DNA from: Phapecoctavirus DIJ07P2
Strand: one strand, 5' to 3'
Sequence record: OZ035771.1
DNA length: 64,000 bases
The translations under genes were made by a program, and so were the position numbers. Numbering within the stretch: position 1 is the first letter of the stretch; each line of letters opens with the position of its first letter. This document shows positions 1 through 64,000 of the stretch, one piece after another. The notes under the pieces were generated by a model. That model ran no database searches and was not told where the DNA came from. It saw only the letters and a list, made by a program, of their open reading frames with translations.

Positions 1-49
1 TATTGCCAATAGTAGTGATCGCCGTATCAAAGAACAGAATAGCCGCAAT

Positions 50-265
50 GTGTTTACTATGAGACAAGTTCAAGTGTGGCAGTTCCCCACTGTGAAGCAG
101 TGTAAAAATTCAGAAAAGTATTGCAAAAAGGTGTTAGACACAGAAGCAGTGAGCAAATATGCTATGCCAGACGGCTACACAGAAACAGTGGAGCTATCTT
201 GTCTGGCATCAATACAAAACATTTATAAACTTTATGGTGGAATATTACAGGAGGAAACATGTTAG
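50..265 (+). CDS. hypothetical protein (weak; start unclear)
   Basis: 71-aa track ORF, no recognisable motif, overlaps next ORF. Confidence 0.3.
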   Translation: MFTMRQVQVWQFPTVKQCKNSEKYCKKVLDTEAVSKYAMPDGYTETVELSCLASIQNIYKLYGGILQEETC

Positions 266-624
266 TTGACGTTCAAATTATGCGCAACGAAAGAATGGAC
301 TTCTTTGAAGCAGTAGAGAAACATCTGATCAGATGGGACTATGAATTTGTTCCTGCTGGATGTGGACCAGTAGAGCATTTAGCGGAAGACGACGATGTAT
401 ACATGATCATTCGTCAAGTGTACCAGACAGACCAGTGTGAAGAAACTCCCGAACTGATTTTGTTTGAGTGTAAAGATCTTGCAAAATATTTTGACTATGG
501 CGGAAAAGAGGGTCATAATCTCTCCAGATACAATAAACGTCTACTTATCTTAGACTACATGCGGAACAATAAACACAAACTCATCGACGCAGACGCAGTT
601 TATGGCTACTGGTGGATGGATTAA
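259..624 (+). CDS. hypothetical protein
   Basis: 121-aa ORF; AGGAGG upstream of ATG. Confidence 0.55.
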   Translation: MLVDVQIMRNERMDFFEAVEKHLIRWDYEFVPAGCGPVEHLAEDDDVYMIIRQVYQTDQCEETPELILFECKDLAKYFDYGGKEGHNLSRYNKRLLILDYMRNNKHKLIDADAVYGYWWMD

Positions 625-637
625 CAAAGGAGAAACT

Positions 638-817
638 ATGGCACGTTTAGCAGACCATGAAATCTTTAAACCTATTCTGAACCACTATGATGAACTTAAA
701 GCAGTGTTGGATTGTTATAGAGAGGATGAAGAACGTTTGGAAGTCAATCTTAAGATAGTTCTGATGAAAGCTTTTCAAGACGGGCAAGCTAAAGTTTTAG
801 AAGGCATGAAAAAATGA
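638..817 (+). CDS. hypothetical small protein (59 aa)
   Basis: track ORF 602..817 trimmed to ATG 638 preceded by AAGGAG; stop overlaps next start. Confidence 0.5.
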   Translation: MARLADHEIFKPILNHYDELKAVLDCYREDEERLEVNLKIVLMKAFQDGQAKVLEGMKK

Positions 818-1356
818 GAATAACTGATGAATATGTATTCTTCTTTTCACATAAAGATGTGTTTAGTAATTGGTATATTGCACCCTTTACAGAAACTGAA
901 CCAGGTTACAATGAGACTTTCTGTTGTGTTGAGCAATATATGATGTGGCGTAAGGCTTTGCTGTTCAAGGATCATGCGATTGCAGCAGCTATCCTTGATC
1001 ACTCAACTATACGTGACAACGAGAGGAAACAAGCATACTACAAACGTATGGGTCGAGCGGTATCTGGTTTTAATAATGATATGTGGGAAGAGAACCGTGA
1101 GCGTATTGTTATGCGAGGTTTATGCTTGAAATATGTACAGAATCCAGATTTGTATGCAGACTTACACCTTTACCAATACAAAACGTTTGTTGAAGCAAGT
1201 CCTTACGATAAGGTTTACGGTATTGGAATGGGAATGTATGAACCAGGGGTGCTAAATCCGGTCAACTGGAAAGGGCAAAATCTTTTAGGTAAATATCATA
1301 ACAAACTGATCGAAATACTTTTCCCAGACAAAATACCGCAAAGACGATATTTGTGA
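814..1356 (+). CDS. NADAR (YbiA-like) domain protein
   Basis: N-terminal FFFSxxDxFSNWY and EQYMMWRKA motifs plus C-terminal YGIGMG...GQNLLGK resemble YbiA/NADAR proteins. Confidence 0.7.
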   Translation: MRITDEYVFFFSHKDVFSNWYIAPFTETEPGYNETFCCVEQYMMWRKALLFKDHAIAAAILDHSTIRDNERKQAYYKRMGRAVSGFNNDMWEENRERIVMRGLCLKYVQNPDLYADLHLYQYKTFVEASPYDKVYGIGMGMYEPGVLNPVNWKGQNLLGKYHNKLIEILFPDKIPQRRYL

Positions 1357-1412
1357 TATTTTAACTTTTTTCATTTTTAGAACAAAGGTGTCACTTTGTA
1401 GCACAGAAATAA

Positions 1413-1447
1413 GGCTCCTACAGCACCGTAGAGAGCCTATTATTTTG
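1413..1447 (+). terminator. rho-independent terminator after NADAR gene
   Basis: nested hairpin GGCTC-CTAC..GTAG-GAGCC followed by T-rich tract. Confidence 0.5.
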
Positions 1448-1598
1448 TCCTATACAAACCCTTGTCTTTTTCAGTTTGCATCACTAGGATTCGATCTGAG
1501 TGGGTTCCTGAAGGTCTGCCAATAAGATTAAAGGTTATCTCAAATTCCCACTACCTATTATCTCAAAAATCCCTCAAATTATTTAAACTTTTTAAGAA

Positions 1599-1784
1599 TT
1601 TACAAAAGTGAAAGTTGAAAACCAAAATTTAAAGTTTAGGAAAATTATCTTAAAATGTCAGATACAAAACAAAACTCAAAAGTCAAGGAAAATTTTAAAA
1701 ATTTTGCGCGCCCACAGTATTTAAAGTTTTTTTGCTTTTACAAAAATGAAAGTACAAAAGCAAAATTTAAAGTTTACAAAAATT
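1599..1784. repeat. two ~47-bp AT-rich direct repeats
   Basis: TTACAAAAGTGAAAGTTGAAAACCAAAATTTAAAGTTTAGGAAAATT (1599-1646) vs TTACAAAAATGAAAGTACAAAAGCAAAATTTAAAGTTTACAAAAATT (1737-1784). Confidence 0.55.
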
Positions 1785-1796
1785 TATGCAGATGGG

Positions 1797-1899
1797 AATG
1801 AGAAGAGTTCTCATATGGAAATGCAAATGATAATGATTCGCATTTAGGTTTATAAATGAGATTGATTCTTATTTGATAAGGTAAATGATAATCATTCTC
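1797..1899. promoter_or_regulatory. Fur-box-like operator cluster (two 19-mers plus a palindrome)
   Basis: GCAAATGATAATGATTCGC (1823-1841) and GTAAATGATAATCATTCTC (1881-1899) match GATAATGATAATCATTATC at 14/19 and 16/19; palindrome ATGAGAAgagTTCTCAT at ~1797-1814. Confidence 0.4.
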
Positions 1900-2161
1900 A
1901 TTTAGAGAATGACGCGCAGGGGCGGTGTTTGTCTCGCGCTCCCGTGTCCCCTCGCCATGTAATAAGAATAACAGATCCAGCCAGGAAAGCAAGCGATTAT
2001 TTTATCTTTACATTTCTTTACAAATATATAGCGCCCAGCCTACCGGCGATCAACCTTCCAACCAGCGCCCTGGTATGTTAGCCCCGCCTTTACGCCGTGG
2101 GGGTGGCGCTTCCTCTTCTGTATGTAAAACAGTATAAGCCCGATCCCTGGGCTTGTCAAGA

Positions 2162-2428
2162 TTATTTTTTGTTTTCTTGCCAGGTTAGGACACCTAGCCA
2201 AAAATGAATATCACCTTTTCCCCAATGTGGTATATTGCTTTCTTTCCCACCTTCACGCGCCCAGGTAAAACCGCCCGTGTAACTTTGTAATTGATAACTA
2301 TCCTCGACCTTATAATCTGATAGGTTGAGAACTGTTTCAACCTTTAAGCCCGTTGCGCTTGCTACCTGGTGCACCGTGCCGCCTTGCCAGCCCAATGAGT
2401 GCATAAGGTGTAATGTAGTATTTGTCAT
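2162..2428 (-). CDS. hypothetical protein in GC-rich island
   Basis: 88-aa minus ORF with AAGGG RBS-like sequence; local GC content visibly higher than surroundings. Confidence 0.35.
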   Translation of the reverse strand: MTNTTLHLMHSLGWQGGTVHQVASATGLKVETVLNLSDYKVEDSYQLQSYTGGFTWAREGGKESNIPHWGKGDIHFWLGVLTWQENKK

Positions 2429-2537
2429 GGTGTCGCCCTTTCTTTGTTGTGCGCCCTGGTTGGCGCGGTAGAAAGATGATAGCCCTTTCCTTTATATATA
2501 GCAAGCAAAAAGAAAATAAAAAAGATTGAAAAAGTGA

Positions 2538-2595
2538 TTGACGTTCGCCAGGTGGCGGCATAATATTTACCACGTAGGGCGGCAATGGTGCCGCT
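2538..2595 (+). promoter_or_regulatory. early promoter / 5' hairpin cassette 1
   Basis: -35 TTGACG 2538, 17-nt spacer, -10 TAATAT 2561, CACGTAGGGCGG box, stem GCGGC/GCCGC 2578-2595. Confidence 0.6.
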
Positions 2596-2615
2596 CATTA
2601 TTTGGAATTAAGATC

Positions 2616-2813
2616 ATGGCAACATTGCACATTGTGGCGAAAGCTGGACAAATCAACGTAGTAGTAAACGGTTTTACTGAGTTCAGTCATCCCCAGGATG
2701 ATCATGAAACGGTTTTATCTTTCATTGATTCACTGTTAGAAATGGGAGTCATTACAGAAGACCAGCACGCTACAAAATGCAAACGCGTTAATCAGATTGC
2801 AGGAATAGAATAA
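2616..2813 (+). CDS. hypothetical small protein (65 aa)
   Basis: track ORF 2538..2813 trimmed to ATG 2616 downstream of the cassette. Confidence 0.55.
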   Translation: MATLHIVAKAGQINVVVNGFTEFSHPQDDHETVLSFIDSLLEMGVITEDQHATKCKRVNQIAGIE

Positions 2814-2819
2814 AAAGTA

Positions 2820-2878
2820 TTGACAACAACCAACAACCTGATAAGATGTATCACATAAGGCGGGAAATGGTTTCCCGC
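2820..2878 (+). promoter_or_regulatory. early promoter / 5' hairpin cassette 2
   Basis: -35 TTGACA 2820, -10 TAAGAT 2842, CACATAAGGCGGG box, stem GCGGGA/TCCCGC 2860-2878. Confidence 0.6.
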
Positions 2879-2902
2879 TCACAACAGAAGAGAGAAATCA
2901 TC

Positions 2903-3175
2903 ATGGCATCATATAGCGCAACAATGATCGTAGCTGGTACCACTGGTAAACCTATGAGCGGTGGCGGATCTTTCGCTAATATTAATATTGATGGGCGTTT
3001 ATCCCTGGACGCAGCGATCACCGTGGCGCGGGAAACATTTAAGAAAGAATGTGATTTCAACAAGCAAGATTATTTAGGTTTTGCTATTGAAAAAACGGCG
3101 CGTTTTGTTGATTATAAAAGTCCGAAAATGGTTGATACTACACTAAAAGCGCAAGATGTAGCCTTTTTGCTTTAA
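2903..3175 (+). CDS. hypothetical small protein (90 aa)
   Basis: ATG 2903 after conserved ACAACAGAAGAGAGAAATCATC leader; track ORF 2846..3175 trimmed. Confidence 0.6.
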   Translation: MASYSATMIVAGTTGKPMSGGGSFANINIDGRLSLDAAITVARETFKKECDFNKQDYLGFAIEKTARFVDYKSPKMVDTTLKAQDVAFLL

Positions 3176-3178
3176 GGC

Positions 3179-3233
3179 TTGACATTAACGAATAATTTGT
3201 TAATATGTTACATAAAGCGGGAACTATTCCCGC
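3179..3233 (+). promoter_or_regulatory. early promoter / 5' hairpin cassette 3
   Basis: -35 TTGACA 3179, -10 TAATAT 3201, stem GCGGGA/TCCCGC 3217-3233. Confidence 0.55.
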
Positions 3234-3251
3234 TATTTGTAAGGTGGTAGA

Positions 3252-3509
3252 ATGTTTTACATCAAATTAAAAGGTCACGTGATCGCGTTCAAGGATAACG
3301 CTTTTTACAGATTAGCAAAATATGCGTTAATACATCCCCATTATGTTTATATAAGGGGGCGTGATGAAATAAATATCTTTGATCAAACAACATGCGAGAA
3401 CATCGAGATCCGCAAGGTTGGCGTACGTGACTATCGTACATCTTTCTACCCTTGCAAGGATTCAGCAAGTCTTTTTAAAGTATGCCAATTGTTGAAAAAA
3501 GGTGGTTAA
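3252..3509 (+). CDS. hypothetical protein (85 aa)
   Basis: track ORF; GGTGG RBS. Confidence 0.6.
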   Translation: MFYIKLKGHVIAFKDNAFYRLAKYALIHPHYVYIRGRDEINIFDQTTCENIEIRKVGVRDYRTSFYPCKDSASLFKVCQLLKKGG

Positions 3510-3510
3510 T

Positions 3511-4068
3511 ATGGGCCGCGAATATGTGATCCAGTCTTGGGTAAAACATGAAGCAGATGATCCGCGCATCATTCCTGATTATCTTGTCGATGAATCCACG
3601 GGCTATAGCGGGGAGCAAATAGGTAACAGATTAGCACGTAGTAACGGCAACGTAAAAGCGCGTTATGTGCGCCCTGGCTGGCTGGCAAATGGTAACGCTG
3701 ATTTATCCAGTGCGGAAGATGCGAGCGACGGCGCGAAAGATAATCCTTTGTACAAAGTTGATCCGGCTTTTCGTGTCCTGGATGAATACCCCAGCAAGAT
3801 AGCGGCGCTCGATCAGGCCCTGGAAAGTAAGCGCATCACCTGGACCGCTTACAACATGGCAAAAAACGTACTTGATGGTAAATTGATTCAAGCTGAAAGA
3901 AAATTAGCCAAAATTGCAGCCATAGCCCAGGAGGAAGACGAGGAGACAACGGAAGAGGAAGAGTACGAAGAGATCCCGCCGTTGTTGTGTGTTGATGCTT
4001 TTCCTGATTATCAGCCGACAGAGGAAGAAAAAAGGATCGCACTAGAAAACTTTGAAAATAGTCTTTGA
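3511..4068 (+). CDS. hypothetical protein with acidic C-terminus (185 aa)
   Basis: track ORF 3502..4068 trimmed to ATG 3511 (AAGGTGG 5 nt upstream); C-terminal EEDEETTEEEEYEE. Confidence 0.55.
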   Translation: MGREYVIQSWVKHEADDPRIIPDYLVDESTGYSGEQIGNRLARSNGNVKARYVRPGWLANGNADLSSAEDASDGAKDNPLYKVDPAFRVLDEYPSKIAALDQALESKRITWTAYNMAKNVLDGKLIQAERKLAKIAAIAQEEDEETTEEEEYEEIPPLLCVDAFPDYQPTEEEKRIALENFENSL

Positions 4069-4122
4069 CATATCGCCGCCACTGGCATAATATTTACCAC
4101 GTAGGGCGGCAATGGTGCCGCT
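4065..4122 (+). promoter_or_regulatory. early promoter / 5' hairpin cassette 4
   Basis: -35 TTGACA 4065 overlapping previous stop, -10 TAATAT 4088, stem GCGGC/GCCGC. Confidence 0.6.
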
Positions 4123-4150
4123 CATAGTGAAATTATGCAAGAGGCTTACA

Positions 4151-4246
4151 ATGATTAATAAAGGAAATAGCTTGACGGTTGGAACGATTAACGCTATCAT
4201 TCTCGCCGTTCCATTTTGGGTTGTAGTAGCGGCTATTATTTTCTAA
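4151..4246 (+). CDS. hydrophobic micro-protein (31 aa, single TM helix)
   Basis: ATG 4151 after AGAGG; MINKGNSLTVGTINAIILAVPFWVVVAAIIF; below 60-aa track cutoff. Confidence 0.45.
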   Translation: MINKGNSLTVGTINAIILAVPFWVVVAAIIF

Positions 4247-4255
4247 AAAATATTC

Positions 4256-4316
4256 TTGACAACGTTTTTTAATCTGATAAGATGTATCACATAGGGCGGC
4301 GGAATACTTCCCCGCC
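4256..4316 (+). promoter_or_regulatory. early promoter / 5' hairpin cassette 5
   Basis: -35 TTGACA 4256, -10 TAAGAT 4278, stem GGCGGCGG/CCCCGCC. Confidence 0.6.
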
Positions 4317-4337
4317 AAAACAAAAAAGGGTAACACA

Positions 4338-4700
4338 ATGAGCAAGCAAATCAATACTATCATGTTTAATCTGGTATCTTTCCGCGATGATATGAAAAAT
4401 TTACCACGTGAAACGGTTGATATTCATGTTTCAGCTTATCGCGCCCTTATTGACATGTTACCGCTAAAACGTGATCAACATGCCGCTAATATGATGCTTA
4501 ATGCTATGCTTAAAAAGATGATTCAAACGGATCTCACCCTGGCATATGAGTATCAAGGGCGCTTATATGCAAATTACAACAGAGCGGTACCTGGTCTGGG
4601 AAGTACTGAAGAGTTGCACGGCTTAAACCTGGATCAAAACACTTGGGATAGTATGCGCCGCGTTATGGTATGGGCCGAAAGCGGTAAAATTTACGAATAA
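4338..4700 (+). CDS. hypothetical protein (120 aa)
   Basis: track ORF directly downstream of cassette 5. Confidence 0.6.
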   Translation: MSKQINTIMFNLVSFRDDMKNLPRETVDIHVSAYRALIDMLPLKRDQHAANMMLNAMLKKMIQTDLTLAYEYQGRLYANYNRAVPGLGSTEELHGLNLDQNTWDSMRRVMVWAESGKIYE

Positions 4701-4706
4701 AAACGG

Positions 4707-4763
4707 TTGACACTGTTTTTTATTCTGGTATAGTTTATCACGTAGGGCGGCAATGGTGCCGCC
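4707..4763 (+). promoter_or_regulatory. early promoter / 5' hairpin cassette 6
   Basis: -35 TTGACA 4707, -10 TATAGT 4729, stem GCGGC/GCCGC. Confidence 0.6.
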
Positions 4764-4783
4764 AACAATAAAAGGTTAACATC

Positions 4784-4963
4784 ATGACCATCATTGCAAA
4801 AACTGAGATTATAGGTTTAGATTCGATCCTCCTGGCTTATGAGGAAACTTTAAAAATGTATGTAGTGACCTATGGTGATTATGTGCGTGAATACGAATAC
4901 ATTGATCTTGCTTTCGAATGTTACATTCGCCAGGTCAATAAAGCCTATAACGATTATCGTTAA
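4784..4963 (+). CDS. hypothetical micro-protein (59 aa)
   Basis: ATG 4784 after AAAGG; 60 codons; below track cutoff. Confidence 0.5.
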   Translation: MTIIAKTEIIGLDSILLAYEETLKMYVVTYGDYVREYEYIDLAFECYIRQVNKAYNDYR

Positions 4964-4982
4964 AAGTTTTAGTCTTATACTA

Positions 4983-5034
4983 TTGACAATGAGTGATAGT
5001 ATAAGCATAATAACTTTTATCGGGAATACTTCCC
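4983..5034 (+). promoter_or_regulatory. early promoter / weak hairpin cassette 7
   Basis: -35 TTGACA 4983; short stem GGGAA/TTCCC 5021-5034. Confidence 0.45.
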
Positions 5035-5059
5035 ACTAACCAAAAAAGAGAGTAATATC

Positions 5060-5425
5060 ATGGCTATTAATATCAATGTTTCCTCTTATGCTACCCTGGC
5101 TGACACGGCTAAAATTGAATTATCCAGCATTGAGGCGGTGCATATTAGCGCCCGTCGTTGGTTTCAACAGTCCTACGGTAACACATATTTTTCTTTAATG
5201 GTTGACGTTGAGATCGGCGGTAAACTGATCGAGGTGGTTAACGTTCCGTTTCAATATGGTTATGGTGATCATTTTGATACCGTCGCCCTGGAAGAATTTA
5301 GCAAGGTTATTAATATGGAAGGTAAAGAGTTTTCACGCGGCGCGTATCTTTCCCGTTTTTGCCGTGATAATGGGATCACTGTATACAGTCATGCGAGCGA
5401 TGTTAAACGTAAAAAAGATTTATAA
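5060..5425 (+). CDS. hypothetical protein (121 aa)
   Basis: track ORF; conserved leader and ATG-GCT start. Confidence 0.6.
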   Translation: MAININVSSYATLADTAKIELSSIEAVHISARRWFQQSYGNTYFSLMVDVEIGGKLIEVVNVPFQYGYGDHFDTVALEEFSKVINMEGKEFSRGAYLSRFCRDNGITVYSHASDVKRKKDL

Positions 5426-5431
5426 AAAGCA

Positions 5432-5490
5432 TTGACAGCACGAATAAAAAGAGTAAACTGTATTACATAGAGAGCGGGAACACTTCCCGC
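5432..5490 (+). promoter_or_regulatory. early promoter / 5' hairpin cassette 8
   Basis: -35 TTGACA 5432, -10 TAAACT ~5455, stem GCGGGAA/TTCCCGC. Confidence 0.55.
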
Positions 5491-5515
5491 CTCACTGAAA
5501 AAAGAGATTAACATC

Positions 5516-5755
5516 ATGGCTAAATCAAAAATGTTCTTAGGTCACAAAAATAAAACTCATTGGAATGTAAGCCTTTGGATTAATAACGATGAATCGTTAT
5601 ATCGGTTGGCGAAAGAATTTATCGCCGCTAATACTAATCGTAATGATGCTGCCCGTGATATGATGTTATTCCTGGAACAAACTGGACAAGATAAAACTCC
5701 AGACGGTTTCAAGTATAGCACTACAGCGATCCGCGCCGCGATGGTTGGAATGTAA
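5516..5755 (+). CDS. hypothetical protein (79 aa)
   Basis: track ORF. Confidence 0.6.
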   Translation: MAKSKMFLGHKNKTHWNVSLWINNDESLYRLAKEFIAANTNRNDAARDMMLFLEQTGQDKTPDGFKYSTTAIRAAMVGM

Positions 5756-5768
5756 AGGAGATATAAAA

Positions 5769-5849
5769 ATGAAACATCGTTCTACCTATCTAACAAAACG
5801 TTTTAGCTTAGATCATAAATTGGGCTATTACGGAAGAAATAGAAAATAA
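5769..5849 (+). CDS. possible micro-ORF (26 aa)
   Basis: ATG 5769 with strong AAGGAG 7 nt upstream. Confidence 0.3.
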   Translation: MKHRSTYLTKRFSLDHKLGYYGRNRK

Positions 5850-5850
5850 T

Positions 5851-5910
5851 TTGACAACGTTTAAAATTAGTGTAAGATGTATCACATAGGGCGGGAAGTG
5901 GTTTCCCGCC
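5851..5910 (+). promoter_or_regulatory. early promoter / 5' hairpin cassette 9
   Basis: -35 TTGACA 5851, -10 TAAGAT 5873, stem GCGGGAA/TTCCCGC. Confidence 0.6.
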
Positions 5911-5932
5911 AACAACAGAGAGATTAAAGATT

Positions 5933-6160
5933 ATGGCTATCAATATTGTTCGCGTATCCGGCACCGTTGGCACTTCCCAAGTTATTGCAGTTGTAACAAA
6001 CAAAAAGATTAATGATGTATGTGAAAGCTTGAATAAGTGGGCTATTGTTAATTTTGGGGAATATGCAAGCGTCGAGTACATCGAATCCTACCAGGTGCCA
6101 ACCATCAGCCTAACCGATCTCAACGTTGATCGCTTGTTGTGCCTGGATGAATTAATCTGA
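5933..6160 (+). CDS. hypothetical protein (75 aa)
   Basis: track ORF. Confidence 0.6.
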   Translation: MAINIVRVSGTVGTSQVIAVVTNKKINDVCESLNKWAIVNFGEYASVEYIESYQVPTISLTDLNVDRLLCLDELI

Positions 6161-6170
6161 AAAAAGATTG

Positions 6171-6227
6171 TTGACACCGGAAAGAAAAAGAGTAGAATAT
6201 ATTACATAGGGCGGCAATGGTGCCGCT
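6171..6227 (+). promoter_or_regulatory. early promoter / 5' hairpin cassette 10
   Basis: -35 TTGACA 6171, -10 TAGAAT 6194, stem GCGGC/GCCGC. Confidence 0.6.
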
Positions 6228-6251
6228 CACAACAGAAGAGAGATTATCACG

Positions 6252-6467
6252 ATGGCTAATATCCGCACTTTACTGAAAAATGCAAGTCAAGTTTTATTTT
6301 CAGATGATGAGTATTTCAATAAAGACATTACAGGCGTGAAAAATTTAAAAGACGTGAAGGATGTTATCGGTATTCGTGGATCTTTACGTAAAGGTGACTA
6401 CTATGGTAACAAGGTGCAATATAAACTGTCAAAGGATTACAATTTTACTTTGACAATTATTTCATAA
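6252..6467 (+). CDS. hypothetical protein (71 aa)
   Basis: track ORF. Confidence 0.6.
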   Translation: MANIRTLLKNASQVLFSDDEYFNKDITGVKNLKDVKDVIGIRGSLRKGDYYGNKVQYKLSKDYNFTLTIIS

Positions 6468-6473
6468 AACCGC

Positions 6474-6536
6474 TTGCAATACTGCAAAAATAAAGTAAAC
6501 TGTATTCATCAAGGCGGTGGAATAGCCAACCGCCTA
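6474..6536 (+). promoter_or_regulatory. early promoter / 5' hairpin cassette 11
   Basis: -35 TTGCAA 6474, -10 TAAACT ~6497, stem AGGCGGT/ACCGCCT. Confidence 0.5.
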
Positions 6537-6558
6537 ACAAAGAGAAGAGGAAAACATC

Positions 6559-6726
6559 ATGATCACTTTCGCTACCCGTGAAGCCGCTCGCAACGTTGCA
6601 CGTAAAGTTAACGCCGCCAACCTGGGCGCTACGCTTAAAGCTCCGGTAAAAGATGAATCAGGCAAATGGATCTTCCCTGGTCTGCGTCATGCTGACAAGT
6701 TAGGTACTTTAAGCCTTAAAAAATAA
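6559..6726 (+). CDS. hypothetical basic micro-protein (55 aa)
   Basis: ATG 6559 after AGAGGAAAAC leader; below track cutoff. Confidence 0.5.
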   Translation: MITFATREAARNVARKVNAANLGATLKAPVKDESGKWIFPGLRHADKLGTLSLKK

Positions 6727-6729
6727 TCG

Positions 6730-6766
6730 TTGACTTTTCGTTATAGCGCCTTACAATGGGCGCTAT
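6730..6766 (+). promoter_or_regulatory. early promoter / hairpin cassette 12 (-10 inside the loop)
   Basis: -35 TTGACT 6730, -10 TACAAT 6752 lying in the loop of stem TAGCGCC/GGCGCTA. Confidence 0.45.
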
Positions 6767-6801
6767 AGAGAAGAGAAACCACTACTAACAAGGAAACCAT
6801 T

Positions 6802-7023
6802 ATGATCACTTTCGCTATTGTCGCCGTTGTTGCTGGTCAAGTTTACGTAAATGAGACATTTACTACAGAAGACAAGGCAGCAGGAGATATAACCGCCGTT
6901 TACAATGAGTGCAAGGCAGTAGAAAGGATGTTAGCGCCTTGTATGCTAATGAGTGAACGCCAGGACGGAATAACAGTATTTACTAACATTGGAACAGGGT
7001 ACCAAATGGTAGTAACAAAATAA
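6802..7023 (+). CDS. hypothetical protein (73 aa)
   Basis: track ORF. Confidence 0.55.
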   Translation: MITFAIVAVVAGQVYVNETFTTEDKAAGDITAVYNECKAVERMLAPCMLMSERQDGITVFTNIGTGYQMVVTK

Positions 7024-7026
7024 AGC

Positions 7027-7083
7027 TTGACACCGATTTAATTTTTAGTAAACTGTTACACGTAGGGCGGGAATAGTTCCCGC
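7027..7083 (+). promoter_or_regulatory. early promoter / 5' hairpin cassette 13
   Basis: -35 TTGACA 7027, -10 TAAACT 7049, stem GCGGGA/TCCCGC 7067-7083. Confidence 0.6.
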
Positions 7084-7102
7084 TCAAAAAGAGAGAAAGA
7101 TC

Positions 7103-7456
7103 ATGAAAGCACAAAATGCAATTAAAGAGTACATCCTTGCCGCTATCGGTTTTAATGATTACGGTATTACAACAGAAAAAGAGAAGATCGCGGAATTGAT
7201 GCGCCGTTTTAATTCCGAGTACTGGTACCCTGATAACCAATCACGTTTTAATTATAGTATTGTTAAAGCACTTGCATCATGGTTACAAGGTTTGCCATCA
7301 GATATTAATATCGCTTTCGAATATTGGGAAGTGGATCGCTTGTTAACATCCTGGGGATACATTAAAGAGAATAGCAGCGATGATAAAATCCAACGAGAAA
7401 GGGAAAATTATTGGCTTTATATTGCAGGCGTGATCCTTGCTTGCTCTTATGAATGA
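7103..7456 (+). CDS. hypothetical protein (117 aa)
   Basis: track ORF. Confidence 0.6.
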   Translation: MKAQNAIKEYILAAIGFNDYGITTEKEKIAELMRRFNSEYWYPDNQSRFNYSIVKALASWLQGLPSDINIAFEYWEVDRLLTSWGYIKENSSDDKIQRERENYWLYIAGVILACSYE

Positions 7457-7462
7457 TAAACC

Positions 7463-7516
7463 TTGACAATTTTACAAAACAGTTTAAATTAACAATATAG
7501 CGGCAATGGTGCCGCT
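7463..7516 (+). promoter_or_regulatory. early promoter / 5' hairpin cassette 14
   Basis: -35 TTGACA 7463; stem AGCGGC/GCCGCT 7499-7516. Confidence 0.5.
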
Positions 7517-7535
7517 CATATAAAGAGGAAACAAA

Positions 7536-7682
7536 ATGAATACATCTAATCGCGCAGAAAAAATTCAATCTTCCAAGATCCGCAAGGCCTGGAACGAGGA
7601 AGTGATCCGCAAAGGCGACAAGCGTAATAAAACAAAGCGCGGGAAGAGTGACAAATATAATTGGATGGATTTAGAGGATTAA
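7536..7682 (+). CDS. basic micro-protein (48 aa)
   Basis: ATG 7536 after AAGAGGAAAC; lysine/arginine-rich; below track cutoff. Confidence 0.5.
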   Translation: MNTSNRAEKIQSSKIRKAWNEEVIRKGDKRNKTKRGKSDKYNWMDLED

Positions 7683-7688
7683 CATAAC

Positions 7689-7716
7689 AAGGGCGCACCA
7701 AGCGCCCTTTCTTTTT
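7689..7716 (+). terminator. rho-independent terminator (conserved hairpin type, copy 1)
   Basis: AAGGGCGCACCAAGCGCCCTT followed by TCTTTTT. Confidence 0.6.
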
Positions 7717-7737
7717 ATATGCAGAGGATAAACAAAG

Positions 7738-7923
7738 ATGACTTTAAACGAGCTTAAAACAGCCTACAACGCAACATTAAAAATAGCCGTGCGTTACCGT
7801 GATGCGTATGGTTTTATCGCGCAGGGCGTGATCCTGGGCTTTTCTGACGATGGTTTGATCTATGTTGATGCACATCACAACAAGGTTAAACCTGAAAACG
7901 TCATTAATATAAAATATCTTTAA
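7738..7923 (+). CDS. hypothetical protein (61 aa)
   Basis: track ORF; AGAGGA RBS. Confidence 0.5.
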   Translation: MTLNELKTAYNATLKIAVRYRDAYGFIAQGVILGFSDDGLIYVDAHHNKVKPENVINIKYL

Positions 7924-7929
7924 AAATGG

Positions 7930-7988
7930 TTGACACCATAACCGGACCTGTTAAACTGTATTACATCAGGCGGGGAATAGTTCCCCAC
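7930..7988 (+). promoter_or_regulatory. early promoter / 5' hairpin cassette 15
   Basis: -35 TTGACA 7930, -10 TAAACT 7952, stem GGGG/CCCC. Confidence 0.5.
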
Positions 7989-8008
7989 CATACAAAAAGG
8001 TAAATATT

Positions 8009-8215
8009 ATGATCACCGCAAAACAAGAAAAAATCATTATCGACGTTGCAGCCGTTGCCGCTATCGCTATTATTGGATCTTATTATGATACCCGTTTCCC
8101 GTCGGCTATGCATGAGGTCGCCGCCGTTGCATCAGTTGGCGTACTGTTTTACGTTGGTAAACGCTATTTATCACCAATGATTAACAAGCTGACACCGTGG
8201 AAAAATAAAGGTTGA
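8009..8215 (+). CDS. small membrane protein (68 aa)
   Basis: track ORF; hydrophobic stretches. Confidence 0.55.
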   Translation: MITAKQEKIIIDVAAVAAIAIIGSYYDTRFPSAMHEVAAVASVGVLFYVGKRYLSPMINKLTPWKNKG

Positions 8216-8266
8216 TCCTGTTTTACATTATGTTATAGTTATCGTGTAGGGCGGCAATGGTGCCGC
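8212..8266 (+). promoter_or_regulatory. early promoter / 5' hairpin cassette 16
   Basis: -35 TTGATC 8212, -10 TATAGT 8234, stem GGCGGC/GCCGC. Confidence 0.5.
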
Positions 8267-8286
8267 GCCCCTTTGAGGATGCAATC

Positions 8287-8571
8287 ATGAGTAAAGCTAA
8301 CACCGTGCTAATGTTTTCCCTGATTAATGATCTCGCTTACTTGTCCAACATGACGCAGGAGGGTAACACATTAACGGCAACATTCACCAATAAGCTTGAC
8401 CGAGTGATCATCGTCTCACTGAAAACAGTTAGTAAAGGCTTTTACTTGTTAGCTTATCATTGTATCACTGATACCGATGAGACAAGCCAGGACTATAGCG
8501 CCCCTTTCCCTGAATCAATGGCACGGGAGATCATCGCCGCCGTTGTAAATGATGGTTTGTTTACTGCATAA
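8287..8571 (+). CDS. hypothetical protein (94 aa)
   Basis: track ORF 8257..8571 trimmed to ATG 8287. Confidence 0.55.
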   Translation: MSKANTVLMFSLINDLAYLSNMTQEGNTLTATFTNKLDRVIIVSLKTVSKGFYLLAYHCITDTDETSQDYSAPFPESMAREIIAAVVNDGLFTA

Positions 8572-8589
8572 AATAATTTAGAAAAAGGC

Positions 8590-8646
8590 TTGCAATCATT
8601 TTGAGATAGTGTATATTTAATTCATAGGGCGGCGGGAATAGTTCCC
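8590..8646 (+). promoter_or_regulatory. early promoter / 5' hairpin cassette 17
   Basis: -35 TTGCAA 8590, -10 TATATT 8612, stem GGGAA/TTCCC. Confidence 0.45.
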
Positions 8647-8669
8647 AAAGCAAACGAGAGGATTACACG

Positions 8670-8789
8670 ATGAGCAAGTACACAGTAGAATACACGGTAG
8701 AGAATCCGGCAGTATCCGAAGGTAAAAAGATGACATTTACCATCAGTATAATCGCTTTCGTTGTCACTATCTTATCAATCATCTTATAA
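8670..8789 (+). CDS. hydrophobic micro-protein (39 aa)
   Basis: ATG 8670 after GAGAGG; C-terminal TM segment; below track cutoff. Confidence 0.45.
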   Translation: MSKYTVEYTVENPAVSEGKKMTFTISIIAFVVTILSIIL

Positions 8790-8799
8790 GGTGCACACC

Positions 8800-8961
8800 A
8801 TGAAAACAACAGATATTATCAAAGAGATCGCCCTTGCCGCTGGCGTTGAGATCGAGGAAGTGATCGCGCTCAATCTTACAGAAAACGATCTGCGCAACTA
8901 TGAAGCGGAAAGCGTGAAAGCAAGTGGCGCGGTCCTGGCATATAATCCGGCTAACAAATAG
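8800..8961 (+). CDS. hypothetical micro-protein (53 aa)
   Basis: track ORF 8761..8961 trimmed to ATG 8800. Confidence 0.45.
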   Translation: MKTTDIIKEIALAAGVEIEEVIALNLTENDLRNYEAESVKASGAVLAYNPANK

Positions 8962-8962
8962 T

Positions 8963-9017
8963 TTGACAAGCTGAATCAACCTGATAAGATGTATCACATA
9001 GGGGCGACAAGCGCCCC
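8963..9017 (+). promoter_or_regulatory. early promoter / 5' hairpin cassette 18
   Basis: -35 TTGACA 8963, -10 TAAGAT 8985, stem GGGGCG/CGCCCC. Confidence 0.6.
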
Positions 9018-9038
9018 GCCTAACAGAGAGATAGAATC

Positions 9039-9317
9039 ATGACCATCGCCAAATTATCCGCCGAAGAAATCGAACAAGTGCTAACTACTAACCTGGAACA
9101 ATGGAAACGTGAGGCAGATATACAATCAGCACAATGGCTTAACGAGAAGTTAACACCGGATGATCTGAGTAAGATTATAGATCCTCAATTCTACGAAGAT
9201 ATTCACGACACCGTTTTAAGCGTCGAGGATGTACTTGATAAGCATTATATTGCTACTGATTTGCAGGTTTACGGGCGTAAAAACTTTATTACTATTCACG
9301 ACATTTACAATAACTAA
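9039..9317 (+). CDS. hypothetical protein (92 aa)
   Basis: track ORF. Confidence 0.6.
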   Translation: MTIAKLSAEEIEQVLTTNLEQWKREADIQSAQWLNEKLTPDDLSKIIDPQFYEDIHDTVLSVEDVLDKHYIATDLQVYGRKNFITIHDIYNN

Positions 9318-9325
9318 GGGATAAC

Positions 9326-9454
9326 ATGAATCCGAAAGATATGCAAGCATGGAAAGGGTACGACGATCTAAGCGCCTTGCGCAATAAGTCAAGCCGTAAC
9401 CTTAGACGGTTAGAAGCAAAGAAAAAGAAAAAACAGTTTGACAAGTCCGCTTAA
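9326..9454 (+). CDS. basic micro-protein (42 aa)
   Basis: ATG 9326 after TAAGGGATAAC; end overlaps next promoter; below track cutoff. Confidence 0.4.
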   Translation: MNPKDMQAWKGYDDLSALRNKSSRNLRRLEAKKKKKQFDKSA

Positions 9455-9494
9455 TCTGGTAAAGTGTATCTCGTAGGGCGGCAATGATGCCGCT
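9438..9494 (+). promoter_or_regulatory. early promoter / 5' hairpin cassette 19
   Basis: -35 TTGACA 9438, -10 TAAAGT 9460, stem GGCGGC/GCCGC (loop AATGAT). Confidence 0.55.
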
Positions 9495-9514
9495 CACAAG
9501 AAGAGAGAAAAATC

Positions 9515-9799
9515 ATGAAGATCACAAAAAGCCTAACTAATTATGCAGCACGTCGCGGATTATGCTTAACCGTTGAAAACTCAGGGAAAGAAGACTTTTT
9601 GTGTTTTTGGGAGCTTGAAAATGATTGCGAGTGGATGTTTTCTTATTCTATCTGCGAAGATCAAAACGGTTGTTTGTTAACCTGGCGCGGTAATATCTAT
9701 TTACCGGAAGAAATTAAAGAAGAGTTACCAGGTACGATCATGACAGAGAGACAGCTTAAGGAAGTGATCAATTTTGTAGGGCAAAACATTAAAAAATAA
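9515..9799 (+). CDS. hypothetical protein (94 aa)
   Basis: track ORF. Confidence 0.6.
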   Translation: MKITKSLTNYAARRGLCLTVENSGKEDFLCFWELENDCEWMFSYSICEDQNGCLLTWRGNIYLPEEIKEELPGTIMTERQLKEVINFVGQNIKK

Positions 9800-9800
9800 T

Positions 9801-9862
9801 TTGACAGCACGCAAACAACGTAGTAAAGTTTACCACATAGGGCGGCGGAATGGTCCACCGCT
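9801..9862 (+). promoter_or_regulatory. early promoter / 5' hairpin cassette 20
   Basis: -35 TTGACA 9801; CACATAGGGCGG box; GC stem ~9841-9862. Confidence 0.55.
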
Positions 9863-9884
9863 CACAACAGAAGAGAAACAAATC

Positions 9885-10055
9885 ATGATCCCGACTATGT
9901 TTTATGTATCGCGCAAAGGTCACAATATTTTTTGGTCTGAAGATTTAAATGAAGCCATGACGTTTGCCCGTGATCGTGTTGCTATCGGTGGCGTTAACAT
10001 CACCGTAACCGATGAAAATGGCATTGAATACTATAACGGCGACGATGAAGAGTAA
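9885..10055 (+). CDS. hypothetical micro-protein (56 aa)
   Basis: track ORF 9801..10055 trimmed to ATG 9885. Confidence 0.5.
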   Translation: MIPTMFYVSRKGHNIFWSEDLNEAMTFARDRVAIGGVNITVTDENGIEYYNGDDEE

Positions 10056-10062
10056 TTAATAA

Positions 10063-10082
10063 GGCGGGGAATACTTCCCGCC
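10063..10082 (+). other. orphan GC hairpin of the cassette type, no promoter
   Basis: GGCGGGGAATACTTCCCGCC directly after a stop codon with no -35/-10 upstream. Confidence 0.5.
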
Positions 10083-10121
10083 ACGCAGTGAATTTTCCGT
10101 TTGGGAAGTAAAAAATAAATC

Positions 10122-10182
10122 TTGACGATAATTTGTTATCTGATAGAATGTATTTCGTAGGGCGGGGCAATAAGGCAAGCCC
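10122..10182 (+). promoter_or_regulatory. early promoter / 5' hairpin cassette 21
   Basis: -35 TTGACG 10122, -10 TAGAAT 10144, TCGTAGGGCGG box. Confidence 0.55.
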
Positions 10183-10199
10183 ACAAAGAGGAAAATAAA

Positions 10200-10568
10200 A
10201 TGAGCAAATCAGCAATTAAAGCACTTGAAAAAGCACAAGAAGTGATCGCAACGTCAACCACTGGCGCAAAGGTTAATCTCGTTTGTTATCTGACAGATGA
10301 AACTATCCGTAAAAATTGGCGTAATGCTGATTTACTGGCTTGCTTATTGATTAATAGTGTCGCTAATGCTTTCCAGTGTGAAACAGCCGAGAGCCTGGAG
10401 GAAAACTTGTTTGATAATATGGATCAAGCCATTGAAACCTATATACAATCAAACCTGGATAGCTGGAACAGTAAAACATGGCCCGACAATTTACGCGATA
10501 CAACTGATCAACTGATCCGCCTTGCCCTGATGGTTGAACGCGATAACGTTTACAACAGCACAAAGTAA
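10200..10568 (+). CDS. hypothetical protein (122 aa)
   Basis: track ORF. Confidence 0.6.
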   Translation: MSKSAIKALEKAQEVIATSTTGAKVNLVCYLTDETIRKNWRNADLLACLLINSVANAFQCETAESLEENLFDNMDQAIETYIQSNLDSWNSKTWPDNLRDTTDQLIRLALMVERDNVYNSTK

Positions 10569-10576
10569 GATTATAC

Positions 10577-10598
10577 AAGGGCGCACTAAGCGCCCTTT
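10577..10598 (+). terminator. terminator-like hairpin (conserved type, copy 2)
   Basis: AAGGGCGCACTAAGCGCCCTT; weak T-tract. Confidence 0.4.
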
Positions 10599-10632
10599 AA
10601 CGTAAAGAAATGTAAATAATGCGCTATCCCTA

Positions 10633-10668
10633 TTGACAGGGGATCGGCGTTATATTATATTTAACTTA
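10633..10668 (+). promoter_or_regulatory. sigma70-like promoter without hairpin
   Basis: TTGACA 10633, 17-nt spacer, TATATT. Confidence 0.45.
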
Positions 10669-10706
10669 CTGGCAGCAAACAACGAAACGAAACAAAGGAC
10701 AACATC

Positions 10707-11126
10707 ATGAACATTAAATCAAATAATCCAGCTTACTCCTTCGATAACGCTTTTTGTCACGGTAGCGCCGCCAAAGGCTTCGAAATCGATGGTAAATTGG
10801 TTATCGTGAACGTTGACGGGGAAGAGGTTGCAGTGTATCCGGTAAACGATGTTAAAAGCCGTTTACAATGCCGCATGGATGTTACCGCATATCAGCTTGA
10901 TCCGGTCCGTGTAGTTGCCCTGGTATTAGAGGAAGAGATCAAAGCAATGCATCACAGTAATAAGTTTATTGGTGACGCGCAGGATAATATGAACGTTTGC
11001 CGCCATAAAGTTAATGAAGCATTGAAAGAATGCGGTTTTAAGGATCTGATGATTAAACGTGATGAAAAATTCCGCTTTCGTAATGACCTGGCAAACCGGA
11101 TCTACTCAATCTATGAAGCTTTATAA
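10707..11126 (+). CDS. hypothetical protein (139 aa)
   Basis: track ORF. Confidence 0.6.
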   Translation: MNIKSNNPAYSFDNAFCHGSAAKGFEIDGKLVIVNVDGEEVAVYPVNDVKSRLQCRMDVTAYQLDPVRVVALVLEEEIKAMHHSNKFIGDAQDNMNVCRHKVNEALKECGFKDLMIKRDEKFRFRNDLANRIYSIYEAL

Positions 11127-11139
11127 TCGACAACAAAAC

Positions 11140-11169
11140 AAGGGGCGCACAAAGCGCCCTTTCTTTTTG
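11140..11169 (+). terminator. rho-independent terminator (conserved type, copy 3)
   Basis: AAGGGGCGCACAAAGCGCCCTT followed by TCTTTTTG. Confidence 0.6.
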
Positions 11170-11199
11170 CCCGAACAATGTTGATAGCTTTCGCCTATG

Positions 11200-11680
11200 A
11201 AAAACCGACACAGAACAAAACTGAATAAATCGCGGTATCGAGCTAATCAACCAGCAAACGAATAACCATACCTCCCAGGGTTACAGGCTGTTAGAGAGCC
11301 ATTTAGAGCGGTTAAAATCGATCAACAACCAACAACAAACCATCAAAAACACCCTTTTACCTCCTTTCTAGTGCAATGATAACCATTATCATCTACCCAT
11401 GATTATCTATGCAATATAAGCGCATAATTATAATGTTGATAATAGTTCGCAACAACTAACCAACAAACAACATAAAACAATAAGCAAACTAATCATAATC
11501 AAAGGAATAATAGCAAGATGATTGATAACGACAAACAATCGAACCATGATGAATACTAAGCAAGATAACGATAACACGACAAAACAACCAACTAACGAAC
11601 AATAACAAACGAAACCATTAAAATAATAACTATTAGCAAAATAGTGCCTGAATGAAATCATTACAAAACGAATCATTCAC
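11200..11680. repeat. A+C-rich, strand-asymmetric low-complexity tract
   Basis: plus strand dominated by CAA/ACA/AAC repeats with very few G; no credible ORF. Confidence 0.5.
11372..11390. promoter_or_regulatory. Fur-box-like 19-mer
   Basis: TGCAATGATAACCATTATC; 3' 15 nt match Fur consensus at 14/15. Confidence 0.35.
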
Positions 11681-11699
11681 AGAGTCATCATTAGCACGC

Positions 11700-12060
11700 T
11701 ATGCCGGACACATAGCGAGCTAATAATAAGCCAACTACACCCCAACAATCATAACCATCGGTGACGGTTATTTCTTGTTACTGCGTAGCTTGCAATAATT
11801 GCAAGCGTAATGACGCTTACACTTATTGCGCTGGCTTATTATTAGCATTATATGTAATTACCAAGATCATAACATTAGCGCAATAACAATAGTCATTGTA
11901 ATAATTACATGAGTTATCACTATCGTTCAGTGTGATCATCATTAGCACAGTGAATAATTGCACGTAGCAACATGAGCGAATAGCGACAGGTTGCATAGTG
12001 TGCACATAGTGTATAAACATACAAGAAAATAAAGGCTAATCTTTTGGGGGCGAATACTAT
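11700..12060. repeat. cluster of palindromes and inverted repeats
   Basis: GCTAATAATAAGCC (11718) / GGCTTATTATTAGC (11838); CTTGCAAT-A-ATTGCAAG; AGCGT-AATG-ACGCT; ACAAT-AGTC-ATTGT; ATAGTGT direct repeat. Confidence 0.5.
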
Positions 12061-12150
12061 CGCGTAGCGATATGTTGAGCACCTTCTCTTAAACGTAAAT
12101 AAAATCAGAAAATTCTTGATTTATTTTAGTTTTTATGTTAATAAACGTTT

Positions 12151-12169
12151 AAATAATAATCATTCTCAT
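12151..12169. promoter_or_regulatory. Fur-box-like 19-mer
   Basis: AAATAATAATCATTCTCAT, 14/19 to Fur consensus. Confidence 0.3.
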
Positions 12170-12328
12170 ATAAATAATAGTCTGCTTGTCATGAGCGGGA
12201 TTAGTTGACAATGTTCCGTCATATGATGAAGTTGCCAAGCCATTGATAAATAAGTGTTTGTGTGATTTATAATCAGGTGGCCCACCTTGTCGCTATGTTG
12301 GCATGAGCCTTGCATAAGTCATTGAATA

Positions 12329-12350
12329 CGAATGATAATTATTCTCATTC
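12329..12350. promoter_or_regulatory. Fur-box-like palindrome
   Basis: CGAATGATAATTATTCTCATTC, near-perfect palindrome, 14/19 to Fur consensus. Confidence 0.35.
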
Positions 12351-12690
12351 GCATGATATTTGGGAATTGTCGCTGCGTGGACCTGACGGCCCGAAAATTC
12401 GCGTTAAGCACTTCTTACGTATACGCCATGATTTTTGCCATATGATATTGATTCTATTAGATATTCTTGCCATTATTGCCATGAAACATGGTGTCCCGAA
12501 ATAATCTCTCCCCGTAGATATTTTGGGTTACTTTTTATACAAGAGTGGGGTGTCAAAAATAATCAGTATATATGGGATAATTGATAGGAATCCCCTATGA
12601 TAATTCGATTGTAATTCCCTAAGATTGATCGTATGATGTTGGTGATTGATGATTGCCATGAAAGATGGCTAACGATGAGAGGAGATTGTC

Positions 12691-13065
12691 ATGCAAGAGA
12701 GTAAAAATGTTCCGTTGAGTAGTGCAACATTGCTTCGCTTCTATAAAGCATGGATTGCCAACTATCCTGCAATGAATCGCACAACGAGTGGCTTATGTGG
12801 TTGTCTGGTAGATTATGTAAATGATTTTGTTGGTGAGACAACTAGAGAAGAAGATAGAAGATGGCGGGATAGTTTGTTGGACCGTTTGAAATATGAAATG
12901 AGGAAACAATTTACATGTGCAGGGCTGGACTATAATCTTCCGTTCAATGCAGATTGCATGGATTACCTTTCAGAGTGTATAAACTTGGCGTGTCATACCA
13001 ACACGTTACGTCTTCAGTGGGTGAAAGACAGAATTGAAGATGCAAATAATGCTTGCATTGAATAA
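12691..13065 (+). CDS. hypothetical protein, paralog family A
   Basis: motifs GLCGCL and LRLQWVKDRIEDA shared with 13796, 16543 and 17800 genes. Confidence 0.55.
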   Translation: MQESKNVPLSSATLLRFYKAWIANYPAMNRTTSGLCGCLVDYVNDFVGETTREEDRRWRDSLLDRLKYEMRKQFTCAGLDYNLPFNADCMDYLSECINLACHTNTLRLQWVKDRIEDANNACIE

Positions 13066-13114
13066 AGATGTTTGTATAATGGATGACATAACAGATAGCC
13101 AATGAGGAGATGAA

Positions 13115-13324
13115 ATGAAGAATTTGAAAACTGTCACAATGTTCTTGACTAATCCTACACGTGTGCAAGCACTGGCTAAAGCCAGCCGTGTAGCTGTAGA
13201 ATTCCAAAACTTTAAGCCGTCCGTTGTGACAGGCAGTGAAACGTGTGTTATCGATTTCATTAACGAATACTTCCGAGGGAATCCGGTTGGTCGTTACTTT
13301 ATTAAGGGTCTGAAGGATGCATAA
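13115..13324 (+). CDS. hypothetical protein (69 aa)
   Basis: track ORF; GAGGAG RBS. Confidence 0.5.
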   Translation: MKNLKTVTMFLTNPTRVQALAKASRVAVEFQNFKPSVVTGSETCVIDFINEYFRGNPVGRYFIKGLKDA

Positions 13325-13547
13325 CATGAAACGCATGAAAATTCGTATTGAGAATGATGGTGGTTATAAAGGATTGGCACATGCAAAATTTCCACTTGTG
13401 TTGGAAGCTACGGTGGAATACAGTGGGCTTGCTCATGTGCGATTCTCGAAGATGATGGAAGTGCAGGAATGGTTTTGGGACGAGATAGATGCACGAGAAG
13501 GAGAAGATTATGTTTTCTTTCCTCACGAATATAACATTGTCTATTAA
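13317..13547 (+). CDS. hypothetical protein (76 aa)
   Basis: track ORF, overlapping start/stop. Confidence 0.5.
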   Translation: MHNMKRMKIRIENDGGYKGLAHAKFPLVLEATVEYSGLAHVRFSKMMEVQEWFWDEIDAREGEDYVFFPHEYNIVY

Positions 13548-13550
13548 AGG

Positions 13551-13799
13551 TTGTGTGCAATGATCACACCACAACAGAATGAAGCAGCAATGGATCTTCT
13601 TGATAGTTTGTATTTCGATAATTGGTACTCTGAATGTGAATGGATGAATATGCAAACTCTGAAAGAGAAGACAAAAGCGTTGATTACAGTAGATCAATTT
13701 CTTGCAGAGACGGAAAGAATGAATTATGATATGGCATCTCGCGCACGACGCGTTTCCATTTTCAATAAAATGTTAGCATTATGGGGAGGTAGAAAATGA
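13551..13799 (+). CDS. hypothetical protein (82 aa)
   Basis: track ORF. Confidence 0.5.
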   Translation: MCAMITPQQNEAAMDLLDSLYFDNWYSECEWMNMQTLKEKTKALITVDQFLAETERMNYDMASRARRVSIFNKMLALWGGRK

Positions 13800-14023
13800 G
13801 ACAATTCACTATACTGGAAGCACATGTGCAATGTGTTGCAGATTATGTCAAAGAACATTCAAGTTTGTTGGATGTAACCTGTGCAGTGCAAAATGATGTA
13901 GGTATTGTCTGTGTGCAACATATCCTATCTGAAACTCGTTACGAAGTATTCCGTGCTACCTTGTTTGGATGTGATCGTGTGAACTGGGTAAAAGAACGTG
14001 TAGCAGAAGAAATAATTGGTTGA
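13796..14023 (+). CDS. hypothetical protein, paralog family A (short form)
   Basis: C-terminal CDRVNWVKERVAEE motif. Confidence 0.5.
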   Translation: MRQFTILEAHVQCVADYVKEHSSLLDVTCAVQNDVGIVCVQHILSETRYEVFRATLFGCDRVNWVKERVAEEIIG

Positions 14024-14077
14024 CAGAAGGATCTGTCTTTGTCATAATCATCTCATCGAAACAGAGAGGAGAAAATC

Positions 14078-14491
14078 ATGAAAAAGTTTATTTGCACCCG
14101 TTCCACTAACAGTGATATCCTTGTAGGTAAGGTTATCAAAGGAGAACTCTTCCATGCAAACGGTAAGAAATATATTCTGCTGAAAGATTCTTTCAACGGG
14201 GAATATCCGCGCTGCACTTTCTTCAATTACAACACTCCATTTGCTTTAGAAGGAGATGCTTGGGAATGGGCTGAACTCAATCCTTGTTGTGAGGAAGAAG
14301 AATCTATGTTCTTAGGTTTAAACGTTTACCGTGTAGATTACACCATGTGCGGAGCGGAACATTCTGTTCGCGTAGAAGCCGAATCCAAACTACAAGCACC
14401 TTTCAAGGCAGGATTGACTTTGGGTCATTGTTTGGCAAACATTGAAGATGTTGTGATCCAAAGAGTTGTTTTAGAGAAAGAGGCTATTTGA
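14078..14491 (+). CDS. hypothetical protein (137 aa)
   Basis: track ORF; GAGAGGAG RBS. Confidence 0.55.
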   Translation: MKKFICTRSTNSDILVGKVIKGELFHANGKKYILLKDSFNGEYPRCTFFNYNTPFALEGDAWEWAELNPCCEEEESMFLGLNVYRVDYTMCGAEHSVRVEAESKLQAPFKAGLTLGHCLANIEDVVIQRVVLEKEAI

Positions 14492-14545
14492 CAGAAGACG
14501 GTACAATATTTAAAATATAAAGATTAACCACAAAAGGAGAGAAAC

Positions 14546-14845
14546 ATGCAAGTTGAAGACCTGATCAAGATTCTGAATAAAGCCAAAGAGAAGGGTGCTA
14601 TCAAAGACTGGAAACGTGAAACAAGTGAAGATTTATCTCATTGTTGTCGAGAATTTTACATTGAAGGTATTGCTAACGATCATTATACTATTGAATGGTA
14701 TATTAACTTAATGACTCTTAAACACGGTTCATTTGAGGTTTGGTTTGATGACATTGATGTAAATGGTTTTCATCCTGGCTATAAAATCGCTATGCAGTTA
14801 TCTTATCGTAGAGAAGTTGTAGCACATTTGGGTTTACATAACTAA
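14546..14845 (+). CDS. hypothetical protein (99 aa)
   Basis: track ORF; AAAGGAGAG RBS. Confidence 0.55.
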   Translation: MQVEDLIKILNKAKEKGAIKDWKRETSEDLSHCCREFYIEGIANDHYTIEWYINLMTLKHGSFEVWFDDIDVNGFHPGYKIAMQLSYRREVVAHLGLHN

Positions 14846-14855
14846 GGAGAAAAGA

Positions 14856-15179
14856 ATGCAAGCAGTTGTTAACGAAGCTATTATGAACTTATCCTTCTTG
14901 TTAGCTGGTTTAGGAGGTGTTCTCATAGGTTTGGCTCTTATCTGGTGTATTCGTCGATTAATCGGGTACCGACAAAAAGGTGTTTCATGTTTTGTATCTT
15001 ACAATTTTACAACTGCTTACAGCAATGAGGTTGGATCTGGTAATGCTCAAGCATTTTTACCAACATATCCTCCTACGGTGGAGGATATTCGAAACTTGGA
15101 AGTAGAACTTATGGGACTAAGTGATAACTATACATCTCTCGTTATTCAAAATATTTTTCGACTAAAACAGGAGGCGTGA
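14856..15179 (+). CDS. membrane protein (107 aa)
   Basis: TM helix LSFLLAGLGGVLIGLALIWCI. Confidence 0.5.
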   Translation: MQAVVNEAIMNLSFLLAGLGGVLIGLALIWCIRRLIGYRQKGVSCFVSYNFTTAYSNEVGSGNAQAFLPTYPPTVEDIRNLEVELMGLSDNYTSLVIQNIFRLKQEA

Positions 15180-15392
15180 ATGAAGGCACATTACCCTCAT
15201 CCCTTTGATCCTAAAAACAAAGCCGTAATTCTTCGTCAGTGGCAACGGGTTTGTCGTACTAAATGTCCAATTAATAGCCAACACAATGTGGACAAGGATT
15301 ATCTTGGGACATTTGTTGAATACACTTACATAGACAAAAACAAGCGTAAACAACATGTCGAGGAATACTGCTTAAAAGTAGAATGGCTGTAA
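15180..15392 (+). CDS. hypothetical protein (70 aa)
   Basis: track ORF, ATGA overlap with previous gene. Confidence 0.45.
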   Translation: MKAHYPHPFDPKNKAVILRQWQRVCRTKCPINSQHNVDKDYLGTFVEYTYIDKNKRKQHVEEYCLKVEWL

Positions 15393-15404
15393 ATAATAAA
15401 TACC

Positions 15405-15433
15405 TTGACAAGTGTTTATTCGTTTTGTAAAGT
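15405..15433 (+). promoter_or_regulatory. sigma70-like promoter upstream of recombinase
   Basis: TTGACA 15405, 17-nt spacer, TAAAGT. Confidence 0.4.
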
Positions 15434-15462
15434 GAGAATACAGCAATGGTTTAGGAGTGGTT

Positions 15463-16134
15463 ATGAAAAAGTTTGTTGTTTACAGTCGTCTTTCTAAACA
15501 GAAAAAAGGTGAGGCACAATATGGTATGGAGAGCCAAGAGAACGATATCCGTTACTTCTTAGACTCTGTGCCTGATGCTGAAGTTATTGGTCAATTTTCT
15601 GAATACTATTCGGGTAAGGGCGATTGGAAGCAACGTAAGGAACTGGTTAAAGCGGTTGAAATGTGTAAAGCTACCGGAGCAACTTTATTGGTAGCTAAAG
15701 TTGACCGCTTGGGTCGTAACAACGCATCCGTAGCAACTCTTCTAGAAATGATTGATGTTAAGATAGCCATCATGCCAGACGCAGATAAAATGGTTATACA
15801 GCTTCTGTCTGTTCTGGCTGAACAAGAAGTTAGAGGTATTGCTGATCGTATTAAAAAGGGTCTTGCTGTAGCAAAAAGCAAAGGTGTTTTATTAGGCAGT
15901 GCTAATCCTAAAACTGCTGCTGCACGTAGAAAAGGAAAAATGGAATACAATTCTGTTAAAGCAGACGCTTTTGCAGAGACATTTCGTGAACGCTTGGAGA
16001 TCCTTAGAGATTTAAATACACCTTACAAAACTATTGCTGAAAAATTCAATAGTAAGAAAATAGCAACAGCACGTGGTGGTAAATGGGATGCTAAAACTGT
16101 TTCTCGTTTGTGTGCCAGACTTAACATTAAATAG
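15463..16134 (+). CDS. serine recombinase (resolvase/invertase family)
   Basis: YSRLSK nucleophile context, VDRLGRN motif, VLAEQEVRGIADRIKKG helix; track ORF 15457 trimmed to ATG 15463 after AGGAG. Confidence 0.65.
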   Translation: MKKFVVYSRLSKQKKGEAQYGMESQENDIRYFLDSVPDAEVIGQFSEYYSGKGDWKQRKELVKAVEMCKATGATLLVAKVDRLGRNNASVATLLEMIDVKIAIMPDADKMVIQLLSVLAEQEVRGIADRIKKGLAVAKSKGVLLGSANPKTAAARRKGKMEYNSVKADAFAETFRERLEILRDLNTPYKTIAEKFNSKKIATARGGKWDAKTVSRLCARLNIK

Positions 16135-16142
16135 GAGAGGAT

Positions 16143-16565
16143 ATGAAACAAGAAAATGAATCTGTAGATCACTTAATCATGCTGTCAGCCCTTTTTGCCG
16201 GATGGGACGTATTTTTTGAAAATTTATTCAATTCTGCTACAGATGGTTCCGATTTTATGCGGCAGTTTAAACGACGAACTGTTGAGGACTATGCTTTCTA
16301 TTCAGGTCGGATTGAAAAAGGTTACGAAGATACAAATACAACACTCACCATTAAAGTTTTAGATGTGATGTTTAGTGTTATAGATGCTATCGACGAAAGT
16401 CTTCCGATCCTAGACAATTGTAATACGAAAGCCTATGTTTACAAAATAGCTCGTGCTTATGTGTCTGCAAACAGTTGTCTTCTTTCCACCCAGATTGCCG
16501 TGAACAATCTTGCCAACTTGTTTGACGAAGGAGAAACTTTTTATGACAATCGATTTGAAGTGTAA
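16143..16565 (+). CDS. hypothetical protein (140 aa)
   Basis: track ORF. Confidence 0.5.
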   Translation: MKQENESVDHLIMLSALFAGWDVFFENLFNSATDGSDFMRQFKRRTVEDYAFYSGRIEKGYEDTNTTLTIKVLDVMFSVIDAIDESLPILDNCNTKAYVYKIARAYVSANSCLLSTQIAVNNLANLFDEGETFYDNRFEV

Positions 16566-16908
16566 GAGGATTCTTTTAGATTTCTATAATAATTGGTTAG
16601 AACACCTCCGTCTCTTTCCAAGAGAAAGTGGTTACGCTGATGTTGGCTTATGCCGAGGTCTGCGTATGTATATAAGTGATGAATTTCGGGCCGAGCATTC
16701 TTTAGCATATTCTGTTTATGGTATGCAATTAGCCAGTTTTGAAAACGCTGGCTTAGATACAACTTTCCCATTTAACACAGCAAAATCTTTTGAGCAAGAG
16801 TGTAAGGAAAAACGTTGCATGTTTAATGAAAAACGTGTACAGTGGGTTAAGGATCGAGTTAAACAACTGGAACAAGAGTTGGATTTCTTTTATGACGAGG
16901 CAGAATAA
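16543..16908 (+). CDS. hypothetical protein, paralog family A
   Basis: GLCRGL and EKRVQWVKDRVKQLEQ motifs; track ORF 16510 trimmed to ATG 16543 (GAAGGAG RBS). Confidence 0.5.
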   Translation: MTIDLKCKRILLDFYNNWLEHLRLFPRESGYADVGLCRGLRMYISDEFRAEHSLAYSVYGMQLASFENAGLDTTFPFNTAKSFEQECKEKRCMFNEKRVQWVKDRVKQLEQELDFFYDEAE

Positions 16909-17180
16909 TGGATAGACAAACCTTAAAAACAATGGCAGATGCTACTAATTCCCCGTACTTTGAAAAAGTAAGTAAATTGGTAGTTCAAGCCGCAGAGGAA
17001 GGATATTATAACATAAACATCCACAACCCAAATCTTATACTAGAAATGCCAAGTGATAAGAAGATACAAGAGAGTATCTGTGAAGGTATTGTTAGTTACT
17101 GGCGCGAGCGTGGGTGTGGTGCAAACATGGCTTTAGACAGTGCAAACATTGTAAGATATATAAATATTTCTTGGGGATGA
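16908..17180 (+). CDS. hypothetical protein (90 aa)
   Basis: track ORF. Confidence 0.5.
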   Translation: MDRQTLKTMADATNSPYFEKVSKLVVQAAEEGYYNINIHNPNLILEMPSDKKIQESICEGIVSYWRERGCGANMALDSANIVRYINISWG

Positions 17181-17184
17181 TTTT

Positions 17185-17796
17185 ATGATTCAATGCACTC
17201 ATATCCAAATTACTTGGAGAGATGAACTTTACCATTTGGGACAATTTACTGTAGGGGAAACATACCTTGTCATTAAACATAATCCTAACATCGCAAACTT
17301 TGACAGGATGGTTCTTGTTGAGGACGATCTAGGTCAAACTTATTCTTTAGATCTAAAATATCCGTTTTCTTACGGCTACGATTGGATCGTTACTTTTGAA
17401 GACGTGGAGGAAAATAAAACAATGAACGAAAAAAATTCTTGGTATTATCGTTGTGAACTGCCGCCAGTAGGTGAAAAGGTTATCTTTGTTCCTGATTTGG
17501 AAAGATATTCTTGGGACAGTTCTTATTCTGTTCCTAAAGAAGGCACCGAAGTTGAAGTTATTGCACATCGCACAACTTCGCATGGTAACGATGTAGCAGT
17601 TGTTTTCTGGGATGATGAAGGCGCTGCTTGTGCAGGTGGCTTTGTTGCAGGTAATTTTGAACCGCTGCCAGATCCTTTGAAGGAGGCAATTTTAGGCGTA
17701 GCTTCTTTTGGACTCTCTTACACATCTGCACAAGAGATCGTAGAAGGTATTTTAAACGGTACCGTTCCAAACGAAATTTTTAAACAGATTAAATAA
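17185..17796 (+). CDS. hypothetical protein (203 aa)
   Basis: track ORF. Confidence 0.55.
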   Translation: MIQCTHIQITWRDELYHLGQFTVGETYLVIKHNPNIANFDRMVLVEDDLGQTYSLDLKYPFSYGYDWIVTFEDVEENKTMNEKNSWYYRCELPPVGEKVIFVPDLERYSWDSSYSVPKEGTEVEVIAHRTTSHGNDVAVVFWDDEGAACAGGFVAGNFEPLPDPLKEAILGVASFGLSYTSAQEIVEGILNGTVPNEIFKQIK

Positions 17797-17799
17797 TAG

Positions 17800-18208
17800 T
17801 TGCACCCCGTTCTGCGGGGTGTTATTGTATACGTAAAGGAGGCGCTAATGTATTACACTGAAGACTACATATTGTATAACTTTTTTAAAGGCTGGTTGAA
17901 ATGGGCTGAACAAGCTCCTGTCGGAGATTGTGTTTTTCCTTGGGATTCTCGTCAAGGTTTGTGTCGTTGTTTGGAAGATTGGCTTATAACCACAAACTAC
18001 AACTCAGAAACTAAGAAATCTACATCACAGAGACTAAAAAATGTTATTTGAAGAAGATGGTTTAGATCCGATTTATCCTTTCGGTGAGGAAAGTTTCCAC
18101 AATGGTCTTTTCCTTGGCACTCAACATTATGATAAAGATCGTGTAGATTGGGTAAAAGAAAAGGTAGCACAGTATGAATGGGGGTTAAGAATTATCACCG
18201 CTGGTTAG
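17800..18208 (+). pseudogene. paralog family A member split by a frameshift in an A6 run (or sequencing indel)
   Basis: GLCRCL motif in ORF 17800..18051, LDPIYPFGEE and DRVDWVKEKV motifs in the next frame (18041..18208); junction at CTAAAAAATG 18034-18043. Confidence 0.45.
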
Positions 18209-18378
18209 AAAGCTATCTTAAGAAATGCGAACTTGGTGTTCCAGGTTATACTTACGACACGGACGAGATTCTTGATGAAATGGAAGTTTGGTTTAAAGAG
18301 CCTCGTGAACTATTGGCAAATATTCTAATGGCTTGGGATGGTACGGCACAAAGCATCGAAGGAGGTAGAAATGAGTAA
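18178..18378 (+). CDS. hypothetical protein (66 aa; weak)
   Basis: track ORF overlapping the end of the frameshifted gene. Confidence 0.3.
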   Translation: MGVKNYHRWLESYLKKCELGVPGYTYDTDEILDEMEVWFKEPRELLANILMAWDGTAQSIEGGRNE

Positions 18379-18504
18379 GAAATTGTTTAATATTCGTGAG
18401 AATCGTGATGGATCGTTCTCTGTAGTCAATGAATTTAACGTTTCGGTTGGGACTTTTATTACTAAACGTCAAGCAGAACAAGTAAGAGATACTTTAAACA
18501 AGTA
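18370..18504 (+). CDS. hypothetical micro-protein (44 aa)
   Basis: ATG after GGAGGTAGAA; below track cutoff. Confidence 0.4.
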
Positions 18505-18522
18505 AGTTTTTAAGGGGGACTT

Positions 18523-18942
18523 ATGTTAGGTAAGATCAAAGCTTTTTTCAAACGTGTTATTGAAGGAAGTCCAACAGAAGGTGCATTAGGAAGATCCCTA
18601 ACAGGAGAACCACTTGCCATAATTTCTATCAGTCGGCATGGTGGATATTCCATTCGACAAACACCTTTAGGTATAAAAGGTAGTATGCTTTCTTGGACAA
18701 TATCTCAAGTTGGTGATAACAGGCTTGCAGCTATAGCATTGCTTCGTGGGGAGTATGACTATTGTTTATCAGCATCTTGTAAAAAGCACCTTATAGAGCA
18801 CATTAGAGACAGAGTAGAAAGAGAAGGCGGATACTTCTTCGAAACTAAGAGAAACCAACAAGGGACTCTTGACTTCACTAAGGTTTACTGGGACAATCAT
18901 ACTCGTCAAACTGTTGAACAAATTCTGGAGGAAAGATGTTAA
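18523..18942 (+). CDS. hypothetical protein (139 aa)
   Basis: track ORF; AAGGGGGA RBS. Confidence 0.55.
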   Translation: MLGKIKAFFKRVIEGSPTEGALGRSLTGEPLAIISISRHGGYSIRQTPLGIKGSMLSWTISQVGDNRLAAIALLRGEYDYCLSASCKKHLIEHIRDRVEREGGYFFETKRNQQGTLDFTKVYWDNHTRQTVEQILEERC

Positions 18943-19145
18943 AAGCTTTTGCTATATACTCTACTGTAGGATTCTTTTATTGGATTATAGTTATTGTTGG
19001 ATGTTGGTTAGGTTCTTGTGTTGTAATGGGAGAATGGTTAACATACAATGTATTTGAATGGGATGTAGTTTGTAGATCATTACTTGTTATATGGACTGTT
19101 ATTGTTTGTTGGATAACTGTTAGTCTAACATTGGATCTATACTGA
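18936..19145 (+). CDS. small membrane protein (69 aa)
   Basis: two hydrophobic helices, Cys/Trp-rich. Confidence 0.45.
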   Translation: MLKAFAIYSTVGFFYWIIVIVGCWLGSCVVMGEWLTYNVFEWDVVCRSLLVIWTVIVCWITVSLTLDLY

Positions 19146-19438
19146 TTAATAGATGGTAGATAGATGATCATAGTTTATCTACCTTCACTTACGTTTCATA
19201 CCTCACTATCGTGAGTAACATGAAACATTATTATATAGAAATCTACTACTCGCTATCGCTCGTAAACATATGTTTAGGGTACCATATTTTTTTGAAAAAG
19301 TCAATGCTGATTCACCTATCAATTATCTGTTTAAGATAAGTCTTACCTATCAATCTAAGTCTTAACTAGTATTGCACCTATAGTAAGACTATTCCTATAG
19401 TTATTAACCCTCTTCTTCTGTAGAATGTAATTAGATCC
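19146..19438. repeat. hairpins and iteron-like short repeats upstream of the 19506 operon
   Basis: GGTAGATA..TATCTACC hairpin; GTTTCAT..CCTCAC-tatc-GTGAG..ATGAAAC nested hairpin; ACCTAT(C)AAT x2, CCTATAG x2, AAGTCTTA/TAAGACT inverted. Confidence 0.45.
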
Positions 19439-19467
19439 TTGACAAACTCACAAAACTTGTGTTACAT
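19439..19467 (+). promoter_or_regulatory. sigma70-like promoter
   Basis: TTGACA 19439, 17-nt spacer, TTACAT. Confidence 0.45.
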
Positions 19468-19505
19468 TGTGTCTCACAGGTGAATAATACCGAACAGGAG
19501 GAAGA

Positions 19506-19721
19506 ATGAGTTCCAATTTTCTATACAAAGCAAAAGATTCACGAGATGGAGAGAACCATTGGTGGTTGATCACAGAAGATGGTGTTATCATCCTACCGTG
19601 GGACGGAGAGACGAAAGTTCAAATATTAGAGAAAGTAAAAGGTGTTAGTTTTAATGTTAGTCATGACATAACAACTTTCAAAGCTTTTGCTATGAATCCT
19701 AGTCTTGTTGCTGAATGGTAA
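19506..19721 (+). CDS. hypothetical protein (71 aa)
   Basis: track ORF; AGGAGGAAGA RBS. Confidence 0.55.
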   Translation: MSSNFLYKAKDSRDGENHWWLITEDGVIILPWDGETKVQILEKVKGVSFNVSHDITTFKAFAMNPSLVAEW

Positions 19722-19953
19722 TCCAGGAGAAAATATGACTAAAATGTATGCAGCCGTTGATAAGCTGGATGGGTCTGATTCTGTTTTTATTTTGAATAAA
19801 ATGGGTGTCTTAGTTTATGCCCGAACTTCTCAAAACATAGAACACCAAGTGGAAGCAGCACAAATTTTAGAGCAAATAACCCCTCCATACCTATACTCAA
19901 ATGTTGAGCGTTTTAACGATGCACTTGGTTTGACGTTAATAGCGGAATGGTAA
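19705..19953 (+). CDS. hypothetical protein (82 aa)
   Basis: track ORF. Confidence 0.5.
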   Translation: MLLNGNPGENMTKMYAAVDKLDGSDSVFILNKMGVLVYARTSQNIEHQVEAAQILEQITPPYLYSNVERFNDALGLTLIAEW

Positions 19954-20153
19954 TAATGGCGAAAATGTTGGAAATTGATAATGTCGTAACAATCACTACG
20001 TCCATACCTTGTCCTCCTATGCCTTGCCCCTATTGTGGTGGTGCAGGATATGTTATGGCGGATGTAGGTCAAATTTACGAGTGTAACCCGTGCAAAACCA
20101 CAGGCTATATCGAAATAGAATCAGAGGAGAAACACTATGAGCCAAAACGCTAA
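19947..20153 (+). CDS. zinc-finger micro-protein (68 aa)
   Basis: CPYCGGAGY...CNPCKTTGY, CxxCxGxG-type repeats. Confidence 0.5.
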   Translation: MVIMAKMLEIDNVVTITTSIPCPPMPCPYCGGAGYVMADVGQIYECNPCKTTGYIEIESEEKHYEPKR

Positions 20154-20586
20154 AGAAAAAGAAGTAATCACGGTAATCCGTCAGATGGAAGGTGCCGAAA
20201 ACAATGCTTTTGTTACTAAGATTCTTCTTAATATCTTTGAAGATATTATTTTAAACAATCCTGGTCATAAAGATTATCAGTATGATGTTATGATGGGTGC
20301 TTTGCTTGAGATTAACAAAAACACTTTTGCTGAATATGAGCAACACATGCTTTTACCAGAGGAAGATCAGGATTATTTGTTATCTGGTGCTTTAAGTGCA
20401 CAAGAAAATTTCTACCACGTTCTTAATATGGCTTATGCAGATGAACTTGCTGTTTCCCTTGAAGAGCGTATTCAAATGGTTCGTGATGTGATGAATGAAC
20501 AAATCCAAGAAGTTGAAGACTTGGTAGCAGAACCTTTAGCAGAAATTCGTGCAGCTATTGAAAAACAAAAAGGAACTCAATCATGA
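20137..20586 (+). CDS. hypothetical protein (149 aa)
   Basis: track ORF. Confidence 0.5.
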   Translation: MSQNAKEKEVITVIRQMEGAENNAFVTKILLNIFEDIILNNPGHKDYQYDVMMGALLEINKNTFAEYEQHMLLPEEDQDYLLSGALSAQENFYHVLNMAYADELAVSLEERIQMVRDVMNEQIQEVEDLVAEPLAEIRAAIEKQKGTQS

Positions 20587-20750
20587 TGCAAGTAGGTGAT
20601 GTGGTTTGCCTTAAAGGTGCAAACAAACAAATGACAGTAATAGAAAGTTATGGTGAATCTTGTAAAGTAACTTGGTTCGATGAAAACGGGGAATTGCAAC
20701 ACGCCATATTCGATCAAAAAGCTTTGAGGAAGGTTGAAGAAAAAGAATGA
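20583..20750 (+). CDS. small conserved-type protein (55 aa)
   Basis: ATGA-overlapped ORF MMQVGDVVCLKGANKQMTV...WFDENGELQ; below track cutoff. Confidence 0.45.
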   Translation: MMQVGDVVCLKGANKQMTVIESYGESCKVTWFDENGELQHAIFDQKALRKVEEKE

Positions 20751-21010
20751 GCCATCCGTCAATATTTTTCTGTTTTGTAGATCTTGAAAACGAGTCTTTA
20801 ATCGTTGATAGTGAGGGTTACTTCACTTATTGGGAATCCGAGCACGAAACTATAAGCGTAGTGAAAGAAATTATGCAAACTAATCCAAACCTACCAGCAC
20901 ATAAGTACGGTATTGCAAAAGTGTTTGTTACTAAAACAGAGTACACAAAAGAGCGAAGCACTTTGTATCATAATATTGAAGTGATTCACTATTTCAAAGA
21001 TGTTATTTAG
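20747..21010 (+). CDS. hypothetical protein (87 aa)
   Basis: track ORF. Confidence 0.5.
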   Translation: MSHPSIFFCFVDLENESLIVDSEGYFTYWESEHETISVVKEIMQTNPNLPAHKYGIAKVFVTKTEYTKERSTLYHNIEVIHYFKDVI

Positions 21011-21018
21011 GAGGTTAT

Positions 21019-21627
21019 ATGGAAGAGAAGATTTGGGATGGTAAAGATCCTTTAGAAGTGGGACATGTAGCACGTGTCAAAAAATCTACTACAGGCCCTG
21101 GTTTTTCTGGTTCGTATCATATACCAGAAGAGGGTCAGCACGTTACAATTTTGGCTCGTGACAAACAAAACGGAGCAACGCCTGTGTGGATTGTTCGTTG
21201 GTATGACAAAGATCTTAACATTTGCTTGTCACCTATTATGGCTCATTTGCTGGAAGCCCCTTGCTCTGAAGAAGCTCTCATTTTTGTTTCGGCTTTTCAG
21301 AAAGCCACAGGTTTAACATTAGATGCAAAAGATGTGCAAAAAGCATTTGACATTATTCAGGAAGACAACGATACTACATCTAACGACGAACTGGTTGAAG
21401 TTACAATCTTATCTTCAGCAGATATTCGAGAGATTGATAATTGTGATTTTCCAATCACATTTAAAATGTCACAGAAAGACGTGCAGTCATCTGGAAGTTG
21501 TTTTGGTATACCTCGTTGGTTTTTTGATTCTATCAAAAATTCTACTACAGAGGGATCAGATTATGATCAAGATGACATGCTTTGGTTCTTAAAAAACCGA
21601 GAGATTGTTCTCTCACCACTTAAGTAA
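21019..21627 (+). CDS. hypothetical protein (202 aa)
   Basis: track ORF; GGAGG RBS. Confidence 0.55.
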   Translation: MEEKIWDGKDPLEVGHVARVKKSTTGPGFSGSYHIPEEGQHVTILARDKQNGATPVWIVRWYDKDLNICLSPIMAHLLEAPCSEEALIFVSAFQKATGLTLDAKDVQKAFDIIQEDNDTTSNDELVEVTILSSADIREIDNCDFPITFKMSQKDVQSSGSCFGIPRWFFDSIKNSTTEGSDYDQDDMLWFLKNREIVLSPLK

Positions 21628-21636
21628 GGAGAAATA

Positions 21637-21738
21637 ATGGTTTCATTTATCGTAGGTGTAGTTGTAGGCTATCTTATTAACAAATATCAAGACGTTATCA
21701 CGGCAAAAGTAAAAGACATTTTAGACTCATCTAAATAA
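21637..21738 (+). CDS. hydrophobic micro-protein (33 aa)
   Basis: ATG 21637 after TAAGGAGAAATA; MVSFIVGVVVGYLINKYQ... Confidence 0.4.
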   Translation: MVSFIVGVVVGYLINKYQDVITAKVKDILDSSK

Positions 21739-21747
21739 TCTATCAAA

Positions 21748-21775
21748 GCTGCATCTTCAATAGGTGCAGCCTTTT
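21748..21775 (+). terminator. terminator-like hairpin
   Basis: GCTGCA..TGCAGC stem followed by CTTTT. Confidence 0.4.
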
Positions 21776-21790
21776 AAAAGGAGATACGGC

Positions 21791-21964
21791 ATGACTAAAC
21801 GCACTGATTTTAAATGTATGCATTGTGGGAAATCTTTTGGGGATCATCAAGCTCGCACATTCAATTGTCCACGTAAAGGTCGCGGAAATTTTAAAGGTTT
21901 TAATACCGCACATGTTTATTCTCCAGATTACGATAAACCAGAAGAAGAAAAATTTGTTATTTAA
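21791..21964 (+). CDS. zinc-ribbon micro-protein (57 aa)
   Basis: track ORF 21764 trimmed to ATG 21791 (AAAGGAG RBS); CMHCGK...FNCPRKG. Confidence 0.5.
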   Translation: MTKRTDFKCMHCGKSFGDHQARTFNCPRKGRGNFKGFNTAHVYSPDYDKPEEEKFVI

Positions 21965-21976
21965 TAAGGAGGTAAT

Positions 21977-22258
21977 ATGGAACTCGTTCAAGAACTGTAT
22001 AATGCTTTAGGAGCAAAAGGAAAAGATTGGCCCGAACATGCGCTTATTGCTATAAGAGACTCCGATGGTGAGATTAAGTTTTCAAGCGTAAGTAAAGAGC
22101 ACATTGTACAAACAAAACTGGGTATTTATATGCGTGGAACTTATTGCTTATTCAACACCAGAATGGTAGAAGCCCCTGTTATCGAGGATGGAACAAAAGG
22201 TTGCCCCACAATCGTAACAAAAGCTGAATATGAGAAGTTTTTCTACGCTAAGGCTTGA
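21977..22258 (+). CDS. hypothetical protein (93 aa)
   Basis: track ORF; AAGGAGG RBS. Confidence 0.55.
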   Translation: MELVQELYNALGAKGKDWPEHALIAIRDSDGEIKFSSVSKEHIVQTKLGIYMRGTYCLFNTRMVEAPVIEDGTKGCPTIVTKAEYEKFFYAKA

Positions 22259-22302
22259 CACAGAAACAATACTATAGGATAGTGATTCTATCGTAGCAAT
22301 AG

Positions 22303-22325
22303 AACCCGCTTCGGCGGGTTTTTTC
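22303..22325 (+). terminator. rho-independent terminator
   Basis: AACCCGC-ttcg-GCGGGTT followed by TTTTT. Confidence 0.7.
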
Positions 22326-22349
22326 ATATCTGTAGCAATAGGAGGTCGT

Positions 22350-22580
22350 GTGTTAAATAAAATCGAAGAAGGTTGTATGGCATTTTTGGTAGATAACCCG
22401 TTTCCGTTTATGGTTAAGATCCACATAGGAGAGTATTTAGGTAATGACGAATGGGATTGTAGTATCAATAGTGAAATGCACCACTACCAACCAACAATCC
22501 TTAAGACGGATCAAATGGCGCGTATTACAGTAGAGGATGAATTGATTATTGAGTTATACGAGAGAGCACTACACAAGTAA
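22350..22580 (+). CDS. hypothetical protein (76 aa; GTG start)
   Basis: track ORF; AGGAGG 4 nt upstream of GTG. Confidence 0.4.
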   Translation: MLNKIEEGCMAFLVDNPFPFMVKIHIGEYLGNDEWDCSINSEMHHYQPTILKTDQMARITVEDELIIELYERALHK

Positions 22581-22623
22581 GCTAGAACCCACCTAAATCA
22601 AACAGAGACGCTCTAAAATAGGA

Positions 22624-22650
22624 AAGGCACCCAAGTGGGTGCCTTTATTT
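22624..22650. terminator. bidirectional terminator between convergent modules
   Basis: AAGGCACCC-aagt-GGGTGCCTT with A-tract upstream and T-tract downstream. Confidence 0.65.
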
Positions 22651-22922
22651 TATTCTTCGTTAGATTGCGTTTCAGACGCGTTAAATTCGGTTTCAGTACA
22701 ACTTGCTAGGTAACTTATGTTTTGCATCACTACAACTACAGGTGTTTTAAGTTTATCTTCTAGCCCAGCAGCCACTTGAGCCAAGGCATTATCAATATTT
22801 GATTTCCTAACACCTGTTCCATGCCCTGTTGCCAAGTAAAGATTACCTTCCCCTTTTTGTGTAGCATTAGCAAAGTAGTAAACGTAATGTGCAAGGTAGT
22901 AATCACGGATTTCTTCAGTCAT
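22650..22922 (-). CDS. hypothetical protein (90 aa)
   Basis: track ORF. Confidence 0.45.
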   Translation of the reverse strand: MTEEIRDYYLAHYVYYFANATQKGEGNLYLATGHGTGVRKSNIDNALAQVAAGLEDKLKTPVVVVMQNISYLASCTETEFNASETQSNEE

Positions 22923-22965
22923 TTTATTCTCCTAATAAGAAAGGGGCCGAAGCCCCTTGAGTGGT

Positions 22966-23766
22966 TTATTTGTTTAAATGGTCTTCAACCATTTTGATAA
23001 AGCCTTCATCACTGAAGACTGTTCCTGCTTTCTCTCGGTAGACAAGCACTCCACGTTCTTCGTAGAGAGTTTGTTCTACAAAATTCAAACCTGGGTTAAC
23101 TACAACCATCTTAACCCCAATATTCAGGGCAGGGAAGAGTTCCCAGTTGAAGTTGATTACTTGGTTAGAGCAGCCTACAACGATAACCATATCTTGTGAT
23201 GTTAGTTGATCCAGTTTGTGATACATGTCTGTGTAGAGCGGTGCATTCTCACCAAAAAACACCACATTAGGCTTCACATATTTGTAATCGTCTACATCAA
23301 TAGCTGCGTAACCCACATCTTTGATAATTTTGTTATCAACAACAACTTCTGGCAAGAAACCATGAACGTGCAATATTTCTTCTCTATCGATTCCAGCGCG
23401 TTCTAATAGATCGTCAACGTTAGTAGTGATGTTAATAATCCTTTCTGCACCGTATTTTTCGAACCATTCTCCAATCTGAAGATGTGCTGGATTCGGGTCA
23501 ACTTTCTCTAATTCCACGCGACGTTTATTGTAGAAGTCGTGAGTTTTACGGTAGAGGTTATATCCTTCCACATCTAAGCCACCCATAGCATCAGGAATAC
23601 CCTGTTCTTGCTGATAACCGGCACGGAAGTTGAAAATGTCACAAACCTCAGAAAGATCATAAGAAGACCATAACGCCTCCCCTGAAGAAGTATCTGTTCT
23701 AAAAGCTGGGATACCGCTATCCACAGATAGTCCTGCGCCAGTTATGAATATGACTCTACGCGGCAT
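22966..23766 (-). CDS. Sir2-family protein (no zinc ribbon)
   Basis: GAGLSVDSGIPAFR, TTNVDDL, HG, VVFFGE motifs; no CxxC...CxxC module. Confidence 0.7.
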   Translation of the reverse strand: MPRRVIFITGAGLSVDSGIPAFRTDTSSGEALWSSYDLSEVCDIFNFRAGYQQEQGIPDAMGGLDVEGYNLYRKTHDFYNKRRVELEKVDPNPAHLQIGEWFEKYGAERIINITTNVDDLLERAGIDREEILHVHGFLPEVVVDNKIIKDVGYAAIDVDDYKYVKPNVVFFGENAPLYTDMYHKLDQLTSQDMVIVVGCSNQVINFNWELFPALNIGVKMVVVNPGLNFVEQTLYEERGVLVYREKAGTVFSDEGFIKMVEDHLNK

Positions 23767-24496
23767 AAATCTCCTCCTTATATTTTTCGCAAATGCTTTT
23801 ATTTGCAGGTTTATATTTTTCTTTCATCACCTTCAATCTTAGCTTCTCCAGAGCTATAGCACATCTCTCTGGATCGTTGAAACCATATTTGCAATACGTG
23901 GTCTTGTCAAACACAAACTTGAAAAAGAATGTTCTCTCTCTTGTTGCCACAAACACACAACTTAATCCTGAAGTGTTATCTATACGCTTCTTTTCTTTTT
24001 TGATATAAGATCCTTTCAAAATTTCTTGTTTTGCTAAAGCTCTAGCTACAATAGCTTCCTCTTTAGTTTTGAAACCTGAAACAGAGAAAGTTTCTTGGTT
24101 GTAGTTTATAACCCAAAGAAAAACACCATCCTTTTCATAAATACCTTCTAACCCATCCACATGTCTATTATTATTATTTAATAAATAGTTACTATCTAAT
24201 AAATTACTTTCCGCATTATTAAGTTTATTGCCGTCGTCATGGTCTATAACATCTGGACAGTAATTATGGTACATTTTAAAACAAACTCTGTGCTCCAAGT
24301 ATACAATACCATCTATTTTGACATGAGAGTAACCAACTTTATCAATAGTCCCTGCAATCTTCCCTGCGTATCTGCTATTCCACCTTTTGTTCTCTTTTGT
24401 TGTAGAAGGTTTAGGTTTCCAAACAAGACGACCATTCTCCACACTAAACCTTGATAACAAGTAATCTCTATCTGGTAAGGGTTTTCGTTCTATCAT
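23756..24496 (-). CDS. HNH homing endonuclease with AP2-like DNA-binding domain
   Basis: YLEHRVCFKMYHNYCPDVIDHDDGNKLNNAESNL HNH motif; GFKTKEEAIVARA AP2-like segment. Confidence 0.75.
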   Translation of the reverse strand: MIERKPLPDRDYLLSRFSVENGRLVWKPKPSTTKENKRWNSRYAGKIAGTIDKVGYSHVKIDGIVYLEHRVCFKMYHNYCPDVIDHDDGNKLNNAESNLLDSNYLLNNNNRHVDGLEGIYEKDGVFLWVINYNQETFSVSGFKTKEEAIVARALAKQEILKGSYIKKEKKRIDNTSGLSCVFVATRERTFFFKFVFDKTTYCKYGFNDPERCAIALEKLRLKVMKEKYKPANKSICEKYKEEIYAA

Positions 24497-24981
24497 TCAC
24501 CCTCGTCCTCCTCAAATGGATCATAAGAATCATATTCGTAAGTATCATCTTCTGAAAATTCTACTTCAAAGTAAATATCAAACTCTGCAAACAAACGTAG
24601 AATGTTGGACATGCTGTAATAGTTATCATAAGCTTCCTCTGCTTCATAGTAGAGGCGTAGCAAACGTTCAGCTTCTTCATCTTCTACCCATTTATGATCG
24701 ACATAGACAGAAGCAGCGTAGGTATTGTAGGCTTGTTCCCGAATATCGACAAGATTTCGGCTCAACAGTTCAGGGAAGTCCTTATAATTTACATTCAGTC
24801 TTCCGCATAACCACAAAGCAATATCATGCCAATCTGCATCCATACCACTAAAGCAACTTGCTTCTTCTCCAAAAGAAGCTTCTCCTAAATCACCACTAAT
24901 ACGAACAACATTAGATGAATTATAGCCACACGTTTCACAATCAGAGTAACTATTATGCACATTGATATTTACTTGAAACAT
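24493..24981 (-). CDS. highly acidic hypothetical protein (162 aa)
   Basis: Asp/Glu-rich throughout, C-terminus DDTYEYDSYDPFEEDEGE. Confidence 0.5.
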   Translation of the reverse strand: MFQVNINVHNSYSDCETCGYNSSNVVRISGDLGEASFGEEASCFSGMDADWHDIALWLCGRLNVNYKDFPELLSRNLVDIREQAYNTYAASVYVDHKWVEDEEAERLLRLYYEAEEAYDNYYSMSNILRLFAEFDIYFEVEFSEDDTYEYDSYDPFEEDEGE

Positions 24982-25039
24982 ATTCCCTCCTATAAAAGAA
25001 AAGCCCCCTGAAACAGGAGGCTTTGTTCAGATGTTGGCA

Positions 25040-25690
25040 CTATACCAGACTTTGTAGGTATTTGTCAAGGGCTTCTTGATCACCTTGGCAAACATAGCAA
25101 CGAAAGTCTTTAACAGATGGTACTTTATTCTCATCCCAGTCCCACATTATATTACCTTTGTAACGTGAACTAGGGAAGTCGAAAAATGCTGTATGGGTGA
25201 TGTGGTGTGGACCGCCCCAAACCTCTGTAAAGGTGAACTGCGGATACGCTACCTTCACCGCCTCCATAAACCAAGCTTTACGAATCAAAGCATTGTTGAT
25301 AAAATGCGCGTGACGTTCCATTTCTTCCCAGTTCTTCCACACACTTTTCTCGTCAAGGGAGAATACAAGATCCTCTTCAATATACAAGCCATCTTCGCAT
25401 TCATCAAAATCTGCCTCAAGACCTCCTACAGGTTCGTCGAGTCTAACACCATCAAAAGCAGAATATACCCACCAACCATCTTCCAGTAAGGCTTTGATAG
25501 GGACGAAGCCTTTATCAGCATATTGATCGAATTGTTTGACACGGTGGCTTGTGCAGTCTTCAAACTCACATTCTAAACGATATGCACCTTTTCGACGAGC
25601 CTCAAGACCGTGTGTACTGAAAATAACAACACTTCCTTCACCATCATTACGATCTACTTGATAAGCAACCACTGGTTTTGAATTTGACAT
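25040..25690 (-). CDS. hypothetical protein (216 aa) abutting MTase-like gene
   Basis: track ORF; start overlaps stop of 25690..26373. Confidence 0.5.
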   Translation of the reverse strand: MSNSKPVVAYQVDRNDGEGSVVIFSTHGLEARRKGAYRLECEFEDCTSHRVKQFDQYADKGFVPIKALLEDGWWVYSAFDGVRLDEPVGGLEADFDECEDGLYIEEDLVFSLDEKSVWKNWEEMERHAHFINNALIRKAWFMEAVKVAYPQFTFTEVWGGPHHITHTAFFDFPSSRYKGNIMWDWDENKVPSVKDFRCYVCQGDQEALDKYLQSLV

Positions 25691-26373
25691 TATTTCTCCT
25701 TATCTAGAAGATTGTTAGACAAAAACACTGCACGAGCAAAACCACGTGCGGTTAGTGATCTAAGTTGTTTTGTTTTTGCACTAGCTCCACCTAAGCTTTT
25801 CCAACCCCAGAAGCAGCCTATATGATCTACTGGTTTCTTCACTGGTTGAACAAAACCATTGCCGTGCCAAATACAAGTTTTCTTTGTATACCCATCACGG
25901 GTAGGCATTTTAGGATGAAAGCTTCCTTCCTCTTCAAACAAATACCCACCATACTCATAAGGATCAAAGTAAAAATCTGGTTTACGCCATAAGGTTGAAA
26001 GTTTACCTACTGGGTTCTCAATCATCCAAGGAACATTATATTTGTTACCCAAAGCTTCCACTACACGAATATTAGCTAAAGCTTCATCTAATTCCTCTGT
26101 GCTACGTTCGTGTTTGCTACCACTACCTGCTAACATAGTGCAAGGTGGAAATCCAAAAATAATATCGGGTTTAGGTATTCCATGATCTTCAGGGTTGAAT
26201 GTAGAATCTATCCAAGCATTCACATAGGTTATGTTTGGGTGCTCCATCCTAACCTCGTATTTACCGTGATCCCCTTCATCAGCGTTTACACAAAAACACT
26301 TGTGACCTGCTTCGGCATAACGTAACACCATGATCCCAGATCCGTCAAACATAGACAAAACTGTTTTACTCAT
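25690..26373 (-). CDS. compact C5-cytosine methyltransferase-like protein
   Basis: motif I-like LSMFDGSG, motif IV-like FGFPPC, motif VI-like ENPVG; track ORF trimmed to ATG 26373. Confidence 0.45.
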   Translation of the reverse strand: MSKTVLSMFDGSGIMVLRYAEAGHKCFCVNADEGDHGKYEVRMEHPNITYVNAWIDSTFNPEDHGIPKPDIIFGFPPCTMLAGSGSKHERSTEELDEALANIRVVEALGNKYNVPWMIENPVGKLSTLWRKPDFYFDPYEYGGYLFEEEGSFHPKMPTRDGYTKKTCIWHGNGFVQPVKKPVDHIGCFWGWKSLGGASAKTKQLRSLTARGFARAVFLSNNLLDKEK

Positions 26374-26764
26374 TACCCCTCCATTCAAGACAAGCCATAA
26401 CTTTACGCCAATCACTTTCTGTTAGGAAGATCTGTTCTGAACTGATCCACAAATCTAAATCTTCTACATCTGGAAGGCGGTAGCGTAACTCCAAGAGATC
26501 ATGTTCTTCAGGAGAAATGTATCCCAAATGTTCTGCCATATCGTGGAACCAAGCCCAACCGTGCATATTTTTAACTACATGCTCTCGTTGCGTCATGACT
26601 TTACGTTTCAGTCCAAACCAAGAAGTGATTACCACTTTACTCTCTCGGAGACGTTTGTCAATAGCCACTGTTTCTTTTTCGATACTCAACAACTTCACTC
26701 TTGCTTTGTTGAGATCCGCATGTGTTACTTTGAAGTAACTTTGTGACTGATCACACCAACCCAT
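26366..26764 (-). CDS. hypothetical protein (132 aa)
   Basis: track ORF. Confidence 0.45.
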   Translation of the reverse strand: MGWCDQSQSYFKVTHADLNKARVKLLSIEKETVAIDKRLRESKVVITSWFGLKRKVMTQREHVVKNMHGWAWFHDMAEHLGYISPEEHDLLELRYRLPDVEDLDLWISSEQIFLTESDWRKVMACLEWRGNE

Positions 26765-26765
26765 A

Positions 26766-27437
26766 TCAATAACCTCCTTCGTAAGGTTTCACCTTAGCCC
26801 TATCATAATATAACATCTCTGCCTCCTTCCGTTTACGAATAGCTTCTTCTTTACTGTTACCATAGTATAAACTAATATGCTCTCCATTGACTCGGATGTA
26901 TGCAATCCATTTGCCCCTATCTTTTCTGTATTTTACCCCACAAATACCGGATAGATTATCTTTCCTTAGTTTTTGATCATAAGATTGCATTGCGAGTGAA
27001 GCCCACTCACAGGTTTCTTTGCTATAAACATCAGCAGAATTAATTCTGTTTAAGGTTGTGTTTTGTGGTCTACTACCCATATCCTCAACGAAATTCAAAA
27101 AACCTAAGTCCCCCTTCTCTAACCATCTACAGCATACAGAAACTCCACTACCTCCATACTTAGGATAATTCGGTGAGTTCTCATTGGTGCACCTGTCTAT
27201 CATGGCATTGTAGGAATTATATGTATATCTATCCTCAATGAACTTGTAATGGTAACGCTCACAACCACAAGATTTAGTTTTACCAGATTTTAATCTTTCG
27301 GCTGTAGTAACAAACTTCTCACCGCAATGACAAATACAATTCCATTTTGTAGATCGTCCAGTCTCCTTAATTGCTACATCAAGAACTGTTATACCATTGA
27401 ATACCATTCCAGACAGGTTTTCTAATTTCCTCCCCAT
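26766..27437 (-). CDS. homing-endonuclease-like protein with AP2 domains
   Basis: Cys cluster WNCICHCG..KSCGC, VSVCCRW segment, GVKYRKDRGKWIAYIRVNGEHISLYYGNSKEEA AP2 module; start trimmed to ATG 27437. Confidence 0.55.
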   Translation of the reverse strand: MGRKLENLSGMVFNGITVLDVAIKETGRSTKWNCICHCGEKFVTTAERLKSGKTKSCGCERYHYKFIEDRYTYNSYNAMIDRCTNENSPNYPKYGGSGVSVCCRWLEKGDLGFLNFVEDMGSRPQNTTLNRINSADVYSKETCEWASLAMQSYDQKLRKDNLSGICGVKYRKDRGKWIAYIRVNGEHISLYYGNSKEEAIRKRKEAEMLYYDRAKVKPYEGGY

Positions 27438-27438
27438 A

Positions 27439-28374
27439 CTATTCCTCAAAAGGTTTAAGTAAGTGTTTATTAGCGTGGAATCTTTTGATGTAATCATCTT
27501 CTCCCATACTTTCATAAAGCTTCATCACGACATGGAAGGATTCATAGGCATATTCACGAAACCAACCACTAGTGATAGATGTGCAAACTTTAGATAAAGC
27601 CATCATAAAACTTTGCTTAGGTGTTGGACCTCCGATCTCTTCACCGAAAGGAATTTGTGAACGTTCCAAAGCCAAAACACACGCTTCTTCATAAACACCT
27701 AACAGGCGCACATGTTTTGGTTGAGCAAAAAACTTTTCTTTGCTGGTCATAACTTCACTTCCATCTTTCATATAAGATTTATATGCTGGAGCATCCATTA
27801 CCGCGATTGCTTCATGGATAGAATCATGATCATAAACATACGGAACCTCATCACCTTTAAAGAAGTCTTTACTTTTTACGTTTAAGTTCGGATGAGAGTA
27901 AGTGTATGTTTCTTTCTCACGCAACTCATAAATACTCTTAAGATTTTCTGGGATCTTTGCGCCCAGTGACCGCATGAAATGAATATCTTTCATAGTTTTA
28001 AAGAAGTGAGGACTATCCTTTTTAAAACGATGACTCATTTTAAGAAGGTAGAGCACATCTAAAGGAGCAACAACATGTCCAGCGTAAGTTCGACGAACAT
28101 CATCAGAATCTTCACAATAACTAATCAAAGCTTCTGTGCTATCTCCTTGAGAAGCAATATCGTATTCCAAATGTGCACCAGCTATCATTTTGACGTGGCC
28201 TTTGTTCCCTTTACGTTCTACAAGTTCAACAAACTCGTCTTGAGAGAACATTTTTGATAATTCTTCCCACTCTTGTTCTGTACAGAGATAATCTAAATCT
28301 ACACAAGGGCGATACAAGTCTTTTCCCATGTCCATAGCATGAATTTGTAATGCACGGCTACCAATTAACACCAT
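27439..28374 (-). CDS. hypothetical protein with possible nucleotidyltransferase-like motif
   Basis: N-terminal LIGSRAL...VDLDY resembles hG[GS]...DxD of Pol-beta-type NTases but spacing is atypical. Confidence 0.4.
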   Translation of the reverse strand: MVLIGSRALQIHAMDMGKDLYRPCVDLDYLCTEQEWEELSKMFSQDEFVELVERKGNKGHVKMIAGAHLEYDIASQGDSTEALISYCEDSDDVRRTYAGHVVAPLDVLYLLKMSHRFKKDSPHFFKTMKDIHFMRSLGAKIPENLKSIYELREKETYTYSHPNLNVKSKDFFKGDEVPYVYDHDSIHEAIAVMDAPAYKSYMKDGSEVMTSKEKFFAQPKHVRLLGVYEEACVLALERSQIPFGEEIGGPTPKQSFMMALSKVCTSITSGWFREYAYESFHVVMKLYESMGEDDYIKRFHANKHLLKPFEE

Positions 28375-28464
28375 AATATTTCTCCTCTATTGGTTGATAG
28401 GTTAAGTTTATCAAGCTTCCAGATTTCTGTCAATAAAAAACCCGCCGAAGCGGGTTATTATTTA

Positions 28465-28737
28465 CTAACACATTGAGGAAGAAGAGATCCAAACACCTCT
28501 TGTGGTTAAACCATTTTCATCCAACTCTACACCATAATCTTCACAAATGAAATCAATATAGTGATCTGCGGCTGGCGTTCCTGTAGGGTAATAAGTTTCT
28601 CCGTTACCGTAGTCACCTATCCAAGCTTGTTCCTGAAACTGTTCACAAAGTTCTTCGATTTCCTTACGAAACTTTCTTTGTGCTTGTTCCATCTCTTTAA
28701 CTTTCTTTTTTATCAGCAGTTCGCCTTCAGACTCCAC
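28465..28737 (-). CDS. small acidic protein, paralog family B
   Basis: C-terminus RGVWISSSSMC. Confidence 0.5.
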   Translation of the reverse strand: MESEGELLIKKKVKEMEQAQRKFRKEIEELCEQFQEQAWIGDYGNGETYYPTGTPAADHYIDFICEDYGVELDENGLTTRGVWISSSSMC

Positions 28738-28746
28738 AATCTCTCC

Positions 28747-29007
28747 TTAACAGCTACTACTGTGCCAAACGCCTTGAGAATTAACGACGAAACCATCATC
28801 ACCTTCACCATAACAAGAAGAGGATTGCCAATCTTCAAAACAGATTGCGTTATCTTCTAAACTAAGACCAAAACCAGCATCTTCAGCTTCTTTTGTAAGT
28901 TCGTCCACTAAAGCCATAATAGCTTGGGCTTTTTCAGTTAATTCTTCAACATTACGATCACTCATTAGTATTTCTCCTCCGGTTGGAAAACTGAACGACA
29001 AGCCCAC
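28747..29007 (-). CDS. small acidic protein, paralog family B (two motif copies)
   Basis: internal EDWQSSSC and C-terminal QGVWHSSSC. Confidence 0.5.
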   Translation of the reverse strand: MGLSFSFPTGGEILMSDRNVEELTEKAQAIMALVDELTKEAEDAGFGLSLEDNAICFEDWQSSSCYGEGDDGFVVNSQGVWHSSSC

Positions 29008-29279
29008 ATACTAGCTTCTTTTAAATGTTTAATAGCACAACGGATTTGATCAATACGCTCGTATGCAACATCTAATTCTTTTTCTGTGCCGTCAAAAGAC
29101 CCATGATATGCTTCACAATACTCTTCCTCTAAAGCTTTGAAGATTAAACCTAAACGCTCTTCTGCATCTTTAATAGCGTTAACCTTGCCAATCTTATCGT
29201 CAGTATGCGCCTTATAACCTTTGATATCTTCGATTCCCACTTTACCTCCTATTAACAACTTAAAGAAGATGGATGCCAA
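28965..29279 (-). CDS. hypothetical protein (104 aa)
   Basis: track ORF. Confidence 0.4.
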   Translation of the reverse strand: MASIFFKLLIGGKVGIEDIKGYKAHTDDKIGKVNAIKDAEERLGLIFKALEEEYCEAYHGSFDGTEKELDVAYERIDQIRCAIKHLKEASMWACRSVFQPEEKY

Positions 29280-29449
29280 TTTGTCCCAGTATTCTCATTT
29301 TCATCTTCTGGATCATAATAACCACCCATCCCATATTCAGGGGAGAAACGGAAACCTTCTCCAGTCTCGTCTGCTAACTGCTCTGCTTCCGCTAAAGCAT
29401 CATAAGCTGCTTTTACGGCTTCTTCTACTGTTTTAAACTTGGTCGTCAT
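29252..29449 (-). CDS. small acidic protein, paralog family B
   Basis: C-terminus TNWHPSSLSC. Confidence 0.5.
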   Translation of the reverse strand: MTTKFKTVEEAVKAAYDALAEAEQLADETGEGFRFSPEYGMGGYYDPEDENENTGTNWHPSSLSC

Positions 29450-29723
29450 AAAATTTCTCCTCTCCTAAAGACATGGTGACATGAAATGCACGATATGTAA
29501 ATTCGTTGTCCGTTGTATTTGAATAAAACTCAAATTGAACAACACCGTCTTGAGAAGACAAATACATGCCAATTTGAACTGTACCTTCTGGTACTAGGTA
29601 AGCATACTCTGGGCGTAGTGTTACATTGTAAAAATAAAGTTCACCAACACCCATTTCATCCCAAGCTTCCCAAGCGGTAACGAAGTTACTTTCAAAACTT
29701 GTTACTGATCCGAACTCTGCCAT
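29433..29723 (-). CDS. hypothetical protein (96 aa)
   Basis: track ORF. Confidence 0.45.
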   Translation of the reverse strand: MAEFGSVTSFESNFVTAWEAWDEMGVGELYFYNVTLRPEYAYLVPEGTVQIGMYLSSQDGVVQFEFYSNTTDNEFTYRAFHVTMSLGEEKFYDDQV

Positions 29724-30214
29724 AAAACCTCCTCAATTTTGTAGTTTGACTCCATCTCCAACACATTTCCACGAACGTCTCTCCGAAGAAAGGCATAAGC
29801 TTTATTAGGTATTGTAGACTCATATTTAACCATATCTGGCACAGCAAAAGATACTACTACTCCTGCTGGGCTTCTGTCAAGAGCCTTATTAATATTTCTA
29901 AGGATATCGTTAGCCAAGATTTCTGCCAATTCTCCAAGAACAGTTTCTGTTATATCTTTATATCCCATTAAGTATTTGTTGATATCTTTCATCTCCGTAT
30001 TGTTCAGAGTATAGTCCAAAGGATAGAAATTCAAAGCGGAGTCACTTTTATGTGTCCACATGAAATGCACCCGATCCGAGCAGAATCGTAACCCTCTTTG
30101 AAGAATATCTTCTACAACAGGCAGAATTTCTTTTGTCACATCATTAACCATGTTGTAATCTAAGATTTCTGCCAAGTTTGTTCTTTGTTCACCACGTTTA
30201 CGTTTAGGAATCAC
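29702..30214 (-). CDS. hypothetical protein (170 aa)
   Basis: track ORF. Confidence 0.5.
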   Translation of the reverse strand: MIPKRKRGEQRTNLAEILDYNMVNDVTKEILPVVEDILQRGLRFCSDRVHFMWTHKSDSALNFYPLDYTLNNTEMKDINKYLMGYKDITETVLGELAEILANDILRNINKALDRSPAGVVVSFAVPDMVKYESTIPNKAYAFLRRDVRGNVLEMESNYKIEEVLWQSSDQ

Positions 30215-30809
30215 TTGTTATTGCCCTCATTACCAAAGGTCGTAGAAAATCGTAAATCTCTTGTTTTGTTTTCCCACGAATGTTTAAACAAGGAACATTA
30301 TTGGCTTTAGCTATCTTCCAAGCCGTAGCTGTTCCACCTTTTGCATCTCCATGTTTATCAGTATTAGCACAAGCCAACAAGAAACATGATGGAGCAGGAT
30401 TCTCCAAATCTCTACCTAACACTTGATGCACATTACGTTGGTGCAATTTTCTAGCACCCTGCTTAAGCTTTTCATAGGCTGGGTGAACATCTTTGATCCA
30501 TTGCACAGAGATAGCATAGTTCATTGTATCTGGTTTTGCAAGAACAATAACATCCCCTGGAATCTGATTACCTTTGAAATTTTCCCAAGGAACATAAATC
30601 TCCTTGTTAGTAGGATTTTCAGACTCTTGGACACCTGTTTCAAAAGCAGAATCACTACCCTCTGCCTTCCCAGACCTTAATTTAAACCCAAGGTTTGAAA
30701 GCCATTTCCCTATGCCTACCATCAAAGCCCACTCTTCTTCGGATATGTCTCTACTTCCAACTCCCGTATAGAACAGTTCTGCCATAATCACCTCAACAAG
30801 TAATTTCAA
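30204..30809 (-). CDS. Rossmann-like (DprA/SLOG-type) nucleotide-binding protein
   Basis: GVGSRDIS ... RSGKAEGSDSAFETG pattern resembling the GxGxR / SGxAxGxD signature. Confidence 0.4.
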   Translation of the reverse strand: MKLLVEVIMAELFYTGVGSRDISEEEWALMVGIGKWLSNLGFKLRSGKAEGSDSAFETGVQESENPTNKEIYVPWENFKGNQIPGDVIVLAKPDTMNYAISVQWIKDVHPAYEKLKQGARKLHQRNVHQVLGRDLENPAPSCFLLACANTDKHGDAKGGTATAWKIAKANNVPCLNIRGKTKQEIYDFLRPLVMRAITSDS

Positions 30810-31101
30810 AAGGTGTATAGGGTTCCGTATTTCTCATGATCCAAGGACTGCTAGGATTGCTCGGATCATAAGGACCAAAAGGTTTTATGGTAGGTTGTGT
30901 TTCTTTCTTCTGAATCTCTTCAAAAATACGACGAAGTTCAGAATATTCTTGATCCACCATAAGATTCGGTGCATCTGATTCTACAGCTTGCAGATTATCT
31001 TCCTTAAAAAGAATCTCACGAACAAGATTAACATCTTCTGTTTCTAAGATAACTTCTTTACGGATATTGCCTACACTTTGAATAATTGTAATCTTATACA
31101 T
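30793..31101 (-). CDS. hypothetical protein (102 aa)
   Basis: track ORF. Confidence 0.45.
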   Translation of the reverse strand: MYKITIIQSVGNIRKEVILETEDVNLVREILFKEDNLQAVESDAPNLMVDQEYSELRRIFEEIQKKETQPTIKPFGPYDPSNPSSPWIMRNTEPYTPFEITC

Positions 31102-31844
31102 TAATCCTCCTCAAGAGTTGAATAAAATTGAAGACCACCGTCCATATCGAAATAAGCAAATGTTAAGTTATTATTGAACACAGATCCAGTATCCATATAA
31201 ACACGATTCGCATTGATAATAGGTGTTTTTACATAAGAGTGTCCATGAAACACATAGTCCACACCCATCACAACAGGAAGTTTCATTCCCTCTTTAGCAC
31301 AGTCCACCATATCTCTGTCCCACATAAGTGCTTCAGCAAAACGGTTTTCCTGTGTTTTTGTCATCTTCAAAGTGTATTCTGGAATATCTGTTACAGGGAG
31401 ATATTCCAAAGAAGATGGATACCCACCATGAATAAACGCAAGTTTCATGCCTCTGTAGTTAACAATGAGAACAACAGGTAAATCTTCTGTCATCATTGCT
31501 AAGGCTGTAGCTCCTTCTTCACCACATTCTTCAAGGACTGTATATCCTCCATTTTGATACCAACACTCGAAGTAGCTACGATCTCCTTCCAGCATAGCTT
31601 TAATCATCATGTCTTCATGATTTCCACGAATAGCATAGCGATTGTGTTTACGAGTAAATTCTAAAACACAACGAAAGTTTTGCTTTCCACGGTCAGTAAG
31701 ATCTCCTAAAGATACAACTACATCTGTATCTCGGATACCTAACTTTGCCTTTCCTTTTTCATACAAATTATAACAACCGTGCAGATCTCCAATTATAAAA
31801 AGATCTTGATCGCTTTTAACAGTAATTTCTCTATGTATGATCAC
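31101..31844 (-). CDS. Ser/Thr protein phosphatase (PPP / lambda-phosphatase family)
   Basis: GDLHG, GDLTDRG, GNHE metallophosphatase motifs. Confidence 0.8.
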   Translation of the reverse strand: MIIHREITVKSDQDLFIIGDLHGCYNLYEKGKAKLGIRDTDVVVSLGDLTDRGKQNFRCVLEFTRKHNRYAIRGNHEDMMIKAMLEGDRSYFECWYQNGGYTVLEECGEEGATALAMMTEDLPVVLIVNYRGMKLAFIHGGYPSSLEYLPVTDIPEYTLKMTKTQENRFAEALMWDRDMVDCAKEGMKLPVVMGVDYVFHGHSYVKTPIINANRVYMDTGSVFNNNLTFAYFDMDGGLQFYSTLEED

Positions 31845-32170
31845 TTATCCTCCTCAAAATCTAAGAAAATAAAAATATTCACCTTTCCTTCAATCTTTTG
31901 TTCTAAAACAAGATCGGCAAATTCTGCATAAGCTTTCTCTTCAACTTTTTCAATATGCTCTGCGGCATCTTTAAAAGGTGTATCCCCATCCACCTTTACT
32001 AATAAGAAAAGAGATCGCATTTCGACGCTTTTACTGTTACGAGGAAGGAAATCTACAGCTTCAACAATTCTCCAACCCAAATAGCCAGGAGTTTTATGAA
32101 TCTCCCCTAAATGCTTTTCTAAGATTTTACGACCCTCGTCGATAAGGGCTTGTTCTGTAGTAATTTCCAT
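31841..32170 (-). CDS. hypothetical protein (109 aa)
   Basis: track ORF. Confidence 0.5.
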   Translation of the reverse strand: MEITTEQALIDEGRKILEKHLGEIHKTPGYLGWRIVEAVDFLPRNSKSVEMRSLFLLVKVDGDTPFKDAAEHIEKVEEKAYAEFADLVLEQKIEGKVNIFIFLDFEEDK

Positions 32171-32180
32171 TCCTTCCTCC

Positions 32181-32771
32181 TCAAATTATTAACGAAACCG
32201 CATGACTAAATTTTGGTTCAGATATAACCTCTGCTACAGTCACATATGTATCGTGCAGCCAAAAAGATTCTACTCTACAAACACAAATACCGTTGATAAT
32301 GAAATCTACACAGGCTTTATTATTTTCGCACACTTGTTGTCTATAAACAACCCCTAAAGAGTCATAAAGTGATCTCACTGTTGCTACCATTTCATCTGTT
32401 TCATCTTCGTGCGAAACAAAGAAAACGAATACAGACAAGTTGTTAGCGAAAGTACTGCTATTCTCTACTTCAACCGACTTACAAGGTAAAAAGGAGTAAT
32501 ATTTACCGTTAGGTATCAATTTCGCCTCAACCTGGTTAAGTATGCTTTGAGATGGTTTTGTTACATAAAAAAGATTTTCTGTTGGGTTTTCAACATTACT
32601 CCTTACTATGCAACGAGTGGGGTTCGAAGGATCAAAAACATGATCGAAATCGACACACACAGGTAAGTTAACAACTTTAAACTTTTTGCTAAGAATGCTT
32701 ACTGCGGTAAAAATCAAACCAGCGTTTATTTTGCCAGTGAAAGTTGAACGCATAACTACTCCTCGGATCAT
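32181..32771 (-). CDS. hypothetical protein (196 aa)
   Basis: track ORF. Confidence 0.45.
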   Translation of the reverse strand: MIRGVVMRSTFTGKINAGLIFTAVSILSKKFKVVNLPVCVDFDHVFDPSNPTRCIVRSNVENPTENLFYVTKPSQSILNQVEAKLIPNGKYYSFLPCKSVEVENSSTFANNLSVFVFFVSHEDETDEMVATVRSLYDSLGVVYRQQVCENNKACVDFIINGICVCRVESFWLHDTYVTVAEVISEPKFSHAVSLII

Positions 32772-32962
32772 TCTACCAAAGAGAATTCCGCCTCTTCCAG
32801 GTAGATTACAGACCTTGTTGCATGATATTTAACGCTCCAGAAATTACCTTCGCGCCGTAAAAGTATCTCATTCACATCAAGATTACTTAGAAAAACCATA
32901 TAACTTAAAGCTTGTTGACGCGTTGAGAATTGTTTCTCTAAAAGTTCTTCTCCGCTCTGCAT
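32768..32962 (-). CDS. hypothetical protein (64 aa)
   Basis: track ORF. Confidence 0.4.
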   Translation of the reverse strand: MQSGEELLEKQFSTRQQALSYMVFLSNLDVNEILLRREGNFWSVKYHATRSVIYLEEAEFSLVE

Positions 32963-33210
32963 AATCCCTCCTTAAAAATACTCCCTCCGAGAAGGGAGTA
33001 TAAGTATATCACGTAGTTGTTATGTTGTCTTCTTGGATACCAGAATCCACTTCTGCAAACATATCTTCTGCACTGTAATTATTTCCAGTCCAGCGTGATA
33101 GAAGGATAGCACCAATCTCTTTTGCATGAGATTCAGACTCCGCATAAACGTTAGTCCCAGTGTCACCTTTTTCTTTTCATGTGCATAAATGCAGTAATAA
33201 TTGTAAGCCA

Positions 33211-33447
33211 TTAGTCTTCCCAGTCATTGTTCTCGGTAGAGTGAACCAAAGCTCGCACGATGCCGCCATAGTCTACTGCTTGGTTTGCAGCATGTTCGGC
33301 ATAAACTTCAATAGCTTTTTTGAAGAAAAGAGCAGTAGCTGCTTCAATATTATCCATTTCACCCTCTACATCAGTAGAAAGTGAAAGGTTGAGGCTTTCA
33401 TCTACTTCATCAAAATCAATAGCCACTGTCATAATTAGTTTACCCAT
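33211..33447 (-). CDS. hypothetical acidic protein (78 aa)
   Basis: track ORF. Confidence 0.4.
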   Translation of the reverse strand: MGKLIMTVAIDFDEVDESLNLSLSTDVEGEMDNIEAATALFFKKAIEVYAEHAANQAVDYGGIVRALVHSTENNDWED

Positions 33448-33459
33448 AGTTCACACTCC

Positions 33460-33969
33460 TTAAACAAAATAAAATGGTTGAGAGAGGCCCAAACGATTCT
33501 TTGGGTCGTATACATACCAAGCGTATGCTGTCTTATCTGTTCCACCTGCAACAAACGAAGGCCGTTCTGAAAGAACTATAAGGTTTGTCGGTGGATTCTT
33601 TTGATGGAACTCTCGTCGTTTCTTTGACTCCAAGAAGCCCAACCGAAGAAGATAAATACAAACATCCGCCTCTTTTAAGCTCTTTTCCAAGAACTCCATT
33701 GCTAACTTAAATGGAGGGTTTGTGATTATAATGTCGGGACGATTTTCCCACTCGTGACTAAAATAATCCTTACCTTCTTCAAGTTCACAATATTCTGAAC
33801 CTTCAGGAAAATGGCGATAAATCGCTTCAGCTTCACCTCTGCAAGGTTCTGCAAAAACCCAACCTTCTTCCTTTAGATTTTTGAAATCTATAACACTAAA
33901 CAAACTATTGATTGCTTTTTGCGGTGTAGGATAATAATCGCTCGTTGGGCGATCATAATCTAATGCCAT
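33460..33969 (-). CDS. small methyltransferase-like protein (NPPF motif)
   Basis: DIIITNPPF catalytic-type tetrapeptide as in N6-adenine / amino-MTases. Confidence 0.5.
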   Translation of the reverse strand: MALDYDRPTSDYYPTPQKAINSLFSVIDFKNLKEEGWVFAEPCRGEAEAIYRHFPEGSEYCELEEGKDYFSHEWENRPDIIITNPPFKLAMEFLEKSLKEADVCIYLLRLGFLESKKRREFHQKNPPTNLIVLSERPSFVAGGTDKTAYAWYVYDPKNRLGLSQPFYFV

Positions 33970-34387
33970 CTAAAATCTCCTCTTTTGTAATATTATCCAA
34001 CTCTTTAAAAGATGAAATCTCGTTTAATAATCCTATTTGATCAGCCTCTAGAGGATAAGTGTTTTTATCTGTTTTTCTAGACAAAATATCCTCAACAAAC
34101 TTATCAATAGCCAAAGAAGAATCATAAAATTTTAAAAGTTGGTAATCCATAGGAGATATTTTGTCATCTCTTAGAAATATTTCTAACATGTTTTCAGGAG
34201 TATCGTGGTTTAGTTTATGTTCACCAAAAATATTAACTTCGTAAACATCTTTGCCAAACCAACGTTTCTTCTTTTCAACAGTATAGGTTTTTGCCACCAG
34301 ACCATCTAAACAGTTTCTTGCCCTCTTACATGTTTGACGGTAAGAGTGGATAGCGCCTTCAACAAACTTAGCAGGAACTTGTAACAT
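33953..34387 (-). CDS. hypothetical protein (144 aa)
   Basis: track ORF. Confidence 0.45.
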   Translation of the reverse strand: MLQVPAKFVEGAIHSYRQTCKRARNCLDGLVAKTYTVEKKKRWFGKDVYEVNIFGEHKLNHDTPENMLEIFLRDDKISPMDYQLLKFYDSSLAIDKFVEDILSRKTDKNTYPLEADQIGLLNEISSFKELDNITKEEILDGIRL

Positions 34388-34432
34388 TATTAATCTCCTA
34401 TGTTTAAGAAATGCCCCCGAAGGGGCAGTTTG

Positions 34433-35125
34433 TTAAATAGCGGTTCCTTCGAAATCCGCCACATTTACGAGATTAATATTTTCAGATTTAGAAGTCAAGT
34501 TGTTTTCTGCAACAGATTTTTCTTCAGTATCCGCCTCGTTACCTGCCACGTTACGAGGTTCTTCTTCACCGTAGGGATTACCGAATTTCAAAAGATTGAT
34601 TAATTCTTCTTTGGAGAAGTTTTCTAAATCATCGTCTGTTAATTCAATAATCTCGTCTTGTTCTTCAATAAATGTTTCACCACCAGAAAAAGCATCTCGC
34701 TTTTTAGCTACTTCCATAGCTTGTTCTGGTGTTGCCCCTGCATCAAGAGCAGCTAAAGCAAAGTCTGACCCACTTCCTACTGCATAATATTCTTCATCAA
34801 TCGGATATGCACGTGTTGGATTGTTACCTTCGTGCAGGAAAATACGTCCGTCTGGATGAACAACAAGCGCAATAAACTCTTCATCTTCTTTATCTGGATC
34901 AGAATGAATCATCAAACCAGGGACAGCATCACGTGCTGCTTCGCACTGTAGGTTTTGTTCAAACCATTGAAAGAAAGAAAGCACGGAGGTCAGACGACCA
35001 GCACCACCTACAAGGTAATCTCCAATTTTTCGGACCTTTTTGAAATTAATAGAATCTACACGTCCGCCAAAAGTTACCTTACCATCACTCAAAATCTTAT
35101 TCTTGGTTGCAATAATTGTCGTCAC
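34433..35125 (-). CDS. HslV-like (proteasome beta-type) peptidase with long acidic C-terminal tail
   Basis: N-terminus MTTIIATKN (Thr right after Met), GGAG and GSGSDFALAA motifs; ~70-aa Glu/Asp-rich extension. Confidence 0.65.
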   Translation of the reverse strand: MTTIIATKNKILSDGKVTFGGRVDSINFKKVRKIGDYLVGGAGRLTSVLSFFQWFEQNLQCEAARDAVPGLMIHSDPDKEDEEFIALVVHPDGRIFLHEGNNPTRAYPIDEEYYAVGSGSDFALAALDAGATPEQAMEVAKKRDAFSGGETFIEEQDEIIELTDDDLENFSKEELINLLKFGNPYGEEEPRNVAGNEADTEEKSVAENNLTSKSENINLVNVADFEGTAI

Positions 35126-35628
35126 TATTCTTCCTCCTCTGTTAATGTTTTAAGAACCGCTTTCCCGCCATTCACATATTTGCAGATGTATTCTATCGCA
35201 CGTAGTGTCTCTTTGTCAACAAAAATTTGATCAGACGTTGCGAGCGGGTTATTAAGAAGATCACTGCAATCACGAACAAGCAGTGCTTTCTTATTAAACA
35301 AATTACTTAAGAACAGTAACTTCGCCTCTTCTTCTGTTATGTGCAGAAGGCTAGGATCGGAGCCAGCTATTCCTATTATACAATCAAACAAGCTTTCTTT
35401 ACTATCAGAAAGTTCTTGAAAATGGTTTAAAAGCCAATCTTCTCCTAGACACCAACATTTAAACATTTCCAGTTTATCTCGGAGGGTCATATTCTCTAAA
35501 GTAAGAGCAATCTCTTTTTCAATATGGTTTACACAAATTTGACGAAATTCGTTAGGTTTTACGAGTCCCGTTTGATAGCACTCATCTATACCACTTCTTC
35601 CGATAGCTATTGTTGCTACACCCATCAA
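35125..35628 (-). CDS. hypothetical protein (167 aa)
   Basis: track ORF. Confidence 0.45.
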   Translation of the reverse strand: MMGVATIAIGRSGIDECYQTGLVKPNEFRQICVNHIEKEIALTLENMTLRDKLEMFKCWCLGEDWLLNHFQELSDSKESLFDCIIGIAGSDPSLLHITEEEAKLLFLSNLFNKKALLVRDCSDLLNNPLATSDQIFVDKETLRAIEYICKYVNGGKAVLKTLTEEEE

Positions 35629-35660
35629 TCCTCCTTATAAATGGCTTCCCTGCCACGTTA

Positions 35661-36470
35661 TTAAATAAACACTTCAGTAATCAGTTTAGACAAACGTCCA
35701 CGTTTATTATCGTCCGTTGTCAGTTCAACATATCCAATAAAATCTACAATTGGCTCACGAACACCTTCTTCATTTTCTGGATATAAAAGTTCCAAAATTT
35801 GATGCAGACCATTGCTACGTTTTTTAATTGCATATGTCTGGCGAACATCGCCTAATACAATAACATGCGTATTAATACCTGCACGTTCAATAAGAAGTTT
35901 AAGTGTTTCTGTTGACATAAGTTGTGCTTCGTCAATAATGACAATTGTATTATCCAGGGTAGCTCCCAACAAATAGTTAGGAATATTCAATTCGATCTTA
36001 CCTGATCCAATATCATTTTCCAATTTATTGGCTGTCATGAATTGCTGGAAAATACGTTTTGTAGATTCGTAGTGTGCTGCTAGTTTATCTGTTTTATCCC
36101 CAGACAAGAAACCAATCTGGTCATCTCCGACTTCAGTAGGGTTCTTGATAAAAAGTAGTTTACGGAAGTCTCCTGAACGAAGCATCTGCAAAGCTTTCCA
36201 TAAAGCAACAGAGGTTTTACCAGTCCCTGCCGGAGCATTTACAACAGTCAGATCATTCCAAATCATGCTTTGAACAATCTTATTTTGGTCCCCTTCAGGC
36301 ATAAATTCATCTAAACGGTAATCGTCATTACCTACCGCTTTTGCTGCATAACGGCTTTCAATCTTTGCTGAATTAGCCAGTTTCTGCCGTTGTGTTTTAG
36401 CTGCGGTTTTATTTCCCATAGTAGCACTCCTTTTAGAAGGGGCCGAAGCCCCTTTATTAGTTGTAAGCAT
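35661..36470 (-). CDS. phoH: PhoH-like ATPase
   Basis: Walker A NAPAGTGKTS, Walker B IIDEAQ. Confidence 0.8.
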   Translation of the reverse strand: MLTTNKGASAPSKRSATMGNKTAAKTQRQKLANSAKIESRYAAKAVGNDDYRLDEFMPEGDQNKIVQSMIWNDLTVVNAPAGTGKTSVALWKALQMLRSGDFRKLLFIKNPTEVGDDQIGFLSGDKTDKLAAHYESTKRIFQQFMTANKLENDIGSGKIELNIPNYLLGATLDNTIVIIDEAQLMSTETLKLLIERAGINTHVIVLGDVRQTYAIKKRSNGLHQILELLYPENEEGVREPIVDFIGYVELTTDDNKRGRLSKLITEVFI

Positions 36471-36957
36471 CTAAAGTTCCAGAAGTCAGAACTTTAATTA
36501 CTCGTTCAGCACGGTTTGGCGTCTGGCTATACCATCGGCTTTTACGCATGTTTTTACCTGCTTGAGTATAATATGCATTGCTGATTAAAGTCAAGCTATT
36601 TTTAAACCCTTCAGCACCTTTTAACCCCAACTGGAAAACCATGTTGATTATTCCCAATTTACGAGTATCACTCACCTTATCATAGATTGGTGATAAGATA
36701 GCACTGTTTTTTATGTCTCTCTTCACTTTTGCAACATCGTCAGCAAAGATTTGACGGGCTTCTTTTTCTGTGATAACTCCATTGGTCTTACGACCAAGGA
36801 GATTATCTAAGATTTGAATAGCCTTTGCTTTATCTTTTATTTTAGTCAGAAGGTGTCCTATGCCGACTGTCCAATAACCAAGATGGTCTTGATAAACAGT
36901 AAGCTTCAGTCCTTCATCGACTCGTAGCATATCAAACTCATCTACTACTTTAGCCAT
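36457..36957 (-). CDS. T4-type lysozyme (endolysin)
   Basis: LRVDEGLKLTVYQDHLGYWTVGIGHLL and KSRWYSQTPNRAERVI closely resemble T4 gene e lysozyme. Confidence 0.85.
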   Translation of the reverse strand: MAKVVDEFDMLRVDEGLKLTVYQDHLGYWTVGIGHLLTKIKDKAKAIQILDNLLGRKTNGVITEKEARQIFADDVAKVKRDIKNSAILSPIYDKVSDTRKLGIINMVFQLGLKGAEGFKNSLTLISNAYYTQAGKNMRKSRWYSQTPNRAERVIKVLTSGTLDAYN

Positions 36958-36964
36958 TTACTTC

Positions 36965-37114
36965 CTATTCGTCATCTCCTACTCCGTGATCCAACTCGTT
37001 AAACAACAGGTGTTCTGGAGAAGTTTCACGTTTTGGTTTCGTTTTCTTTATGTTGGACTTCAGCTCATTTGCCAAAGCACGAGAAAAGATCTTACGTTTC
37101 TGTTTACTTTTCAT
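36965..37114 (-). CDS. basic micro-protein (49 aa)
   Basis: ATG 5 nt after glutaredoxin stop, GGAG RBS; MKSKQKRKIFSRALANELK... Confidence 0.4.
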   Translation of the reverse strand: MKSKQKRKIFSRALANELKSNIKKTKPKRETSPEHLLFNELDHGVGDDE

Positions 37115-37119
37115 AATTG

Positions 37120-37380
37120 TTACTCCGCAATTTGAGCCATGAGATCACGCAGTTCGGTAAAACCGCCTACGTATGTTACCTCCCCGTTCACTTCAGACAG
37201 AATTTGTGGAAATGTGCGTGGAGGAACTCCGGTAAGATCAACAACTGTTTTAGTCATTGATTCTAAATCGTAGTCTTGGTCAAGACTTAAATATTCAAAC
37301 TGTTTATTGCGCATGGTTAATAGTTGTTTTGACATTTCGCAAAATTGACAGTTAGGTTTACCAAAAATTACAAATTCCAT
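37120..37380 (-). CDS. glutaredoxin (NrdH/NrdC-like)
   Basis: CQFC active site in an 86-aa thioredoxin-fold-sized protein next to RNR genes. Confidence 0.7.
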   Translation of the reverse strand: MEFVIFGKPNCQFCEMSKQLLTMRNKQFEYLSLDQDYDLESMTKTVVDLTGVPPRTFPQILSEVNGEVTYVGGFTELRDLMAQIAE

Positions 37381-38222
37381 TACCTCTCCTTATTAAGTAA
37401 TACTGCTAAAGACCGTTCAATACCTTTATTTAAATCTGATTTTGTAAGATAGTGACTGGTTACTAATTGTGACTTCACCGGACGTGCTGCTGGAGCATTA
37501 TAGGTTGAAGCTGATACCGCCGATATCTTAACAGGTTCTGGCATCTGTGTCAAGATCTTTTCCGCAAACTCCGCCCAAGAAATAAGATGGCTTCCTGCAA
37601 AATGGTAAGTCTTTACAGATCTTGACCAACCTGTTTTTAATACTTCAAAAATAGCTTCTGCTAAATCTGGGGCATATGTTGGACAAGAGAACTGATCAGC
37701 AACAATAATAAAATCACGTTGTCCATCATTATAGCGAGACAACATGGTTTTTAGAAAGTTATTTCCAAATTCACTATATACAGACGCTGTTCGAATAATA
37801 TATGCGTTTGGGTTAACTCCTCGCACCATTTTTTCACCGAGTTCTTTCGTATACCCATAATTGTTTATCGGGTTAGGTGTAGTGTCTTCAAAAATAGGAT
37901 GAGAATAATTAAAAATATAGTCTGTAGAAATATGCACAAAATCAATTTTAAGTTTGCTGCACACTGCCGCAATATTTGCAGGGCCATAGGCATTAACAGC
38001 CAAAGCAGTAGCAAAATCCTGTTCTGCTTTATCTACAGCCGTATAAGCAGCGCAATTAATAACACCATCTACATAATCTTCAACAATAGCGTTTCGCACA
38101 GCTTCAAAATTTGTAATATCTACACGTTCTTTAGGATAAATTAAAGACACATTTGAAGGAGCCACTTTACGTAAAGCTTGTCCCAGTTGTCCATTACCAC
38201 CCAATACCAGATATGTTAGCAT
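37380..38222 (-). CDS. rmlD: dTDP-4-dehydrorhamnose reductase-like
   Basis: N-terminal LVLGGNGQLG Rossmann motif, 280 aa, translationally coupled to the RmlC-like gene. Confidence 0.7.
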   Translation of the reverse strand: MLTYLVLGGNGQLGQALRKVAPSNVSLIYPKERVDITNFEAVRNAIVEDYVDGVINCAAYTAVDKAEQDFATALAVNAYGPANIAAVCSKLKIDFVHISTDYIFNYSHPIFEDTTPNPINNYGYTKELGEKMVRGVNPNAYIIRTASVYSEFGNNFLKTMLSRYNDGQRDFIIVADQFSCPTYAPDLAEAIFEVLKTGWSRSVKTYHFAGSHLISWAEFAEKILTQMPEPVKISAVSASTYNAPAARPVKSQLVTSHYLTKSDLNKGIERSLAVLLNKER

Positions 38223-38782
38223 ACACCCTCGCTACGTAGCTGTTGAAAAGACTTAGCCATTGCATCTTTTGTTGATAAGATAGGTTTAAAATCTTCGTCA
38301 AAAATCATATCGAAGCCCCAATCAATCCCTATATCAGGATCATCCCAACGTAAACTTTGTTCGCTGGAAGGGTCGTATGGAGTTGTGCATTTGTATTCGA
38401 AGATAGCATCCATACTCAACACTATAAAACCATGCGCCAAACCAGGTGGAAGCCAGAACTGTGTATGGTGTCGTGCACGAAGAACAACACCGTCCCAAGC
38501 ACCGTAAGTAGGACTATCTTTACGTAGGTCTACAGCGAAATCCAATACTTCCCCACTTACACAACGAACAAGCTTACCTTGCGGATTATTTGTTTGAAAG
38601 TGCATTCCTCGCAAAACACCGAAGTTTGATTTAGACATGTTATCTTGAACGAAAGTTTGTCTACCGATGATATCTTCGTATTTTTGTTCATTATATGTTT
38701 CTAAAAAGAAACCACGATCATCTTTATAAACGTCTGGTTTGATAATTACCGCACCTTCAATTTTTGTTTTTTCTACTTTCAT
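38216..38782 (-). CDS. rmlC: dTDP-4-dehydrorhamnose 3,5-epimerase-like
   Basis: RGFFLETY ... VLRGMHFQ ... GKLVRCVSGEVLDFAVDLR ... WLPPGLAHGF; start trimmed to ATG 38782 (GGAGAG RBS). Confidence 0.8.
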   Translation of the reverse strand: MKVEKTKIEGAVIIKPDVYKDDRGFFLETYNEQKYEDIIGRQTFVQDNMSKSNFGVLRGMHFQTNNPQGKLVRCVSGEVLDFAVDLRKDSPTYGAWDGVVLRARHHTQFWLPPGLAHGFIVLSMDAIFEYKCTTPYDPSSEQSLRWDDPDIGIDWGFDMIFDEDFKPILSTKDAMAKSFQQLRSEGVC

Positions 38783-38926
38783 TTTCTCTCCGCTAATTTG
38801 AGTAGGTATTGCCCGTACTCTGTTTTCTTCAGTGAGTTTCCATGATATACCAAAGTCTCTAAAGAAATCCACCCTTTTTTGAAAGCAATTTCTTCCAGGC
38901 ACGCAATCTTCAACCCTTGACGGTTC

Positions 38927-39847
38927 TCAATAGTTTGCACTCCAACCCAGTTCAGACTCTATCTTAGAAGGATTGATTTCATAACGCAAGTCATGCCCTT
39001 TACGATCTTCAACAAAAGTTATCAAGTTGGAAGAAGGGTAGGTTCCTGCTTCTGGATGTACAGCATCCATGTAGTCACAAACCATATAGATGATCTCCAT
39101 ATTGGTTTTGGGATTACGTGTTCCCACATTATACGTTTTACCTGGTTCTCCACCTGTTGCCACTTGAAGAATAGCTCGCGCATGATCCTCAACAAAAAGC
39201 CAGTCTCGCACCTGATCGCCTTTACCATACACCGGAATCTCTTTATTCGTCAAGATACTTGTGATGATTTTTGGGATCAGCTTTTCTGGATGTTGATAGG
39301 GTCCAAAGTTATTGGAGCAGTTGGTTATCACAACAGGCAAATCGTAGGTACGGTGCCAAGCTTTCACAAGATGGTCAGATGCTGCCTTAGACGCACTGTA
39401 TGGGCTTGAAGGGGCATAAGCTGTCTCTTCGGTAAAGGGAACGCCAGAGTCTGCCATATCGCCGTACACTTCGTCTGTGGAGACGTGTACGAACATCTTC
39501 AGTTTATTCTTTGGGAGGAGCCTTGCAGCTTCCAATAAATTGTATGTACCAATAATATTGGAGTCGATGAAAACTCGTGGATTCTTGATAGAATTATCCA
39601 CATGACTCTCTGCCGCTAAGTGAATGATGAAATCGGGATTGCACTCTACTACTAAACTTTTTACTTGGGCTTCGTTTGCCAAATCTGTCATGCTTAGTTT
39701 AACGTGAGTGATATCGCCTACATTCTCAATATCTGCTGCATAGCTCATCTTATCAACGACAAAAACTTCGTTATTAGGATCTTGACAAAGAGAGCGCACC
39801 ACGGCACTCCCAATAAAACCAAGACCACCTGTTACCAGATAGCGCAT
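38927..39847 (-). CDS. rmlB: dTDP-glucose 4,6-dehydratase
   Basis: MRYLVTGGLGFIGSAVV, HLAAESHVD, YAPSSPYSASKAASDHL, YGKGDQVRDWLFVEDHA match RmlB/RffG-type enzymes. Confidence 0.85.
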   Translation of the reverse strand: MRYLVTGGLGFIGSAVVRSLCQDPNNEVFVVDKMSYAADIENVGDITHVKLSMTDLANEAQVKSLVVECNPDFIIHLAAESHVDNSIKNPRVFIDSNIIGTYNLLEAARLLPKNKLKMFVHVSTDEVYGDMADSGVPFTEETAYAPSSPYSASKAASDHLVKAWHRTYDLPVVITNCSNNFGPYQHPEKLIPKIITSILTNKEIPVYGKGDQVRDWLFVEDHARAILQVATGGEPGKTYNVGTRNPKTNMEIIYMVCDYMDAVHPEAGTYPSSNLITFVEDRKGHDLRYEINPSKIESELGWSANY

Positions 39848-39856
39848 CAGTTCTCC

Positions 39857-40183
39857 TTACCAGACGTTTTGTGATACTAATGTTTCAGTTTCAATATTAT
39901 ACTTATTAAGCAGTTCAAAATAGATCTCATTCGCTTTTTTATTTAAGCTTGTGAGGTCTATGGCACAAGCACCACAGCCGCTACACAGCTTGACACCGAA
40001 GACACAATCTTCAGGATCTGCATCGTACCACGGGGAAATGTTTTCCAAGCCCAAACCTTCGCAGAGAAACCAATTAAAGTCCCCATCGAACTGGTCTTCA
40101 ACTTGTGGGTCGTCTCCAAATATTTCTTTCCATTTATCATATGGTGCACCCTGTAACATACGCCATTCGATATCAATACCCAT
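39857..40183 (-). CDS. hypothetical protein (108 aa)
   Basis: track ORF. Confidence 0.45.
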   Translation of the reverse strand: MGIDIEWRMLQGAPYDKWKEIFGDDPQVEDQFDGDFNWFLCEGLGLENISPWYDADPEDCVFGVKLCSGCGACAIDLTSLNKKANEIYFELLNKYNIETETLVSQNVW

Positions 40184-40337
40184 TATTCATCTCCTCCTCT
40201 TCTTGAGCAGCTTTAATAATTGCTTCATAAATATCGTAAGCAATACCTCCACAACATCTAGCTTCGAAAGCTATTGCTTCTGCAATGTGATCTGTTAATT
40301 CTCGTGGAATGCGGACATACTCTTTTTCACTCTCCAT
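40173..40337 (-). CDS. possible micro-protein (54 aa)
   Basis: ATG overlapping neighbours; acidic C-terminus; below track cutoff. Confidence 0.3.
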   Translation of the reverse strand: MESEKEYVRIPRELTDHIAEAIAFEARCCGGIAYDIYEAIIKAAQEEEEMNNGY

Positions 40338-40479
40338 CTTCTACCTCCAACCCTTCTTTTTCAAAGACTACTACTCGCCCCTCACCATGACAATTCAGGC
40401 AAGGAAATGTTACCATAATTTCCACTTCCATTTGTCCAGTCCCACCACACACAGGACAAAAAATAAGTTTTTCAGCCAT
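40327..40479 (-). CDS. zinc-ribbon micro-protein (50 aa)
   Basis: CPVCGG...CLNCHG; TAATG overlap with upstream stop. Confidence 0.4.
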   Translation of the reverse strand: MAEKLIFCPVCGGTGQMEVEIMVTFPCLNCHGEGRVVVFEKEGLEVEDGE

Positions 40480-40688
40480 TATTCCTCCTTAATTATTTCA
40501 AACTTGGCAACACCATTTACAATAATATGACCACAAGACATAACTCCTAGCCAAGGATCGCCGTTTTTCTTCAGGCGTTTACCGAATACATCACAAAAAC
40601 CATTCTTCATTTCAGAGGCTTCATAAGAAGCCCCTTTATCAAAAACGTCTTTGAATGTGTCGATTATACCAACACATTTCAAAATCAT
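40479..40688 (-). CDS. hypothetical protein (69 aa)
   Basis: track ORF. Confidence 0.45.
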   Translation of the reverse strand: MILKCVGIIDTFKDVFDKGASYEASEMKNGFCDVFGKRLKKNGDPWLGVMSCGHIIVNGVAKFEIIKEE

Positions 40689-41773
40689 TCGAAGTCAAGC
40701 TCCTCATCATCAGAGAGATCTTTGTTAGCTGAATTTAATTTGTAGTTAGTTAACTGAATCTCTTGGGCTGCTGACTGAATCAAATCAGGATTCAACCATT
40801 TTTCCATCCAAGCTAAAGGACTATGTTTAGGTGCTTTAAACTTGGCTTTCATTTTCAATCGACGATAAATAGGAGCAGCATTGAAATAAACCCATTGTTT
40901 AGACAATTCGGCGTTAAGACCTACAATAAAACGCCCTTCACTAAACAGGTAGTCACACCACTGTTCCTCTTGTTCAACAACAGTGTCGAGAATCAAAGTC
41001 AACTCTTCGATATTGTCTTCGTAAATTTTACGCCAAATTGGGTCATGCATCAATGCATCAATTACAGCATAATCCATCTTAACATGCAAGATTTCATCTA
41101 GCATAATTTTCTGGATCAGTTTACAAGCTCCAACAAACAGTTGTTGTTCTGCCATAGCAAAAGTAGCAGAGAAGGAAGATATAAACTGAATACCTTCTAA
41201 CCCAATCAGGGCTACCATCCCTTTAAGAATCAGCAGTCGAAGTTCATCGTTAGCTTCAATCAATCCTAGAGCATACTTATGACCAGCTTCTTCCAACTGA
41301 CCCATGATATCAGCAATGATACCCATACGATTGAAAATTTTATCATTAATCATAATCTGATTGATGACTTCGATTGGATCTGGAGTACATTGACGGATTA
41401 TTTCAGAATACGTTAACGCATGGAGAACTTCCATTTCACTCTGCTTCATCATCATAGCACAGGCTTCATTGTTACTCAAGAATGGAGAGAACAAAGTGAT
41501 GATTGATTTTGCAAGAGAATCATTTTCCCATTGGAACGATAAGTTTTTAATCATAACATCATAGTTGTTTTTAGAACAAGCTACGAAATCTTTACGTGTC
41601 TGATCCAAGTTAACTTCGTTTTCATCCCAATCTTGTGCTTTTTGAAGTTTGTAGAGTTTGTGCATTTCTGGATAAGTCACGTTAACAGAATCAAAGATCC
41701 CTAATTGTTCCCCTAAAAATACTGGATATTTTCCTGTTTTGTAAACTTCATTGTGTAAATTAATTGCTGCCAT
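40685..41773 (-). CDS. nrdB: ribonucleotide reductase small (beta) subunit, class I
   Basis: 362 aa, ferritin-like helices with E/H clusters, ATGA-coupled to next gene. Confidence 0.85.
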   Translation of the reverse strand: MAAINLHNEVYKTGKYPVFLGEQLGIFDSVNVTYPEMHKLYKLQKAQDWDENEVNLDQTRKDFVACSKNNYDVMIKNLSFQWENDSLAKSIITLFSPFLSNNEACAMMMKQSEMEVLHALTYSEIIRQCTPDPIEVINQIMINDKIFNRMGIIADIMGQLEEAGHKYALGLIEANDELRLLILKGMVALIGLEGIQFISSFSATFAMAEQQLFVGACKLIQKIMLDEILHVKMDYAVIDALMHDPIWRKIYEDNIEELTLILDTVVEQEEQWCDYLFSEGRFIVGLNAELSKQWVYFNAAPIYRRLKMKAKFKAPKHSPLAWMEKWLNPDLIQSAAQEIQLTNYKLNSANKDLSDDEELDFE

Positions 41774-41818
41774 TTAAAATTCTCCTCGATAAAAAAGGGG
41801 GCCGAAGCCCCTTTATAT

Positions 41819-42475
41819 TTAGCCTCGAAACACTGTTTTTGTTTCAGCCAGATGCCAATAGAAATCCGCCTTGTTTACAAGAGTGTTGTACACCTCTTGA
41901 TAAAAATGTTCTTCCTCTTTGTAACGATCCGCTGTTTCCCTGATTGACTTAGCTTTATCCTTTAGCCAAGCGAAGTGTGCCTCTTCCTCTGTAGCGAAGT
42001 AACCTAAATGCTTACCTTTGCTCCCAGAAGCTTTGGCATAAATCTTACCATCTTTCCTAACATGTGCTCCTAGTAAGTATTTTCTTTCATACCTCTTAGC
42101 ATAACTTAAGAGTGTATTTATGTAAGGAGGAACAAACCTACAATATTCAGGACAGTAAACAGTATTTCCTTCAAGAACAAGATCTTTATCTAAAACAAAG
42201 CCTTCCACGTTATGTTCTTGATACCAGTTATCAAAGTTTGAAAAGGTGAACCAAGCATCACACACGGTAACATCTTTATAACCTGGTCTAATGTTTTCCA
42301 TACGATATGCGCGATTAAACATGCCTTTCCAAGCTGCATAGGAAGGATCTATGAATGTATTAACCCTTTTTCCATTGATAACACCACCTTCCCACAATCT
42401 ACGTTCAACATCCACAATCAAGGGGATTTCTCCCCTCTCTGTGAGAACGGTAACTTTACGTTTACCCTTCTTCAT
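41819..42475 (-). CDS. homing-endonuclease-like protein between nrdA and nrdB
   Basis: VTVCDAWFTFSNFDNWY and LGYFATEEEAHFAW segments shared with the 26766 protein. Confidence 0.5.
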   Translation of the reverse strand: MKKGKRKVTVLTERGEIPLIVDVERRLWEGGVINGKRVNTFIDPSYAAWKGMFNRAYRMENIRPGYKDVTVCDAWFTFSNFDNWYQEHNVEGFVLDKDLVLEGNTVYCPEYCRFVPPYINTLLSYAKRYERKYLLGAHVRKDGKIYAKASGSKGKHLGYFATEEEAHFAWLKDKAKSIRETADRYKEEEHFYQEVYNTLVNKADFYWHLAETKTVFRG

Positions 42476-42486
42476 CTGTTCTCCTA

Positions 42487-44730
42487 CTACATTTTACAGG
42501 CACTACACCCTTCGTCTTCAGAATCTTCTTGTGCTAAAGAATCTGCTGATTTTGTTCTACTGTTAAGATAATACAACGACTTGCCACCCAATCTAGCAAA
42601 ATTCAGAATAAACTGCATCTCGGCTTTCACTGATAAACGTCCACCTACCAATTTAGAATAATCTAGCCAAGAATCACAAGAAATTCCTTGGTCTGTAAAC
42701 TTGGTAAAGATACCATACATTTCTGCAAGGTCTTTAGCCGGAGTATCCCAGGCGGATTGGTAGAACATTTTCAGTTTTTCGTAGTCTGGAACAATAAATA
42801 ATACACTACCTTTCTGACTTTGTTTATACATAATAGTATCACGAACAGGGTACAGAGAGTTAGTAGTATTGCTTACCAAACTGCTGGACTCATTAGGTGC
42901 AATAGCAGCCAAGACACTATTACGGATACCACCTTGTTCAATGATTTCAGCACGTAAACCTTCCCAGTCCATTTTAAGATCAAAGTTACCGACACTATCT
43001 ACTGCTTTAGCATAGGTGTCAATCGGTAGCCAACCTTGAGGCCATTTGGTCTTATCGATCCATTCTGCATTACCTTTTTCCTTAGCCAGACGCAAAGAGG
43101 CTTTTGCCAACCAAAAGTAATGACGTTCTGCAAGTTCATGCATTAATTTTTTAGCATAATCATCTGAATAATTTACAAAATTACTTGCCAAGTAATGTGC
43201 TAAGTTTGTAATGCCTACACCAATAGATCTACGTGCTTTAGCAGTTATTTCGTTATGTTTAAATGGATAATCCATTGTTTCAATAACGTTGTCAATTGTC
43301 AATACAGTGTAGTATGCAACATCCTCATATTCTTCAGGTAATACACGACCAGCAACAATAGAAGATAAGAAACATAAAGCCAATTCTTGATCTTCTGTAT
43401 TTTCACCAGTAAAGAGATCCGGCATACTGTGAAAAGCTTTAGTTGGTAAGAAGATCTCTTGACACAGGTTTGATTGATACACCGTATCCAAGAAAGGTGT
43501 ATGGTTGTTAACGTTGTCAGCAAAGAACATGTAAATACGTCCTGTTTCTGCACGTTGAACAATAATCTCTGTCAGAAGATCACGAGCCTTAACAAATTTT
43601 TTCTTAATGCGACGTCGGCTTACTTTGTCATAAACTGCATCAAACTCTTCTTCACTTTTATACAAAGCTTCATAAAGTTCAGGAGCATCATCACAACTAA
43701 CTAACATCCAGTCTTCGTTTTTTGCTGCTCGACGCAAGAACGAACGGTTAACAACAATAGAATAATCCAGTTTGTCTACTCGTTTATCTATAGGTGTTGT
43801 TGGATTCTTCAGTCGAATCAGATCGTCGAAGTCTGGTTCAAGTATGGTAAAGGTAACTGTAGCACTACCTCCACGGCTTGCTTGCTTCGAAGCTCCAACA
43901 CTATCTTCCATCCATTTCAGATACGGAAGAAGACCACCGTGAATAATACGATTATTCTTAACACCTTGACCTGTGGCACGAGTTTGAAGATTAACACCAA
44001 TACCTGCGTTATTCAATGTATACTCATGAGCTAAGTAATTAGCAATGGCTAAAGATTCTGCCGTATCGTCTGCACGGAATAAACAACAAGACGCACTTCC
44101 TTTGATTGGAGTTCGTAGAGTCGTCAGATACGGCGATGGCAGATTAATCTTAAGATCGCTAACATAAGTATAAAGTTTTTTAATATCTTCTATACGGCGT
44201 TCTTTTGGTTGGATCTCCATAACCTTCATTGCGATACCAATGAAAAGAAACTGTGGAGACTCATGCACCACATCGTTTACTGCATCTCGAATAAGATATT
44301 TATCTACCATCTGACGTAAAACAGAATAACCATAAGTTAGATTTTTATTATGCTTTACAATCTTACCGATTTCTTTGATCTCTTCGTCAGTATAATCCAT
44401 TTTAGCCCAATGTCCACGTTCTACCATATCATGATAAAAGGTATTCAGTGAAGGGATACTGTGGTATCCCCCATGAGCCTGTTTGTAAATCATACCCAGA
44501 AGAAGTCTTCCTGCCATATCACTGTAAGCTTGTGTTTTCTTGTCAATACACGCTGCAATCATTGCTTTATGCAGATCACGTGTAGACACACCGTCATAAC
44601 ACCGCTTCACAGCTTCTAATTCAATTTCAGACCAGTTTAGTTTACCTGCTGCAAATTCAGACCACTTGCGAAGTTTTTCTGGATTAAACTCCTCTGTCTT
44701 ACCGTTAGATTTAGTTACAAAACGAATCAA
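42487..44730 (-). CDS. nrdA: ribonucleotide reductase large (alpha) subunit, class I
   Basis: 747 aa, NLCQEI catalytic region, C-terminal CSAC pair. Confidence 0.9.
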   Translation of the reverse strand: MIRFVTKSNGKTEEFNPEKLRKWSEFAAGKLNWSEIELEAVKRCYDGVSTRDLHKAMIAACIDKKTQAYSDMAGRLLLGMIYKQAHGGYHSIPSLNTFYHDMVERGHWAKMDYTDEEIKEIGKIVKHNKNLTYGYSVLRQMVDKYLIRDAVNDVVHESPQFLFIGIAMKVMEIQPKERRIEDIKKLYTYVSDLKINLPSPYLTTLRTPIKGSASCCLFRADDTAESLAIANYLAHEYTLNNAGIGVNLQTRATGQGVKNNRIIHGGLLPYLKWMEDSVGASKQASRGGSATVTFTILEPDFDDLIRLKNPTTPIDKRVDKLDYSIVVNRSFLRRAAKNEDWMLVSCDDAPELYEALYKSEEEFDAVYDKVSRRRIKKKFVKARDLLTEIIVQRAETGRIYMFFADNVNNHTPFLDTVYQSNLCQEIFLPTKAFHSMPDLFTGENTEDQELALCFLSSIVAGRVLPEEYEDVAYYTVLTIDNVIETMDYPFKHNEITAKARRSIGVGITNLAHYLASNFVNYSDDYAKKLMHELAERHYFWLAKASLRLAKEKGNAEWIDKTKWPQGWLPIDTYAKAVDSVGNFDLKMDWEGLRAEIIEQGGIRNSVLAAIAPNESSSLVSNTTNSLYPVRDTIMYKQSQKGSVLFIVPDYEKLKMFYQSAWDTPAKDLAEMYGIFTKFTDQGISCDSWLDYSKLVGGRLSVKAEMQFILNFARLGGKSLYYLNSRTKSADSLAQEDSEDEGCSACKM

Positions 44731-44746
44731 CTTCTCCTCCCTATTA

Positions 44747-45001
44747 TTAATGCATATTCAAAACATCTACATCATAACCGAACTTCATTTCATTAAAAAG
44801 TCCATTAGCATATAGAAAACCTTCAAAATGAGTTATGTCATCAAACCCTTTTGCTTTTGCTCGACGGTCTGCTTCTTGTCTTTTAGGAGATAAACGTTTT
44901 GAAGTGTCTAGAATTACAGTTACATTACAACCAACAGTTTCATCAAAATAGACTTCGATTTCACAGCCTTCATATTTATTATCAGTCATTGTCCCTCTCA
45001 T
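44747..45001 (-). CDS. hypothetical protein (84 aa)
   Basis: track ORF. Confidence 0.45.
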   Translation of the reverse strand: MRGTMTDNKYEGCEIEVYFDETVGCNVTVILDTSKRLSPKRQEADRRAKAKGFDDITHFEGFLYANGLFNEMKFGYDVDVLNMH

Positions 45002-45408
45002 TGATTAGCATCATCTGCTTTCGCAGGATCATAAGAGTTACCGAAATCATCCATCTTAATATGTGACGCACCCCAACCTGTAAATTCTTCATCACCAAAA
45101 TGAAAAATATCATTTTCTTGATAGATTCGTTTAAAACCACAATTAGGTGAAACAGGGAAAGTGAAAAGCGTTGTATTTGCAAACACTACTCGCTTATCGT
45201 TATTGCTTCGGATATTCACATTACGCTCAACAGAATAGTGTGAATCTTCAGCCATACCCAGCATTACAAGCGACGCTCTAATAATAGCATTTTGTTTCTC
45301 GTGTGGGATATTGCCATTGTGTTTATTTGATTCTAGTTTCCAGATAGGGGTAGACATTACAGTAGACATGCTTACGGTAGCCCAAGTTGTAGTATTTACT
45401 AATGACAT
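44998..45408 (-). CDS. hypothetical protein (136 aa)
   Basis: track ORF 44998..45441 trimmed to second ATG with AAGGAG RBS. Confidence 0.45.
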   Translation of the reverse strand: MSLVNTTTWATVSMSTVMSTPIWKLESNKHNGNIPHEKQNAIIRASLVMLGMAEDSHYSVERNVNIRSNNDKRVVFANTTLFTFPVSPNCGFKRIYQENDIFHFGDEEFTGWGASHIKMDDFGNSYDPAKADDANQ

Positions 45409-45507
45409 ATTTTCTCCTTCATTTTGAATGGGAGGACTCACCTCCTCCCAGTATTGTGCTATATTATACTAAAACTAATACTAAAGTCAATAACTATTTA
45501 AAACAGA

Positions 45508-46506
45508 TCACCATTTAGTATGATTTGTTAAAAGTTGACGATGTTGAATCCAGCCTTTGAAATTGCCAGACCAAAACTTACCATTACGATCTACATGGGT
45601 AATACCTGGCTCCCAAGAGTTAAAATCCCAGGGAGCATTGATAAACCAATCTTCAAAACAATTCTCTCCGTATTGTTCGCATGTTTCTTGCATTGGGGTG
45701 GCTTGATGTTCAAACGGAGAAGCATGAACCTTGCGCCCAGTCAGCAAACGACCATAGATATCTAAAGCTTTATCTTTAGTTGCATTTAAACGACGATAGC
45801 TAACCTGTGCACAACACGACGCTGAAATAGCTTTAGCTTCTTCCAAAGTAAGCATAACAACTTCTCCAGATTCGTCTTGAACACAGTATCCACCAAAAAC
45901 AAAATGATCATCACCTTCTGTGCCAATATTATCGTAGAAATGATCTACATAAGGTGTATGCCATTGTCCTGGTTCCAGCACTTCTGGTGTAGATTCTTCA
46001 TACTCTTTGTGCATCTCTTTAGCCAAAGCTTCGATAGTAGGATCAGCTTCTTTGTCATCACGTAGCCACCAGAAATTTTCATACTCTGTTGCTGTCAGAA
46101 CTGTTTTAATTCGTTGGAAAGGTTCCAGAAGACGGTTTGCAACTTGTTTGTGGTACCCTGCCAAAGAGAATTCTTCTGCGAAACGTGCTGCACTAAGCGC
46201 GGCAAGATCCCACCACTCTTGAGCAGTATAACCTGCATCAATAAGAGCGTCATGATCAACACCTTTATCCTGCATACCAGGTTGGTTAGCCCCAAAACGA
46301 TAAGGACGAGCAGGTTGATTTCGCACCATTTCAATCAGTGTTTTAACAGGTATAGCACGGCTAGAAGCAGCATTACGACTGAACAGGCGGTGAGTCATCA
46401 ATTCTGAATGAATAATACGTGGATATTCCAGTTCAAAAGTTACAATCTCTTTTCCGTCTTCAGTGATGGAATGCGCAATAATACTAGCCGAAATCTGTTT
46501 TGTCAT
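45508..46506 (-). CDS. thyX: flavin-dependent thymidylate synthase
   Basis: ELMTHRLFSRNAASSRAIP carries the RHRxxxxxS ThyX signature. Confidence 0.75.
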   Translation of the reverse strand: MTKQISASIIAHSITEDGKEIVTFELEYPRIIHSELMTHRLFSRNAASSRAIPVKTLIEMVRNQPARPYRFGANQPGMQDKGVDHDALIDAGYTAQEWWDLAALSAARFAEEFSLAGYHKQVANRLLEPFQRIKTVLTATEYENFWWLRDDKEADPTIEALAKEMHKEYEESTPEVLEPGQWHTPYVDHFYDNIGTEGDDHFVFGGYCVQDESGEVVMLTLEEAKAISASCCAQVSYRRLNATKDKALDIYGRLLTGRKVHASPFEHQATPMQETCEQYGENCFEDWFINAPWDFNSWEPGITHVDRNGKFWSGNFKGWIQHRQLLTNHTKW

Positions 46507-46515
46507 TTTTTCTCC

Positions 46516-47124
46516 TTAGTTTTTAAAATTGTTCAAAGTGTTAAAAACGTCCAAACATGTTAGCCACTGATCTTCTAAACCTGTGATCACAACATTTGGT
46601 TTTTTCTTTAGTTCTTCTAGATGGTTATCTTTATAAGGTGTATTAAAATATATTTTAACCACTTCATCTGGAAAATATAGTAGGTTATCAGCCCTGTCAT
46701 CTATTGCTATATCACAAGGCAATAAATATTTTTCTTTTGTAGCAAAAAAGCCGTTACCAGATCCTTTGCTAAAATCAATCGTATCTAATGTTCTTAAAAC
46801 ATGTTTATGCTTGGAACTCAAGTGACCACCTTTTGTCACACTTGCGATCAAAATATTGCTGCCTTTCCTTGAAACACACTTTAAGAAATCTGGCATACCT
46901 GTAACAAAACCCATTGTATCATAGAGATGAGGATTATCCAGGAATCCGTAAGGATCTATATTGAACTCCTCCCTGAAACCAGGGAAGTAGTTGGTAAGAT
47001 CGTAGTCTGCATTTTTTGTGAATGTGTCTATCTTAACACCAAGTCCACTAATCTTATTCAACCATTCTAACCAAGCAACATCTAATGGAGCCACAACTAA
47101 ATCCCAATCACATACGATCTGCAT
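46516..47124 (-). CDS. HAD-family hydrolase, putative 5'-deoxyribonucleotidase
   Basis: DxDxV motif (CDWDLV) near N-terminus and DD motif (IAIDDRADN). Confidence 0.5.
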   Translation of the reverse strand: MQIVCDWDLVVAPLDVAWLEWLNKISGLGVKIDTFTKNADYDLTNYFPGFREEFNIDPYGFLDNPHLYDTMGFVTGMPDFLKCVSRKGSNILIASVTKGGHLSSKHKHVLRTLDTIDFSKGSGNGFFATKEKYLLPCDIAIDDRADNLLYFPDEVVKIYFNTPYKDNHLEELKKKPNVVITGLEDQWLTCLDVFNTLNNFKN

Positions 47125-47160
47125 AAAACCTCCTCTCTCTTTTAGTATAGTTATCTTATA

Positions 47161-47736
47161 CTAACTTTCAATTTCCTGCAATAGGATTTTGACTATTTGT
47201 TTACGGCGTTTCGCTACTGTGCTTTCAGGTTCTATTTTACGCTTCTTCAACCAAGCTTTATCTTTCTTAGCTCTACACAAAGCTATCGCTTCTTTTTCAG
47301 CTTTCGCTTCTTCAAAAGATATACCTTGTTTGTCTGCATAAGCAAGAATAGAGTTGCACAATTTACAAACCATGCGCAAATCTTCTTCTTTCACATAGAT
47401 TAAACGGAAAACAAAAAGAGGAATATCATCAAAACATTGAAGTTGTTTTGCTGCGTGAATATGATCCACTTGGAAGTCTTTCATTCCTCCTCTATGTCCA
47501 CATATTTCGCACTCACAATTCCAAACTTGTTTTGGTTTTCCAGTTTTCTTGTCTATCATCACATTGCCGTCTTTATCTACTCGATCAACTTTAAAACGCC
47601 TTGCATTGATAACCTTAATTTTATTAGGGTGTCTCATCCATGCTTTTCTAAAACATCCCCTAAGATAAGTATAAAATTCAGCTTGTGTTTTCCAAGGTGT
47701 TCCTTCACCCCACATTATTTTTGGTTCACCTGCCAA
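47161..47736 (-). CDS. HNH endonuclease
   Basis: CECEICGHRGG...QVDHIHA...CKLCN. Confidence 0.7.
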   Translation of the reverse strand: MAGEPKIMWGEGTPWKTQAEFYTYLRGCFRKAWMRHPNKIKVINARRFKVDRVDKDGNVMIDKKTGKPKQVWNCECEICGHRGGMKDFQVDHIHAAKQLQCFDDIPLFVFRLIYVKEEDLRMVCKLCNSILAYADKQGISFEEAKAEKEAIALCRAKKDKAWLKKRKIEPESTVAKRRKQIVKILLQEIES

Positions 47737-47903
47737 TATTGCTCACCTTTTTAGCTGTATATTCCCCTGGTGGGATATTGTGTTTAAAAAACAAAAGGCG
47801 GTCTAACCCCGCCTTGCACATTGTTTCTGGAATAGTCAAAGTTAGTAAAAGTTTATCACCTTTTCGGTTGAATATTTTATAAACTTCTCCTGCTCCATAT
47901 TGT

Positions 47904-48305
47904 TTAGTATTGCTCGCCACTAATACGTTCCTTAAGTTGTTTAATAGCTTCAACTGCATCTACATAAGAAGAGTTATACATGTGTTTCAGTGCCACTCGG
48001 ATTAAAGGATCTTTTGTGAAGAAATCAATAAGAAGCATAGCTTGATCATGTTTAGCTGCATTTGTCATAGATGGATAATTTTCACGAACCATATACGTGC
48101 TATTTTGCATAAGGGTTCTTTCCAGTTCAATACAATGAATAGCTTTATCTAGGTTAATCTGACGTTCACCTTTAATACGTGTTGCGTATTTTGCCAATTT
48201 GCAAAAACAAGGTGTGCCACCAACCAAATAAGCTAGTTCAATAGGTTGCATTGCCATTTTTGTGTAGTGATCACCGTCAACCTGATTATCAAAAGCATTA
48301 GACAT
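47904..48305 (-). CDS. hypothetical protein (133 aa)
   Basis: track ORF. Confidence 0.45.
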   Translation of the reverse strand: MSNAFDNQVDGDHYTKMAMQPIELAYLVGGTPCFCKLAKYATRIKGERQINLDKAIHCIELERTLMQNSTYMVRENYPSMTNAAKHDQAMLLIDFFTKDPLIRVALKHMYNSSYVDAVEAIKQLKERISGEQY

Positions 48306-48570
48306 AATTTTCCTCCTGAATTCCTACTGCACCTTCTTCTGGGTAGTCTGCATAATAAGCTACCCTACCTTGATAGATAATATCACCATCGTCATTATAA
48401 ATTGCTGTATCTTCTTGGATTGTTATTTCAACGTCAAGAAGATCTGGATCTTTATTGATGGTATAGTTCAAACCTAACATTTCAAACAGTTCGAAAATTT
48501 CGTTACCTGTTAATGTAATGCTCATATTTCCTCCTTTTATTGTGGTTAGCAGAGTATACACTAATATCAA
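48298..48570 (-). CDS. hypothetical protein (90 aa)
   Basis: track ORF. Confidence 0.45.
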   Translation of the reverse strand: MILVYTLLTTIKGGNMSITLTGNEIFELFEMLGLNYTINKDPDLLDVEITIQEDTAIYNDDGDIIYQGRVAYYADYPEEGAVGIQEENYV

Positions 48571-48611
48571 ATTTTTGTCAATAAAAAAGGGAGCAAGAAG
48601 CTCCCTTATTA

Positions 48612-49571
48612 TTAGATTCCGATGATAGTTGCTGCTCGTTTATCCTTGGATCTGGTGTTTGCTCTACTACGTGACAAACCTCCGCAAGATTCACAACGAA
48701 TGATATCGAAAGAACTTACCGCAGTGTGGTATTGCTTACCAGTAACAACGTGAACGTGATCACTGCCACAACGAGAACAACGGACCTTCTCATCTGGATA
48801 ATAAGCGGATAAGTTAGGATGTTGTGGAATCCACGGAAGGATTTTCATATACAAATCACGGAGTGAAACAACATCACCATCATTGTAAATCTGCATACGT
48901 TCAAAAGCATCACGATCACCTTCACAACATGCTTTCCATAAAGGGAACCCCTCGTTATCCAGTTTTTCACTTTCTGTTTCGAAATATGCTCCCATTTCTT
49001 TAAGGGAGTTGGAAGGAAGTGCAAATTGTTTCTTAGCTGCCTTCAATGTATCAACAACTACATAGTTAGAAGGAGGAGCCATATCATGATATGCAAATCG
49101 TTGGTTAATATATGCACGGTCAAACTTGTATCCGTTGTGTGCCACAACTACATCTGCCTCATTTAGAAGGTTCCAAAGATCTTGGCAAAGCTCCCAATCA
49201 TCTGTATGATCAATATCAAAAAGAGGATAAGAAGATAAGTTCTTACCTTCCACTTCACCAGTATACAGGTCAGCAGAAGAGTAAGATAACAAATAACCCC
49301 TACGAATTACTTGATCTGGAGAAATGAAGGCTTTGAATCGACGGAAAGTATATGCAATCTCTGGTGCAGTTTCAACATCAATAATTTTAATAACTGGTTG
49401 TTTCTTTTTAACTGGCTCTTGTTTACTTGCTCCGAATCGTGCAAGGAAATCGTTCACTGTGCTTTTTCTTGTTGGACTACCTAAAACAATTGCTGCAATA
49501 TTGCGAGAAGACATACCCTCTGCACTCATACTAAGGATATCTGCTTTCTGCTCTTCTGTTAATCTGCTCAC
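48612..49571 (-). CDS. DnaQ-like 3'-5' exonuclease (DEDDy) with N-terminal HTH and C-terminal zinc ribbon
   Basis: Exo I IIDVETAP, Exo II VAHNGYKFD, Exo III YNDGD; CSRCGSD...CESCGG. Confidence 0.5.
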   Translation of the reverse strand: MSRLTEEQKADILSMSAEGMSSRNIAAIVLGSPTRKSTVNDFLARFGASKQEPVKKKQPVIKIIDVETAPEIAYTFRRFKAFISPDQVIRRGYLLSYSSADLYTGEVEGKNLSSYPLFDIDHTDDWELCQDLWNLLNEADVVVAHNGYKFDRAYINQRFAYHDMAPPSNYVVVDTLKAAKKQFALPSNSLKEMGAYFETESEKLDNEGFPLWKACCEGDRDAFERMQIYNDGDVVSLRDLYMKILPWIPQHPNLSAYYPDEKVRCSRCGSDHVHVVTGKQYHTAVSSFDIIRCESCGGLSRSRANTRSKDKRAATIIGI

Positions 49572-50257
49572 TCTTCCTCCTGTTGCGAGATGTATGACTG
49601 AAGCATACTCTCAAATGTTGTATCGTCATTATCCCAGCGTTTCATGTATACCAACTGGAAAATTGTTTCTATCCATTCGTCTGTTGTCATATGGACTTCT
49701 TCTCCATCCCAAGAAGTAAAATTAACACCATCTGGGAACCATGAGTAGTAAGTATCTTTAACTGTTTGGAAAAGCTCTGCTTGAGTTTTACAAGCTGAAA
49801 GAAGATTAAAACAAGTAATATCTCCAAACTTAATATCAAAATCTTGATAAGGTCGGATACTATCTGTTTTATCTCCCATTAGCATCTGATATGCTAACCA
49901 GTAACTGCCCCAACCTTTAACTTCTTTCTTTTTACCTTTATCTACGATCCATATATCGCCAATAGACTCGTCAATAAGAATTATATCTGGATTTTTAAAT
50001 ACTCCATCCTCTTTGTAGAAATTAAAAAGGATACTAGGAGTATGTAAACTATCTTTATCTATAGACACTACGATATAAGAAAATTTACCCGTCCTTTTAT
50101 AATCTTTATAACCTTGGAAACCATACTTCTCTAACTCATCATCAGCTTCTATTACAGTAACAACATCACCATTGTGGAACTCCACAAGATAATCTTTGGT
50201 TTCTGAAAGCTGAAGTGGTTTGATATCTAATCGTTCAGATTTATATTCTACAGGCAT
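49568..50257 (-). CDS. C-terminal part of an RNase H / 5'-3' exonuclease-like gene
   Basis: in-frame stop-free extension to ~50690 contains TIAAIDYDQIAFQAAS and GVIGVGKTF (H3TH-like); no canonical start in extension. Confidence 0.4.
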   Translation of the reverse strand: MPVEYKSERLDIKPLQLSETKDYLVEFHNGDVVTVIEADDELEKYGFQGYKDYKRTGKFSYIVVSIDKDSLHTPSILFNFYKEDGVFKNPDIILIDESIGDIWIVDKGKKKEVKGWGSYWLAYQMLMGDKTDSIRPYQDFDIKFGDITCFNLLSACKTQAELFQTVKDTYYSWFPDGVNFTSWDGEEVHMTTDEWIETIFQLVYMKRWDNDDTTFESMLQSYISQQEEE

Positions 50258-50698
50258 TTTGAAGGCGTGTCTGAAAGTTTTTCCTACGCCAATAACTCCG
50301 CAATATTTTTCTAAACGTAGATGTTTTAGAATACCTAAGACTTTTGTTTTAGCTGCTTGGAAGGTGTGTCCGATATCTTCTGGCGGGTATTGCTTATCAA
50401 TGATTTCGAACTCTTCCTTTGTGAAGGGACGTTTGTTTTTGGAGGCTCTTTCTGCATTTGTATCTCCTAGCCAACCTCCAATTTTAGTCTTGCTTTTACC
50501 CCAAAACTCTGTCTTATTTTTAAATTCCTTTTGAGCACCTGAAGGGATGTGCTTCGCAATGATTGTTCTTTTCTCTAATGCAGATGCTGCTTGGAAAGCG
50601 ATCTGATCATAATCAATTGCAGCTATTGTTTCTTCGTTGACATATAAATGAAGATCTTCAGGTTTAATTAAAATATAACCGCTAATATTTCCCCCTAA

Positions 50699-50908
50699 TT
50701 ATTCATCGTCATCCTCTGTTGAGAATGTTTTAGTATACGGACATTGACGACTTTTCGGGATTGCTATAACTTCATCTTGGTTAGCGTTAGAATAGTAGCA
50801 ATATTTTGTGTTGCCATTAACTTCAGAATCAGACAAGATTAAAGTAATTTGACCTGCTGCTACTGTGAAACTAAAAGCTAAAAGAACGACTGTCAGAATC
50901 TTTTTCAT
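50699..50908 (-). CDS. small secreted protein (signal peptide, two Cys)
   Basis: MKKILTVVLLAFSFTVAAGQ signal-peptide-like N-terminus; acidic C-terminus. Confidence 0.5.
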   Translation of the reverse strand: MKKILTVVLLAFSFTVAAGQITLILSDSEVNGNTKYCYYSNANQDEVIAIPKSRQCPYTKTFSTEDDDE

Positions 50909-50980
50909 AACGCCTCCTAAAAAGCCTACCTCATTAAGTAGGTAGGCATAATATCATAACTAATCCCGCAAGTCAAGAAC

Positions 50981-51859
50981 TTATTTAAGGATTGTTGCTT
51001 TGGTTAAATCTTCCATCAGACCTCGAATCTCATTGAAGCACAGAAGGACTGAAGCTTCAATACTACCTTCTTCGTCTGCAAAATATTTCGGAAAACGTAG
51101 TTTAGAAAGTTTAAACTCTTTATCCACTACAAAATCTACAACACCGTCATATTCAAGACCGATTGCAACAACATCTTTACCATCTTCTTTTAGTTCGACA
51201 GCTTTAGACTCGTATAGGGATTCTTTACTCCAAACAACAACGCCCTCGCTATCCTCCATTTTGATATAATTTCCGAGAGTAATACGATCTGCTTCGTGAT
51301 TCTCCAGCAATTCACCAAAACCTTTTACAATAGCTTCTTCGTGCACACTAAAACCTACCGAAGGGAAAGTCCCCAGAACGGAACGGAGGAAAGAAGTAAT
51401 CTCTTCTGCAACCTTTTTACTTCCATTAAGAACATAAAGAAGATTCGTAGTTTTATCCAAGACAACATAGTTAAAGAAATCTTCAGGTTCTGTTTCAGGC
51501 AATAGTGCAAATTCAATATCTTCCTTCATTGCTTTGACTACTTCTTTATCGACATAAAACTCTTTACCTTCGCTCTCCATGTCCTGACGCATTTCTTCTA
51601 GCCGTTCATTCAGAATACGTTTAACTTTCTTTTTATCTACCTTCTTCACAGATTGACCTACATTAAGCAGTTCAAGATCTGAGAACTCTTTTACAAATTT
51701 AGAGTCATCTTCGAAACGAACAAGACCGATAGTGTGTGACTGGGAGCCTTCTGCTGTTACAAATTCCAGAGGAATATCTGTAATGCTGTTAAGGGATGCT
51801 ACAGAAGCATTGTCACCAACAACCATAGGCAGAGCGGATTTAAAAGATTTTACAAACAT
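50981..51859 (-). CDS. hypothetical protein (292 aa)
   Basis: track ORF. Confidence 0.5.
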   Translation of the reverse strand: MFVKSFKSALPMVVGDNASVASLNSITDIPLEFVTAEGSQSHTIGLVRFEDDSKFVKEFSDLELLNVGQSVKKVDKKKVKRILNERLEEMRQDMESEGKEFYVDKEVVKAMKEDIEFALLPETEPEDFFNYVVLDKTTNLLYVLNGSKKVAEEITSFLRSVLGTFPSVGFSVHEEAIVKGFGELLENHEADRITLGNYIKMEDSEGVVVWSKESLYESKAVELKEDGKDVVAIGLEYDGVVDFVVDKEFKLSKLRFPKYFADEEGSIEASVLLCFNEIRGLMEDLTKATILK

Positions 51860-51915
51860 GTTTCCTCCTATTTAATACATCTCACATTACCGCCCGTAAA
51901 GGGCGGCTTACAACA

Positions 51916-52641
51916 TTACTTGTTAATAATACCTGCAATATTAGGTTTGACAAAGGTCGATGGTTTCATAATCTTACCTTTATCATCAAAGAACACATAC
52001 ACTTTCTGTTTTTCATTATAAACAGCATGAACACCAGTGTATGCCCCTTCTGGACGATTGGCATTTCGTTCTTCAATTGCAGCGCATTCTTGTGCAATGG
52101 CTGAATTGATATCCGAAGTTTTCCAAGTTTTCAGCAACTGTTGTTTAGTTGGATACTTGGAATCATTACTTTTCAATACCTCTTTAATAACTTTCTTTTC
52201 TGGATATTTTGAACGGATTAGAGTGTCACGAGACATACGCATAATACCAGCAGCCATTAGTGCCATTTGAACTGGCTCTGTAAATGTTTGTTCCAAAGCA
52301 TCGAAATCGGTATACACAGTTGGAGTAAAAACATCGCCTACAGCATAGTCCAAGAAATTCATCGTATGTTCTTCACCAAAGAACATGTAAGTCAGATAAC
52401 TGGATACTACAAAAATATCCGCTGCTGCATCCAAGAGTTCTACATGATCGTTTACTTTCGCGGCTGTTTCATACTCTTTAAGCTCTTCACGAACGAACCC
52501 GATTTGGGACATAAATAGCTCTTGAGTGAATTCAGGTTGTTCACCACCTCGTGCTTTGGCATTCCAATCAATTACGTGCTTTGCTGCATTTTTGAAAAAT
52601 TCAGTATCGAATTTAATATCTTTAAAAAAATTCTCGATCAT
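51916..52641 (-). CDS. hypothetical protein, possibly MazG-like NTP pyrophosphohydrolase
   Basis: REELKEYETAAKVNDHVELLDAAADI loosely resembles MazG acidic helix motifs. Confidence 0.35.
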   Translation of the reverse strand: MIENFFKDIKFDTEFFKNAAKHVIDWNAKARGGEQPEFTQELFMSQIGFVREELKEYETAAKVNDHVELLDAAADIFVVSSYLTYMFFGEEHTMNFLDYAVGDVFTPTVYTDFDALEQTFTEPVQMALMAAGIMRMSRDTLIRSKYPEKKVIKEVLKSNDSKYPTKQQLLKTWKTSDINSAIAQECAAIEERNANRPEGAYTGVHAVYNEKQKVYVFFDDKGKIMKPSTFVKPNIAGIINK

Positions 52642-52650
52642 TATAACTCC

Positions 52651-52911
52651 TTATTTAAAATAGCTTTCTAGAAAGTTGCTAATATTTACTACAGTCTCAC
52701 CCATGTAAATTCCTGCGAAACCGAAAACAAGCATACGTGGAATATTGAAATACCATTTATCCGCCGGAAAATATGCCAGAATTACAATAGCAATTGCTAT
52801 CAACATCATAAGAATTGTTGCTAAAATTATCATAAAAATGCCTCCAGGTATTTTGCACAATGATAAGCTAAGAAACAAGAAACTACCGCATACCCAACTC
52901 CAGACATACAT
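52651..52911 (-). CDS. small membrane protein (86 aa)
   Basis: three hydrophobic segments. Confidence 0.45.
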   Translation of the reverse strand: MYVWSWVCGSFLFLSLSLCKIPGGIFMIILATILMMLIAIAIVILAYFPADKWYFNIPRMLVFGFAGIYMGETVVNISNFLESYFK

Positions 52912-53033
52912 GAATCAATCGCAACACATATGGTTCTTTTCTTTGAATTCTTAGGAAAGTTTTCAGAAGCATTCATACAATAAAAAGAAAGCACACTGAA
53001 AACGATTAAAATGGCTAAGAACATTTTTCCTCC

Positions 53034-54161
53034 TTATTCTGCTGGTTCCCAAGTGCCTGGGATCATTTCTCGAATACGAACACCAACAGGTTTTGTTGGA
53101 ATACCTTCATCTGAAAATTCTTCATACTCTATTTCAACGAACTGATTAATCAAGGTAGAAGCATTCTCTGCTTTACGATAATTGATAGTCTCATGAGCAT
53201 CTTTACGCATTAAGAATTCGACTACTTTACCATTTTCCATCTCACCTGTCAACACTCCATCACCATTTTTATCACTTTTTGAATTTGTTACTTTAACTTC
53301 AAGGGTGTGGCGAGGCTTACGTTTAATAACGTCATAAGAACGTTTATCAAATTCGTAAACTCCGTGAGCATTACGATATACTACACCTTCAGCTTTCTCA
53401 AGTAAAGCTTTTTCATAGAAAGCATCAAACTGTTCTTGGTTTTCAATATACTCTGTATGAACTACGCAAATAAGCTCGTCAAGACCATAATCTTCAACTA
53501 CTGCCTTAAGAGCAGCAAGAACATCAACACGTTTTTCAAACGGTAGATCTGGAACTGGAATATCATATACGTAATAATTCAGCAAAGGTGTATTTGCATT
53601 ATGCTTCTTCCAGGCACTGTTAATTTGTTGCAGACTAAGGACACCTAACCCAGCAAACACTTCACCATCAAGAGGATGACCAACAACTTCACTAATAAAG
53701 TTTGGAATACCTTTCCAATGAGGTGGCAGGTTATACACTTCCCCAGCTTTTGATAAACACTCCCCTTTCATGTTAATCATAGAACGTAACCCGTTCAGTT
53801 TGTATTGTGCATAACCAGGGAACACAACCCTTTCAGGATAATCTTTATAATCCTGGCATTTCATTGGTGTAGAAGGAACATGGTTTTCAGCTTCTTCTTT
53901 TGTTTTATAATAGCCATTCTTTAACTGTTTTGTCCATTTGGCAAAAGCTTCAAGTTCAGCTTGTTCTTCTGGTGTTGTTTCATTGGAACGACCGATGTTT
54001 TTTGCTTCTGCTGTATAAGATTTTTCTGTGATTTTTCCACCTACCCTTCCATGAGCTACAGTAACAACTGCACCATCTGTATACACTGTCCACTGTTTAA
54101 GTTTTCCTTTTGAATCTTTACCATACAGTGTTTGATTTGTTTGTTGCATTAGTCCTCCCAT
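53034..54161 (-). CDS. ATP-dependent DNA ligase
   Basis: motif I KLNGLR, motif III DGEVFA, motif IV EGVVYR, motif V VIKRK. Confidence 0.7.
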   Translation of the reverse strand: MGGLMQQTNQTLYGKDSKGKLKQWTVYTDGAVVTVAHGRVGGKITEKSYTAEAKNIGRSNETTPEEQAELEAFAKWTKQLKNGYYKTKEEAENHVPSTPMKCQDYKDYPERVVFPGYAQYKLNGLRSMINMKGECLSKAGEVYNLPPHWKGIPNFISEVVGHPLDGEVFAGLGVLSLQQINSAWKKHNANTPLLNYYVYDIPVPDLPFEKRVDVLAALKAVVEDYGLDELICVVHTEYIENQEQFDAFYEKALLEKAEGVVYRNAHGVYEFDKRSYDVIKRKPRHTLEVKVTNSKSDKNGDGVLTGEMENGKVVEFLMRKDAHETINYRKAENASTLINQFVEIEYEEFSDEGIPTKPVGVRIREMIPGTWEPAE

Positions 54162-54370
54162 TTAAAAACTGAAATTTTCAATCTGTTACACACTTCATCC
54201 AAATCTGCGTCGAGTAACGTTGTAGATGTTGCCAACATATAATCAATGCTTGTGAAACCTTGCCCTTTGGCATAGTCAAGCATATCTTCATACATATCTT
54301 CAAGATCACCGTCATCAAAAGTAGCTAGAAAATCCTCGTCCCCGCTACGAACATAAAATGCAGTACTCAT
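54149..54370 (-). CDS. hypothetical acidic protein (73 aa)
   Basis: track ORF. Confidence 0.4.
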   Translation of the reverse strand: MSTAFYVRSGDEDFLATFDDGDLEDMYEDMLDYAKGQGFTSIDYMLATSTTLLDADLDEVCNRLKISVFKWED

Positions 54371-54558
54371 TCATCTTCATCCCAAGATTCAAAAGCACAA
54401 CAATCATCGGTTTCTATAATACCGACACGTCCACAGGTATTGCAAGTGATTTTATCCCCGTAGAATAAATAATTTTTATCACCCTCTGTGTTTACAGTTA
54501 TGTCATTACTACCACAAGGGCAAGTCAGCCAACCAACAACAACGATATCTTTTTTCAT
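54367..54558 (-). CDS. zinc-ribbon protein (63 aa)
   Basis: CPCGSND...CNTCGRVG. Confidence 0.45.
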   Translation of the reverse strand: MKKDIVVVGWLTCPCGSNDITVNTEGDKNYLFYGDKITCNTCGRVGIIETDDCCAFESWDEDE

Positions 54559-54567
54559 AATCCCTCC

Positions 54568-54894
54568 TTAAGCATTCAGTTCGTTGTTGAGTTCGTAAAT
54601 CTCTTCTTGAAGAGAATCGATCTCTTCCTCCAAACGGGAGATCTCTTCTTTTAGATATACCATTTCAGATTCTTTCTCTTCTAACTCATTTTCAAATTTT
54701 ACTTTATTCGCCTCATTTTCATAATGGAGTTCAGCGTAATCATCGCGCATTTGTTCAATAAGATGAATCAGAGACAAGATGTAATTATCTCCCGTTTCAT
54801 CACGCCACTCTTCACCGTGGCGGAGAACGGTAATTCGTCCAGTATCTTCATCTAAAATTGTCTCATATTTACGATCATCTGTATAAATCTGCAT
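54568..54894 (-). CDS. coiled-coil protein (108 aa)
   Basis: heptad-like EELEEKESEMVYLKEEISRLEEEIDSLQEEIYEL. Confidence 0.45.
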   Translation of the reverse strand: MQIYTDDRKYETILDEDTGRITVLRHGEEWRDETGDNYILSLIHLIEQMRDDYAELHYENEANKVKFENELEEKESEMVYLKEEISRLEEEIDSLQEEIYELNNELNA

Positions 54895-54903
54895 TATTAC
54901 TCC

Positions 54904-55308
54904 TTATTGAAGTTTAAGTGAACCACGAAGACGTTTCTCTTGCTGATCACGAATATATTGTGGAACCTCGTGAATTGAATCATTACCGTGCCTATTTTCA
55001 ACAACTAAAGAGATAACTTGATAACCAAACTCTTCAGCAAGAGTTAGATAAGGTTTAAGTTCTTTCTCTGTGGTTGAAGTGTTAGAAACAATAATCTTGT
55101 TAAGATTAGATGCCATAGCATCACGAACAATATTCTGACACCATGCGTGTGCTTTACCTACATTTTCTGGCTTCCAATCGTAAACACCACTTTCTGTGTA
55201 ATGATATTGATCTGCCTCACAGATAGGCCAATAACCTTCAGAAATAATTTCTGCTACCGTAGATTTACCAGCACCTGAAACGCCACGTAAAATGATAAGT
55301 TGTTTCAT
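54904..55308 (-). CDS. P-loop kinase (polynucleotide-kinase-like)
   Basis: Walker A GVSGAGKST at N-terminus, 134 aa, adjacent to ligase and phosphoesterase. Confidence 0.55.
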   Translation of the reverse strand: MKQLIILRGVSGAGKSTVAEIISEGYWPICEADQYHYTESGVYDWKPENVGKAHAWCQNIVRDAMASNLNKIIVSNTSTTEKELKPYLTLAEEFGYQVISLVVENRHGNDSIHEVPQYIRDQQEKRLRGSLKLQ

Positions 55309-56241
55309 TTATCCTCCAAAGAAGTTTTCGATTTTTTCACGTCGCTCCTGCTGATTTAAAGCAGCCCATTGAGTCTTCGTAAAATTATTTCGAATCCATT
55401 CTAACAAAGCGTAATATTCTTCGTCAACAATTTGTTTGGCATTTTTTGGATTATCCCAAATCAGATCCCACTTTTTATCTCCACCACGCATAAGAAACTT
55501 CTTAGTAAGATAGTGTGGTGATTTAATTTTTAAAAGTAAGTTGAACGGATAGTTTGTTTCACGAACTACAAACCCTTCGTGTTTACAATGTTTAGACATT
55601 TCAACAACATCTGAAAACTTAACCATTGGATGAACTTCAGGACGCTTAAATTTGGTGACAGAAGCAATTCCATCAAGAGCACCTTCAGGTAACATAAAAC
55701 TTGTCCCATCAGGATTTTGAATTCTGGCACCAATTAAGTATGCACCTGGTTCTTCTTCGACAATATGCGGATCAGAAGGATCACAGATTTCAAACAGGAA
55801 AGTTGCTTTTGCACTCTCTGCCCATTTGATGAAATGTTCTATGTCATCGCACTCTGAAACAATATGATTCTTTGCAATACTTGCAAAATCTGATTCAAGG
55901 CTTCCTGTTGTCGATACAATAAGTTGACCTTTATATACACCTACAGAGGCCATAAAACCATTTACTTTACGAACCACATCTACAAGTTCATCCGCTGGTA
56001 GATCTGTGCCATTCTCAAAACGATTAAAAATCTTAGTGAAAGGCCAAATAACAACATTGTCATCAGCATCAACAACGATTCCGCGACATTCTAGAAGACG
56101 AGAATCAATGTTCCATAGGTTATCCCAGAAAACTTTGTTCTTATACTTAAGAACAGATAGACCAGAATACTCTCCTTCTTTATATGTTTTCTTATGAACT
56201 AAACCTTTTTCAACCAAATCGTCGCAATTAAATTTAGTCAC
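55309..56241 (-). CDS. RNA-ligase-like nucleotidyltransferase
   Basis: motif I KVNG, motif IV EGFVVR, motif V LKIK; second ligase in region, beside kinase and phosphoesterase. Confidence 0.55.
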   Translation of the reverse strand: MTKFNCDDLVEKGLVHKKTYKEGEYSGLSVLKYKNKVFWDNLWNIDSRLLECRGIVVDADDNVVIWPFTKIFNRFENGTDLPADELVDVVRKVNGFMASVGVYKGQLIVSTTGSLESDFASIAKNHIVSECDDIEHFIKWAESAKATFLFEICDPSDPHIVEEEPGAYLIGARIQNPDGTSFMLPEGALDGIASVTKFKRPEVHPMVKFSDVVEMSKHCKHEGFVVRETNYPFNLLLKIKSPHYLTKKFLMRGGDKKWDLIWDNPKNAKQIVDEEYYALLEWIRNNFTKTQWAALNQQERREKIENFFGG

Positions 56242-56242
56242 A

Positions 56243-56794
56243 TTACTCTCCTTTGATTATTTTGTGATGGTCTACAGTTACGATATCTCGTTTACTCATC
56301 ATAGAAATTATCTCATCAAAATGTAAGATTTTTCCGTGTGCATCCCAACCCACATCTAACATTTTACCATAAGCTTCATCAGGGAAAGATCCGTGGGAAT
56401 GCCCGTGTAGCATGATTGATCCACGACCTTGTTTATTCCAGGAGGCTATAGGGTAATGGCTTAAGACGAAGAACAGCTTCTGATATTTCACTTCGTCATA
56501 ATACACCACTTCTCCATACTCTGCAAGCACTTCTCGGTGTTTGCTGTAATCATGGTTCCCAACACAATAAGTGATATCCCCTTGGAGGCGGGAAGCAATC
56601 TTACGGGTATCTTCTTCAGTCCCGAAACAGAAGTCACCCAAATGCCACATCTTGACACCTGGACTCGTAGCGCATTTATTCCATGCTTCGATCAGTGCTT
56701 CTGTCATGTGGTCCATATCTTCCCACGGTCGATATTCAGGAGCAAACTCTCGTATACGTTTGTGCATAAAATGCAAATCACTTGTAATAAACAT
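56243..56794 (-). CDS. calcineurin-like metallophosphoesterase
   Basis: DLHFMH, GDFCFG, GNHD, GHSHG motifs. Confidence 0.75.
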   Translation of the reverse strand: MFITSDLHFMHKRIREFAPEYRPWEDMDHMTEALIEAWNKCATSPGVKMWHLGDFCFGTEEDTRKIASRLQGDITYCVGNHDYSKHREVLAEYGEVVYYDEVKYQKLFFVLSHYPIASWNKQGRGSIMLHGHSHGSFPDEAYGKMLDVGWDAHGKILHFDEIISMMSKRDIVTVDHHKIIKGE

Positions 56795-57150
56795 TAGTAT
56801 AATCCCTCGCTAAATAGGTCACGATCATGACCATTACGTTCGTAGTCAATCTGGTCTGCGTGTTTTGCAATAATGTATGCATCTTCACGACTCCACCAAT
56901 TGTAGTATTGATCAATAAAACCTTGATTGTTTGGAAGACAATGCACTTTATCAAGTACACCTGCTTCTTTCAATACATTCAATTGTGCAGATAATACAGG
57001 ATTTGCATGTCGAACACAAGGAATAATTAACTCTTCACCATTATTCAAAATATACTTATTTGCAGCACAGACGATAACACGTTGCGCATAATGACCCTCA
57101 CCCATCCAGGTAAGAGGTTGGTAACAAATGTTGTTTTCAATACCACTCAT
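56794..57150 (-). CDS. hypothetical protein (118 aa)
   Basis: track ORF. Confidence 0.45.
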   Translation of the reverse strand: MSGIENNICYQPLTWMGEGHYAQRVIVCAANKYILNNGEELIIPCVRHANPVLSAQLNVLKEAGVLDKVHCLPNNQGFIDQYYNWWSREDAYIIAKHADQIDYERNGHDRDLFSEGLY

Positions 57151-57309
57151 TGTTTCCTAATCCTCCTCTCTTAAGTTATCCTCGAAAAAACTAGTATCTG
57201 GAAGTAAAAGATCATTACTTGTGTCGGGCCAATCCTCTTCTTCTCGGTAGATAAAGTAACCTTCGTCCTCTTCTTGTTCCGACCAAACCGAATGATGCAT
57301 GTTCTCTCC

Positions 57310-57666
57310 TTAATAGTGCACACGAATCATTTTAATACCATAACGCAGCATGGATTCTTTTGCAAGCATGAATTTATCCCCAGCGGCGGGATTAGAAGTA
57401 TGCACGAAAATGGTAGGTGAACCAAAGCAAGGTTTACCAAATGCCAGAAGTTCTTCCAGGCACAGGAAAACATCATACCCATCTTGGTCAGAATCTTCAC
57501 CCAAATCGTTGTCAAAATGCCACTCGTCTACAAAACGATAACCCTTCTGCACCTCATTCATGTAGCGAGAGGCAAGAAGTTCCTGTGATGTTTTAAACCA
57601 GATTGCATCTGGACAACCATAATCTTTTGGATCACGTAAATCATCAAGCCAAATAATAGTACCCAT
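57310..57666 (-). CDS. hypothetical protein (118 aa)
   Basis: track ORF. Confidence 0.45.
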   Translation of the reverse strand: MGTIIWLDDLRDPKDYGCPDAIWFKTSQELLASRYMNEVQKGYRFVDEWHFDNDLGEDSDQDGYDVFLCLEELLAFGKPCFGSPTIFVHTSNPAAGDKFMLAKESMLRYGIKMIRVHY

Positions 57667-57676
57667 ATAACCTCCT

Positions 57677-58147
57677 CTAAGCTGGCATGATTAAAAAAGA
57701 ACTCTCCACTTCAAAATGCCAATCATCTACAAGCCCTGATTCCCAATCCTTCTCTTCATGGAAAGAGCAAATCCAACGGTACATACCTGGCGGTGTATTC
57801 TCAACATCTTCTGGCAACCCGTAGTCCAAAGCTGTCAAACCGTTCTCTGTAAAACTAGGATGGAGATTAGGAGCTTTCAATACAGAAACCCTGCCTCCAA
57901 CATCTACAGCCACAATCCACTCTGTCATGTATGGGCTGTCATATTGAGGTTCATCAGAACCTACCTCAACAGCCTCTGTGCGTAAGATGATAATAGCCTG
58001 CTCTGTGATTGGGGCTTTGACAATATACCCGTGATCCTCAAAAAGATCGATAACCTCGAACTCATCGCCGTTTTCGACACCATAACTCTTATTCAAAGAG
58101 ATAAACTTCGGGTTATCATCGTAAGCTTTAGTTACTTTAATTCTCAT
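57677..58147 (-). CDS. hypothetical protein (156 aa)
   Basis: track ORF. Confidence 0.5.
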   Translation of the reverse strand: MRIKVTKAYDDNPKFISLNKSYGVENGDEFEVIDLFEDHGYIVKAPITEQAIIILRTEAVEVGSDEPQYDSPYMTEWIVAVDVGGRVSVLKAPNLHPSFTENGLTALDYGLPEDVENTPPGMYRWICSFHEEKDWESGLVDDWHFEVESSFLIMPA

Positions 58148-58368
58148 TTTTCCTCCTTCACTTTAACCTCAAATTCTACAGGCTTACCCTCAATGTAAAA
58201 ACAATGATACTCTGCCTTATCATCCTCATCACGAGGCCAAGTTACCAAGGAGTTATAGCAATCTTCTGGTGCTTTGAAGATGGTTTTAGTCTCCACAGTA
58301 ACATTCCCATTAAGTGTTGCCAATACCACCCACCCAGCTACAGGGATCATAGTGCCTCCACTTTCCAC
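58144..58368 (-). CDS. hypothetical protein (74 aa)
   Basis: track ORF. Confidence 0.45.
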   Translation of the reverse strand: MESGGTMIPVAGWVVLATLNGNVTVETKTIFKAPEDCYNSLVTWPRDEDDKAEYHCFYIEGKPVEFEVKVKEEK

Positions 58369-58529
58369 GTTTTACCCTTATCAACCAAGGTCTTTGCTAC
58401 AGCATACTCCTTCCCATTAACAAGGAAATAATAAACGATAAAAGATTTCCCGATTGTTACTGTCTTAGTAACCTCTACACGTTTAACACCTTGCATGTAT
58501 TTTGCCTTACCGGAATAGAGTAAAATCAT
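58347..58529 (-). CDS. hypothetical protein (60 aa)
   Basis: track ORF. Confidence 0.4.
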   Translation of the reverse strand: MILLYSGKAKYMQGVKRVEVTKTVTIGKSFIVYYFLVNGKEYAVAKTLVDKGKTWKVEAL

Positions 58530-58807
58530 TTTGCATTCCTCTTGTTGTTGATAACATCCATAGTAGTATATGGTTTATTAGTGCCATGATACTCCAGAAT
58601 CATTGGAGATCCTTCTTGCACTACTTCAAAGATACCATAAACAGAACTTTCAGCAAATACCATTTGCTTCGTACCTTCATCGTTTACAACGAGAGAAAAC
58701 TTCTTGCCTGTTCCGTTGAGGATCTCATATTTCTTTCCAACAGTAAATAATCCAGAGTACCACTCACTATCTGTTGCTTTTACACACTTCAGGAAAGTCT
58801 TGATCAT
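58526..58807 (-). CDS. hypothetical protein (93 aa)
   Basis: track ORF. Confidence 0.45.
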   Translation of the reverse strand: MIKTFLKCVKATDSEWYSGLFTVGKKYEILNGTGKKFSLVVNDEGTKQMVFAESSVYGIFEVVQEGSPMILEYHGTNKPYTTMDVINNKRNAK

Positions 58808-59157
58808 TTCTTTTTGCTCCTCTTTTTAGATTTCTCATACAAACCTAACACAGCAGCTTCTTTTGCACAAGTAGGAACTGAAGTCATTCCTCTTCGTTTT
58901 GCTTCTGGTAGTTGCAAAGTCCATATTCCCCACCAATAAATTTGGTCTGCCGTGAGTGGTTCAGCCATTGGATCTGCCTCCTGCTCCTCAAGACGTTGCA
59001 ACGCTTCTTCAATCTTCTCGATTGGTGTGTCAAAGACGAATGCCTCCGTATCAAATTTATCTTTCTTAGGAACTGATTTGGCTACTTTGAGAACCTCGTT
59101 TTTCGGTTTCTTAGTAACGTTCTTTGGCTTTGATAACTTCTTCGGTGTTTTCGCCAC
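58804..59157 (-). CDS. lysine-rich protein, possibly nucleic-acid-binding
   Basis: N- and C-terminal KK-rich tails (MAKTPKKLSKPKNVTKKPK ... KSKKRSKKK). Confidence 0.45.
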   Translation of the reverse strand: MAKTPKKLSKPKNVTKKPKNEVLKVAKSVPKKDKFDTEAFVFDTPIEKIEEALQRLEEQEADPMAEPLTADQIYWWGIWTLQLPEAKRRGMTSVPTCAKEAAVLGLYEKSKKRSKKK

Positions 59158-59350
59158 TTACTACCTCCATACGATCTAAAAAGTCATTCACAAATCTCCA
59201 GTAACGTTGACCTGTTCTAAGATCTTCATAGATAACCACAGGATCAAACACTTTAGATATTCCGGCAGGTTTTGGAAATTCCACTACCGTATATAAACCA
59301 CCTTTTGCTACACAAGAATAGGTTACGCCTGTAATTGGATAGTTGCTCAT
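59111..59350 (-). CDS. hypothetical protein (79 aa)
   Basis: track ORF. Confidence 0.4.
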   Translation of the reverse strand: MSNYPITGVTYSCVAKGGLYTVVEFPKPAGISKVFDPVVIYEDLRTGQRYWRFVNDFLDRMEVVSGENTEEVIKAKERY

Positions 59351-59541
59351 TTCTTTACGTACTCCATGATTGGGGTATGGTCGCCAGTAAGCGTAACACG
59401 GCTGTAGGACACATCTTGTGTCTTCAATGTATCAATCCACTCTAAGAAGTGTTCTTTCGCTTCTGTGTAGTTCTGTGTGCCTTTAACAACGTGTATACCA
59501 TCTAGCGTTACACGGAATACCATTTGAATAACGTCTTTCAT
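59347..59541 (-). CDS. hypothetical protein (64 aa)
   Basis: track ORF. Confidence 0.45.
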   Translation of the reverse strand: MKDVIQMVFRVTLDGIHVVKGTQNYTEAKEHFLEWIDTLKTQDVSYSRVTLTGDHTPIMEYVKK

Positions 59542-59637
59542 TTCTTACCTCCTTTGTTGTCAAAGTAGCTTACCAGAACATCGTGAACCACACACATGGC
59601 AAAAATCAGAACAATTGTTGCCAGGATTGGGTTCTCA

Positions 59638-59961
59638 CTAATTAGTGCTATCATCTTTAACCACCTCCAATTGCCTTTCGAGTTTAACTTTGTTTGAGAA
59701 CTGATAATGACACAACTTACATTGCATGTCAACAATCTGATCGTGATTTAACCCTACAATTTTAACTTCCTTTGCACCATCCCACTCCAAATACTCAAAA
59801 CCATCCAAATGATTACTCTTGTCCAACAGGAATGCTATCTGCTGCCATTCAATCTGAATATCATTTAAATGATATGCTGCACAGAAGATATCCTCGTAGT
59901 AAAAGACGATCATTGTCATTGCTTCGTCCAGCACAACTACCTCTTGTCTTGTAAATCTCAT
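59638..59961 (-). CDS. hypothetical protein (107 aa), first gene of minus-strand module
   Basis: AGGAGG RBS upstream of ATG 59961. Confidence 0.55.
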   Translation of the reverse strand: MRFTRQEVVVLDEAMTMIVFYYEDIFCAAYHLNDIQIEWQQIAFLLDKSNHLDGFEYLEWDGAKEVKIVGLNHDQIVDMQCKLCHYQFSNKVKLERQLEVVKDDSTN

Positions 59962-60215
59962 TCTAGCCTCCTAAACGCGTCTCTGACGCACTTTTTATAT
60001 ATAAGATGATAAATCACCTTACCTAGTAAGTGAACTTGCTCTACGAGCCTCTTATGAAGCTTATGTTATAGGCTATACTATTGCTACCTATTTAAGCAAG
60101 GTTTTTTGCACAAAGAAAATAATTTTTAATAAAACTCTTGACTTTTGTGTTCGAAGTATGCTACCCTAGAAATCTATTAACGAGCGCAGCGAGTTAAGGT
60201 TTTAGGTTGTTGATG

Positions 60216-60250
60216 TAGTACTCTGTACTCAAGTACTGTACTCCGTACTA
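60216..60250. repeat. GTACT iteron array (5 copies in 35 bp)
   Basis: tAGTACTctGTACTcaAGTACTGTACTccGTACTag. Confidence 0.6.
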
Positions 60251-60297
60251 GATTAATAATTATTAAATATTAATAATAAATAATTATTAGATCTAAC
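60249..60297. repeat. AT-only near-palindrome (~48 bp)
   Basis: TAGATTAATAATTATTAAATATTAATAATAAATAATTATTAGATCTA. Confidence 0.55.
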
Positions 60298-60443
60298 AAA
60301 CAGGTACAGTGTATCAGAACTGGTACGTACAGATCAACTTCTATCAATTAAAAATAAAATAATAAATTATTATAAATAATACTTGATCTATAGATTAGTA
60401 TGAAGTACAGTACGGAACATCTTAACAAGAATGGAGGTGTGCA

Positions 60444-60629
60444 ATGATTAGTGAGAATCCGTGCAAATGGCATCATGTGCCTATTAAAGATTGTATGTCT
60501 TGTAATCCACGTTCTATTTATAACATTGCATCTTATGATGATGACAATGTGTTAGACGATGATGAAGGCTGGGAGGATTTAGATTGGACTGGTTATGAAA
60601 CCAAAAAGGATAAAATTATTCCTAGTTGA
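60444..60629 (+). CDS. hypothetical protein (61 aa)
   Basis: track ORF; GGAGG RBS. Confidence 0.5.
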   Translation: MISENPCKWHHVPIKDCMSCNPRSIYNIASYDDDNVLDDDEGWEDLDWTGYETKKDKIIPS

Positions 60630-60658
60630 CTTAAGATATCCTTCGTGCTAAACTAGAA

Positions 60659-60919
60659 GTGAGGAGATGCCGATCACTCCCCATTTGGGGGTTCGAAGGA
60701 TATATGCAAAATAGCTTTTATTTTAGGTGCCGTGCTTGTAATAGGCATTTGACAAACCACTCCAGACGTGATAAAAATGGAGTCATCAAGGAATCAGACC
60801 TCTGTTCTATTTGCACAGGTTTGGCTTTTGATGATAGTCCCGAAAGGGTTTATCAGCATCAATATATAACAGACGTTCTCGTATCAAACTTGGTAGAGGA
60901 CGAACAACTAACAGATTAG
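60659..60919 (+). CDS. hypothetical Cys-rich protein (86 aa)
   Basis: track ORF; CRACNRH...CSICTG. Confidence 0.45.
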   Translation: MRRCRSLPIWGFEGYMQNSFYFRCRACNRHLTNHSRRDKNGVIKESDLCSICTGLAFDDSPERVYQHQYITDVLVSNLVEDEQLTD

Positions 60920-60927
60920 GAGGAACA

Positions 60928-61176
60928 ATGTCTCTATTAGAAAAACACGTGTTTGAAGATGGTAACGGCAATGCAGTTTTTCTTTTCCATCCAGAAAAAT
61001 ACACATCTGAAAACAATGGTACAACTTCTATTGTAATCACTAAAGATGTTAAAGTTATTGATTTCTTGGCTCTGATGCGAGAGATGGATCTTGAAATTAA
61101 TACTTTTAACGCAGAAGCTTTGGTTGTTGCTCTTCTGGAAAAGAAAGATAGTGAAGAAGTAGCAGAATACGCTTAA
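60928..61176 (+). CDS. hypothetical protein (82 aa)
   Basis: track ORF; AGGAGGAACA RBS. Confidence 0.55.
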   Translation: MSLLEKHVFEDGNGNAVFLFHPEKYTSENNGTTSIVITKDVKVIDFLALMREMDLEINTFNAEALVVALLEKKDSEEVAEYA

Positions 61177-61183
61177 ATAACTA

Positions 61184-61220
61184 TTGACAAACGTATCCTT
61201 CATATGTTAGGATACGTTCA
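61184..61220 (+). promoter_or_regulatory. promoter overlapped by a 9-bp inverted-repeat operator
   Basis: TTGACA 61184 followed by ACGTATCCT-tcatatgtt-AGGATACGT. Confidence 0.45.
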
Positions 61221-61226
61221 TCAAGT

Positions 61227-61417
61227 GTGGTAACAGGGTCGTTGACTTTTGTTAAGAGGGGCTTGCACTGCGGATAGTGTTAGAGACTACTTCTTCAGAG
61301 GTTAGCTACCAAAGAGGAAAAGGAATAGTCTCGGCTCAAGAACTTTTACGCTGAAAGTTGGGCTTGGTCTTAGAGAATGTAGCGGTTCTCTACAATCGTC
61401 AGCGTCTCTGTTACCAC
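61227..61417 (+). ncRNA. candidate structured leader / ncRNA upstream of first tRNA
   Basis: perfect 10-bp terminal inverted repeat GTGGTAACAG (61227) / CTGTTACCAC (61408) enclosing ~170 nt with internal inverted repeats; no ORF. Confidence 0.3.
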
Positions 61418-61423
61418 ATTTAT

Positions 61424-61498
61424 GGCCCTGTAGCTCAATGGGAGAGCTGTCGGCTCATAACCGATAGGTAGCTGGATCGAAACCAGCCAGGGCCACCA
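61424..61498 (+). tRNA. tRNA-Met (CAT) or Ile2
   Basis: acceptor GGCCCTG/CAGGGCC, anticodon loop CTCATAA, T-arm GCTGG-ATCGAAA-CCAGC, A73, CCA encoded. Confidence 0.75.
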
Positions 61499-61500
61499 AC

Positions 61501-61575
61501 GTCTTTATGGTGTAATGGATAGCACAGGAGTCTTCTAAACTCTTAGTCAAGGTTCGATTCCTTGTAAAGACACCA
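61501..61575 (+). tRNA. tRNA-Arg (TCT)
   Basis: acceptor GTCTTTA/TAAAGAC, anticodon loop CTTCTAA, T-loop TTCGATT. Confidence 0.75.
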
Positions 61576-61771
61576 GAACATTTTAACATGAATTAGCTCA
61601 AGTGATTTGAACCCACTACTGATCATGGTGGCAGAGAATGAGGCAAGTATGTCAGACATTATAAACAAAGGCCACGGTTATATTAGAAGACATAAATGCT
61701 CGAAGAGCACTGTTCGTGGAGAACGGGGGTTGGTGGAGTCACCATTCATGGTAAAATGTTTTAAAAAACTA

Positions 61772-61800
61772 TTGACAACAAGCATTATTTTATGTTAGAT
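61772..61800 (+). promoter_or_regulatory. sigma70-like promoter for downstream tRNAs
   Basis: TTGACA 61772, 17-nt spacer, TTAGAT. Confidence 0.45.
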
Positions 61801-61809
61801 TATAAGTAT

Positions 61810-61900
61810 GGAAGGGCAAATCGACGTGGCGACGAAAACGGTCTTGAAAACCGCCGAGCTTGAAAGAGCCTTGGGAGTTCGACTCTCCCTCCTTCCGCCA
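61810..61900 (+). tRNA. tRNA-Ser (TGA)
   Basis: anticodon arm CGGTCTTGAAAACCG identical to enterobacterial tRNA-Ser(UGA); long variable arm; T-arm GGGAG-TTCGACT-CTCCC. Confidence 0.75.
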
Positions 61901-61905
61901 GATTA

Positions 61906-61991
61906 GGTAGATTGGTGAAATGGTAGCCACGACAGTTTGCTAAACTGTAGTCGGAAACGGCGTGTAGGTTCGAGTCCTACATCTACCGCCA
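61906..61991 (+). tRNA. tRNA-Ser (GCT)
   Basis: acceptor GGTAGAT/ATCTACC, anticodon loop TTGCTAA, long variable arm. Confidence 0.7.
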
Positions 61992-62121
61992 AGTTCTTTT
62001 TAATGTAGCTTACTTTAGCAGAGTAAATCTTCGGCAAGTGGCGGTAACCACTTTACCGATAACTCATAGTTAGTGGTGTGAACACTGGCTATTTTAAAAA
62101 GAATTTAAATATTAGTATTTA

Positions 62122-62209
62122 GGTGAGTTAATTCCGTAGGGGTAGCGGGGCAGACTGTAAATCTGTTATCATTGCGATTCGGGTGGTTCGACTCCATCAC
62201 TCACCACCA
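62122..62209 (+). tRNA. tRNA-Tyr (GTA)
   Basis: acceptor GGTGAGT/ACTCACC, anticodon arm GCAGA-CTGTAAA-TCTGT, long variable arm, A73. Confidence 0.7.
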
Positions 62210-62215
62210 AATTAA

Positions 62216-62301
62216 GATGAGTTGGCTGAATGGTTTAAGCGGCGGACTGTTAATCCGTGTTCGAAAGAACAATATAGGTTCGAATCCTATACTCATCGCC
62301 A
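62216..62301 (+). tRNA. type-II tRNA with Asn anticodon GTT
   Basis: acceptor GATGAGT/ACTCATC, anticodon arm GCGGA-CTGTTAA-TCCGT, 15-nt variable region, G73. Confidence 0.55.
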
Positions 62302-62308
62302 GAATTAT

Positions 62309-62385
62309 GGACTTGTAGAGTTAAGGTAAACCCCCAGTCGCCAATAGGCTTCTGGAATTGCAGGTATCGAATCCTGCCGAGTCCC
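62309..62385 (+). ncRNA. tRNA-like element without canonical anticodon arm
   Basis: acceptor-like GGACTTG/CGAGTCC and T-arm GCAGG-TATCGAAT-CCTGC, but no 5-7-5 anticodon stem-loop and no encoded CCA. Confidence 0.3.
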
Positions 62386-62391
62386 AGCATT

Positions 62392-62466
62392 GCTCCTATA
62401 GTATAATGGCTATTACAACGGTTTTGTAATCCGTGGATCTCTGTTCGATTCAGTGTGGGAGCACCA
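62392..62466 (+). tRNA. tRNA-Thr (TGT)
   Basis: acceptor GCTCCTA/TGGGAGC, anticodon loop TTTGTAA, T-loop TTCGATT, A73. Confidence 0.7.
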
Positions 62467-62741
62467 ACACAACATTAAGAGCACTGTGATTGATCGTCGT
62501 ATCCTGTGCACAAGGTCTGCTCGAAAGACAGTGTTCTTAGTATTGTGTTGATCACAAAAAGAGTCACCCGAAACTTGACCGGAGTAGGGTTGGATGGGGC
62601 AAAATGAGAAGCGGCTCTCCCATCGACAGCAACGAAGAATAATATTTGACTTTGGTTTTGTATTATTTTAAGTTAGCTTACCGAACGTAGGGCTAGTCAC
62701 CCAAAGGGATACTCGTCACTGTCCCACCTATTAAATAACTA

Positions 62742-62771
62742 TTGACATTCGATAGTAAAATGTAGTATAGT
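62742..62771 (+). promoter_or_regulatory. sigma70-like promoter for downstream tRNAs
   Basis: TTGACA 62742, 18-nt spacer, TATAGT. Confidence 0.45.
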
Positions 62772-62788
62772 AAATATATATATACAAA

Positions 62789-62865
62789 GCGTTATTAGTG
62801 TTAGCGGTTCAGCATCCCGTCCTTCCAAGTCGGTGGCATCGGTTCGAATCCGATATAACGCTCCA
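62789..62865 (+). tRNA. tRNA-Gly (TCC)
   Basis: acceptor GCGTTAT/ATAACGC, anticodon loop CTTCCAA, T-arm ATCGG-TTCGAAT-CCGAT, U73. Confidence 0.7.
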
Positions 62866-62963
62866 AATTATTTAATAAAGGGTTGCCAGAAAACTTTCTC
62901 TTTTACTAATGGTTTTCTCTTTCTCTCACACCTCTTCTGGTTGCCCTTCATTAAATGATTTAT

Positions 62964-63039
62964 TGGTTTGTAGTGTAGTCCGGTAGCACACGACACTTTG
63001 ACTGTCGTAGGTTTGGTTCAAATCCAGACAGACCAGCCA
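62964..63039 (+). tRNA. tRNA-Gln (TTG)
   Basis: anticodon arm CGACA-CTTTGAC-TGTCG, T-loop TTCAAAT, G73. Confidence 0.7.
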
Positions 63040-63083
63040 TATAACAAAGGTGAGTCACTACCTTAAGTGCGAAGTTAAAATAT

Positions 63084-63160
63084 ACAGCCTTTAGCTCAAC
63101 CTGGTAGAGTGCATCGTTTGGGGCGATGAAGTTAAAAGTTCGAATCTTTTAAGGCTGACC
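63084..63160 (+). tRNA. tRNA-Pro (TGG)
   Basis: C1:G72 acceptor CAGCCTT/AAGGCTG, anticodon arm CATCG-TTTGGGG-CGATG, T-loop TTCGAAT, A73. Confidence 0.75.
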
Positions 63161-63235
63161 AAATTACAATTCCATGCGTCTGACAAAAGGTTAGTCGGTA
63201 TAAGACGTGGGATTTAATACTTATAAGGAGGACTT

Positions 63236-63577
63236 ATGTATAAATGTAGCCATTGTGGTGAAGAAGATCCGCAAAAGTTCTACGGTCATAAGAAATCTAT
63301 TTGTGGTTATTGTCATAATAAGTATACAATAGACTTAGGACAACAGAAAAAGAAGTATGCTCGTGATAAGTTAGGTGGTAAGTGTGTTTCCTGCGGTTAC
63401 GATAAATATCAGGAAGCTTTAGATATACACCATCTTGATCCGACAATAAAAGACCGGAGTTTCGCATCCATGCGTGGGTGGTCGCTTAAGAGGATTGATA
63501 AAGAGATAGAGAACTGCATCTTACTATGTAAGAACTGTCATTCAGCTTTCCATTCTGGTCATGATATTACTTGGTAG
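63236..63577 (+). CDS. HNH endonuclease within tRNA cluster
   Basis: CSHCG...CGYCH...DIHHLDP...CKNCH; AAGGAGG RBS. Confidence 0.75.
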   Translation: MYKCSHCGEEDPQKFYGHKKSICGYCHNKYTIDLGQQKKKYARDKLGGKCVSCGYDKYQEALDIHHLDPTIKDRSFASMRGWSLKRIDKEIENCILLCKNCHSAFHSGHDITW

Positions 63578-63591
63578 TAATACTAATTAAA

Positions 63592-63665
63592 TGTTTCGTA
63601 GTTCAATGGTAGAACCCACGACTGATAATCGTGAGACACAAGTTCGATTCTTGTCGAAACAACCA
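63592..63665 (+). tRNA. tRNA-Ile (GAT)
   Basis: acceptor TGTTTCG/CGAAACA, anticodon arm CACGA-CTGATAA-TCGTG, T-loop TTCGATT, A73. Confidence 0.7.
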
Positions 63666-63667
63666 GT

Positions 63668-63737
63668 TTCCCGTTAGACTTACAGGATAAGAGATCCACA
63701 ATTTATTGTGACGCTGGTTCGAATCCAGCACGGGATA
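63668..63737 (+). ncRNA. tRNA-like element with degenerate anticodon arm
   Basis: T-arm GCTGG-TTCGAAT-CCAGC and acceptor-like TTCCCGT/ACGGGAT (1-72 mismatch), middle forms CACAA-ttta-TTGTG instead of an anticodon arm. Confidence 0.3.
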
Positions 63738-63742
63738 CATAA

Positions 63743-63821
63743 TAGCGGGATAGAGGAGTCTGGTCGTCCTCGCCAGTTTCATATGCTGGAGATCATTGGT
63801 TCAAATCCAATTCCCGCCTCC
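63743..63821 (+). tRNA. tRNA with CAT anticodon (second Met/Ile2-type)
   Basis: anticodon arm CCAGT-TTCATAT-GCTGG, T-arm ATTGG-TTCAAAT-CCAAT, A1-C72 mismatch, U73. Confidence 0.6.
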
Positions 63822-63936
63822 AAATATCGCTTGCCAGCGGTATCTTTGAAGACCTTGCCTGGTTCCTTCTAAGATGGAGGGGTGCGACTCCTTAACGCAC
63901 AATCATAATAAAACATTTCAAATTAACAGTATTTAT

Positions 63937-63960
63937 TGGCCTCCTTATTGGAGGCTTTTT
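63937..63960 (+). terminator. rho-independent terminator
   Basis: GGCCTCC-ttatt-GGAGGC followed by TTTTT. Confidence 0.7.
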
Positions 63961-64000
63961 GCTATCTATTGAATAAAACTTGACTTATTATTTTTTATAT

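What the first reader, a model, noticed from the sequence alone, without database searches (positions are those of the whole stretch)
59962..60443. Divergent control region with a GTACT iteron array and AT-only palindrome
Between the first minus-strand gene (start 59961) and the first plus-strand gene (60444) lie five GTACT units in 35 bp (60216-60250), a ~48-bp AT-only near-palindrome (60249-60297), further GTAC pairs (GGTACAG, GGTACGTACAG, GAAGTACAGTACGG) and a second AT block (60340-60380). Iterons flanking AT-rich unwinding elements are the classical architecture of a replication origin; they could instead be operators for a regulator of the two divergent operons.
Basis: partly seen in the sequence, partly recalled or inferred. 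Interest (0 to 1): 0.55.

Follow-up and report, generated by a model that had tools for sequence, protein, structure and literature searches.

The report
GTAC-repeat early control region, phAPEC8-like phage
In this phAPEC8-like coliphage, which otherwise avoids the four-letter word GTAC, ten GTACs and the two most easily melted stretches of the genome sit between its early promoters; this is a real, conserved, uncharacterised control element, but whether it is a switch for early genes or a replication start site cannot be settled by computation.

Summary
The window is a Phapecoctavirus (phAPEC8-like) genome. GTAC is depleted 3-4 fold genome-wide, yet 10 of the window's 71 copies lie in 60218-60413. 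The two longest A/T-only runs lie there too, and they are the least stable duplex DNA of a 151-kb relative.

It holds three conserved sigma-70-type promoters: P_L leftward, and P_R1 and P_R2 in tandem rightward. A conserved GCGNAGC hairpin starts the P_R1 transcript. AGATCT motifs and an A/T block upstream of P_R2 are shared by five genera. The five-GTACT array plus the first A/T palindrome is a ~70-bp insertion specific to this genus, inside the P_R1 leader. Another GTAC pair overlaps the -10 of P_R2 in inverted orientation.

The region is not the genome end, not a known RNA family and not a canonical TrpR operator. The repeats do not meet the iteron definition.

Best reading (about 0.38): a protein-binding operator array that modulates rightward early transcription. 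Main rival (about 0.28): a transcription-activated, T4 oriF-like origin. No binding protein was identified and no replication data exist. Interest is moderate.

The parts
59977..59989 (-). Small hairpin (GCGTC-AGA-GACGC) in the leftward leader, just upstream of the ribosome-binding site of the 107-aa gene.
   Evidence: (I13). Partly conserved in Wec188.
60006..60034 (-). P_L, a sigma-70-like leftward promoter (TTCACT-17-TATCAT) for the ~36-kb leftward early/nucleotide-metabolism gene block.
   Evidence: Consensus scan. The -10 block GATGATAAATCACC is conserved. Better -35 boxes occur in relatives: TTGACA-17-TATCAT in phi1_175008 and TTGACT-17-TACCAT in Tr1 (my reading). No transcription-start data exist.
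60138..60167 (+). P_R1, a rightward extended -10 promoter (TTGACT-18-TGcTACCCT). The inferred start is about 60174.
   Evidence: Sequence. TTGAC(T/A)-17/18-TG(c/a)TACCCTA is conserved in five genera of the subfamily. The start position is inferred.
60177..60197 (+). Conserved hairpin TTAA-CGAGCGCAGCGAG-TTAA that contains the GCGNAGC 'mini-hairpin' motif (60184-60190), at the very 5' end of the P_R1 transcript.
   Evidence: Unique in the window and in the 151-kb genome. The core CGAGCG(A/C)AGCGAG is invariant across the related genera, while the flanks vary and stay mostly complementary, though imperfectly in several genera. The DNA fold predicts the stem. The motif is described in PMC13037366.
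60217..60251 (+). Array A: five GTACT units in one orientation, at 7, 8, 5 and 7 bp spacing. It contains two GTACTCYGTACT 12-mers 20 bp apart.
   Evidence: (D3). Nearly invariant in the 10 genus members compared. Absent from Wecvirus, Justusliebigvirus, Tr1 and phi1_175008.
60249..60297 (.). AT1: a near-palindrome whose core 60252-60289 is A/T-only. It is the least stable 40-bp duplex of the genome.
   Evidence: (I3). No substitutions among 10 genus members. Genus-specific.
60289..60301 (+). AGATCTAACAAAC, a block conserved across the subfamily that marks the right edge of the genus-specific insertion.
   Evidence: GATCTAACAGAC is found in muut and Tr1, and related AGATCT motifs in Wec188 and phi1-like phages.
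60303..60316 (+). Site B: GGTACAGTGTATCA.
   Evidence: A homologous block GTACAGAGTATCA / GTACGGAGTATCA is present in phi1_175008 and L028. Lost by a point change in anhysbys.
60322..60332 (+). Site C: GGTACGTACAG, two abutting GTACs.
   Evidence: It lies in the 68-bp stretch (60308-60375) deleted in the deposited genome of phage nieznany.
60346..60381 (.). AT2: an A/T-only block immediately upstream of the P_R2 -35 box (UP-element position).
   Evidence: An A/T block at this position is present in all five genera. No substitutions within the genus, only indels.
60383..60411 (+). P_R2, the second rightward promoter (TTGATC-17-TACAGT). The inferred start is about 60418.
   Evidence: Positionally conserved in relatives: TTGACT-18-TAGAGT, TTGACC-17-TAGTAT and TTGACC-17-TACACT (my reading). 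The scan did not list it because it falls below the 9-of-12 threshold.
60402..60415 (+). Site D: GAAGTACAGTACGG, two GTACT units in inverted orientation relative to array A. It overlaps the -10 box and start region of P_R2.
   Evidence: I1, D4. AGTACAGTAC is the exact reverse complement of GTACTGTACT at 60233-60242.
60433..60446 (+). Ribosome-binding site GGAGG and the ATG of the 61-aa first rightward gene.
   Evidence: The protein belongs to phrog_26411.

Best explanation
The 482-bp gap is the main early-transcription control region of a phAPEC8-like phage. Its conserved frame has five parts: a leftward promoter P_L; a strong rightward promoter P_R1 whose transcript begins with a conserved GNA-loop hairpin; about 240 nt of untranslated leader; an A/T block; and a second rightward promoter P_R2 just before the first small gene and the tRNA cluster.

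In the genus Phapecoctavirus a ~70-bp module was added inside that leader. It consists of five GTACT units followed by a 38-bp A/T-only palindrome. Further GTAC sites lie upstream of P_R2 and over its -10 box.

I propose that the GTAC units are binding sites for a sequence-specific DNA-binding protein, either a phage early or middle protein or a host repressor. Occupying the site over the P_R2 -10 box, together with the oppositely oriented array 170 bp upstream, would repress or time rightward early transcription from P_R2 and block read-through from P_R1. The very flexible A/T-only DNA in between probably forms a loop.

Shown: the sequence anatomy, its conservation, its uniqueness in the genome and the selection against GTAC elsewhere. 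Inferred: promoter activity, protein binding, looping and the direction of the effect.
For: - GTAC is depleted 3-4 fold genome-wide (O/E 0.27-0.35) but ten copies persist here. The array, sites B-C and both A/T blocks vary less than third codon positions of the flanking genes (pi 0.000-0.011 against 0.021-0.042). This points to functional constraint.
- Position. Site D overlaps the -10 box and start of P_R2. Array A lies at about +43 to +77 of P_R1. Sites B and C lie about 85-115 bp upstream of the P_R2 start. This is the layout of a primary operator with auxiliary operators.
- GTACT units are all forward in array A and reversed in site D, and 10 bp match exactly (I1 and D4).
- GTAC-bearing blocks at the positions of site B and of the P_R2 -10 box are also present in the phi1_175008-like genus. 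The motif therefore predates the array.
- Single units are expendable in deposited genomes, as in redundant operator arrays: phAPEC8 lacks unit 3, anhysbys lacks site B and nieznany lacks site C.
- The module is genus-specific inside an otherwise conserved promoter frame. This fits regulatory tinkering better than a change of origin.
- Tandem short repeats in both orientations bound by small repressors have precedent in the omega heptads of pSM19035 (PMC9499535). The E. coli mtr operator GTACTCGTGTACTGGTACAGTG looks alike.
Against: - No candidate binding protein was identified. The flanking small proteins have no Pfam domain, belong to PHROGs of unknown function, and are shared with Wecvirus, which lacks the array.
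- No second GTAC cluster exists at any other promoter of the 151-kb genome, so there is no regulon.
- The array sits downstream of P_R1 rather than over a promoter core.
- Unit spacing is irregular (7, 8, 5, 7 bp).
- The 171-bp distance between the matching 10-mers is not an integral number of helical turns.
- The model gives the perfectly conserved A/T-only palindrome only a passive role.
- Promoters are inferred from consensus and conservation only.
Confidence: 0.38

Rival explanations
1. Transcription-activated replication origin, as in T4 oriF/oriG or the T7 primary origin. Host RNA polymerase starting at P_R1 transcribes into the A/T-only unwinding element. The G-rich, C-poor start of the transcript forms a persistent R-loop that primes leading-strand synthesis. 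The displaced strand, with its GCGCAGC mini-hairpin and GTAC palindromes, loads the phage gp4-like primase-helicase. The GTACT array would be a genus-specific accessory or loading site.
For: - The region holds the two least stable 40-bp windows (-33.6 and -35.8 kcal/mol against a genome mean of -50.2, sd 3.3) and the least stable 200-bp window of the 151-kb genome.
- It holds two of the three A/T-only runs of 25 nt or more.
- The P_R1 start lies about 78 nt upstream of AT1.
- P_R1 followed by an A/T block is conserved in five genera.
- The first 34 nt after the hairpin have 12 G and 3 C.
- The GTAC cluster and the hairpin are each unique in the genome.
- The site is a point of transcriptional divergence with a local minimum of cumulative GC skew, as at T4 oriE, oriF and oriG (PMC3016281).
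- GCGNAGC mini-hairpins occur at priming sites and at N4 promoters (PMC13037366).
- The phage encodes a primase/helicase and a DNA polymerase, and no initiator is annotated.
Against: - Skew extremes coincide with every switch of gene orientation, and the global minimum is at the other divergent junction (131 kb), which is a plain 118-bp promoter gap.
- Array A and AT1 are missing from sister genera.
- In other genera the P_R1-plus-hairpin module occurs a second time directly upstream of an ordinary gene with no A/T block (L025, L029). It therefore behaves as a promoter module.
- AT2 sits exactly where a promoter UP element would.
- Part of the region (60308-60375, including half of AT2) is deleted in the deposited genome of nieznany.
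- There are no replication data of any kind.
Confidence: 0.28
2. RNA-level element. In the P_R1 read-through transcript the GUACU array pairs with the inverted GUAC pair just upstream of the ribosome-binding site. This gives a 17-bp helix that encloses the A/U-rich segment. It could be an RNase III processing site or a stability or translation determinant that distinguishes P_R1 transcripts from P_R2 transcripts.
For: - The leader's minimum free energy is -59 kcal/mol against -46.5 (sd 4.2) for shuffles, z about -2.9, and the fold includes the long-range A-D helix.
- Duplex energy between array A and the P_R2 region is -25.9 kcal/mol, P about 0.01.
- Comparable upstream-to-P_R2 complementarity is seen in Tr1 (P 0.02 or less) and L028 (P 0.05-0.09).
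- The two arms are annotated as repeat_region in the tuntematon and anhysbys records.
Against: - There is no significant duplex in Wec188, muut or phi1_175008 (P 0.25-0.52), and leader z-scores there are only -0.6 to -1.8.
- The only substitution inside the helix (phAPEC8, T60234C) is not compensated.
- No Rfam family matches.
- The helix does not cover the ribosome-binding site.
- Much of the cross-genus complementarity comes from the shared AGATCT palindrome.
Confidence: 0.12
3. No specific function. The array would be an imperfect heptamer microsatellite produced by slippage, and the A/T palindrome a local inverted duplication, both tolerated in an untranslated leader.
For: - Heptad arrays of arbitrary 5-mers are common in viral contigs. 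GTACT gave 91 loci; controls gave 31 (CATGT) and at least 120 (GTCAT).
- Copy number or unit content varies in dw-ec and phAPEC8.
- Each GTAC site shows local duplication.
Against: - Persistence of ten GTACs in a genome that has purged about 70% of them.
- Near-invariance of the array and zero substitutions in 89 nt of A/T blocks, while flanking third codon positions vary.
- Even counting founders only, four independent GTAC sites in 200 bp has genome-wide P of about 0.03.
- Inverted placement over a promoter -10 box.
Confidence: 0.1
4. Packaging signal or physical genome end (pac or terminal-repeat region).
For: - Repeat clusters flanking a cleavage region occur at some pac sites (P1 pac, from my own knowledge).
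- Several database records start within a few kb of this region, and one (nieznany) starts inside the adjacent gene.
Against: - The 328-bp direct terminal repeat reported for Schickermooser (PMC6563267) is present at both ends of that record and maps to window 12078-12406, 48 kb away.
- Record start points in this genus are inconsistent, so they are arbitrary.
Confidence: 0.02

Closest known systems
T4 oriF (uvsY) and oriG (34) R-loop origins; the T7 primary origin is similar
   Same: A promoter reads into an A+T-rich unwinding element within about 100 bp. The location is at a switch of transcription direction and nucleotide skew. No dedicated initiator protein is needed (PMC3016281). Here P_R1 lies about 78 nt before a 38-bp A/T-only block that is the least stable duplex of the genome.
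   Different: No experimental evidence of initiation exists here. The promoter looks like a plain host sigma-70 early promoter rather than a MotA or T7 promoter. The A/T element nearest the promoter and the GTACT array are confined to one genus. T4 oriF and oriG have no repeat array.
Iteron origins (lambda ori, P1 oriR, plasmid R6K gamma, T4 oriE 12-nt repeats)
   Same: A cluster of direct repeats lies next to an A/T-rich segment, once per genome.
   Different: Iterons are 12-22 bp, evenly spaced in helical phase, and matched by an adjacent initiator gene. Here the units are 5 bp at 5-8 bp spacing, and no Rep/O-like gene was found.
Omega (ParB) heptad arrays of pSM19035 and other ribbon-helix-helix operators (MetJ, ParG)
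   Same: Several short units of 7-8 bp period occur in direct and inverted orientation at promoters. Individual units are redundant (PMC9499535).
   Different: Omega needs contiguous heptads. Here the spacing is 7, 8, 5, 7 bp and the inverted units are 170 bp away. No ribbon-helix-helix gene was identified.
E. coli Trp repressor operators, especially mtr (GTACTCGTGTACTGGTACAGTG)
   Same: The GTACT half-site is repeated on one strand. GGTACAGTG is shared with site B and CTGGTAC with site C.
   Different: No GNACT-N8-AGTNC inverted pair exists in the phage region; the best candidate has N9. BLAST of the array against 5,426 E. coli genomes finds nothing.
GCGNAGC DNA mini-hairpins at priming sites (G4, RSF1010 ssiA) and N4 virion RNA polymerase promoters
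   Same: GCGCAGC with complementary flanks lies at 60177-60197, and the loop N varies among relatives.
   Different: Here it lies at about +4 to +24 of a sigma-70-type promoter. The phage has no annotated N4-like polymerase. Its function is unknown.

Membership tests
Iteron-type replication origin | Three or more direct repeats of a 12-22 bp initiator site, evenly spaced in helical phase | tested here: not met
   The units are GTACT 5-mers at 7, 8, 5 and 7 bp. Only one pair of 12-mers (GTACTCYGTACT) is 20 bp apart. TRF does not call the array.
Iteron-type replication origin | Adjacent A/T-rich unwinding element | tested here: met
   The 38-nt A/T-only block abuts the array and is the least stable 40-bp window of the genome.
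Iteron-type replication origin | Cognate initiator gene nearby | tested here: inconclusive
   The eight neighbouring small proteins tested have no Pfam hit; the five of them also scanned against PHROGs fall only in families of unknown function. No initiator is annotated in the 151-kb relative. Many ORFs remain uncharacterised.
Iteron-type replication origin | Replication starts here | not testable with these tools
   Needs marker-frequency analysis, 2D gels or a plasmid-amplification assay.
Promoter-plus-unwinding-element (R-loop) origin, T4 oriF/oriG type | Promoter directed into an A+T-rich unwinding element within about 100 bp | tested here: met
   The P_R1 -10 box is at 60162-67 and AT1 starts at 60252. 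The promoter is inferred from conservation in five genera.
Promoter-plus-unwinding-element (R-loop) origin, T4 oriF/oriG type | Persistent RNA-DNA hybrid used as primer | not testable with these tools
   Only a G-rich, C-poor leader start was seen (12 G, 3 C).
Promoter-plus-unwinding-element (R-loop) origin, T4 oriF/oriG type | Element shared by relatives that have the same replication genes | tested here: inconclusive
   P_R1, the hairpin and AT2 are shared. AT1 and the array are not.
Repressor operator array (ribbon-helix-helix / omega-like) | Contiguous short repeats, in either orientation, overlapping a promoter core | tested here: inconclusive
   Site D overlaps the P_R2 -10 box. Array A is not contiguous heptads and lies downstream of P_R1.
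Repressor operator array (ribbon-helix-helix / omega-like) | Cognate small DNA-binding protein | tested here: inconclusive
   None was recognised among the flanking proteins. The full proteome was not scanned.
E. coli TrpR operator | Inverted half-sites GNACT-N8-AGTNC | tested here: not met
   The closest case is GTACT(60218)-N9-AGTAC(60232). No N8 pair exists (read directly). The mtr operator does fit GTACT-N8-GGTAC.
Structured RNA leader or known RNA family | Match to a curated family, or covariation supporting a fold | tested here: not met
   There is no Rfam match better than E=2. The single substitution in the helix is uncompensated. Duplex significance is mixed across genera.
Genome terminus / packaging site | Coincides with the terminal repeat | tested here: not met
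   The terminal repeat maps to window 12078-12406.
Restriction-site avoidance (for the genome-wide GTAC deficit) | Palindrome depleted relative to Markov expectation, differently in related phages | tested here: met
   GTAC O/E is 0.27-0.33 here, 0.61-0.63 in Wec188 and 0.71-0.75 in muut. GGCC and CCGG are also depleted. Wec188 has no CTAG at all in 50 kb.

The most novel reading that the evidence does not exclude
The region is the phage's primary replication origin, of a transcription-activated type not yet described for the rV5/phAPEC8-like myoviruses. A host-polymerase early promoter, whose transcript starts with a conserved GNA mini-hairpin, drives R-loop formation in an A/T-only palindrome. 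The GTAC units, purged from the rest of the genome, act as the loading or recognition sites for the phage replisome (or a methylation-sensitive licensing mark).
Probability: 0.22. Interest if true: 0.65.

Novelty: new variant of a known kind. Interest (0 to 1): 0.42.

Why it matters
phAPEC8-like phages (Stephanstirmvirinae) are frequently isolated and proposed for therapy. In my searches of the open-access paper collection I found no description of their early regulation or their replication origin.

This work pins down a 300-bp element with exact coordinates, three candidate promoters and a short list of mutually exclusive predictions. The link between genome-wide GTAC purging and one protected GTAC cluster gives a simple handle for experiments: mutate the GTACs, or delete the 70-bp insertion.

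If the element is an origin, it would extend the T4/T7 promoter-plus-unwinding-element principle to another large phage group. If it is an operator array, it would reveal a genus-specific layer of early-gene timing, possibly read by a host repressor.

Tried and rejected
1. Genome end or pac site: rejected. The 328-bp terminal repeat maps 48 kb away.

2. GC skew as origin evidence: uninformative. Minima and maxima coincide with all four switches of gene orientation, and the global minimum is elsewhere.

3. Phage C5-methyltransferase (window 25690-26373, phrog_757) as a GTAC-specific partner: rejected. The protein is identical in BI-EHEC, 93% identical in Wec188 (which lacks the cluster), and common in T1-like phages.

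4. A widespread 'GTACT heptad operator' family: rejected. The pattern found 91 IMG/VR loci, but control 5-mers gave 31 and at least 120. Heptamer microsatellites are therefore generic.

5. TrpR operator: the half-site spacing test failed, although the mtr operator looks similar.

6. LexA, FadR, DgoR, IHF and Fur look-alikes were read by eye against consensus sequences recalled from memory. None fits fully, and I did not pursue them.

7. Rfam: no family.

8. Conserved long-range RNA helix across genera: mixed statistics, no covariation.

9. Searching for more divergent relatives. The one metagenome scan returned only two further Phapecoctavirus copies (array identical to the window), one Wecvirus, and two unrelated GC-rich contigs with an exact 21-nt match that may be chance. 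The first flanking proteins gave syntenic loci in Justusliebigvirus, Tr1 and phi1_175008, but a Seunavirus hit was not syntenic.

10. Literature: I found no paper on origin, promoters or transcriptome of this genus.
Full report
IDENTITY AND CONTEXT

The window is 98-99% identical to Phapecoctavirus genomes (phAPEC8-like myoviruses, subfamily Stephanstirmvirinae) such as DIJ07P1 and Schickermooser. In the 151-kb Schickermooser genome the region lies at 54.5-55.0 kb. To its left is a ~36-kb leftward block of small early genes and nucleotide-metabolism genes. To its right is a rightward block: three small genes, the tRNA cluster, then terminase and structural genes.

The genome has four nearly equal orientation blocks, with divergent junctions at 54.7 and 130.4 kb and convergent ones at 18.4 and 95.1 kb. 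The 328-bp direct terminal repeat reported for Schickermooser (PMC6563267) maps to window 12078-12406. The finding is therefore not at the physical genome end.

THE OBSERVATION

- GTAC occurs 71 times in 64 kb, against 224 expected from composition and 180 from a Markov model. Ten of these lie in 60218-60413.
- Dinucleotide shuffles never give more than 5 per 200 bp, and Poisson P is about 1e-14. Collapsing each local tandem run to one 'founder' still gives four sites in 200 bp, genome-wide P about 0.03.
- In the whole 151-kb relative this is the only cluster of this size. The next largest (6) lies inside a dTDP-glucose dehydratase gene.
- The A/T-only runs 60252-60289 (38 nt) and 60346-60381 (36 nt) are the two longest in the window.
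- By nearest-neighbour energies, the corresponding positions in the relative are the two least stable 40-bp windows of the genome, about 5 and 4.4 sd from the mean. Together they form the least stable 200-bp window, about 4.5 sd.

ANATOMY FROM COMPARISON WITH FIVE GENERA

The homologous divergent gaps were compared in Wecvirus phiWec188, Justusliebigvirus muut, Citrobacter phage Tr1, Klebsiella phage phi1_175008 and several IMG/VR relatives. They share a common frame:
- P_L, with -35 and -10 boxes at 60034-60006 on the minus strand.
- P_R1, TTGACT-18-TGcTACCCT at 60138-60167.
- An invariant core CGAGCG(A/C)AGCGAG whose flanks differ but stay mostly complementary, though imperfectly in several genera. 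This gives a hairpin at the first nucleotides of the P_R1 transcript that contains the GCGNAGC mini-hairpin motif.
- A G-rich, C-poor stretch.
- AGATCT-type motifs, for example AGATCTAACA(A/G)AC.
- An A/T block.
- P_R2, TTGATC-17-TACAGT at 60383-60411 here and equivalent boxes in the others, followed by the ribosome-binding site and first gene.

These promoters are inferred from consensus and phylogenetic conservation. No transcription-start data exist.

Against this frame, array A plus AT1 is a ~70-bp insertion specific to Phapecoctavirus. It lies between the conserved TTAAGGTnTTAGGT and TTAGATCTAACA blocks. Two other GTAC-bearing blocks are also present in the phi1_175008-like genus: site B (GTACAGnGTATCA) and the G-TACAGT/TACACT at the P_R2 -10 box.

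GTACT units are all forward in array A. They are reversed in site D, which overlaps the -10 box of P_R2. GTACTGTACT (60233-42) and AGTACAGTAC (60404-13) are exact reverse complements.

CONSTRAINT AND VARIATION

Among ten genus members there are no substitutions in AT1 or AT2. Diversity is pi 0.011 in the array and 0.010 in sites B-C. Third codon positions of the flanking genes show 0.021-0.042.

Individual sites are expendable in deposited genomes:
- phAPEC8 lacks the third unit.
- anhysbys lacks site B.
- nieznany lacks 60308-60375, which includes site C and half of AT2.
- dw-ec lacks 13 nt of the array, though that record is of doubtful quality.

WHY GTAC IS RARE ELSEWHERE

GTAC O/E is 0.27-0.33 in Phapecoctavirus, 0.61-0.63 in Wec188 and 0.71-0.75 in muut. 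GGCC and CCGG are low in all three, and Wec188 has no CTAG at all in 50 kb. This genus-by-genus purging of 4-bp palindromes is the signature of restriction avoidance.

In the BI-EHEC record, more than half of the GTAC sites compared read ATAC or GTAT; the first-position G reads A at 19 of 44 sites. This is six times the background mismatch rate. Eight of 14 coding changes would be non-synonymous. I read this as systematic base-calling error at a modified GTAC, which hints that GTAC-specific methylation exists in some hosts. This is an inference, not a demonstration.

The phage's own C5-methyltransferase is identical in BI-EHEC and nearly so in Wec188, so it is not tied to the cluster. Ten GTACs that survive such purging argue for function.

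TESTS OF SPECIFIC IDENTITIES

- Iterons: the definition is not met. The units are 5-mers, the spacing is irregular, TRF is silent and no initiator gene was found.
- Skew: the local minimum here is matched by a deeper one at the other divergent junction, which is a plain 118-bp promoter gap.
- TrpR: the mtr operator, checked in E. coli K-12, reads GTACTCGTGTACTGGTACAGTG and resembles the array and sites B and C. But the defining GNACT-N8-AGTNC pair is absent from the phage (best candidate N9), and BLAST to E. coli finds nothing.
- RNA: no Rfam family matches. The leader folds better than shuffles (z about -2.9) through a 17-bp A-D helix. However, cross-genus support is mixed and the one substitution in the helix is uncompensated.
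- GTACT heptad arrays in other viral contigs turned out to be ordinary heptamer microsatellites, because control motifs give as many or more.

MECHANISM

I favour (0.38) a protein-binding operator array. A site over the -10 box of P_R2 would be paired with an oppositely oriented multi-unit array 170 bp upstream, with auxiliary sites between them. The sites are separated by exceptionally flexible A/T-only DNA that could loop. The net effect would be control of rightward early transcription (small genes plus tRNAs) and of read-through from P_R1. Position, orientation, redundancy, genus-specific gain within a conserved promoter frame, and precedent (omega heptads, PMC9499535; mtr/TrpR) support this. 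The missing regulator, the uniqueness of the cluster and the strictly conserved palindrome count against it.

The main rival (0.28) is a transcription-activated origin of the T4 oriF/oriG kind: a promoter plus an A+T-rich unwinding element at a transcription divergence (PMC3016281). It explains the extreme meltability, the uniqueness, the G-rich leader and the mini-hairpin. It is weakened by three facts: the array-AT1 module is absent from sister genera, a second P_R1-hairpin module occurs upstream of ordinary genes in relatives, and the skew gives no independent support.

The two readings are not exclusive. An RNA-level role (0.12) and neutral repeats (0.10) remain possible.

VERDICT

This is a real, statistically robust, genus-conserved and undescribed cis-element cluster. 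Its kind (operator array or promoter-driven origin) is known, but its composition is new. Interest is moderate. The experiments listed under next steps would decide quickly.

Noticed in passing
window 60138-60197; L003, L010-L012, L017, L025, L028, L029, L036; L013-L056: A promoter-plus-hairpin module (TTGAC-17/18-TGnTACCCTA, about 12 nt, then CGAGCG[N]AGCGAG with mostly complementary flanks) is conserved across Stephanstirmvirinae genera and occurs twice per genome in some. The same TACCCTA...CGAGCGAAGCGAG combination occurs as two divergent copies about 100 bp apart just upstream of the terminase gene in many unrelated marine viral contigs, often near contig ends. By my rough estimate about 13 hits could be chance, but the marine family is clearly real.
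   Followed up: partly
L063 and L058 (BI-EHEC, OL505078.1) against window 14000-61000: In this record more than half of the GTAC sites compared read ATAC or GTAT (first-position G to A at 19 of 44). This is six times the background mismatch rate, and 8 of 14 coding changes would be non-synonymous. It looks like systematic base-calling error at a modified GTAC, which suggests GTAC methylation of virion DNA in that host.
   Followed up: partly
L314 (phiWec188, 70-120 kb): There is not a single CTAG in 50 kb, where about 100 or more are expected. Even the P_R1 start region reads CTAA where the window has CTAG. This is complete purging of one 4-bp palindrome in the sister genus.
   Followed up: no
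window 25690-26373 (minus strand): A 227-aa C5-cytosine methyltransferase-like protein carries the FDGSG, PPC and ENP motifs, matches phrog_757 and is weakly similar to M.HaeIII. Homologues are common in T1-like phages. Its specificity is unknown. Relatives also annotate an N6-adenine methyltransferase next to the DNA polymerase (Schickermooser 100304-101098).
   Followed up: partly
window 63236-63577, between tRNA-Pro (63085-63161) and tRNA-Ile (63592-63665): A 113-aa ORF with HNH-like cysteine and histidine motifs (my reading, not scanned) is inserted in the tRNA cluster. In Schickermooser, tuntematon and ASO2A the two tRNAs are adjacent. It is probably a mobile homing endonuclease.
   Followed up: no
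window 12078-12406: This is the homologue of the 328-bp direct terminal repeat of Schickermooser, so the window spans the physical genome end. That segment is also among the least stable duplex regions at the 60-100 bp scale.
   Followed up: partly
window 60383-60398: Many genus members (six of the ten aligned) carry a perfect 12-bp palindrome GATCTATAGATC, with two Dam sites, overlapping the -35 box and spacer of P_R2. The window has GATCTATAGATT. AGATCT or GATC motifs recur two to four times in this gap in every genus, so there may be a conserved protein site or Dam-sensitive element.
   Followed up: partly
window 60193-60203 (linker between the hairpin and the array): The linker shows short duplications in some genus members: TTAAGGT in Ro121lw and AAGGTTTTA in anhysbys. 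It also has the highest substitution diversity of the gap (pi 0.044). It is therefore an unconstrained spacer between constrained blocks.
   Followed up: no
Schickermooser whole genome (L064-L066): Gene orientation divides the genome into four blocks of 35-40 kb, with two divergent and two convergent junctions roughly opposite each other. Cumulative GC skew follows these exactly.
   Followed up: partly
L068 and L071 (metagenome contigs): The exact 21-nt string AACGAGCGCAGCGAGTTAAGG also occurs in two unrelated GC-rich contigs, one of them next to a long perfect palindrome. This may be chance (about 0.5 expected by my estimate) or a wider hairpin motif.
   Followed up: no

What the first reader, a model, noticed from the sequence alone, without database searches (positions are those of the whole stretch)
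61184..61423. Operator-overlapped promoter and ~170-nt structured leader upstream of the tRNA cluster
A TTGACA promoter is overlapped by a perfect 9-bp inverted repeat ACGTATCCT-N9-AGGATACGT, followed by a segment bracketed by a perfect 10-bp inverted repeat (GTGGTAACAG at 61227, CTGTTACCAC at 61408) with further internal inverted repeats (GAGACTA/TAGTCTC, TAGAGAA/TTCTCTA). No ORF is present. This looks like a regulated promoter producing a structured RNA that may be a stable ncRNA or a processing substrate releasing the first tRNA.
Basis: seen in the sequence. Interest (0 to 1): 0.5.

Follow-up and report, generated by a model that had tools for sequence, protein, structure and literature searches.

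The report
Structured RNA gene before phage tRNAs
Between a bacterial-type promoter and the first tRNA of a phAPEC8-like coliphage lies a ~204-nt RNA whose multi-hairpin fold has been kept by compensating mutations; it matches no described RNA family and its function is unknown, much like the old unexplained small RNAs of phage T4's tRNA cluster.

Summary
The window is a Phapecoctavirus (phAPEC8-like). 61220-61423 (+) folds into a 22-bp closing helix plus five hairpins (dG -77 kcal/mol, z -5.65). Across three lineages, 13 of 72 predicted pairs carry compensatory double changes and 98% of cells stay paired; shifted-register controls give 0-1 and 41-49%. The fold is specific to the + strand. It starts 3 nt after the predicted transcription start and ends 2 nt before the tRNA 5' end, so RNase P cleavage would release a discrete ~204-nt RNA. 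It has no Rfam match, no tRNA likeness, no coding signature, no paralog in the genome and no homology to T4 RNAC/RNAD. I found it only in Phapecoctavirus. Sister phages (phi92, Tr1) and the cluster's two other paralogous promoters lead straight into tRNAs. I therefore read it as an RNA gene of its own, not a required leader. The promoter palindrome is real (10 bp perfect), unique in the ~150-kb genome, and kept by two compensatory changes. "Operator" is unproven: the second lineage has a G.T that is RNA-compatible and a 1-nt spacing change, so an RNA hairpin in read-through transcripts fits equally well. Function unknown; moderate interest.

The parts
61173..61189 (+). Promoter upstream block and -35: TTAAATAACTATTGACA (-35 TTGACA at 61184-61189)
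   Evidence: Consensus scan. The 17-nt block recurs only at 61761 and 62731, both in the tRNA cluster, and nowhere else in the ~150-kb genome. The second of these promoters is conserved in phi92.
61190..61218 (.). Perfect 10-bp palindrome AACGTATCCT-N9-AGGATACGTT. It covers the promoter spacer and -10 (about -30 to -2). Candidate operator, or RNA hairpin in read-through transcripts.
   Evidence: unique in window and genome. The second lineage has GCGTGTCTT-N8-AAGATACGC, i.e. two compensatory pair changes, one G.T, and a loop shorter by 1 nt.
61205..61213 (+). Extended -10: TG-t-TAGGAT
   Evidence: 10 of 12 consensus matches, TG present. The second lineage has TAAGAT with a 17-nt spacer.
61220..61423 (+). 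Predicted ~204-nt structured RNA. The 5' end is the inferred transcription start (A, 7 nt after the -10); the 3' end is the inferred RNase P cut at the tRNA 5' end.
   Evidence: Fold z -5.65. Covariation. Covariance-model score 237 bits on + against 30 bits on -. No Rfam match at E up to 10. The start and end positions are inferred, not measured.
61223..61245 (+). P1 closing helix, 5' strand (16 bp, 1-nt bulge at 61239, 6 bp)
   Evidence: The sequence is almost invariant across three lineages: 1 change in 46 nt (a U.G to U-A change), against about 27% divergence in the interior (my count).
61399..61421 (+). P1 closing helix, 3' strand; ends 2 nt before the tRNA
   Evidence: Three of the four differences between the two arms are G.U-compatible on the + strand only (read from the sequence).
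61246..61260 (+). H2, a weak 5-bp hairpin with loop GUUAA
   Evidence: one pair changes U.G to G-C.
61265..61280 (+). H3 hairpin (GCACU...AGUGU)
   Evidence: two pairs with compensatory changes and three different stem sequences in the three lineages. A 1-nt loop indel is tolerated.
61283..61332 (+). H4, a long bipartite hairpin with an invariant apex GAGGUUAGCUACCAA
   Evidence: compensatory changes at the pairs of columns 70-113 and 77-101, and U.G/U-A/C-G at columns 78-100. The apex GCUAC is complementary to GUAGC in the H6 loop (the contact is inferred).
61333..61364 (+). H5 hairpin (GGCUCA-AGA-ACUUUUA-CGC-UGAAAGU-UGGGCU)
   Evidence: one U-A to A-U swap, otherwise invariant.
61365..61398 (+). 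H6 hairpin with a basal extension; the loop keeps GUAGC in all lineages
   Evidence: seven pairs with compensatory changes (helices 10 and 11).
61424..61498 (+). First tRNA of the cluster (anticodon CAT, CCA encoded). Its 5' end defines the RNA's 3' end.
   Evidence: ARAGORN; Rfam tRNA 64.5 bits. One relative annotates it as tRNA-Ile (H2). Its 5' half is identical to T4 tRNA-Ile.

Best explanation
61220-61423 is a gene for a discrete, highly structured ~204-nt non-coding RNA at the head of the phage's tRNA cluster.

Proposed mechanism:
1. Host sigma-70 RNA polymerase starts at about 61220 from an extended -10 promoter (TTGACA-18-TGtTAGGAT). This is one of three paralogous promoters found only in the cluster.
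2. The first 204 nt fold into a compact domain. A 22-bp helix (P1) pairs the 5' end of the transcript with the sequence just before the first tRNA. It encloses five hairpins (H2-H6) and possibly an H4-H6 loop-loop contact.
3. RNase P cutting at the tRNA 5' end (61423/61424, with U at -1) releases the RNA with both ends held in P1. This is how small stable RNAs are co-processed with tRNAs in phage T4.
4. The RNA then acts in its own right. The near-invariant P1 sequence and the invariant H4/H5 apices make binding of a protein or another RNA the likeliest mode. The target is unknown.

The 10-bp palindrome over the promoter's spacer and -10 is a conserved control element specific to this promoter. 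It is either a repressor operator or an RNA hairpin in read-through transcripts.

Shown: the repeats, the consensus promoter, strand-specific structure conservation, absence of coding signal, restriction to one lineage. Inferred: the start site, the RNase P release, RNA stability, any trans function, and the palindrome's role.
For: Structure:
- dG -77.2, z -5.65. The same fold persists when the promoter and tRNA are included.
- Four sequences: 66 pairs, 8 with compensatory changes, no pair broken between the lineages; the single unpaired cell is one genome's variant in P1.
- Nine sequences from three lineages: 72 pairs, 13 with compensatory changes, 98.0% of cells paired. Slid controls give 41-49% paired and 0-1 compensatory pairs; 0 of 500 shuffles reach the observed values.

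Strand:
- Covariance model 237 bits on + against 30 bits on -.
- The - strand folds 23 kcal/mol worse.

Discrete unit:
- P1 begins 3 nt after the predicted start and ends 2 nt before the tRNA.

Not needed as a leader:
- Promoters at 61772 and 62742 share the same upstream block but lead into tRNAs after roughly 2-11 nt.
- phi92 and Tr1 have the homologous upstream gene followed directly by tRNAs, with no match to the RNA model.

Not coding:
- 13 non-synonymous against 1 synonymous codon change, differences spread 6/9/6 over codon positions, and a frameshift in this window.

Other:
- G+C is 0.44-0.49, like the tRNAs, against 0.34-0.39 in flanking genes.
Against: - No expression data: neither the start site, nor RNase P release, nor RNA stability has been observed.
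- There are only three lineages, all within one genus, so the covariation rests on few independent events.
- All four other inter-tRNA spacers that I folded also have paired ends (z -2.7 to -6.0). End-paired folding may therefore be a general processing or insulation feature of this cluster and not evidence of a special RNA.
- A helix that starts at -3 relative to the RNase P site is not an ideal RNase P leader.
- Read-through from upstream promoters (60626, 60749) would give longer 5' ends.
- No partner, target or phenotype can be named.
Confidence: 0.55

Rival explanations
1. Cis-acting leader only. The structure exists to serve the tRNA operon and the excised RNA has no function of its own. 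It could protect the 5' end of the primary transcript, keep the tRNAs from misfolding, provide a double-stranded processing stalk for RNase III as in rRNA operons, or make the polymerase resistant to Rho on a 2.7-kb untranslated transcript.
For: - All four other inter-tRNA spacers tested also fold with their ends paired: z -3.18, -2.69, -3.84 and -5.96.
- P1 is a 22-bp near-perfect duplex, long enough for RNase III.
- The cluster is long, untranslated, and has one clear terminator, at 63938-63956.
Against: - Two paralogous promoters in the same cluster, and the sister phages phi92 and Tr1, express tRNAs without any such leader.
- Compensatory changes maintain six separate inner helices, and several loops and apices are invariant. 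That is more specific than insulation would require.
- No boxA-like or put-like match in Rfam.
Confidence: 0.3
2. The promoter palindrome is not a protein operator. It is an RNA hairpin formed in transcripts that read through from the upstream genes (60659-61176), serving as a 3' stabiliser or processing signal for that mRNA or for the 5' end of the structured RNA.
For: - There is no terminator between the upstream ORF stop (61176) and the promoter.
- The second lineage keeps all nine pairs only if G.U is allowed on the + strand, and its loop is 1 nt shorter. RNA tolerates that; a dimer operator tolerates it less well.
- Tr1 has an unrelated 7-bp hairpin with a C(UUCG)G tetraloop in the equivalent promoter spacer.
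- The palindrome is unique in the genome, so there is no regulon of sites.
- The hairpin forms in the predicted fold of the longer transcript.
Against: - Its position, about -30 to -2, is classic for a repressor.
- Only two sequence variants exist, so the G.U argument rests on one position.
- It is not followed by a U tract, so it is not a terminator.
- The two roles are not mutually exclusive.
Confidence: 0.4
3. A DNA-level element: inverted protein-binding sites, a cruciform or a replication-origin feature. The conserved P1 arms would be binding sites and not an RNA helix.
For: - The P1 arms are almost invariant while the interior diverges by about 27%.
- The same 10-mer, GTGGTAACAG/CTGTTACCAC, occurs as inverted iteron arrays in three unrelated viral contigs.
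- The region lies about 1 kb from a divergent-transcription, AT-rich zone at 60000-60400.
Against: - Thirteen compensatory pairs in the interior helices and about a dozen G.U pairs make the structure specific to one strand: 237 against 30 bits, and -77 against -54 kcal/mol.
- Three of the four differences between the P1 arms are G.U-compatible on + only.
- Each arm occurs once, with no iteration.
- The iteron contigs have no similarity to the RNA model.
Confidence: 0.04
4. A small protein gene: the 34-aa TTG ORF annotated as 'hypothetical protein' in WPEC1, PsgM04F and a few other records.
For: The frame is open in the phAPEC8-type and phiWec-type sequences, and some records annotate it.
Against: - 13 non-synonymous against 1 synonymous codon difference between lineages, with differences spread 6/9/6 over codon positions.
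- A 1-nt insertion shifts the frame in this window and in phage REC.
- There is no Shine-Dalgarno sequence before the TTG.
- Most records do not annotate it.
Confidence: 0.02

Closest known systems
Phage T4 small stable RNAs RNAC (species 1) and RNAD (species 2) in the tRNA cluster
   Same: Non-coding, structured, 120-140 nt, encoded inside a phage tRNA cluster and transcribed with the tRNAs. Their function is still unknown (PMC3014915, PMC9697503). This is the same kind of object in the same genomic setting.
   Different: - No homology: the covariance model scores at most about 3 bits on rnaC and rnaD.
- The T4 RNAs lie at the 3' end of the cluster, whereas this RNA is at the 5' end directly after a promoter.
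- RNAC ends in a T-arm-like hairpin, whereas this RNA has no tRNA-like part.
- This RNA is larger (~204 nt) and is closed by a 22-bp terminal helix.
rRNA-operon processing stalks (the long helix formed by 5' and 3' flanks of 16S/23S rRNA and cut by RNase III); from established knowledge
   Same: A long duplex formed by the two ends of a stable-RNA unit inside a polycistronic stable-RNA transcript.
   Different: Here the enclosed RNA is about 150 nt with no known function. RNase III cleavage is untested, and the 3' boundary coincides with an RNase P site.
MALAT1/mascRNA-type 3'-end formation by RNase P; from established knowledge
   Same: The 3' end of a structured non-coding RNA would be made by RNase P cutting at the 5' end of an adjacent tRNA or tRNA-like structure.
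   Different: That is a eukaryotic system in which the downstream element is a tRNA-like decoy. Here the downstream element is a genuine tRNA. No homology (the only mascRNA-menRNA match, E 0.93, falls on the second tRNA at 61501-61571, not on the leader).
Operator-overlapped sigma-70 promoters (a dyad across the spacer and -10)
   Same: A perfect dyad covering about -30 to -2, maintained by compensatory changes.
   Different: No cognate protein is known, there is only one site in the genome, and the arm spacing is not conserved. An RNA-hairpin reading is equally viable.

Membership tests
Any Rfam 15 family (riboswitches, 6S, Y RNA/YrlA, tmRNA, ribozymes, GOLLD/ROOL, put/EAR etc.) | Covariance-model match at or near the family's gathering score | tested here: not met
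   No match in 61215-61423 at E up to 1 in the 3.5-kb scan. In the 251-nt scan at E up to 10 the only match is a 13-bit miRNA chance hit that covers the promoter palindrome.
tRNA / tRNA-like element | Cloverleaf detected by ARAGORN or the Rfam tRNA model | tested here: not met
   ARAGORN finds nothing in the leader. There is no tRNA-clan match at E up to 10.
T4 RNAC/RNAD | Sequence and structure homology | tested here: not met
   Model R1 with filters off on the T4 tRNA region: best score 8 bits, elsewhere in the region; no more than about 3 bits over rnaC and rnaD.
T4 RNAC/RNAD | Non-coding structured RNA encoded within, and transcribed with, a phage tRNA cluster | tested here: met
   Location, covariation and absence of coding signal are met. 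Co-transcription is inferred from the promoter and the lack of any terminator.
T4 RNAC/RNAD | Accumulates as a stable, discrete RNA in infected cells | not testable with these tools
   No RNA-seq or northern data for Phapecoctavirus in the searchable literature.
Sigma-70 promoter | -35 and -10 hexamers at 16-18 nt spacing | tested here: met
   TTGACA-18-TAGGAT with TG, 10 of 12 matches. The second lineage has TTGACA-17-TAAGAT. Three paralogous copies lie in the cluster.
Sigma-70 promoter | Mapped transcription start | not testable with these tools
   No 5'-end data available.
Repressor operator | Dyad symmetry overlapping core promoter elements | tested here: met
   A 10-bp perfect dyad at 61190-61218; two compensatory changes keep the symmetry.
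Repressor operator | Conserved half-site spacing and additional sites in the genome | tested here: not met
   The loop is 9 nt in one lineage and 8 nt in the other. No second site with up to 2 mismatches per arm, except chance-level ones, in window + L068 + L069, about 150 kb.
Repressor operator | A cognate DNA-binding protein | not testable with these tools
   The neighbouring small ORFs have no informative Pfam or PHROG match.
Intrinsic terminator (for the palindrome) | G+C-rich stem followed by a T run | tested here: not met
   Not reported by the terminator scan. The stem is followed by CATCAAG.
RNase III processing stalk | At least ~20 bp duplex formed by the flanks of a stable RNA | tested here: met
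   P1 is 16 + 6 bp with one bulged nucleotide. Cleavage itself cannot be tested here.
Protein-coding small ORF | Open frame conserved, with an excess of synonymous change | tested here: not met
   13 non-synonymous against 1 synonymous change; frameshift in the window.

The most novel reading that the evidence does not exclude
This is the founding member of an undescribed family of phage RNAs. The RNA is made from a dedicated, separately controlled early promoter, released by RNase P, and acts in trans. One example would be a sequence-specific decoy or sponge for a host or phage protein, such as an RNA-processing enzyme or a defence nuclease that targets tRNAs. The near-invariant 22-bp P1 helix and the invariant palindromic H4 apex (UAGCUA) would then be the recognition surfaces.
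Probability: 0.3. Interest if true: 0.65.

Novelty: new member of a known kind. Interest (0 to 1): 0.45.

Why it matters
phAPEC8-like phages are widely isolated and are used as therapy candidates, yet this locus is unannotated or mis-annotated as a 34-aa protein in public records. It is a well-supported structured RNA with no family assignment, and it has a clean architecture: its own promoter with a unique palindrome, paired ends, and an RNase P-defined 3' end. That gives a tractable handle on an old open question, namely what the small non-tRNA RNAs in phage tRNA clusters do, which is still unanswered for T4 RNAC/RNAD. The element is about 200 nt, absent from sister genera, and flanked by defined processing sites, so deletion and transplantation experiments are simple. 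If it proves to be only a processing leader, the finding is ordinary. In either case the ORF annotation should be corrected.

Tried and rejected
- Rfam at permissive thresholds on 3.5 kb and on 251 nt: nothing.
- blastn (11-nt words) against 50,697 phage records: 70 records, all Phapecoctavirus-type; the interior alone gave only chance 26-nt hits elsewhere.
- E. coli complete genomes: no match.
- GTDB genome contigs, two patterns: 0 hits.
- Metagenome contigs: 2 hits, both from known lineages.
- IMG/VR scan with GGTTAGCTACCAAAG: 53 hits, all chance.
- IMG/VR scan with the P1 5' strand: gave the third lineage, L072.
- IMG/VR scan with the H4-H5 gapped pattern: only L072.
- IMG/VR scan for the P1 inverted 10-mers at 140-170 nt spacing: four hits that do not match the RNA model; three are iteron arrays and one is a glycine-rich coding region. 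My gap range also missed the true 171-nt spacing.
- Covariance model R1: no paralog in the window or in the rest of the KKP 3954 genome, and no match in the phi92, Tr1 or T4 tRNA regions.
- Coding hypothesis: rejected.
- Terminator reading of the palindrome: rejected.
- boxA-like antitermination motif: looked for by eye in 61243-61257 (UGACUUUUGUUAAGA against UGCUCUUUAACAA); not convincing, so dropped.
- Neighbouring small ORFs as a candidate regulator: no informative domain.
- Literature search for Phapecoctavirus transcriptomes or leader RNAs: nothing relevant.

Full report
WHAT THE WINDOW IS. The region is 99-100% identical to Escherichia phages KKP 3954, phAPEC8, ESCO5 and about 60 others. 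These are ~150-kb members of genus Phapecoctavirus, subfamily Stephanstirmvirinae. The finding sits between a small + strand ORF (60928-61176, PHROG 15056, function unknown) and the first of at least ten tRNA genes at 61424-63822.

OBSERVATION.
- The promoter is TTGACA (61184-89), an 18-nt spacer, then TAGGAT (61208-13) preceded by TG, which makes it an extended -10 promoter.
- The palindrome is 10 bp perfect (AACGTATCCT 61190-99 / AGGATACGTT 61209-18). It extends imperfectly to 16-nt arms.
- The GTGGTAACAG/CTGTTACCAC repeat is the core of a 22-bp helix.

THE RNA STRUCTURE IS REAL.
- As RNA, 61215-61423 folds to -77.2 kcal/mol against -53.6 +/- 4.2 for dinucleotide shuffles (z -5.65, 0 of 200 as good). 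The fold is unchanged when the promoter and tRNA are included.
- The layout is P1 (61223-38 with 61406-21, then 61240-45 with 61399-61404) enclosing five hairpins: H2 61246-60, H3 61265-80, H4 61283-61332, H5 61333-64 and H6 61365-98.
- Homologues fall into three lineages: the phAPEC8 type (98% identity or more), the phiWec179/PsgM04F type (about 80%) and an IMG/VR contig, L072.
- On nine distinct sequences, RNAalifold predicts 72 pairs. Thirteen carry compensatory double changes, and 98.0% of cells are standard pairs.
- Sliding the 3' partners by 1-3 columns gives 41-49% paired and 0-1 compensatory pairs. No shuffle out of 500 reaches the observed values.
- H3 has three different stem sequences in the three lineages.
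- Between the two main lineages no paired position is broken. The only breaks are single-genome variants in P1, in ev052 and PsgM04F.
- The covariation rests on few independent events, because there are only three lineages. The result is nonetheless clean.

STRAND.
- About a dozen G.U pairs make the fold specific to the + strand.
- The covariance model scores 237 bits on + and 30 bits on -.
- The reverse complement folds 23 kcal/mol worse.
- Three of the four positions at which the two P1 arms differ are G.U-compatible on + only (read from the sequence).
- Together with the interior covariation, this argues against a purely DNA-level inverted repeat.

NOT CODING, NOT A KNOWN RNA.
- A 34-aa TTG ORF is annotated here in a few relatives.
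- Between lineages it shows 13 non-synonymous against 1 synonymous codon change, with differences spread 6/9/6 over codon positions.
- A 1-nt insertion in the H3 loop shifts the frame in this window.
- Rfam 15 gives no match in the leader at E up to 1, or at E up to 10 when only 251 nt are searched.
- ARAGORN and the tRNA model find nothing there.
- The model finds no paralog in the window or in the rest of the KKP 3954 genome.
- There is no similarity in E. coli genomes, GTDB genomes or other phage groups.

BOUNDARIES AND HOW IT IS PROBABLY MADE.
- With the -10 ending at 61213, the expected start is the A at 61220, and P1 begins at 61223.
- P1 ends at 61421, and the tRNA begins at 61424 with U at -1.
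- The structured domain thus fills almost exactly the interval between the predicted start and the RNase P site.
- The simplest reading, which is inferred and not shown, is a primary transcript whose first 204 nt are released by RNase P with both ends held in a helix.
- The base of P1 is A-U and G.U rich (AAGU/AUUU), so it could open to admit RNase P.
- A 22-bp duplex is also long enough for RNase III. A cut within P1 is therefore an alternative or additional step.

IS IT A GENE OR JUST A LEADER?
Three observations favour a gene:
- The 17-nt promoter block TTAAA(T/A)AACTATTGACA occurs three times, all in the tRNA cluster (61173, 61761, 62731) and nowhere else in the genome. The other two copies lead into tRNAs after roughly 2-11 nt.
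- In phi92 (Justusliebigvirus) and Citrobacter phage Tr1 the homologue of the upstream ORF is followed directly by tRNAs. In Tr1 a promoter intervenes. There is no leader and no match to the model.
- Selection has maintained six separate inner helices, and several apices and junctions are invariant: GAGGUUAGCUACCAA, UCGGCUCAAGAAC, UUACGCUGAA and GUUGGGCU.

One observation favours a leader:
- All four other inter-tRNA spacers I folded also pair their ends and are unusually stable, with z from -2.7 to -6.0. Self-contained folding may therefore be a general design feature of this operon.

I put the stand-alone RNA at 0.55 and the cis-only leader at 0.30.

TWO FEATURES THAT MAY BEAR ON FUNCTION.
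- P1 is almost invariant in sequence: 1 change in 46 nt, a U.G to U-A change. The interior has diverged by about 27% (my count). Pairing alone does not explain this, since other helices covary freely. A sequence-specific reader of P1, or constraints from processing enzymes, is implied.
- The invariant H4 apex contains GCUAC, which is complementary to GUAGC. GUAGC is the only conserved part of the otherwise variable H6 loop. The complementarity is 5 bp in this window and 8 bp in the phiWec lineage, where the minimum-energy fold actually uses it. This suggests a loop-loop contact, but there is no covariation to prove it. The apex UAGCUA is also self-complementary.

THE PALINDROME.
- It is the longest inverted repeat at any promoter-like site in the window.
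- It is unique in the genome.
- Two pair-wise compensatory changes preserve it in the other lineages (A..T to G..C and C..G to T..A). It is therefore functional.
- Its position, about -30 to -2, suits a repressor.
- Several points fit an RNA hairpin equally well:
  - there is only one site;
  - the arm spacing differs by 1 nt between lineages;
  - the one asymmetric change is G.T, which is G.U on + strand RNA;
  - no terminator separates the upstream genes from it;
  - Tr1 carries an unrelated 7-bp hairpin with a C(UUCG)G tetraloop in the same promoter spacer.
- It is not an intrinsic terminator.
- I leave operator against read-through RNA hairpin at roughly even odds.

COMPARISON WITH KNOWN SYSTEMS.
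- The closest known kind is the small stable RNAs of phage tRNA clusters. [quoted passage not shown]
- The present RNA resembles them in setting and probable biogenesis. It is not homologous to them, it lies at the 5' and not the 3' end of the cluster, and it lacks the T-arm-like element seen in RNAC.
- From memory only, phage T5 also encodes small stable RNAs among its tRNAs. I did not verify this here.
- The helix formed by the two ends resembles rRNA processing stalks.
- RNase P-defined 3' ends are known from MALAT1/mascRNA. Both are functional analogies, not family membership.

VERDICT. This is a genuine, previously undescribed and lineage-restricted structured RNA with its own specially marked promoter. 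It is a new member of a known kind, of moderate interest, and its function is unresolved. The public annotation of a 34-aa protein at this locus is very probably wrong.

Noticed in passing
window 61576-61770, 61992-62121, 62467-62740 (long hairpin 62467-62548), 62866-62963: All four non-tRNA spacers inside the cluster that I folded have their 5' and 3' ends paired and are unusually stable (z -3.18, -3.84, -2.69, -5.96). Large parts are 94-100% identical between the two main lineages, which is more conserved than the leader RNA itself. They may be further structured RNAs or processing modules.
   Followed up: partly
window 61173-61189, 61761-61777, 62731-62747: Three paralogous promoters share TTAAA(T/A)AACTATTGACA. 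The block is found only in the tRNA cluster across the whole ~150-kb genome. The second and third lead almost directly into tRNAs.
   Followed up: yes
window 61810-61896, 62122-62206, 63668-63737, 62302-62391: tRNA-like sequences that ARAGORN missed. Rfam tRNA-Sec model 37 bits at 61810-61896 (annotated as tRNA-Ser, or as a pseudo-tRNA, in relatives). Rfam tRNA 39 bits at 62122-62206 (tRNA-Tyr in relatives). A weak 24-bit tRNA match at 63668-63737. 62302-62391 is 94-100% conserved between lineages but unannotated.
   Followed up: partly
window 63236-63577 (+): A 113-aa HNH endonuclease ORF (Pfam HNH 1.5e-6; PHROG 2255 2.5e-27) is inserted between tRNA-Pro and tRNA-Ile. It is absent from phAPEC8 and phiWec179, where these two tRNAs are adjacent. 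It is probably a mobile homing-endonuclease insertion.
   Followed up: partly
window 2820-9801 (+): A dense array of about 17 strong sigma-70-like promoters, roughly one every 300-500 nt. Most are followed by a conserved block resembling gTATCACATAGGGCGGCAATGGTGCCG. These look like repeated promoter-plus-stem-loop cassettes in an early-gene region.
   Followed up: no
window 6730-6775 (+): A second promoter with a 9-bp perfect inverted repeat bracketing its -10: TATAGCGCC-N8(TACAAT)-GGCGCTATA.
   Followed up: no
L074 8991-9150, L076 2985-3168, L077 849-1020 (IMG/VR contigs): Unrelated viral contigs carry arrays of direct and inverted copies of GTGGTAACAG / CTGTTACCAC around AT-rich DNA. They look like iterons of an origin or a repressor-binding region. 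The 10-mer happens to equal the P1 core, but there is no similarity to the RNA model.
   Followed up: partly
window 61424-61498: The first tRNA is called tRNA-Met (CAT). One relative annotates it as tRNA-Ile, and its first 18 nt are identical to T4 tRNA-Ile (CAU). It may be an AUA-decoding tRNA-Ile2. T4-like phages carry copies 95-96% identical.
   Followed up: partly
L058 3805-3840 (Citrobacter phage Tr1): The promoter in front of Tr1's first tRNA has a 7-bp hairpin with a C(UUCG)G tetraloop inside its -35/-10 spacer. This echoes, with an unrelated sequence, the palindrome in this window's promoter.
   Followed up: partly
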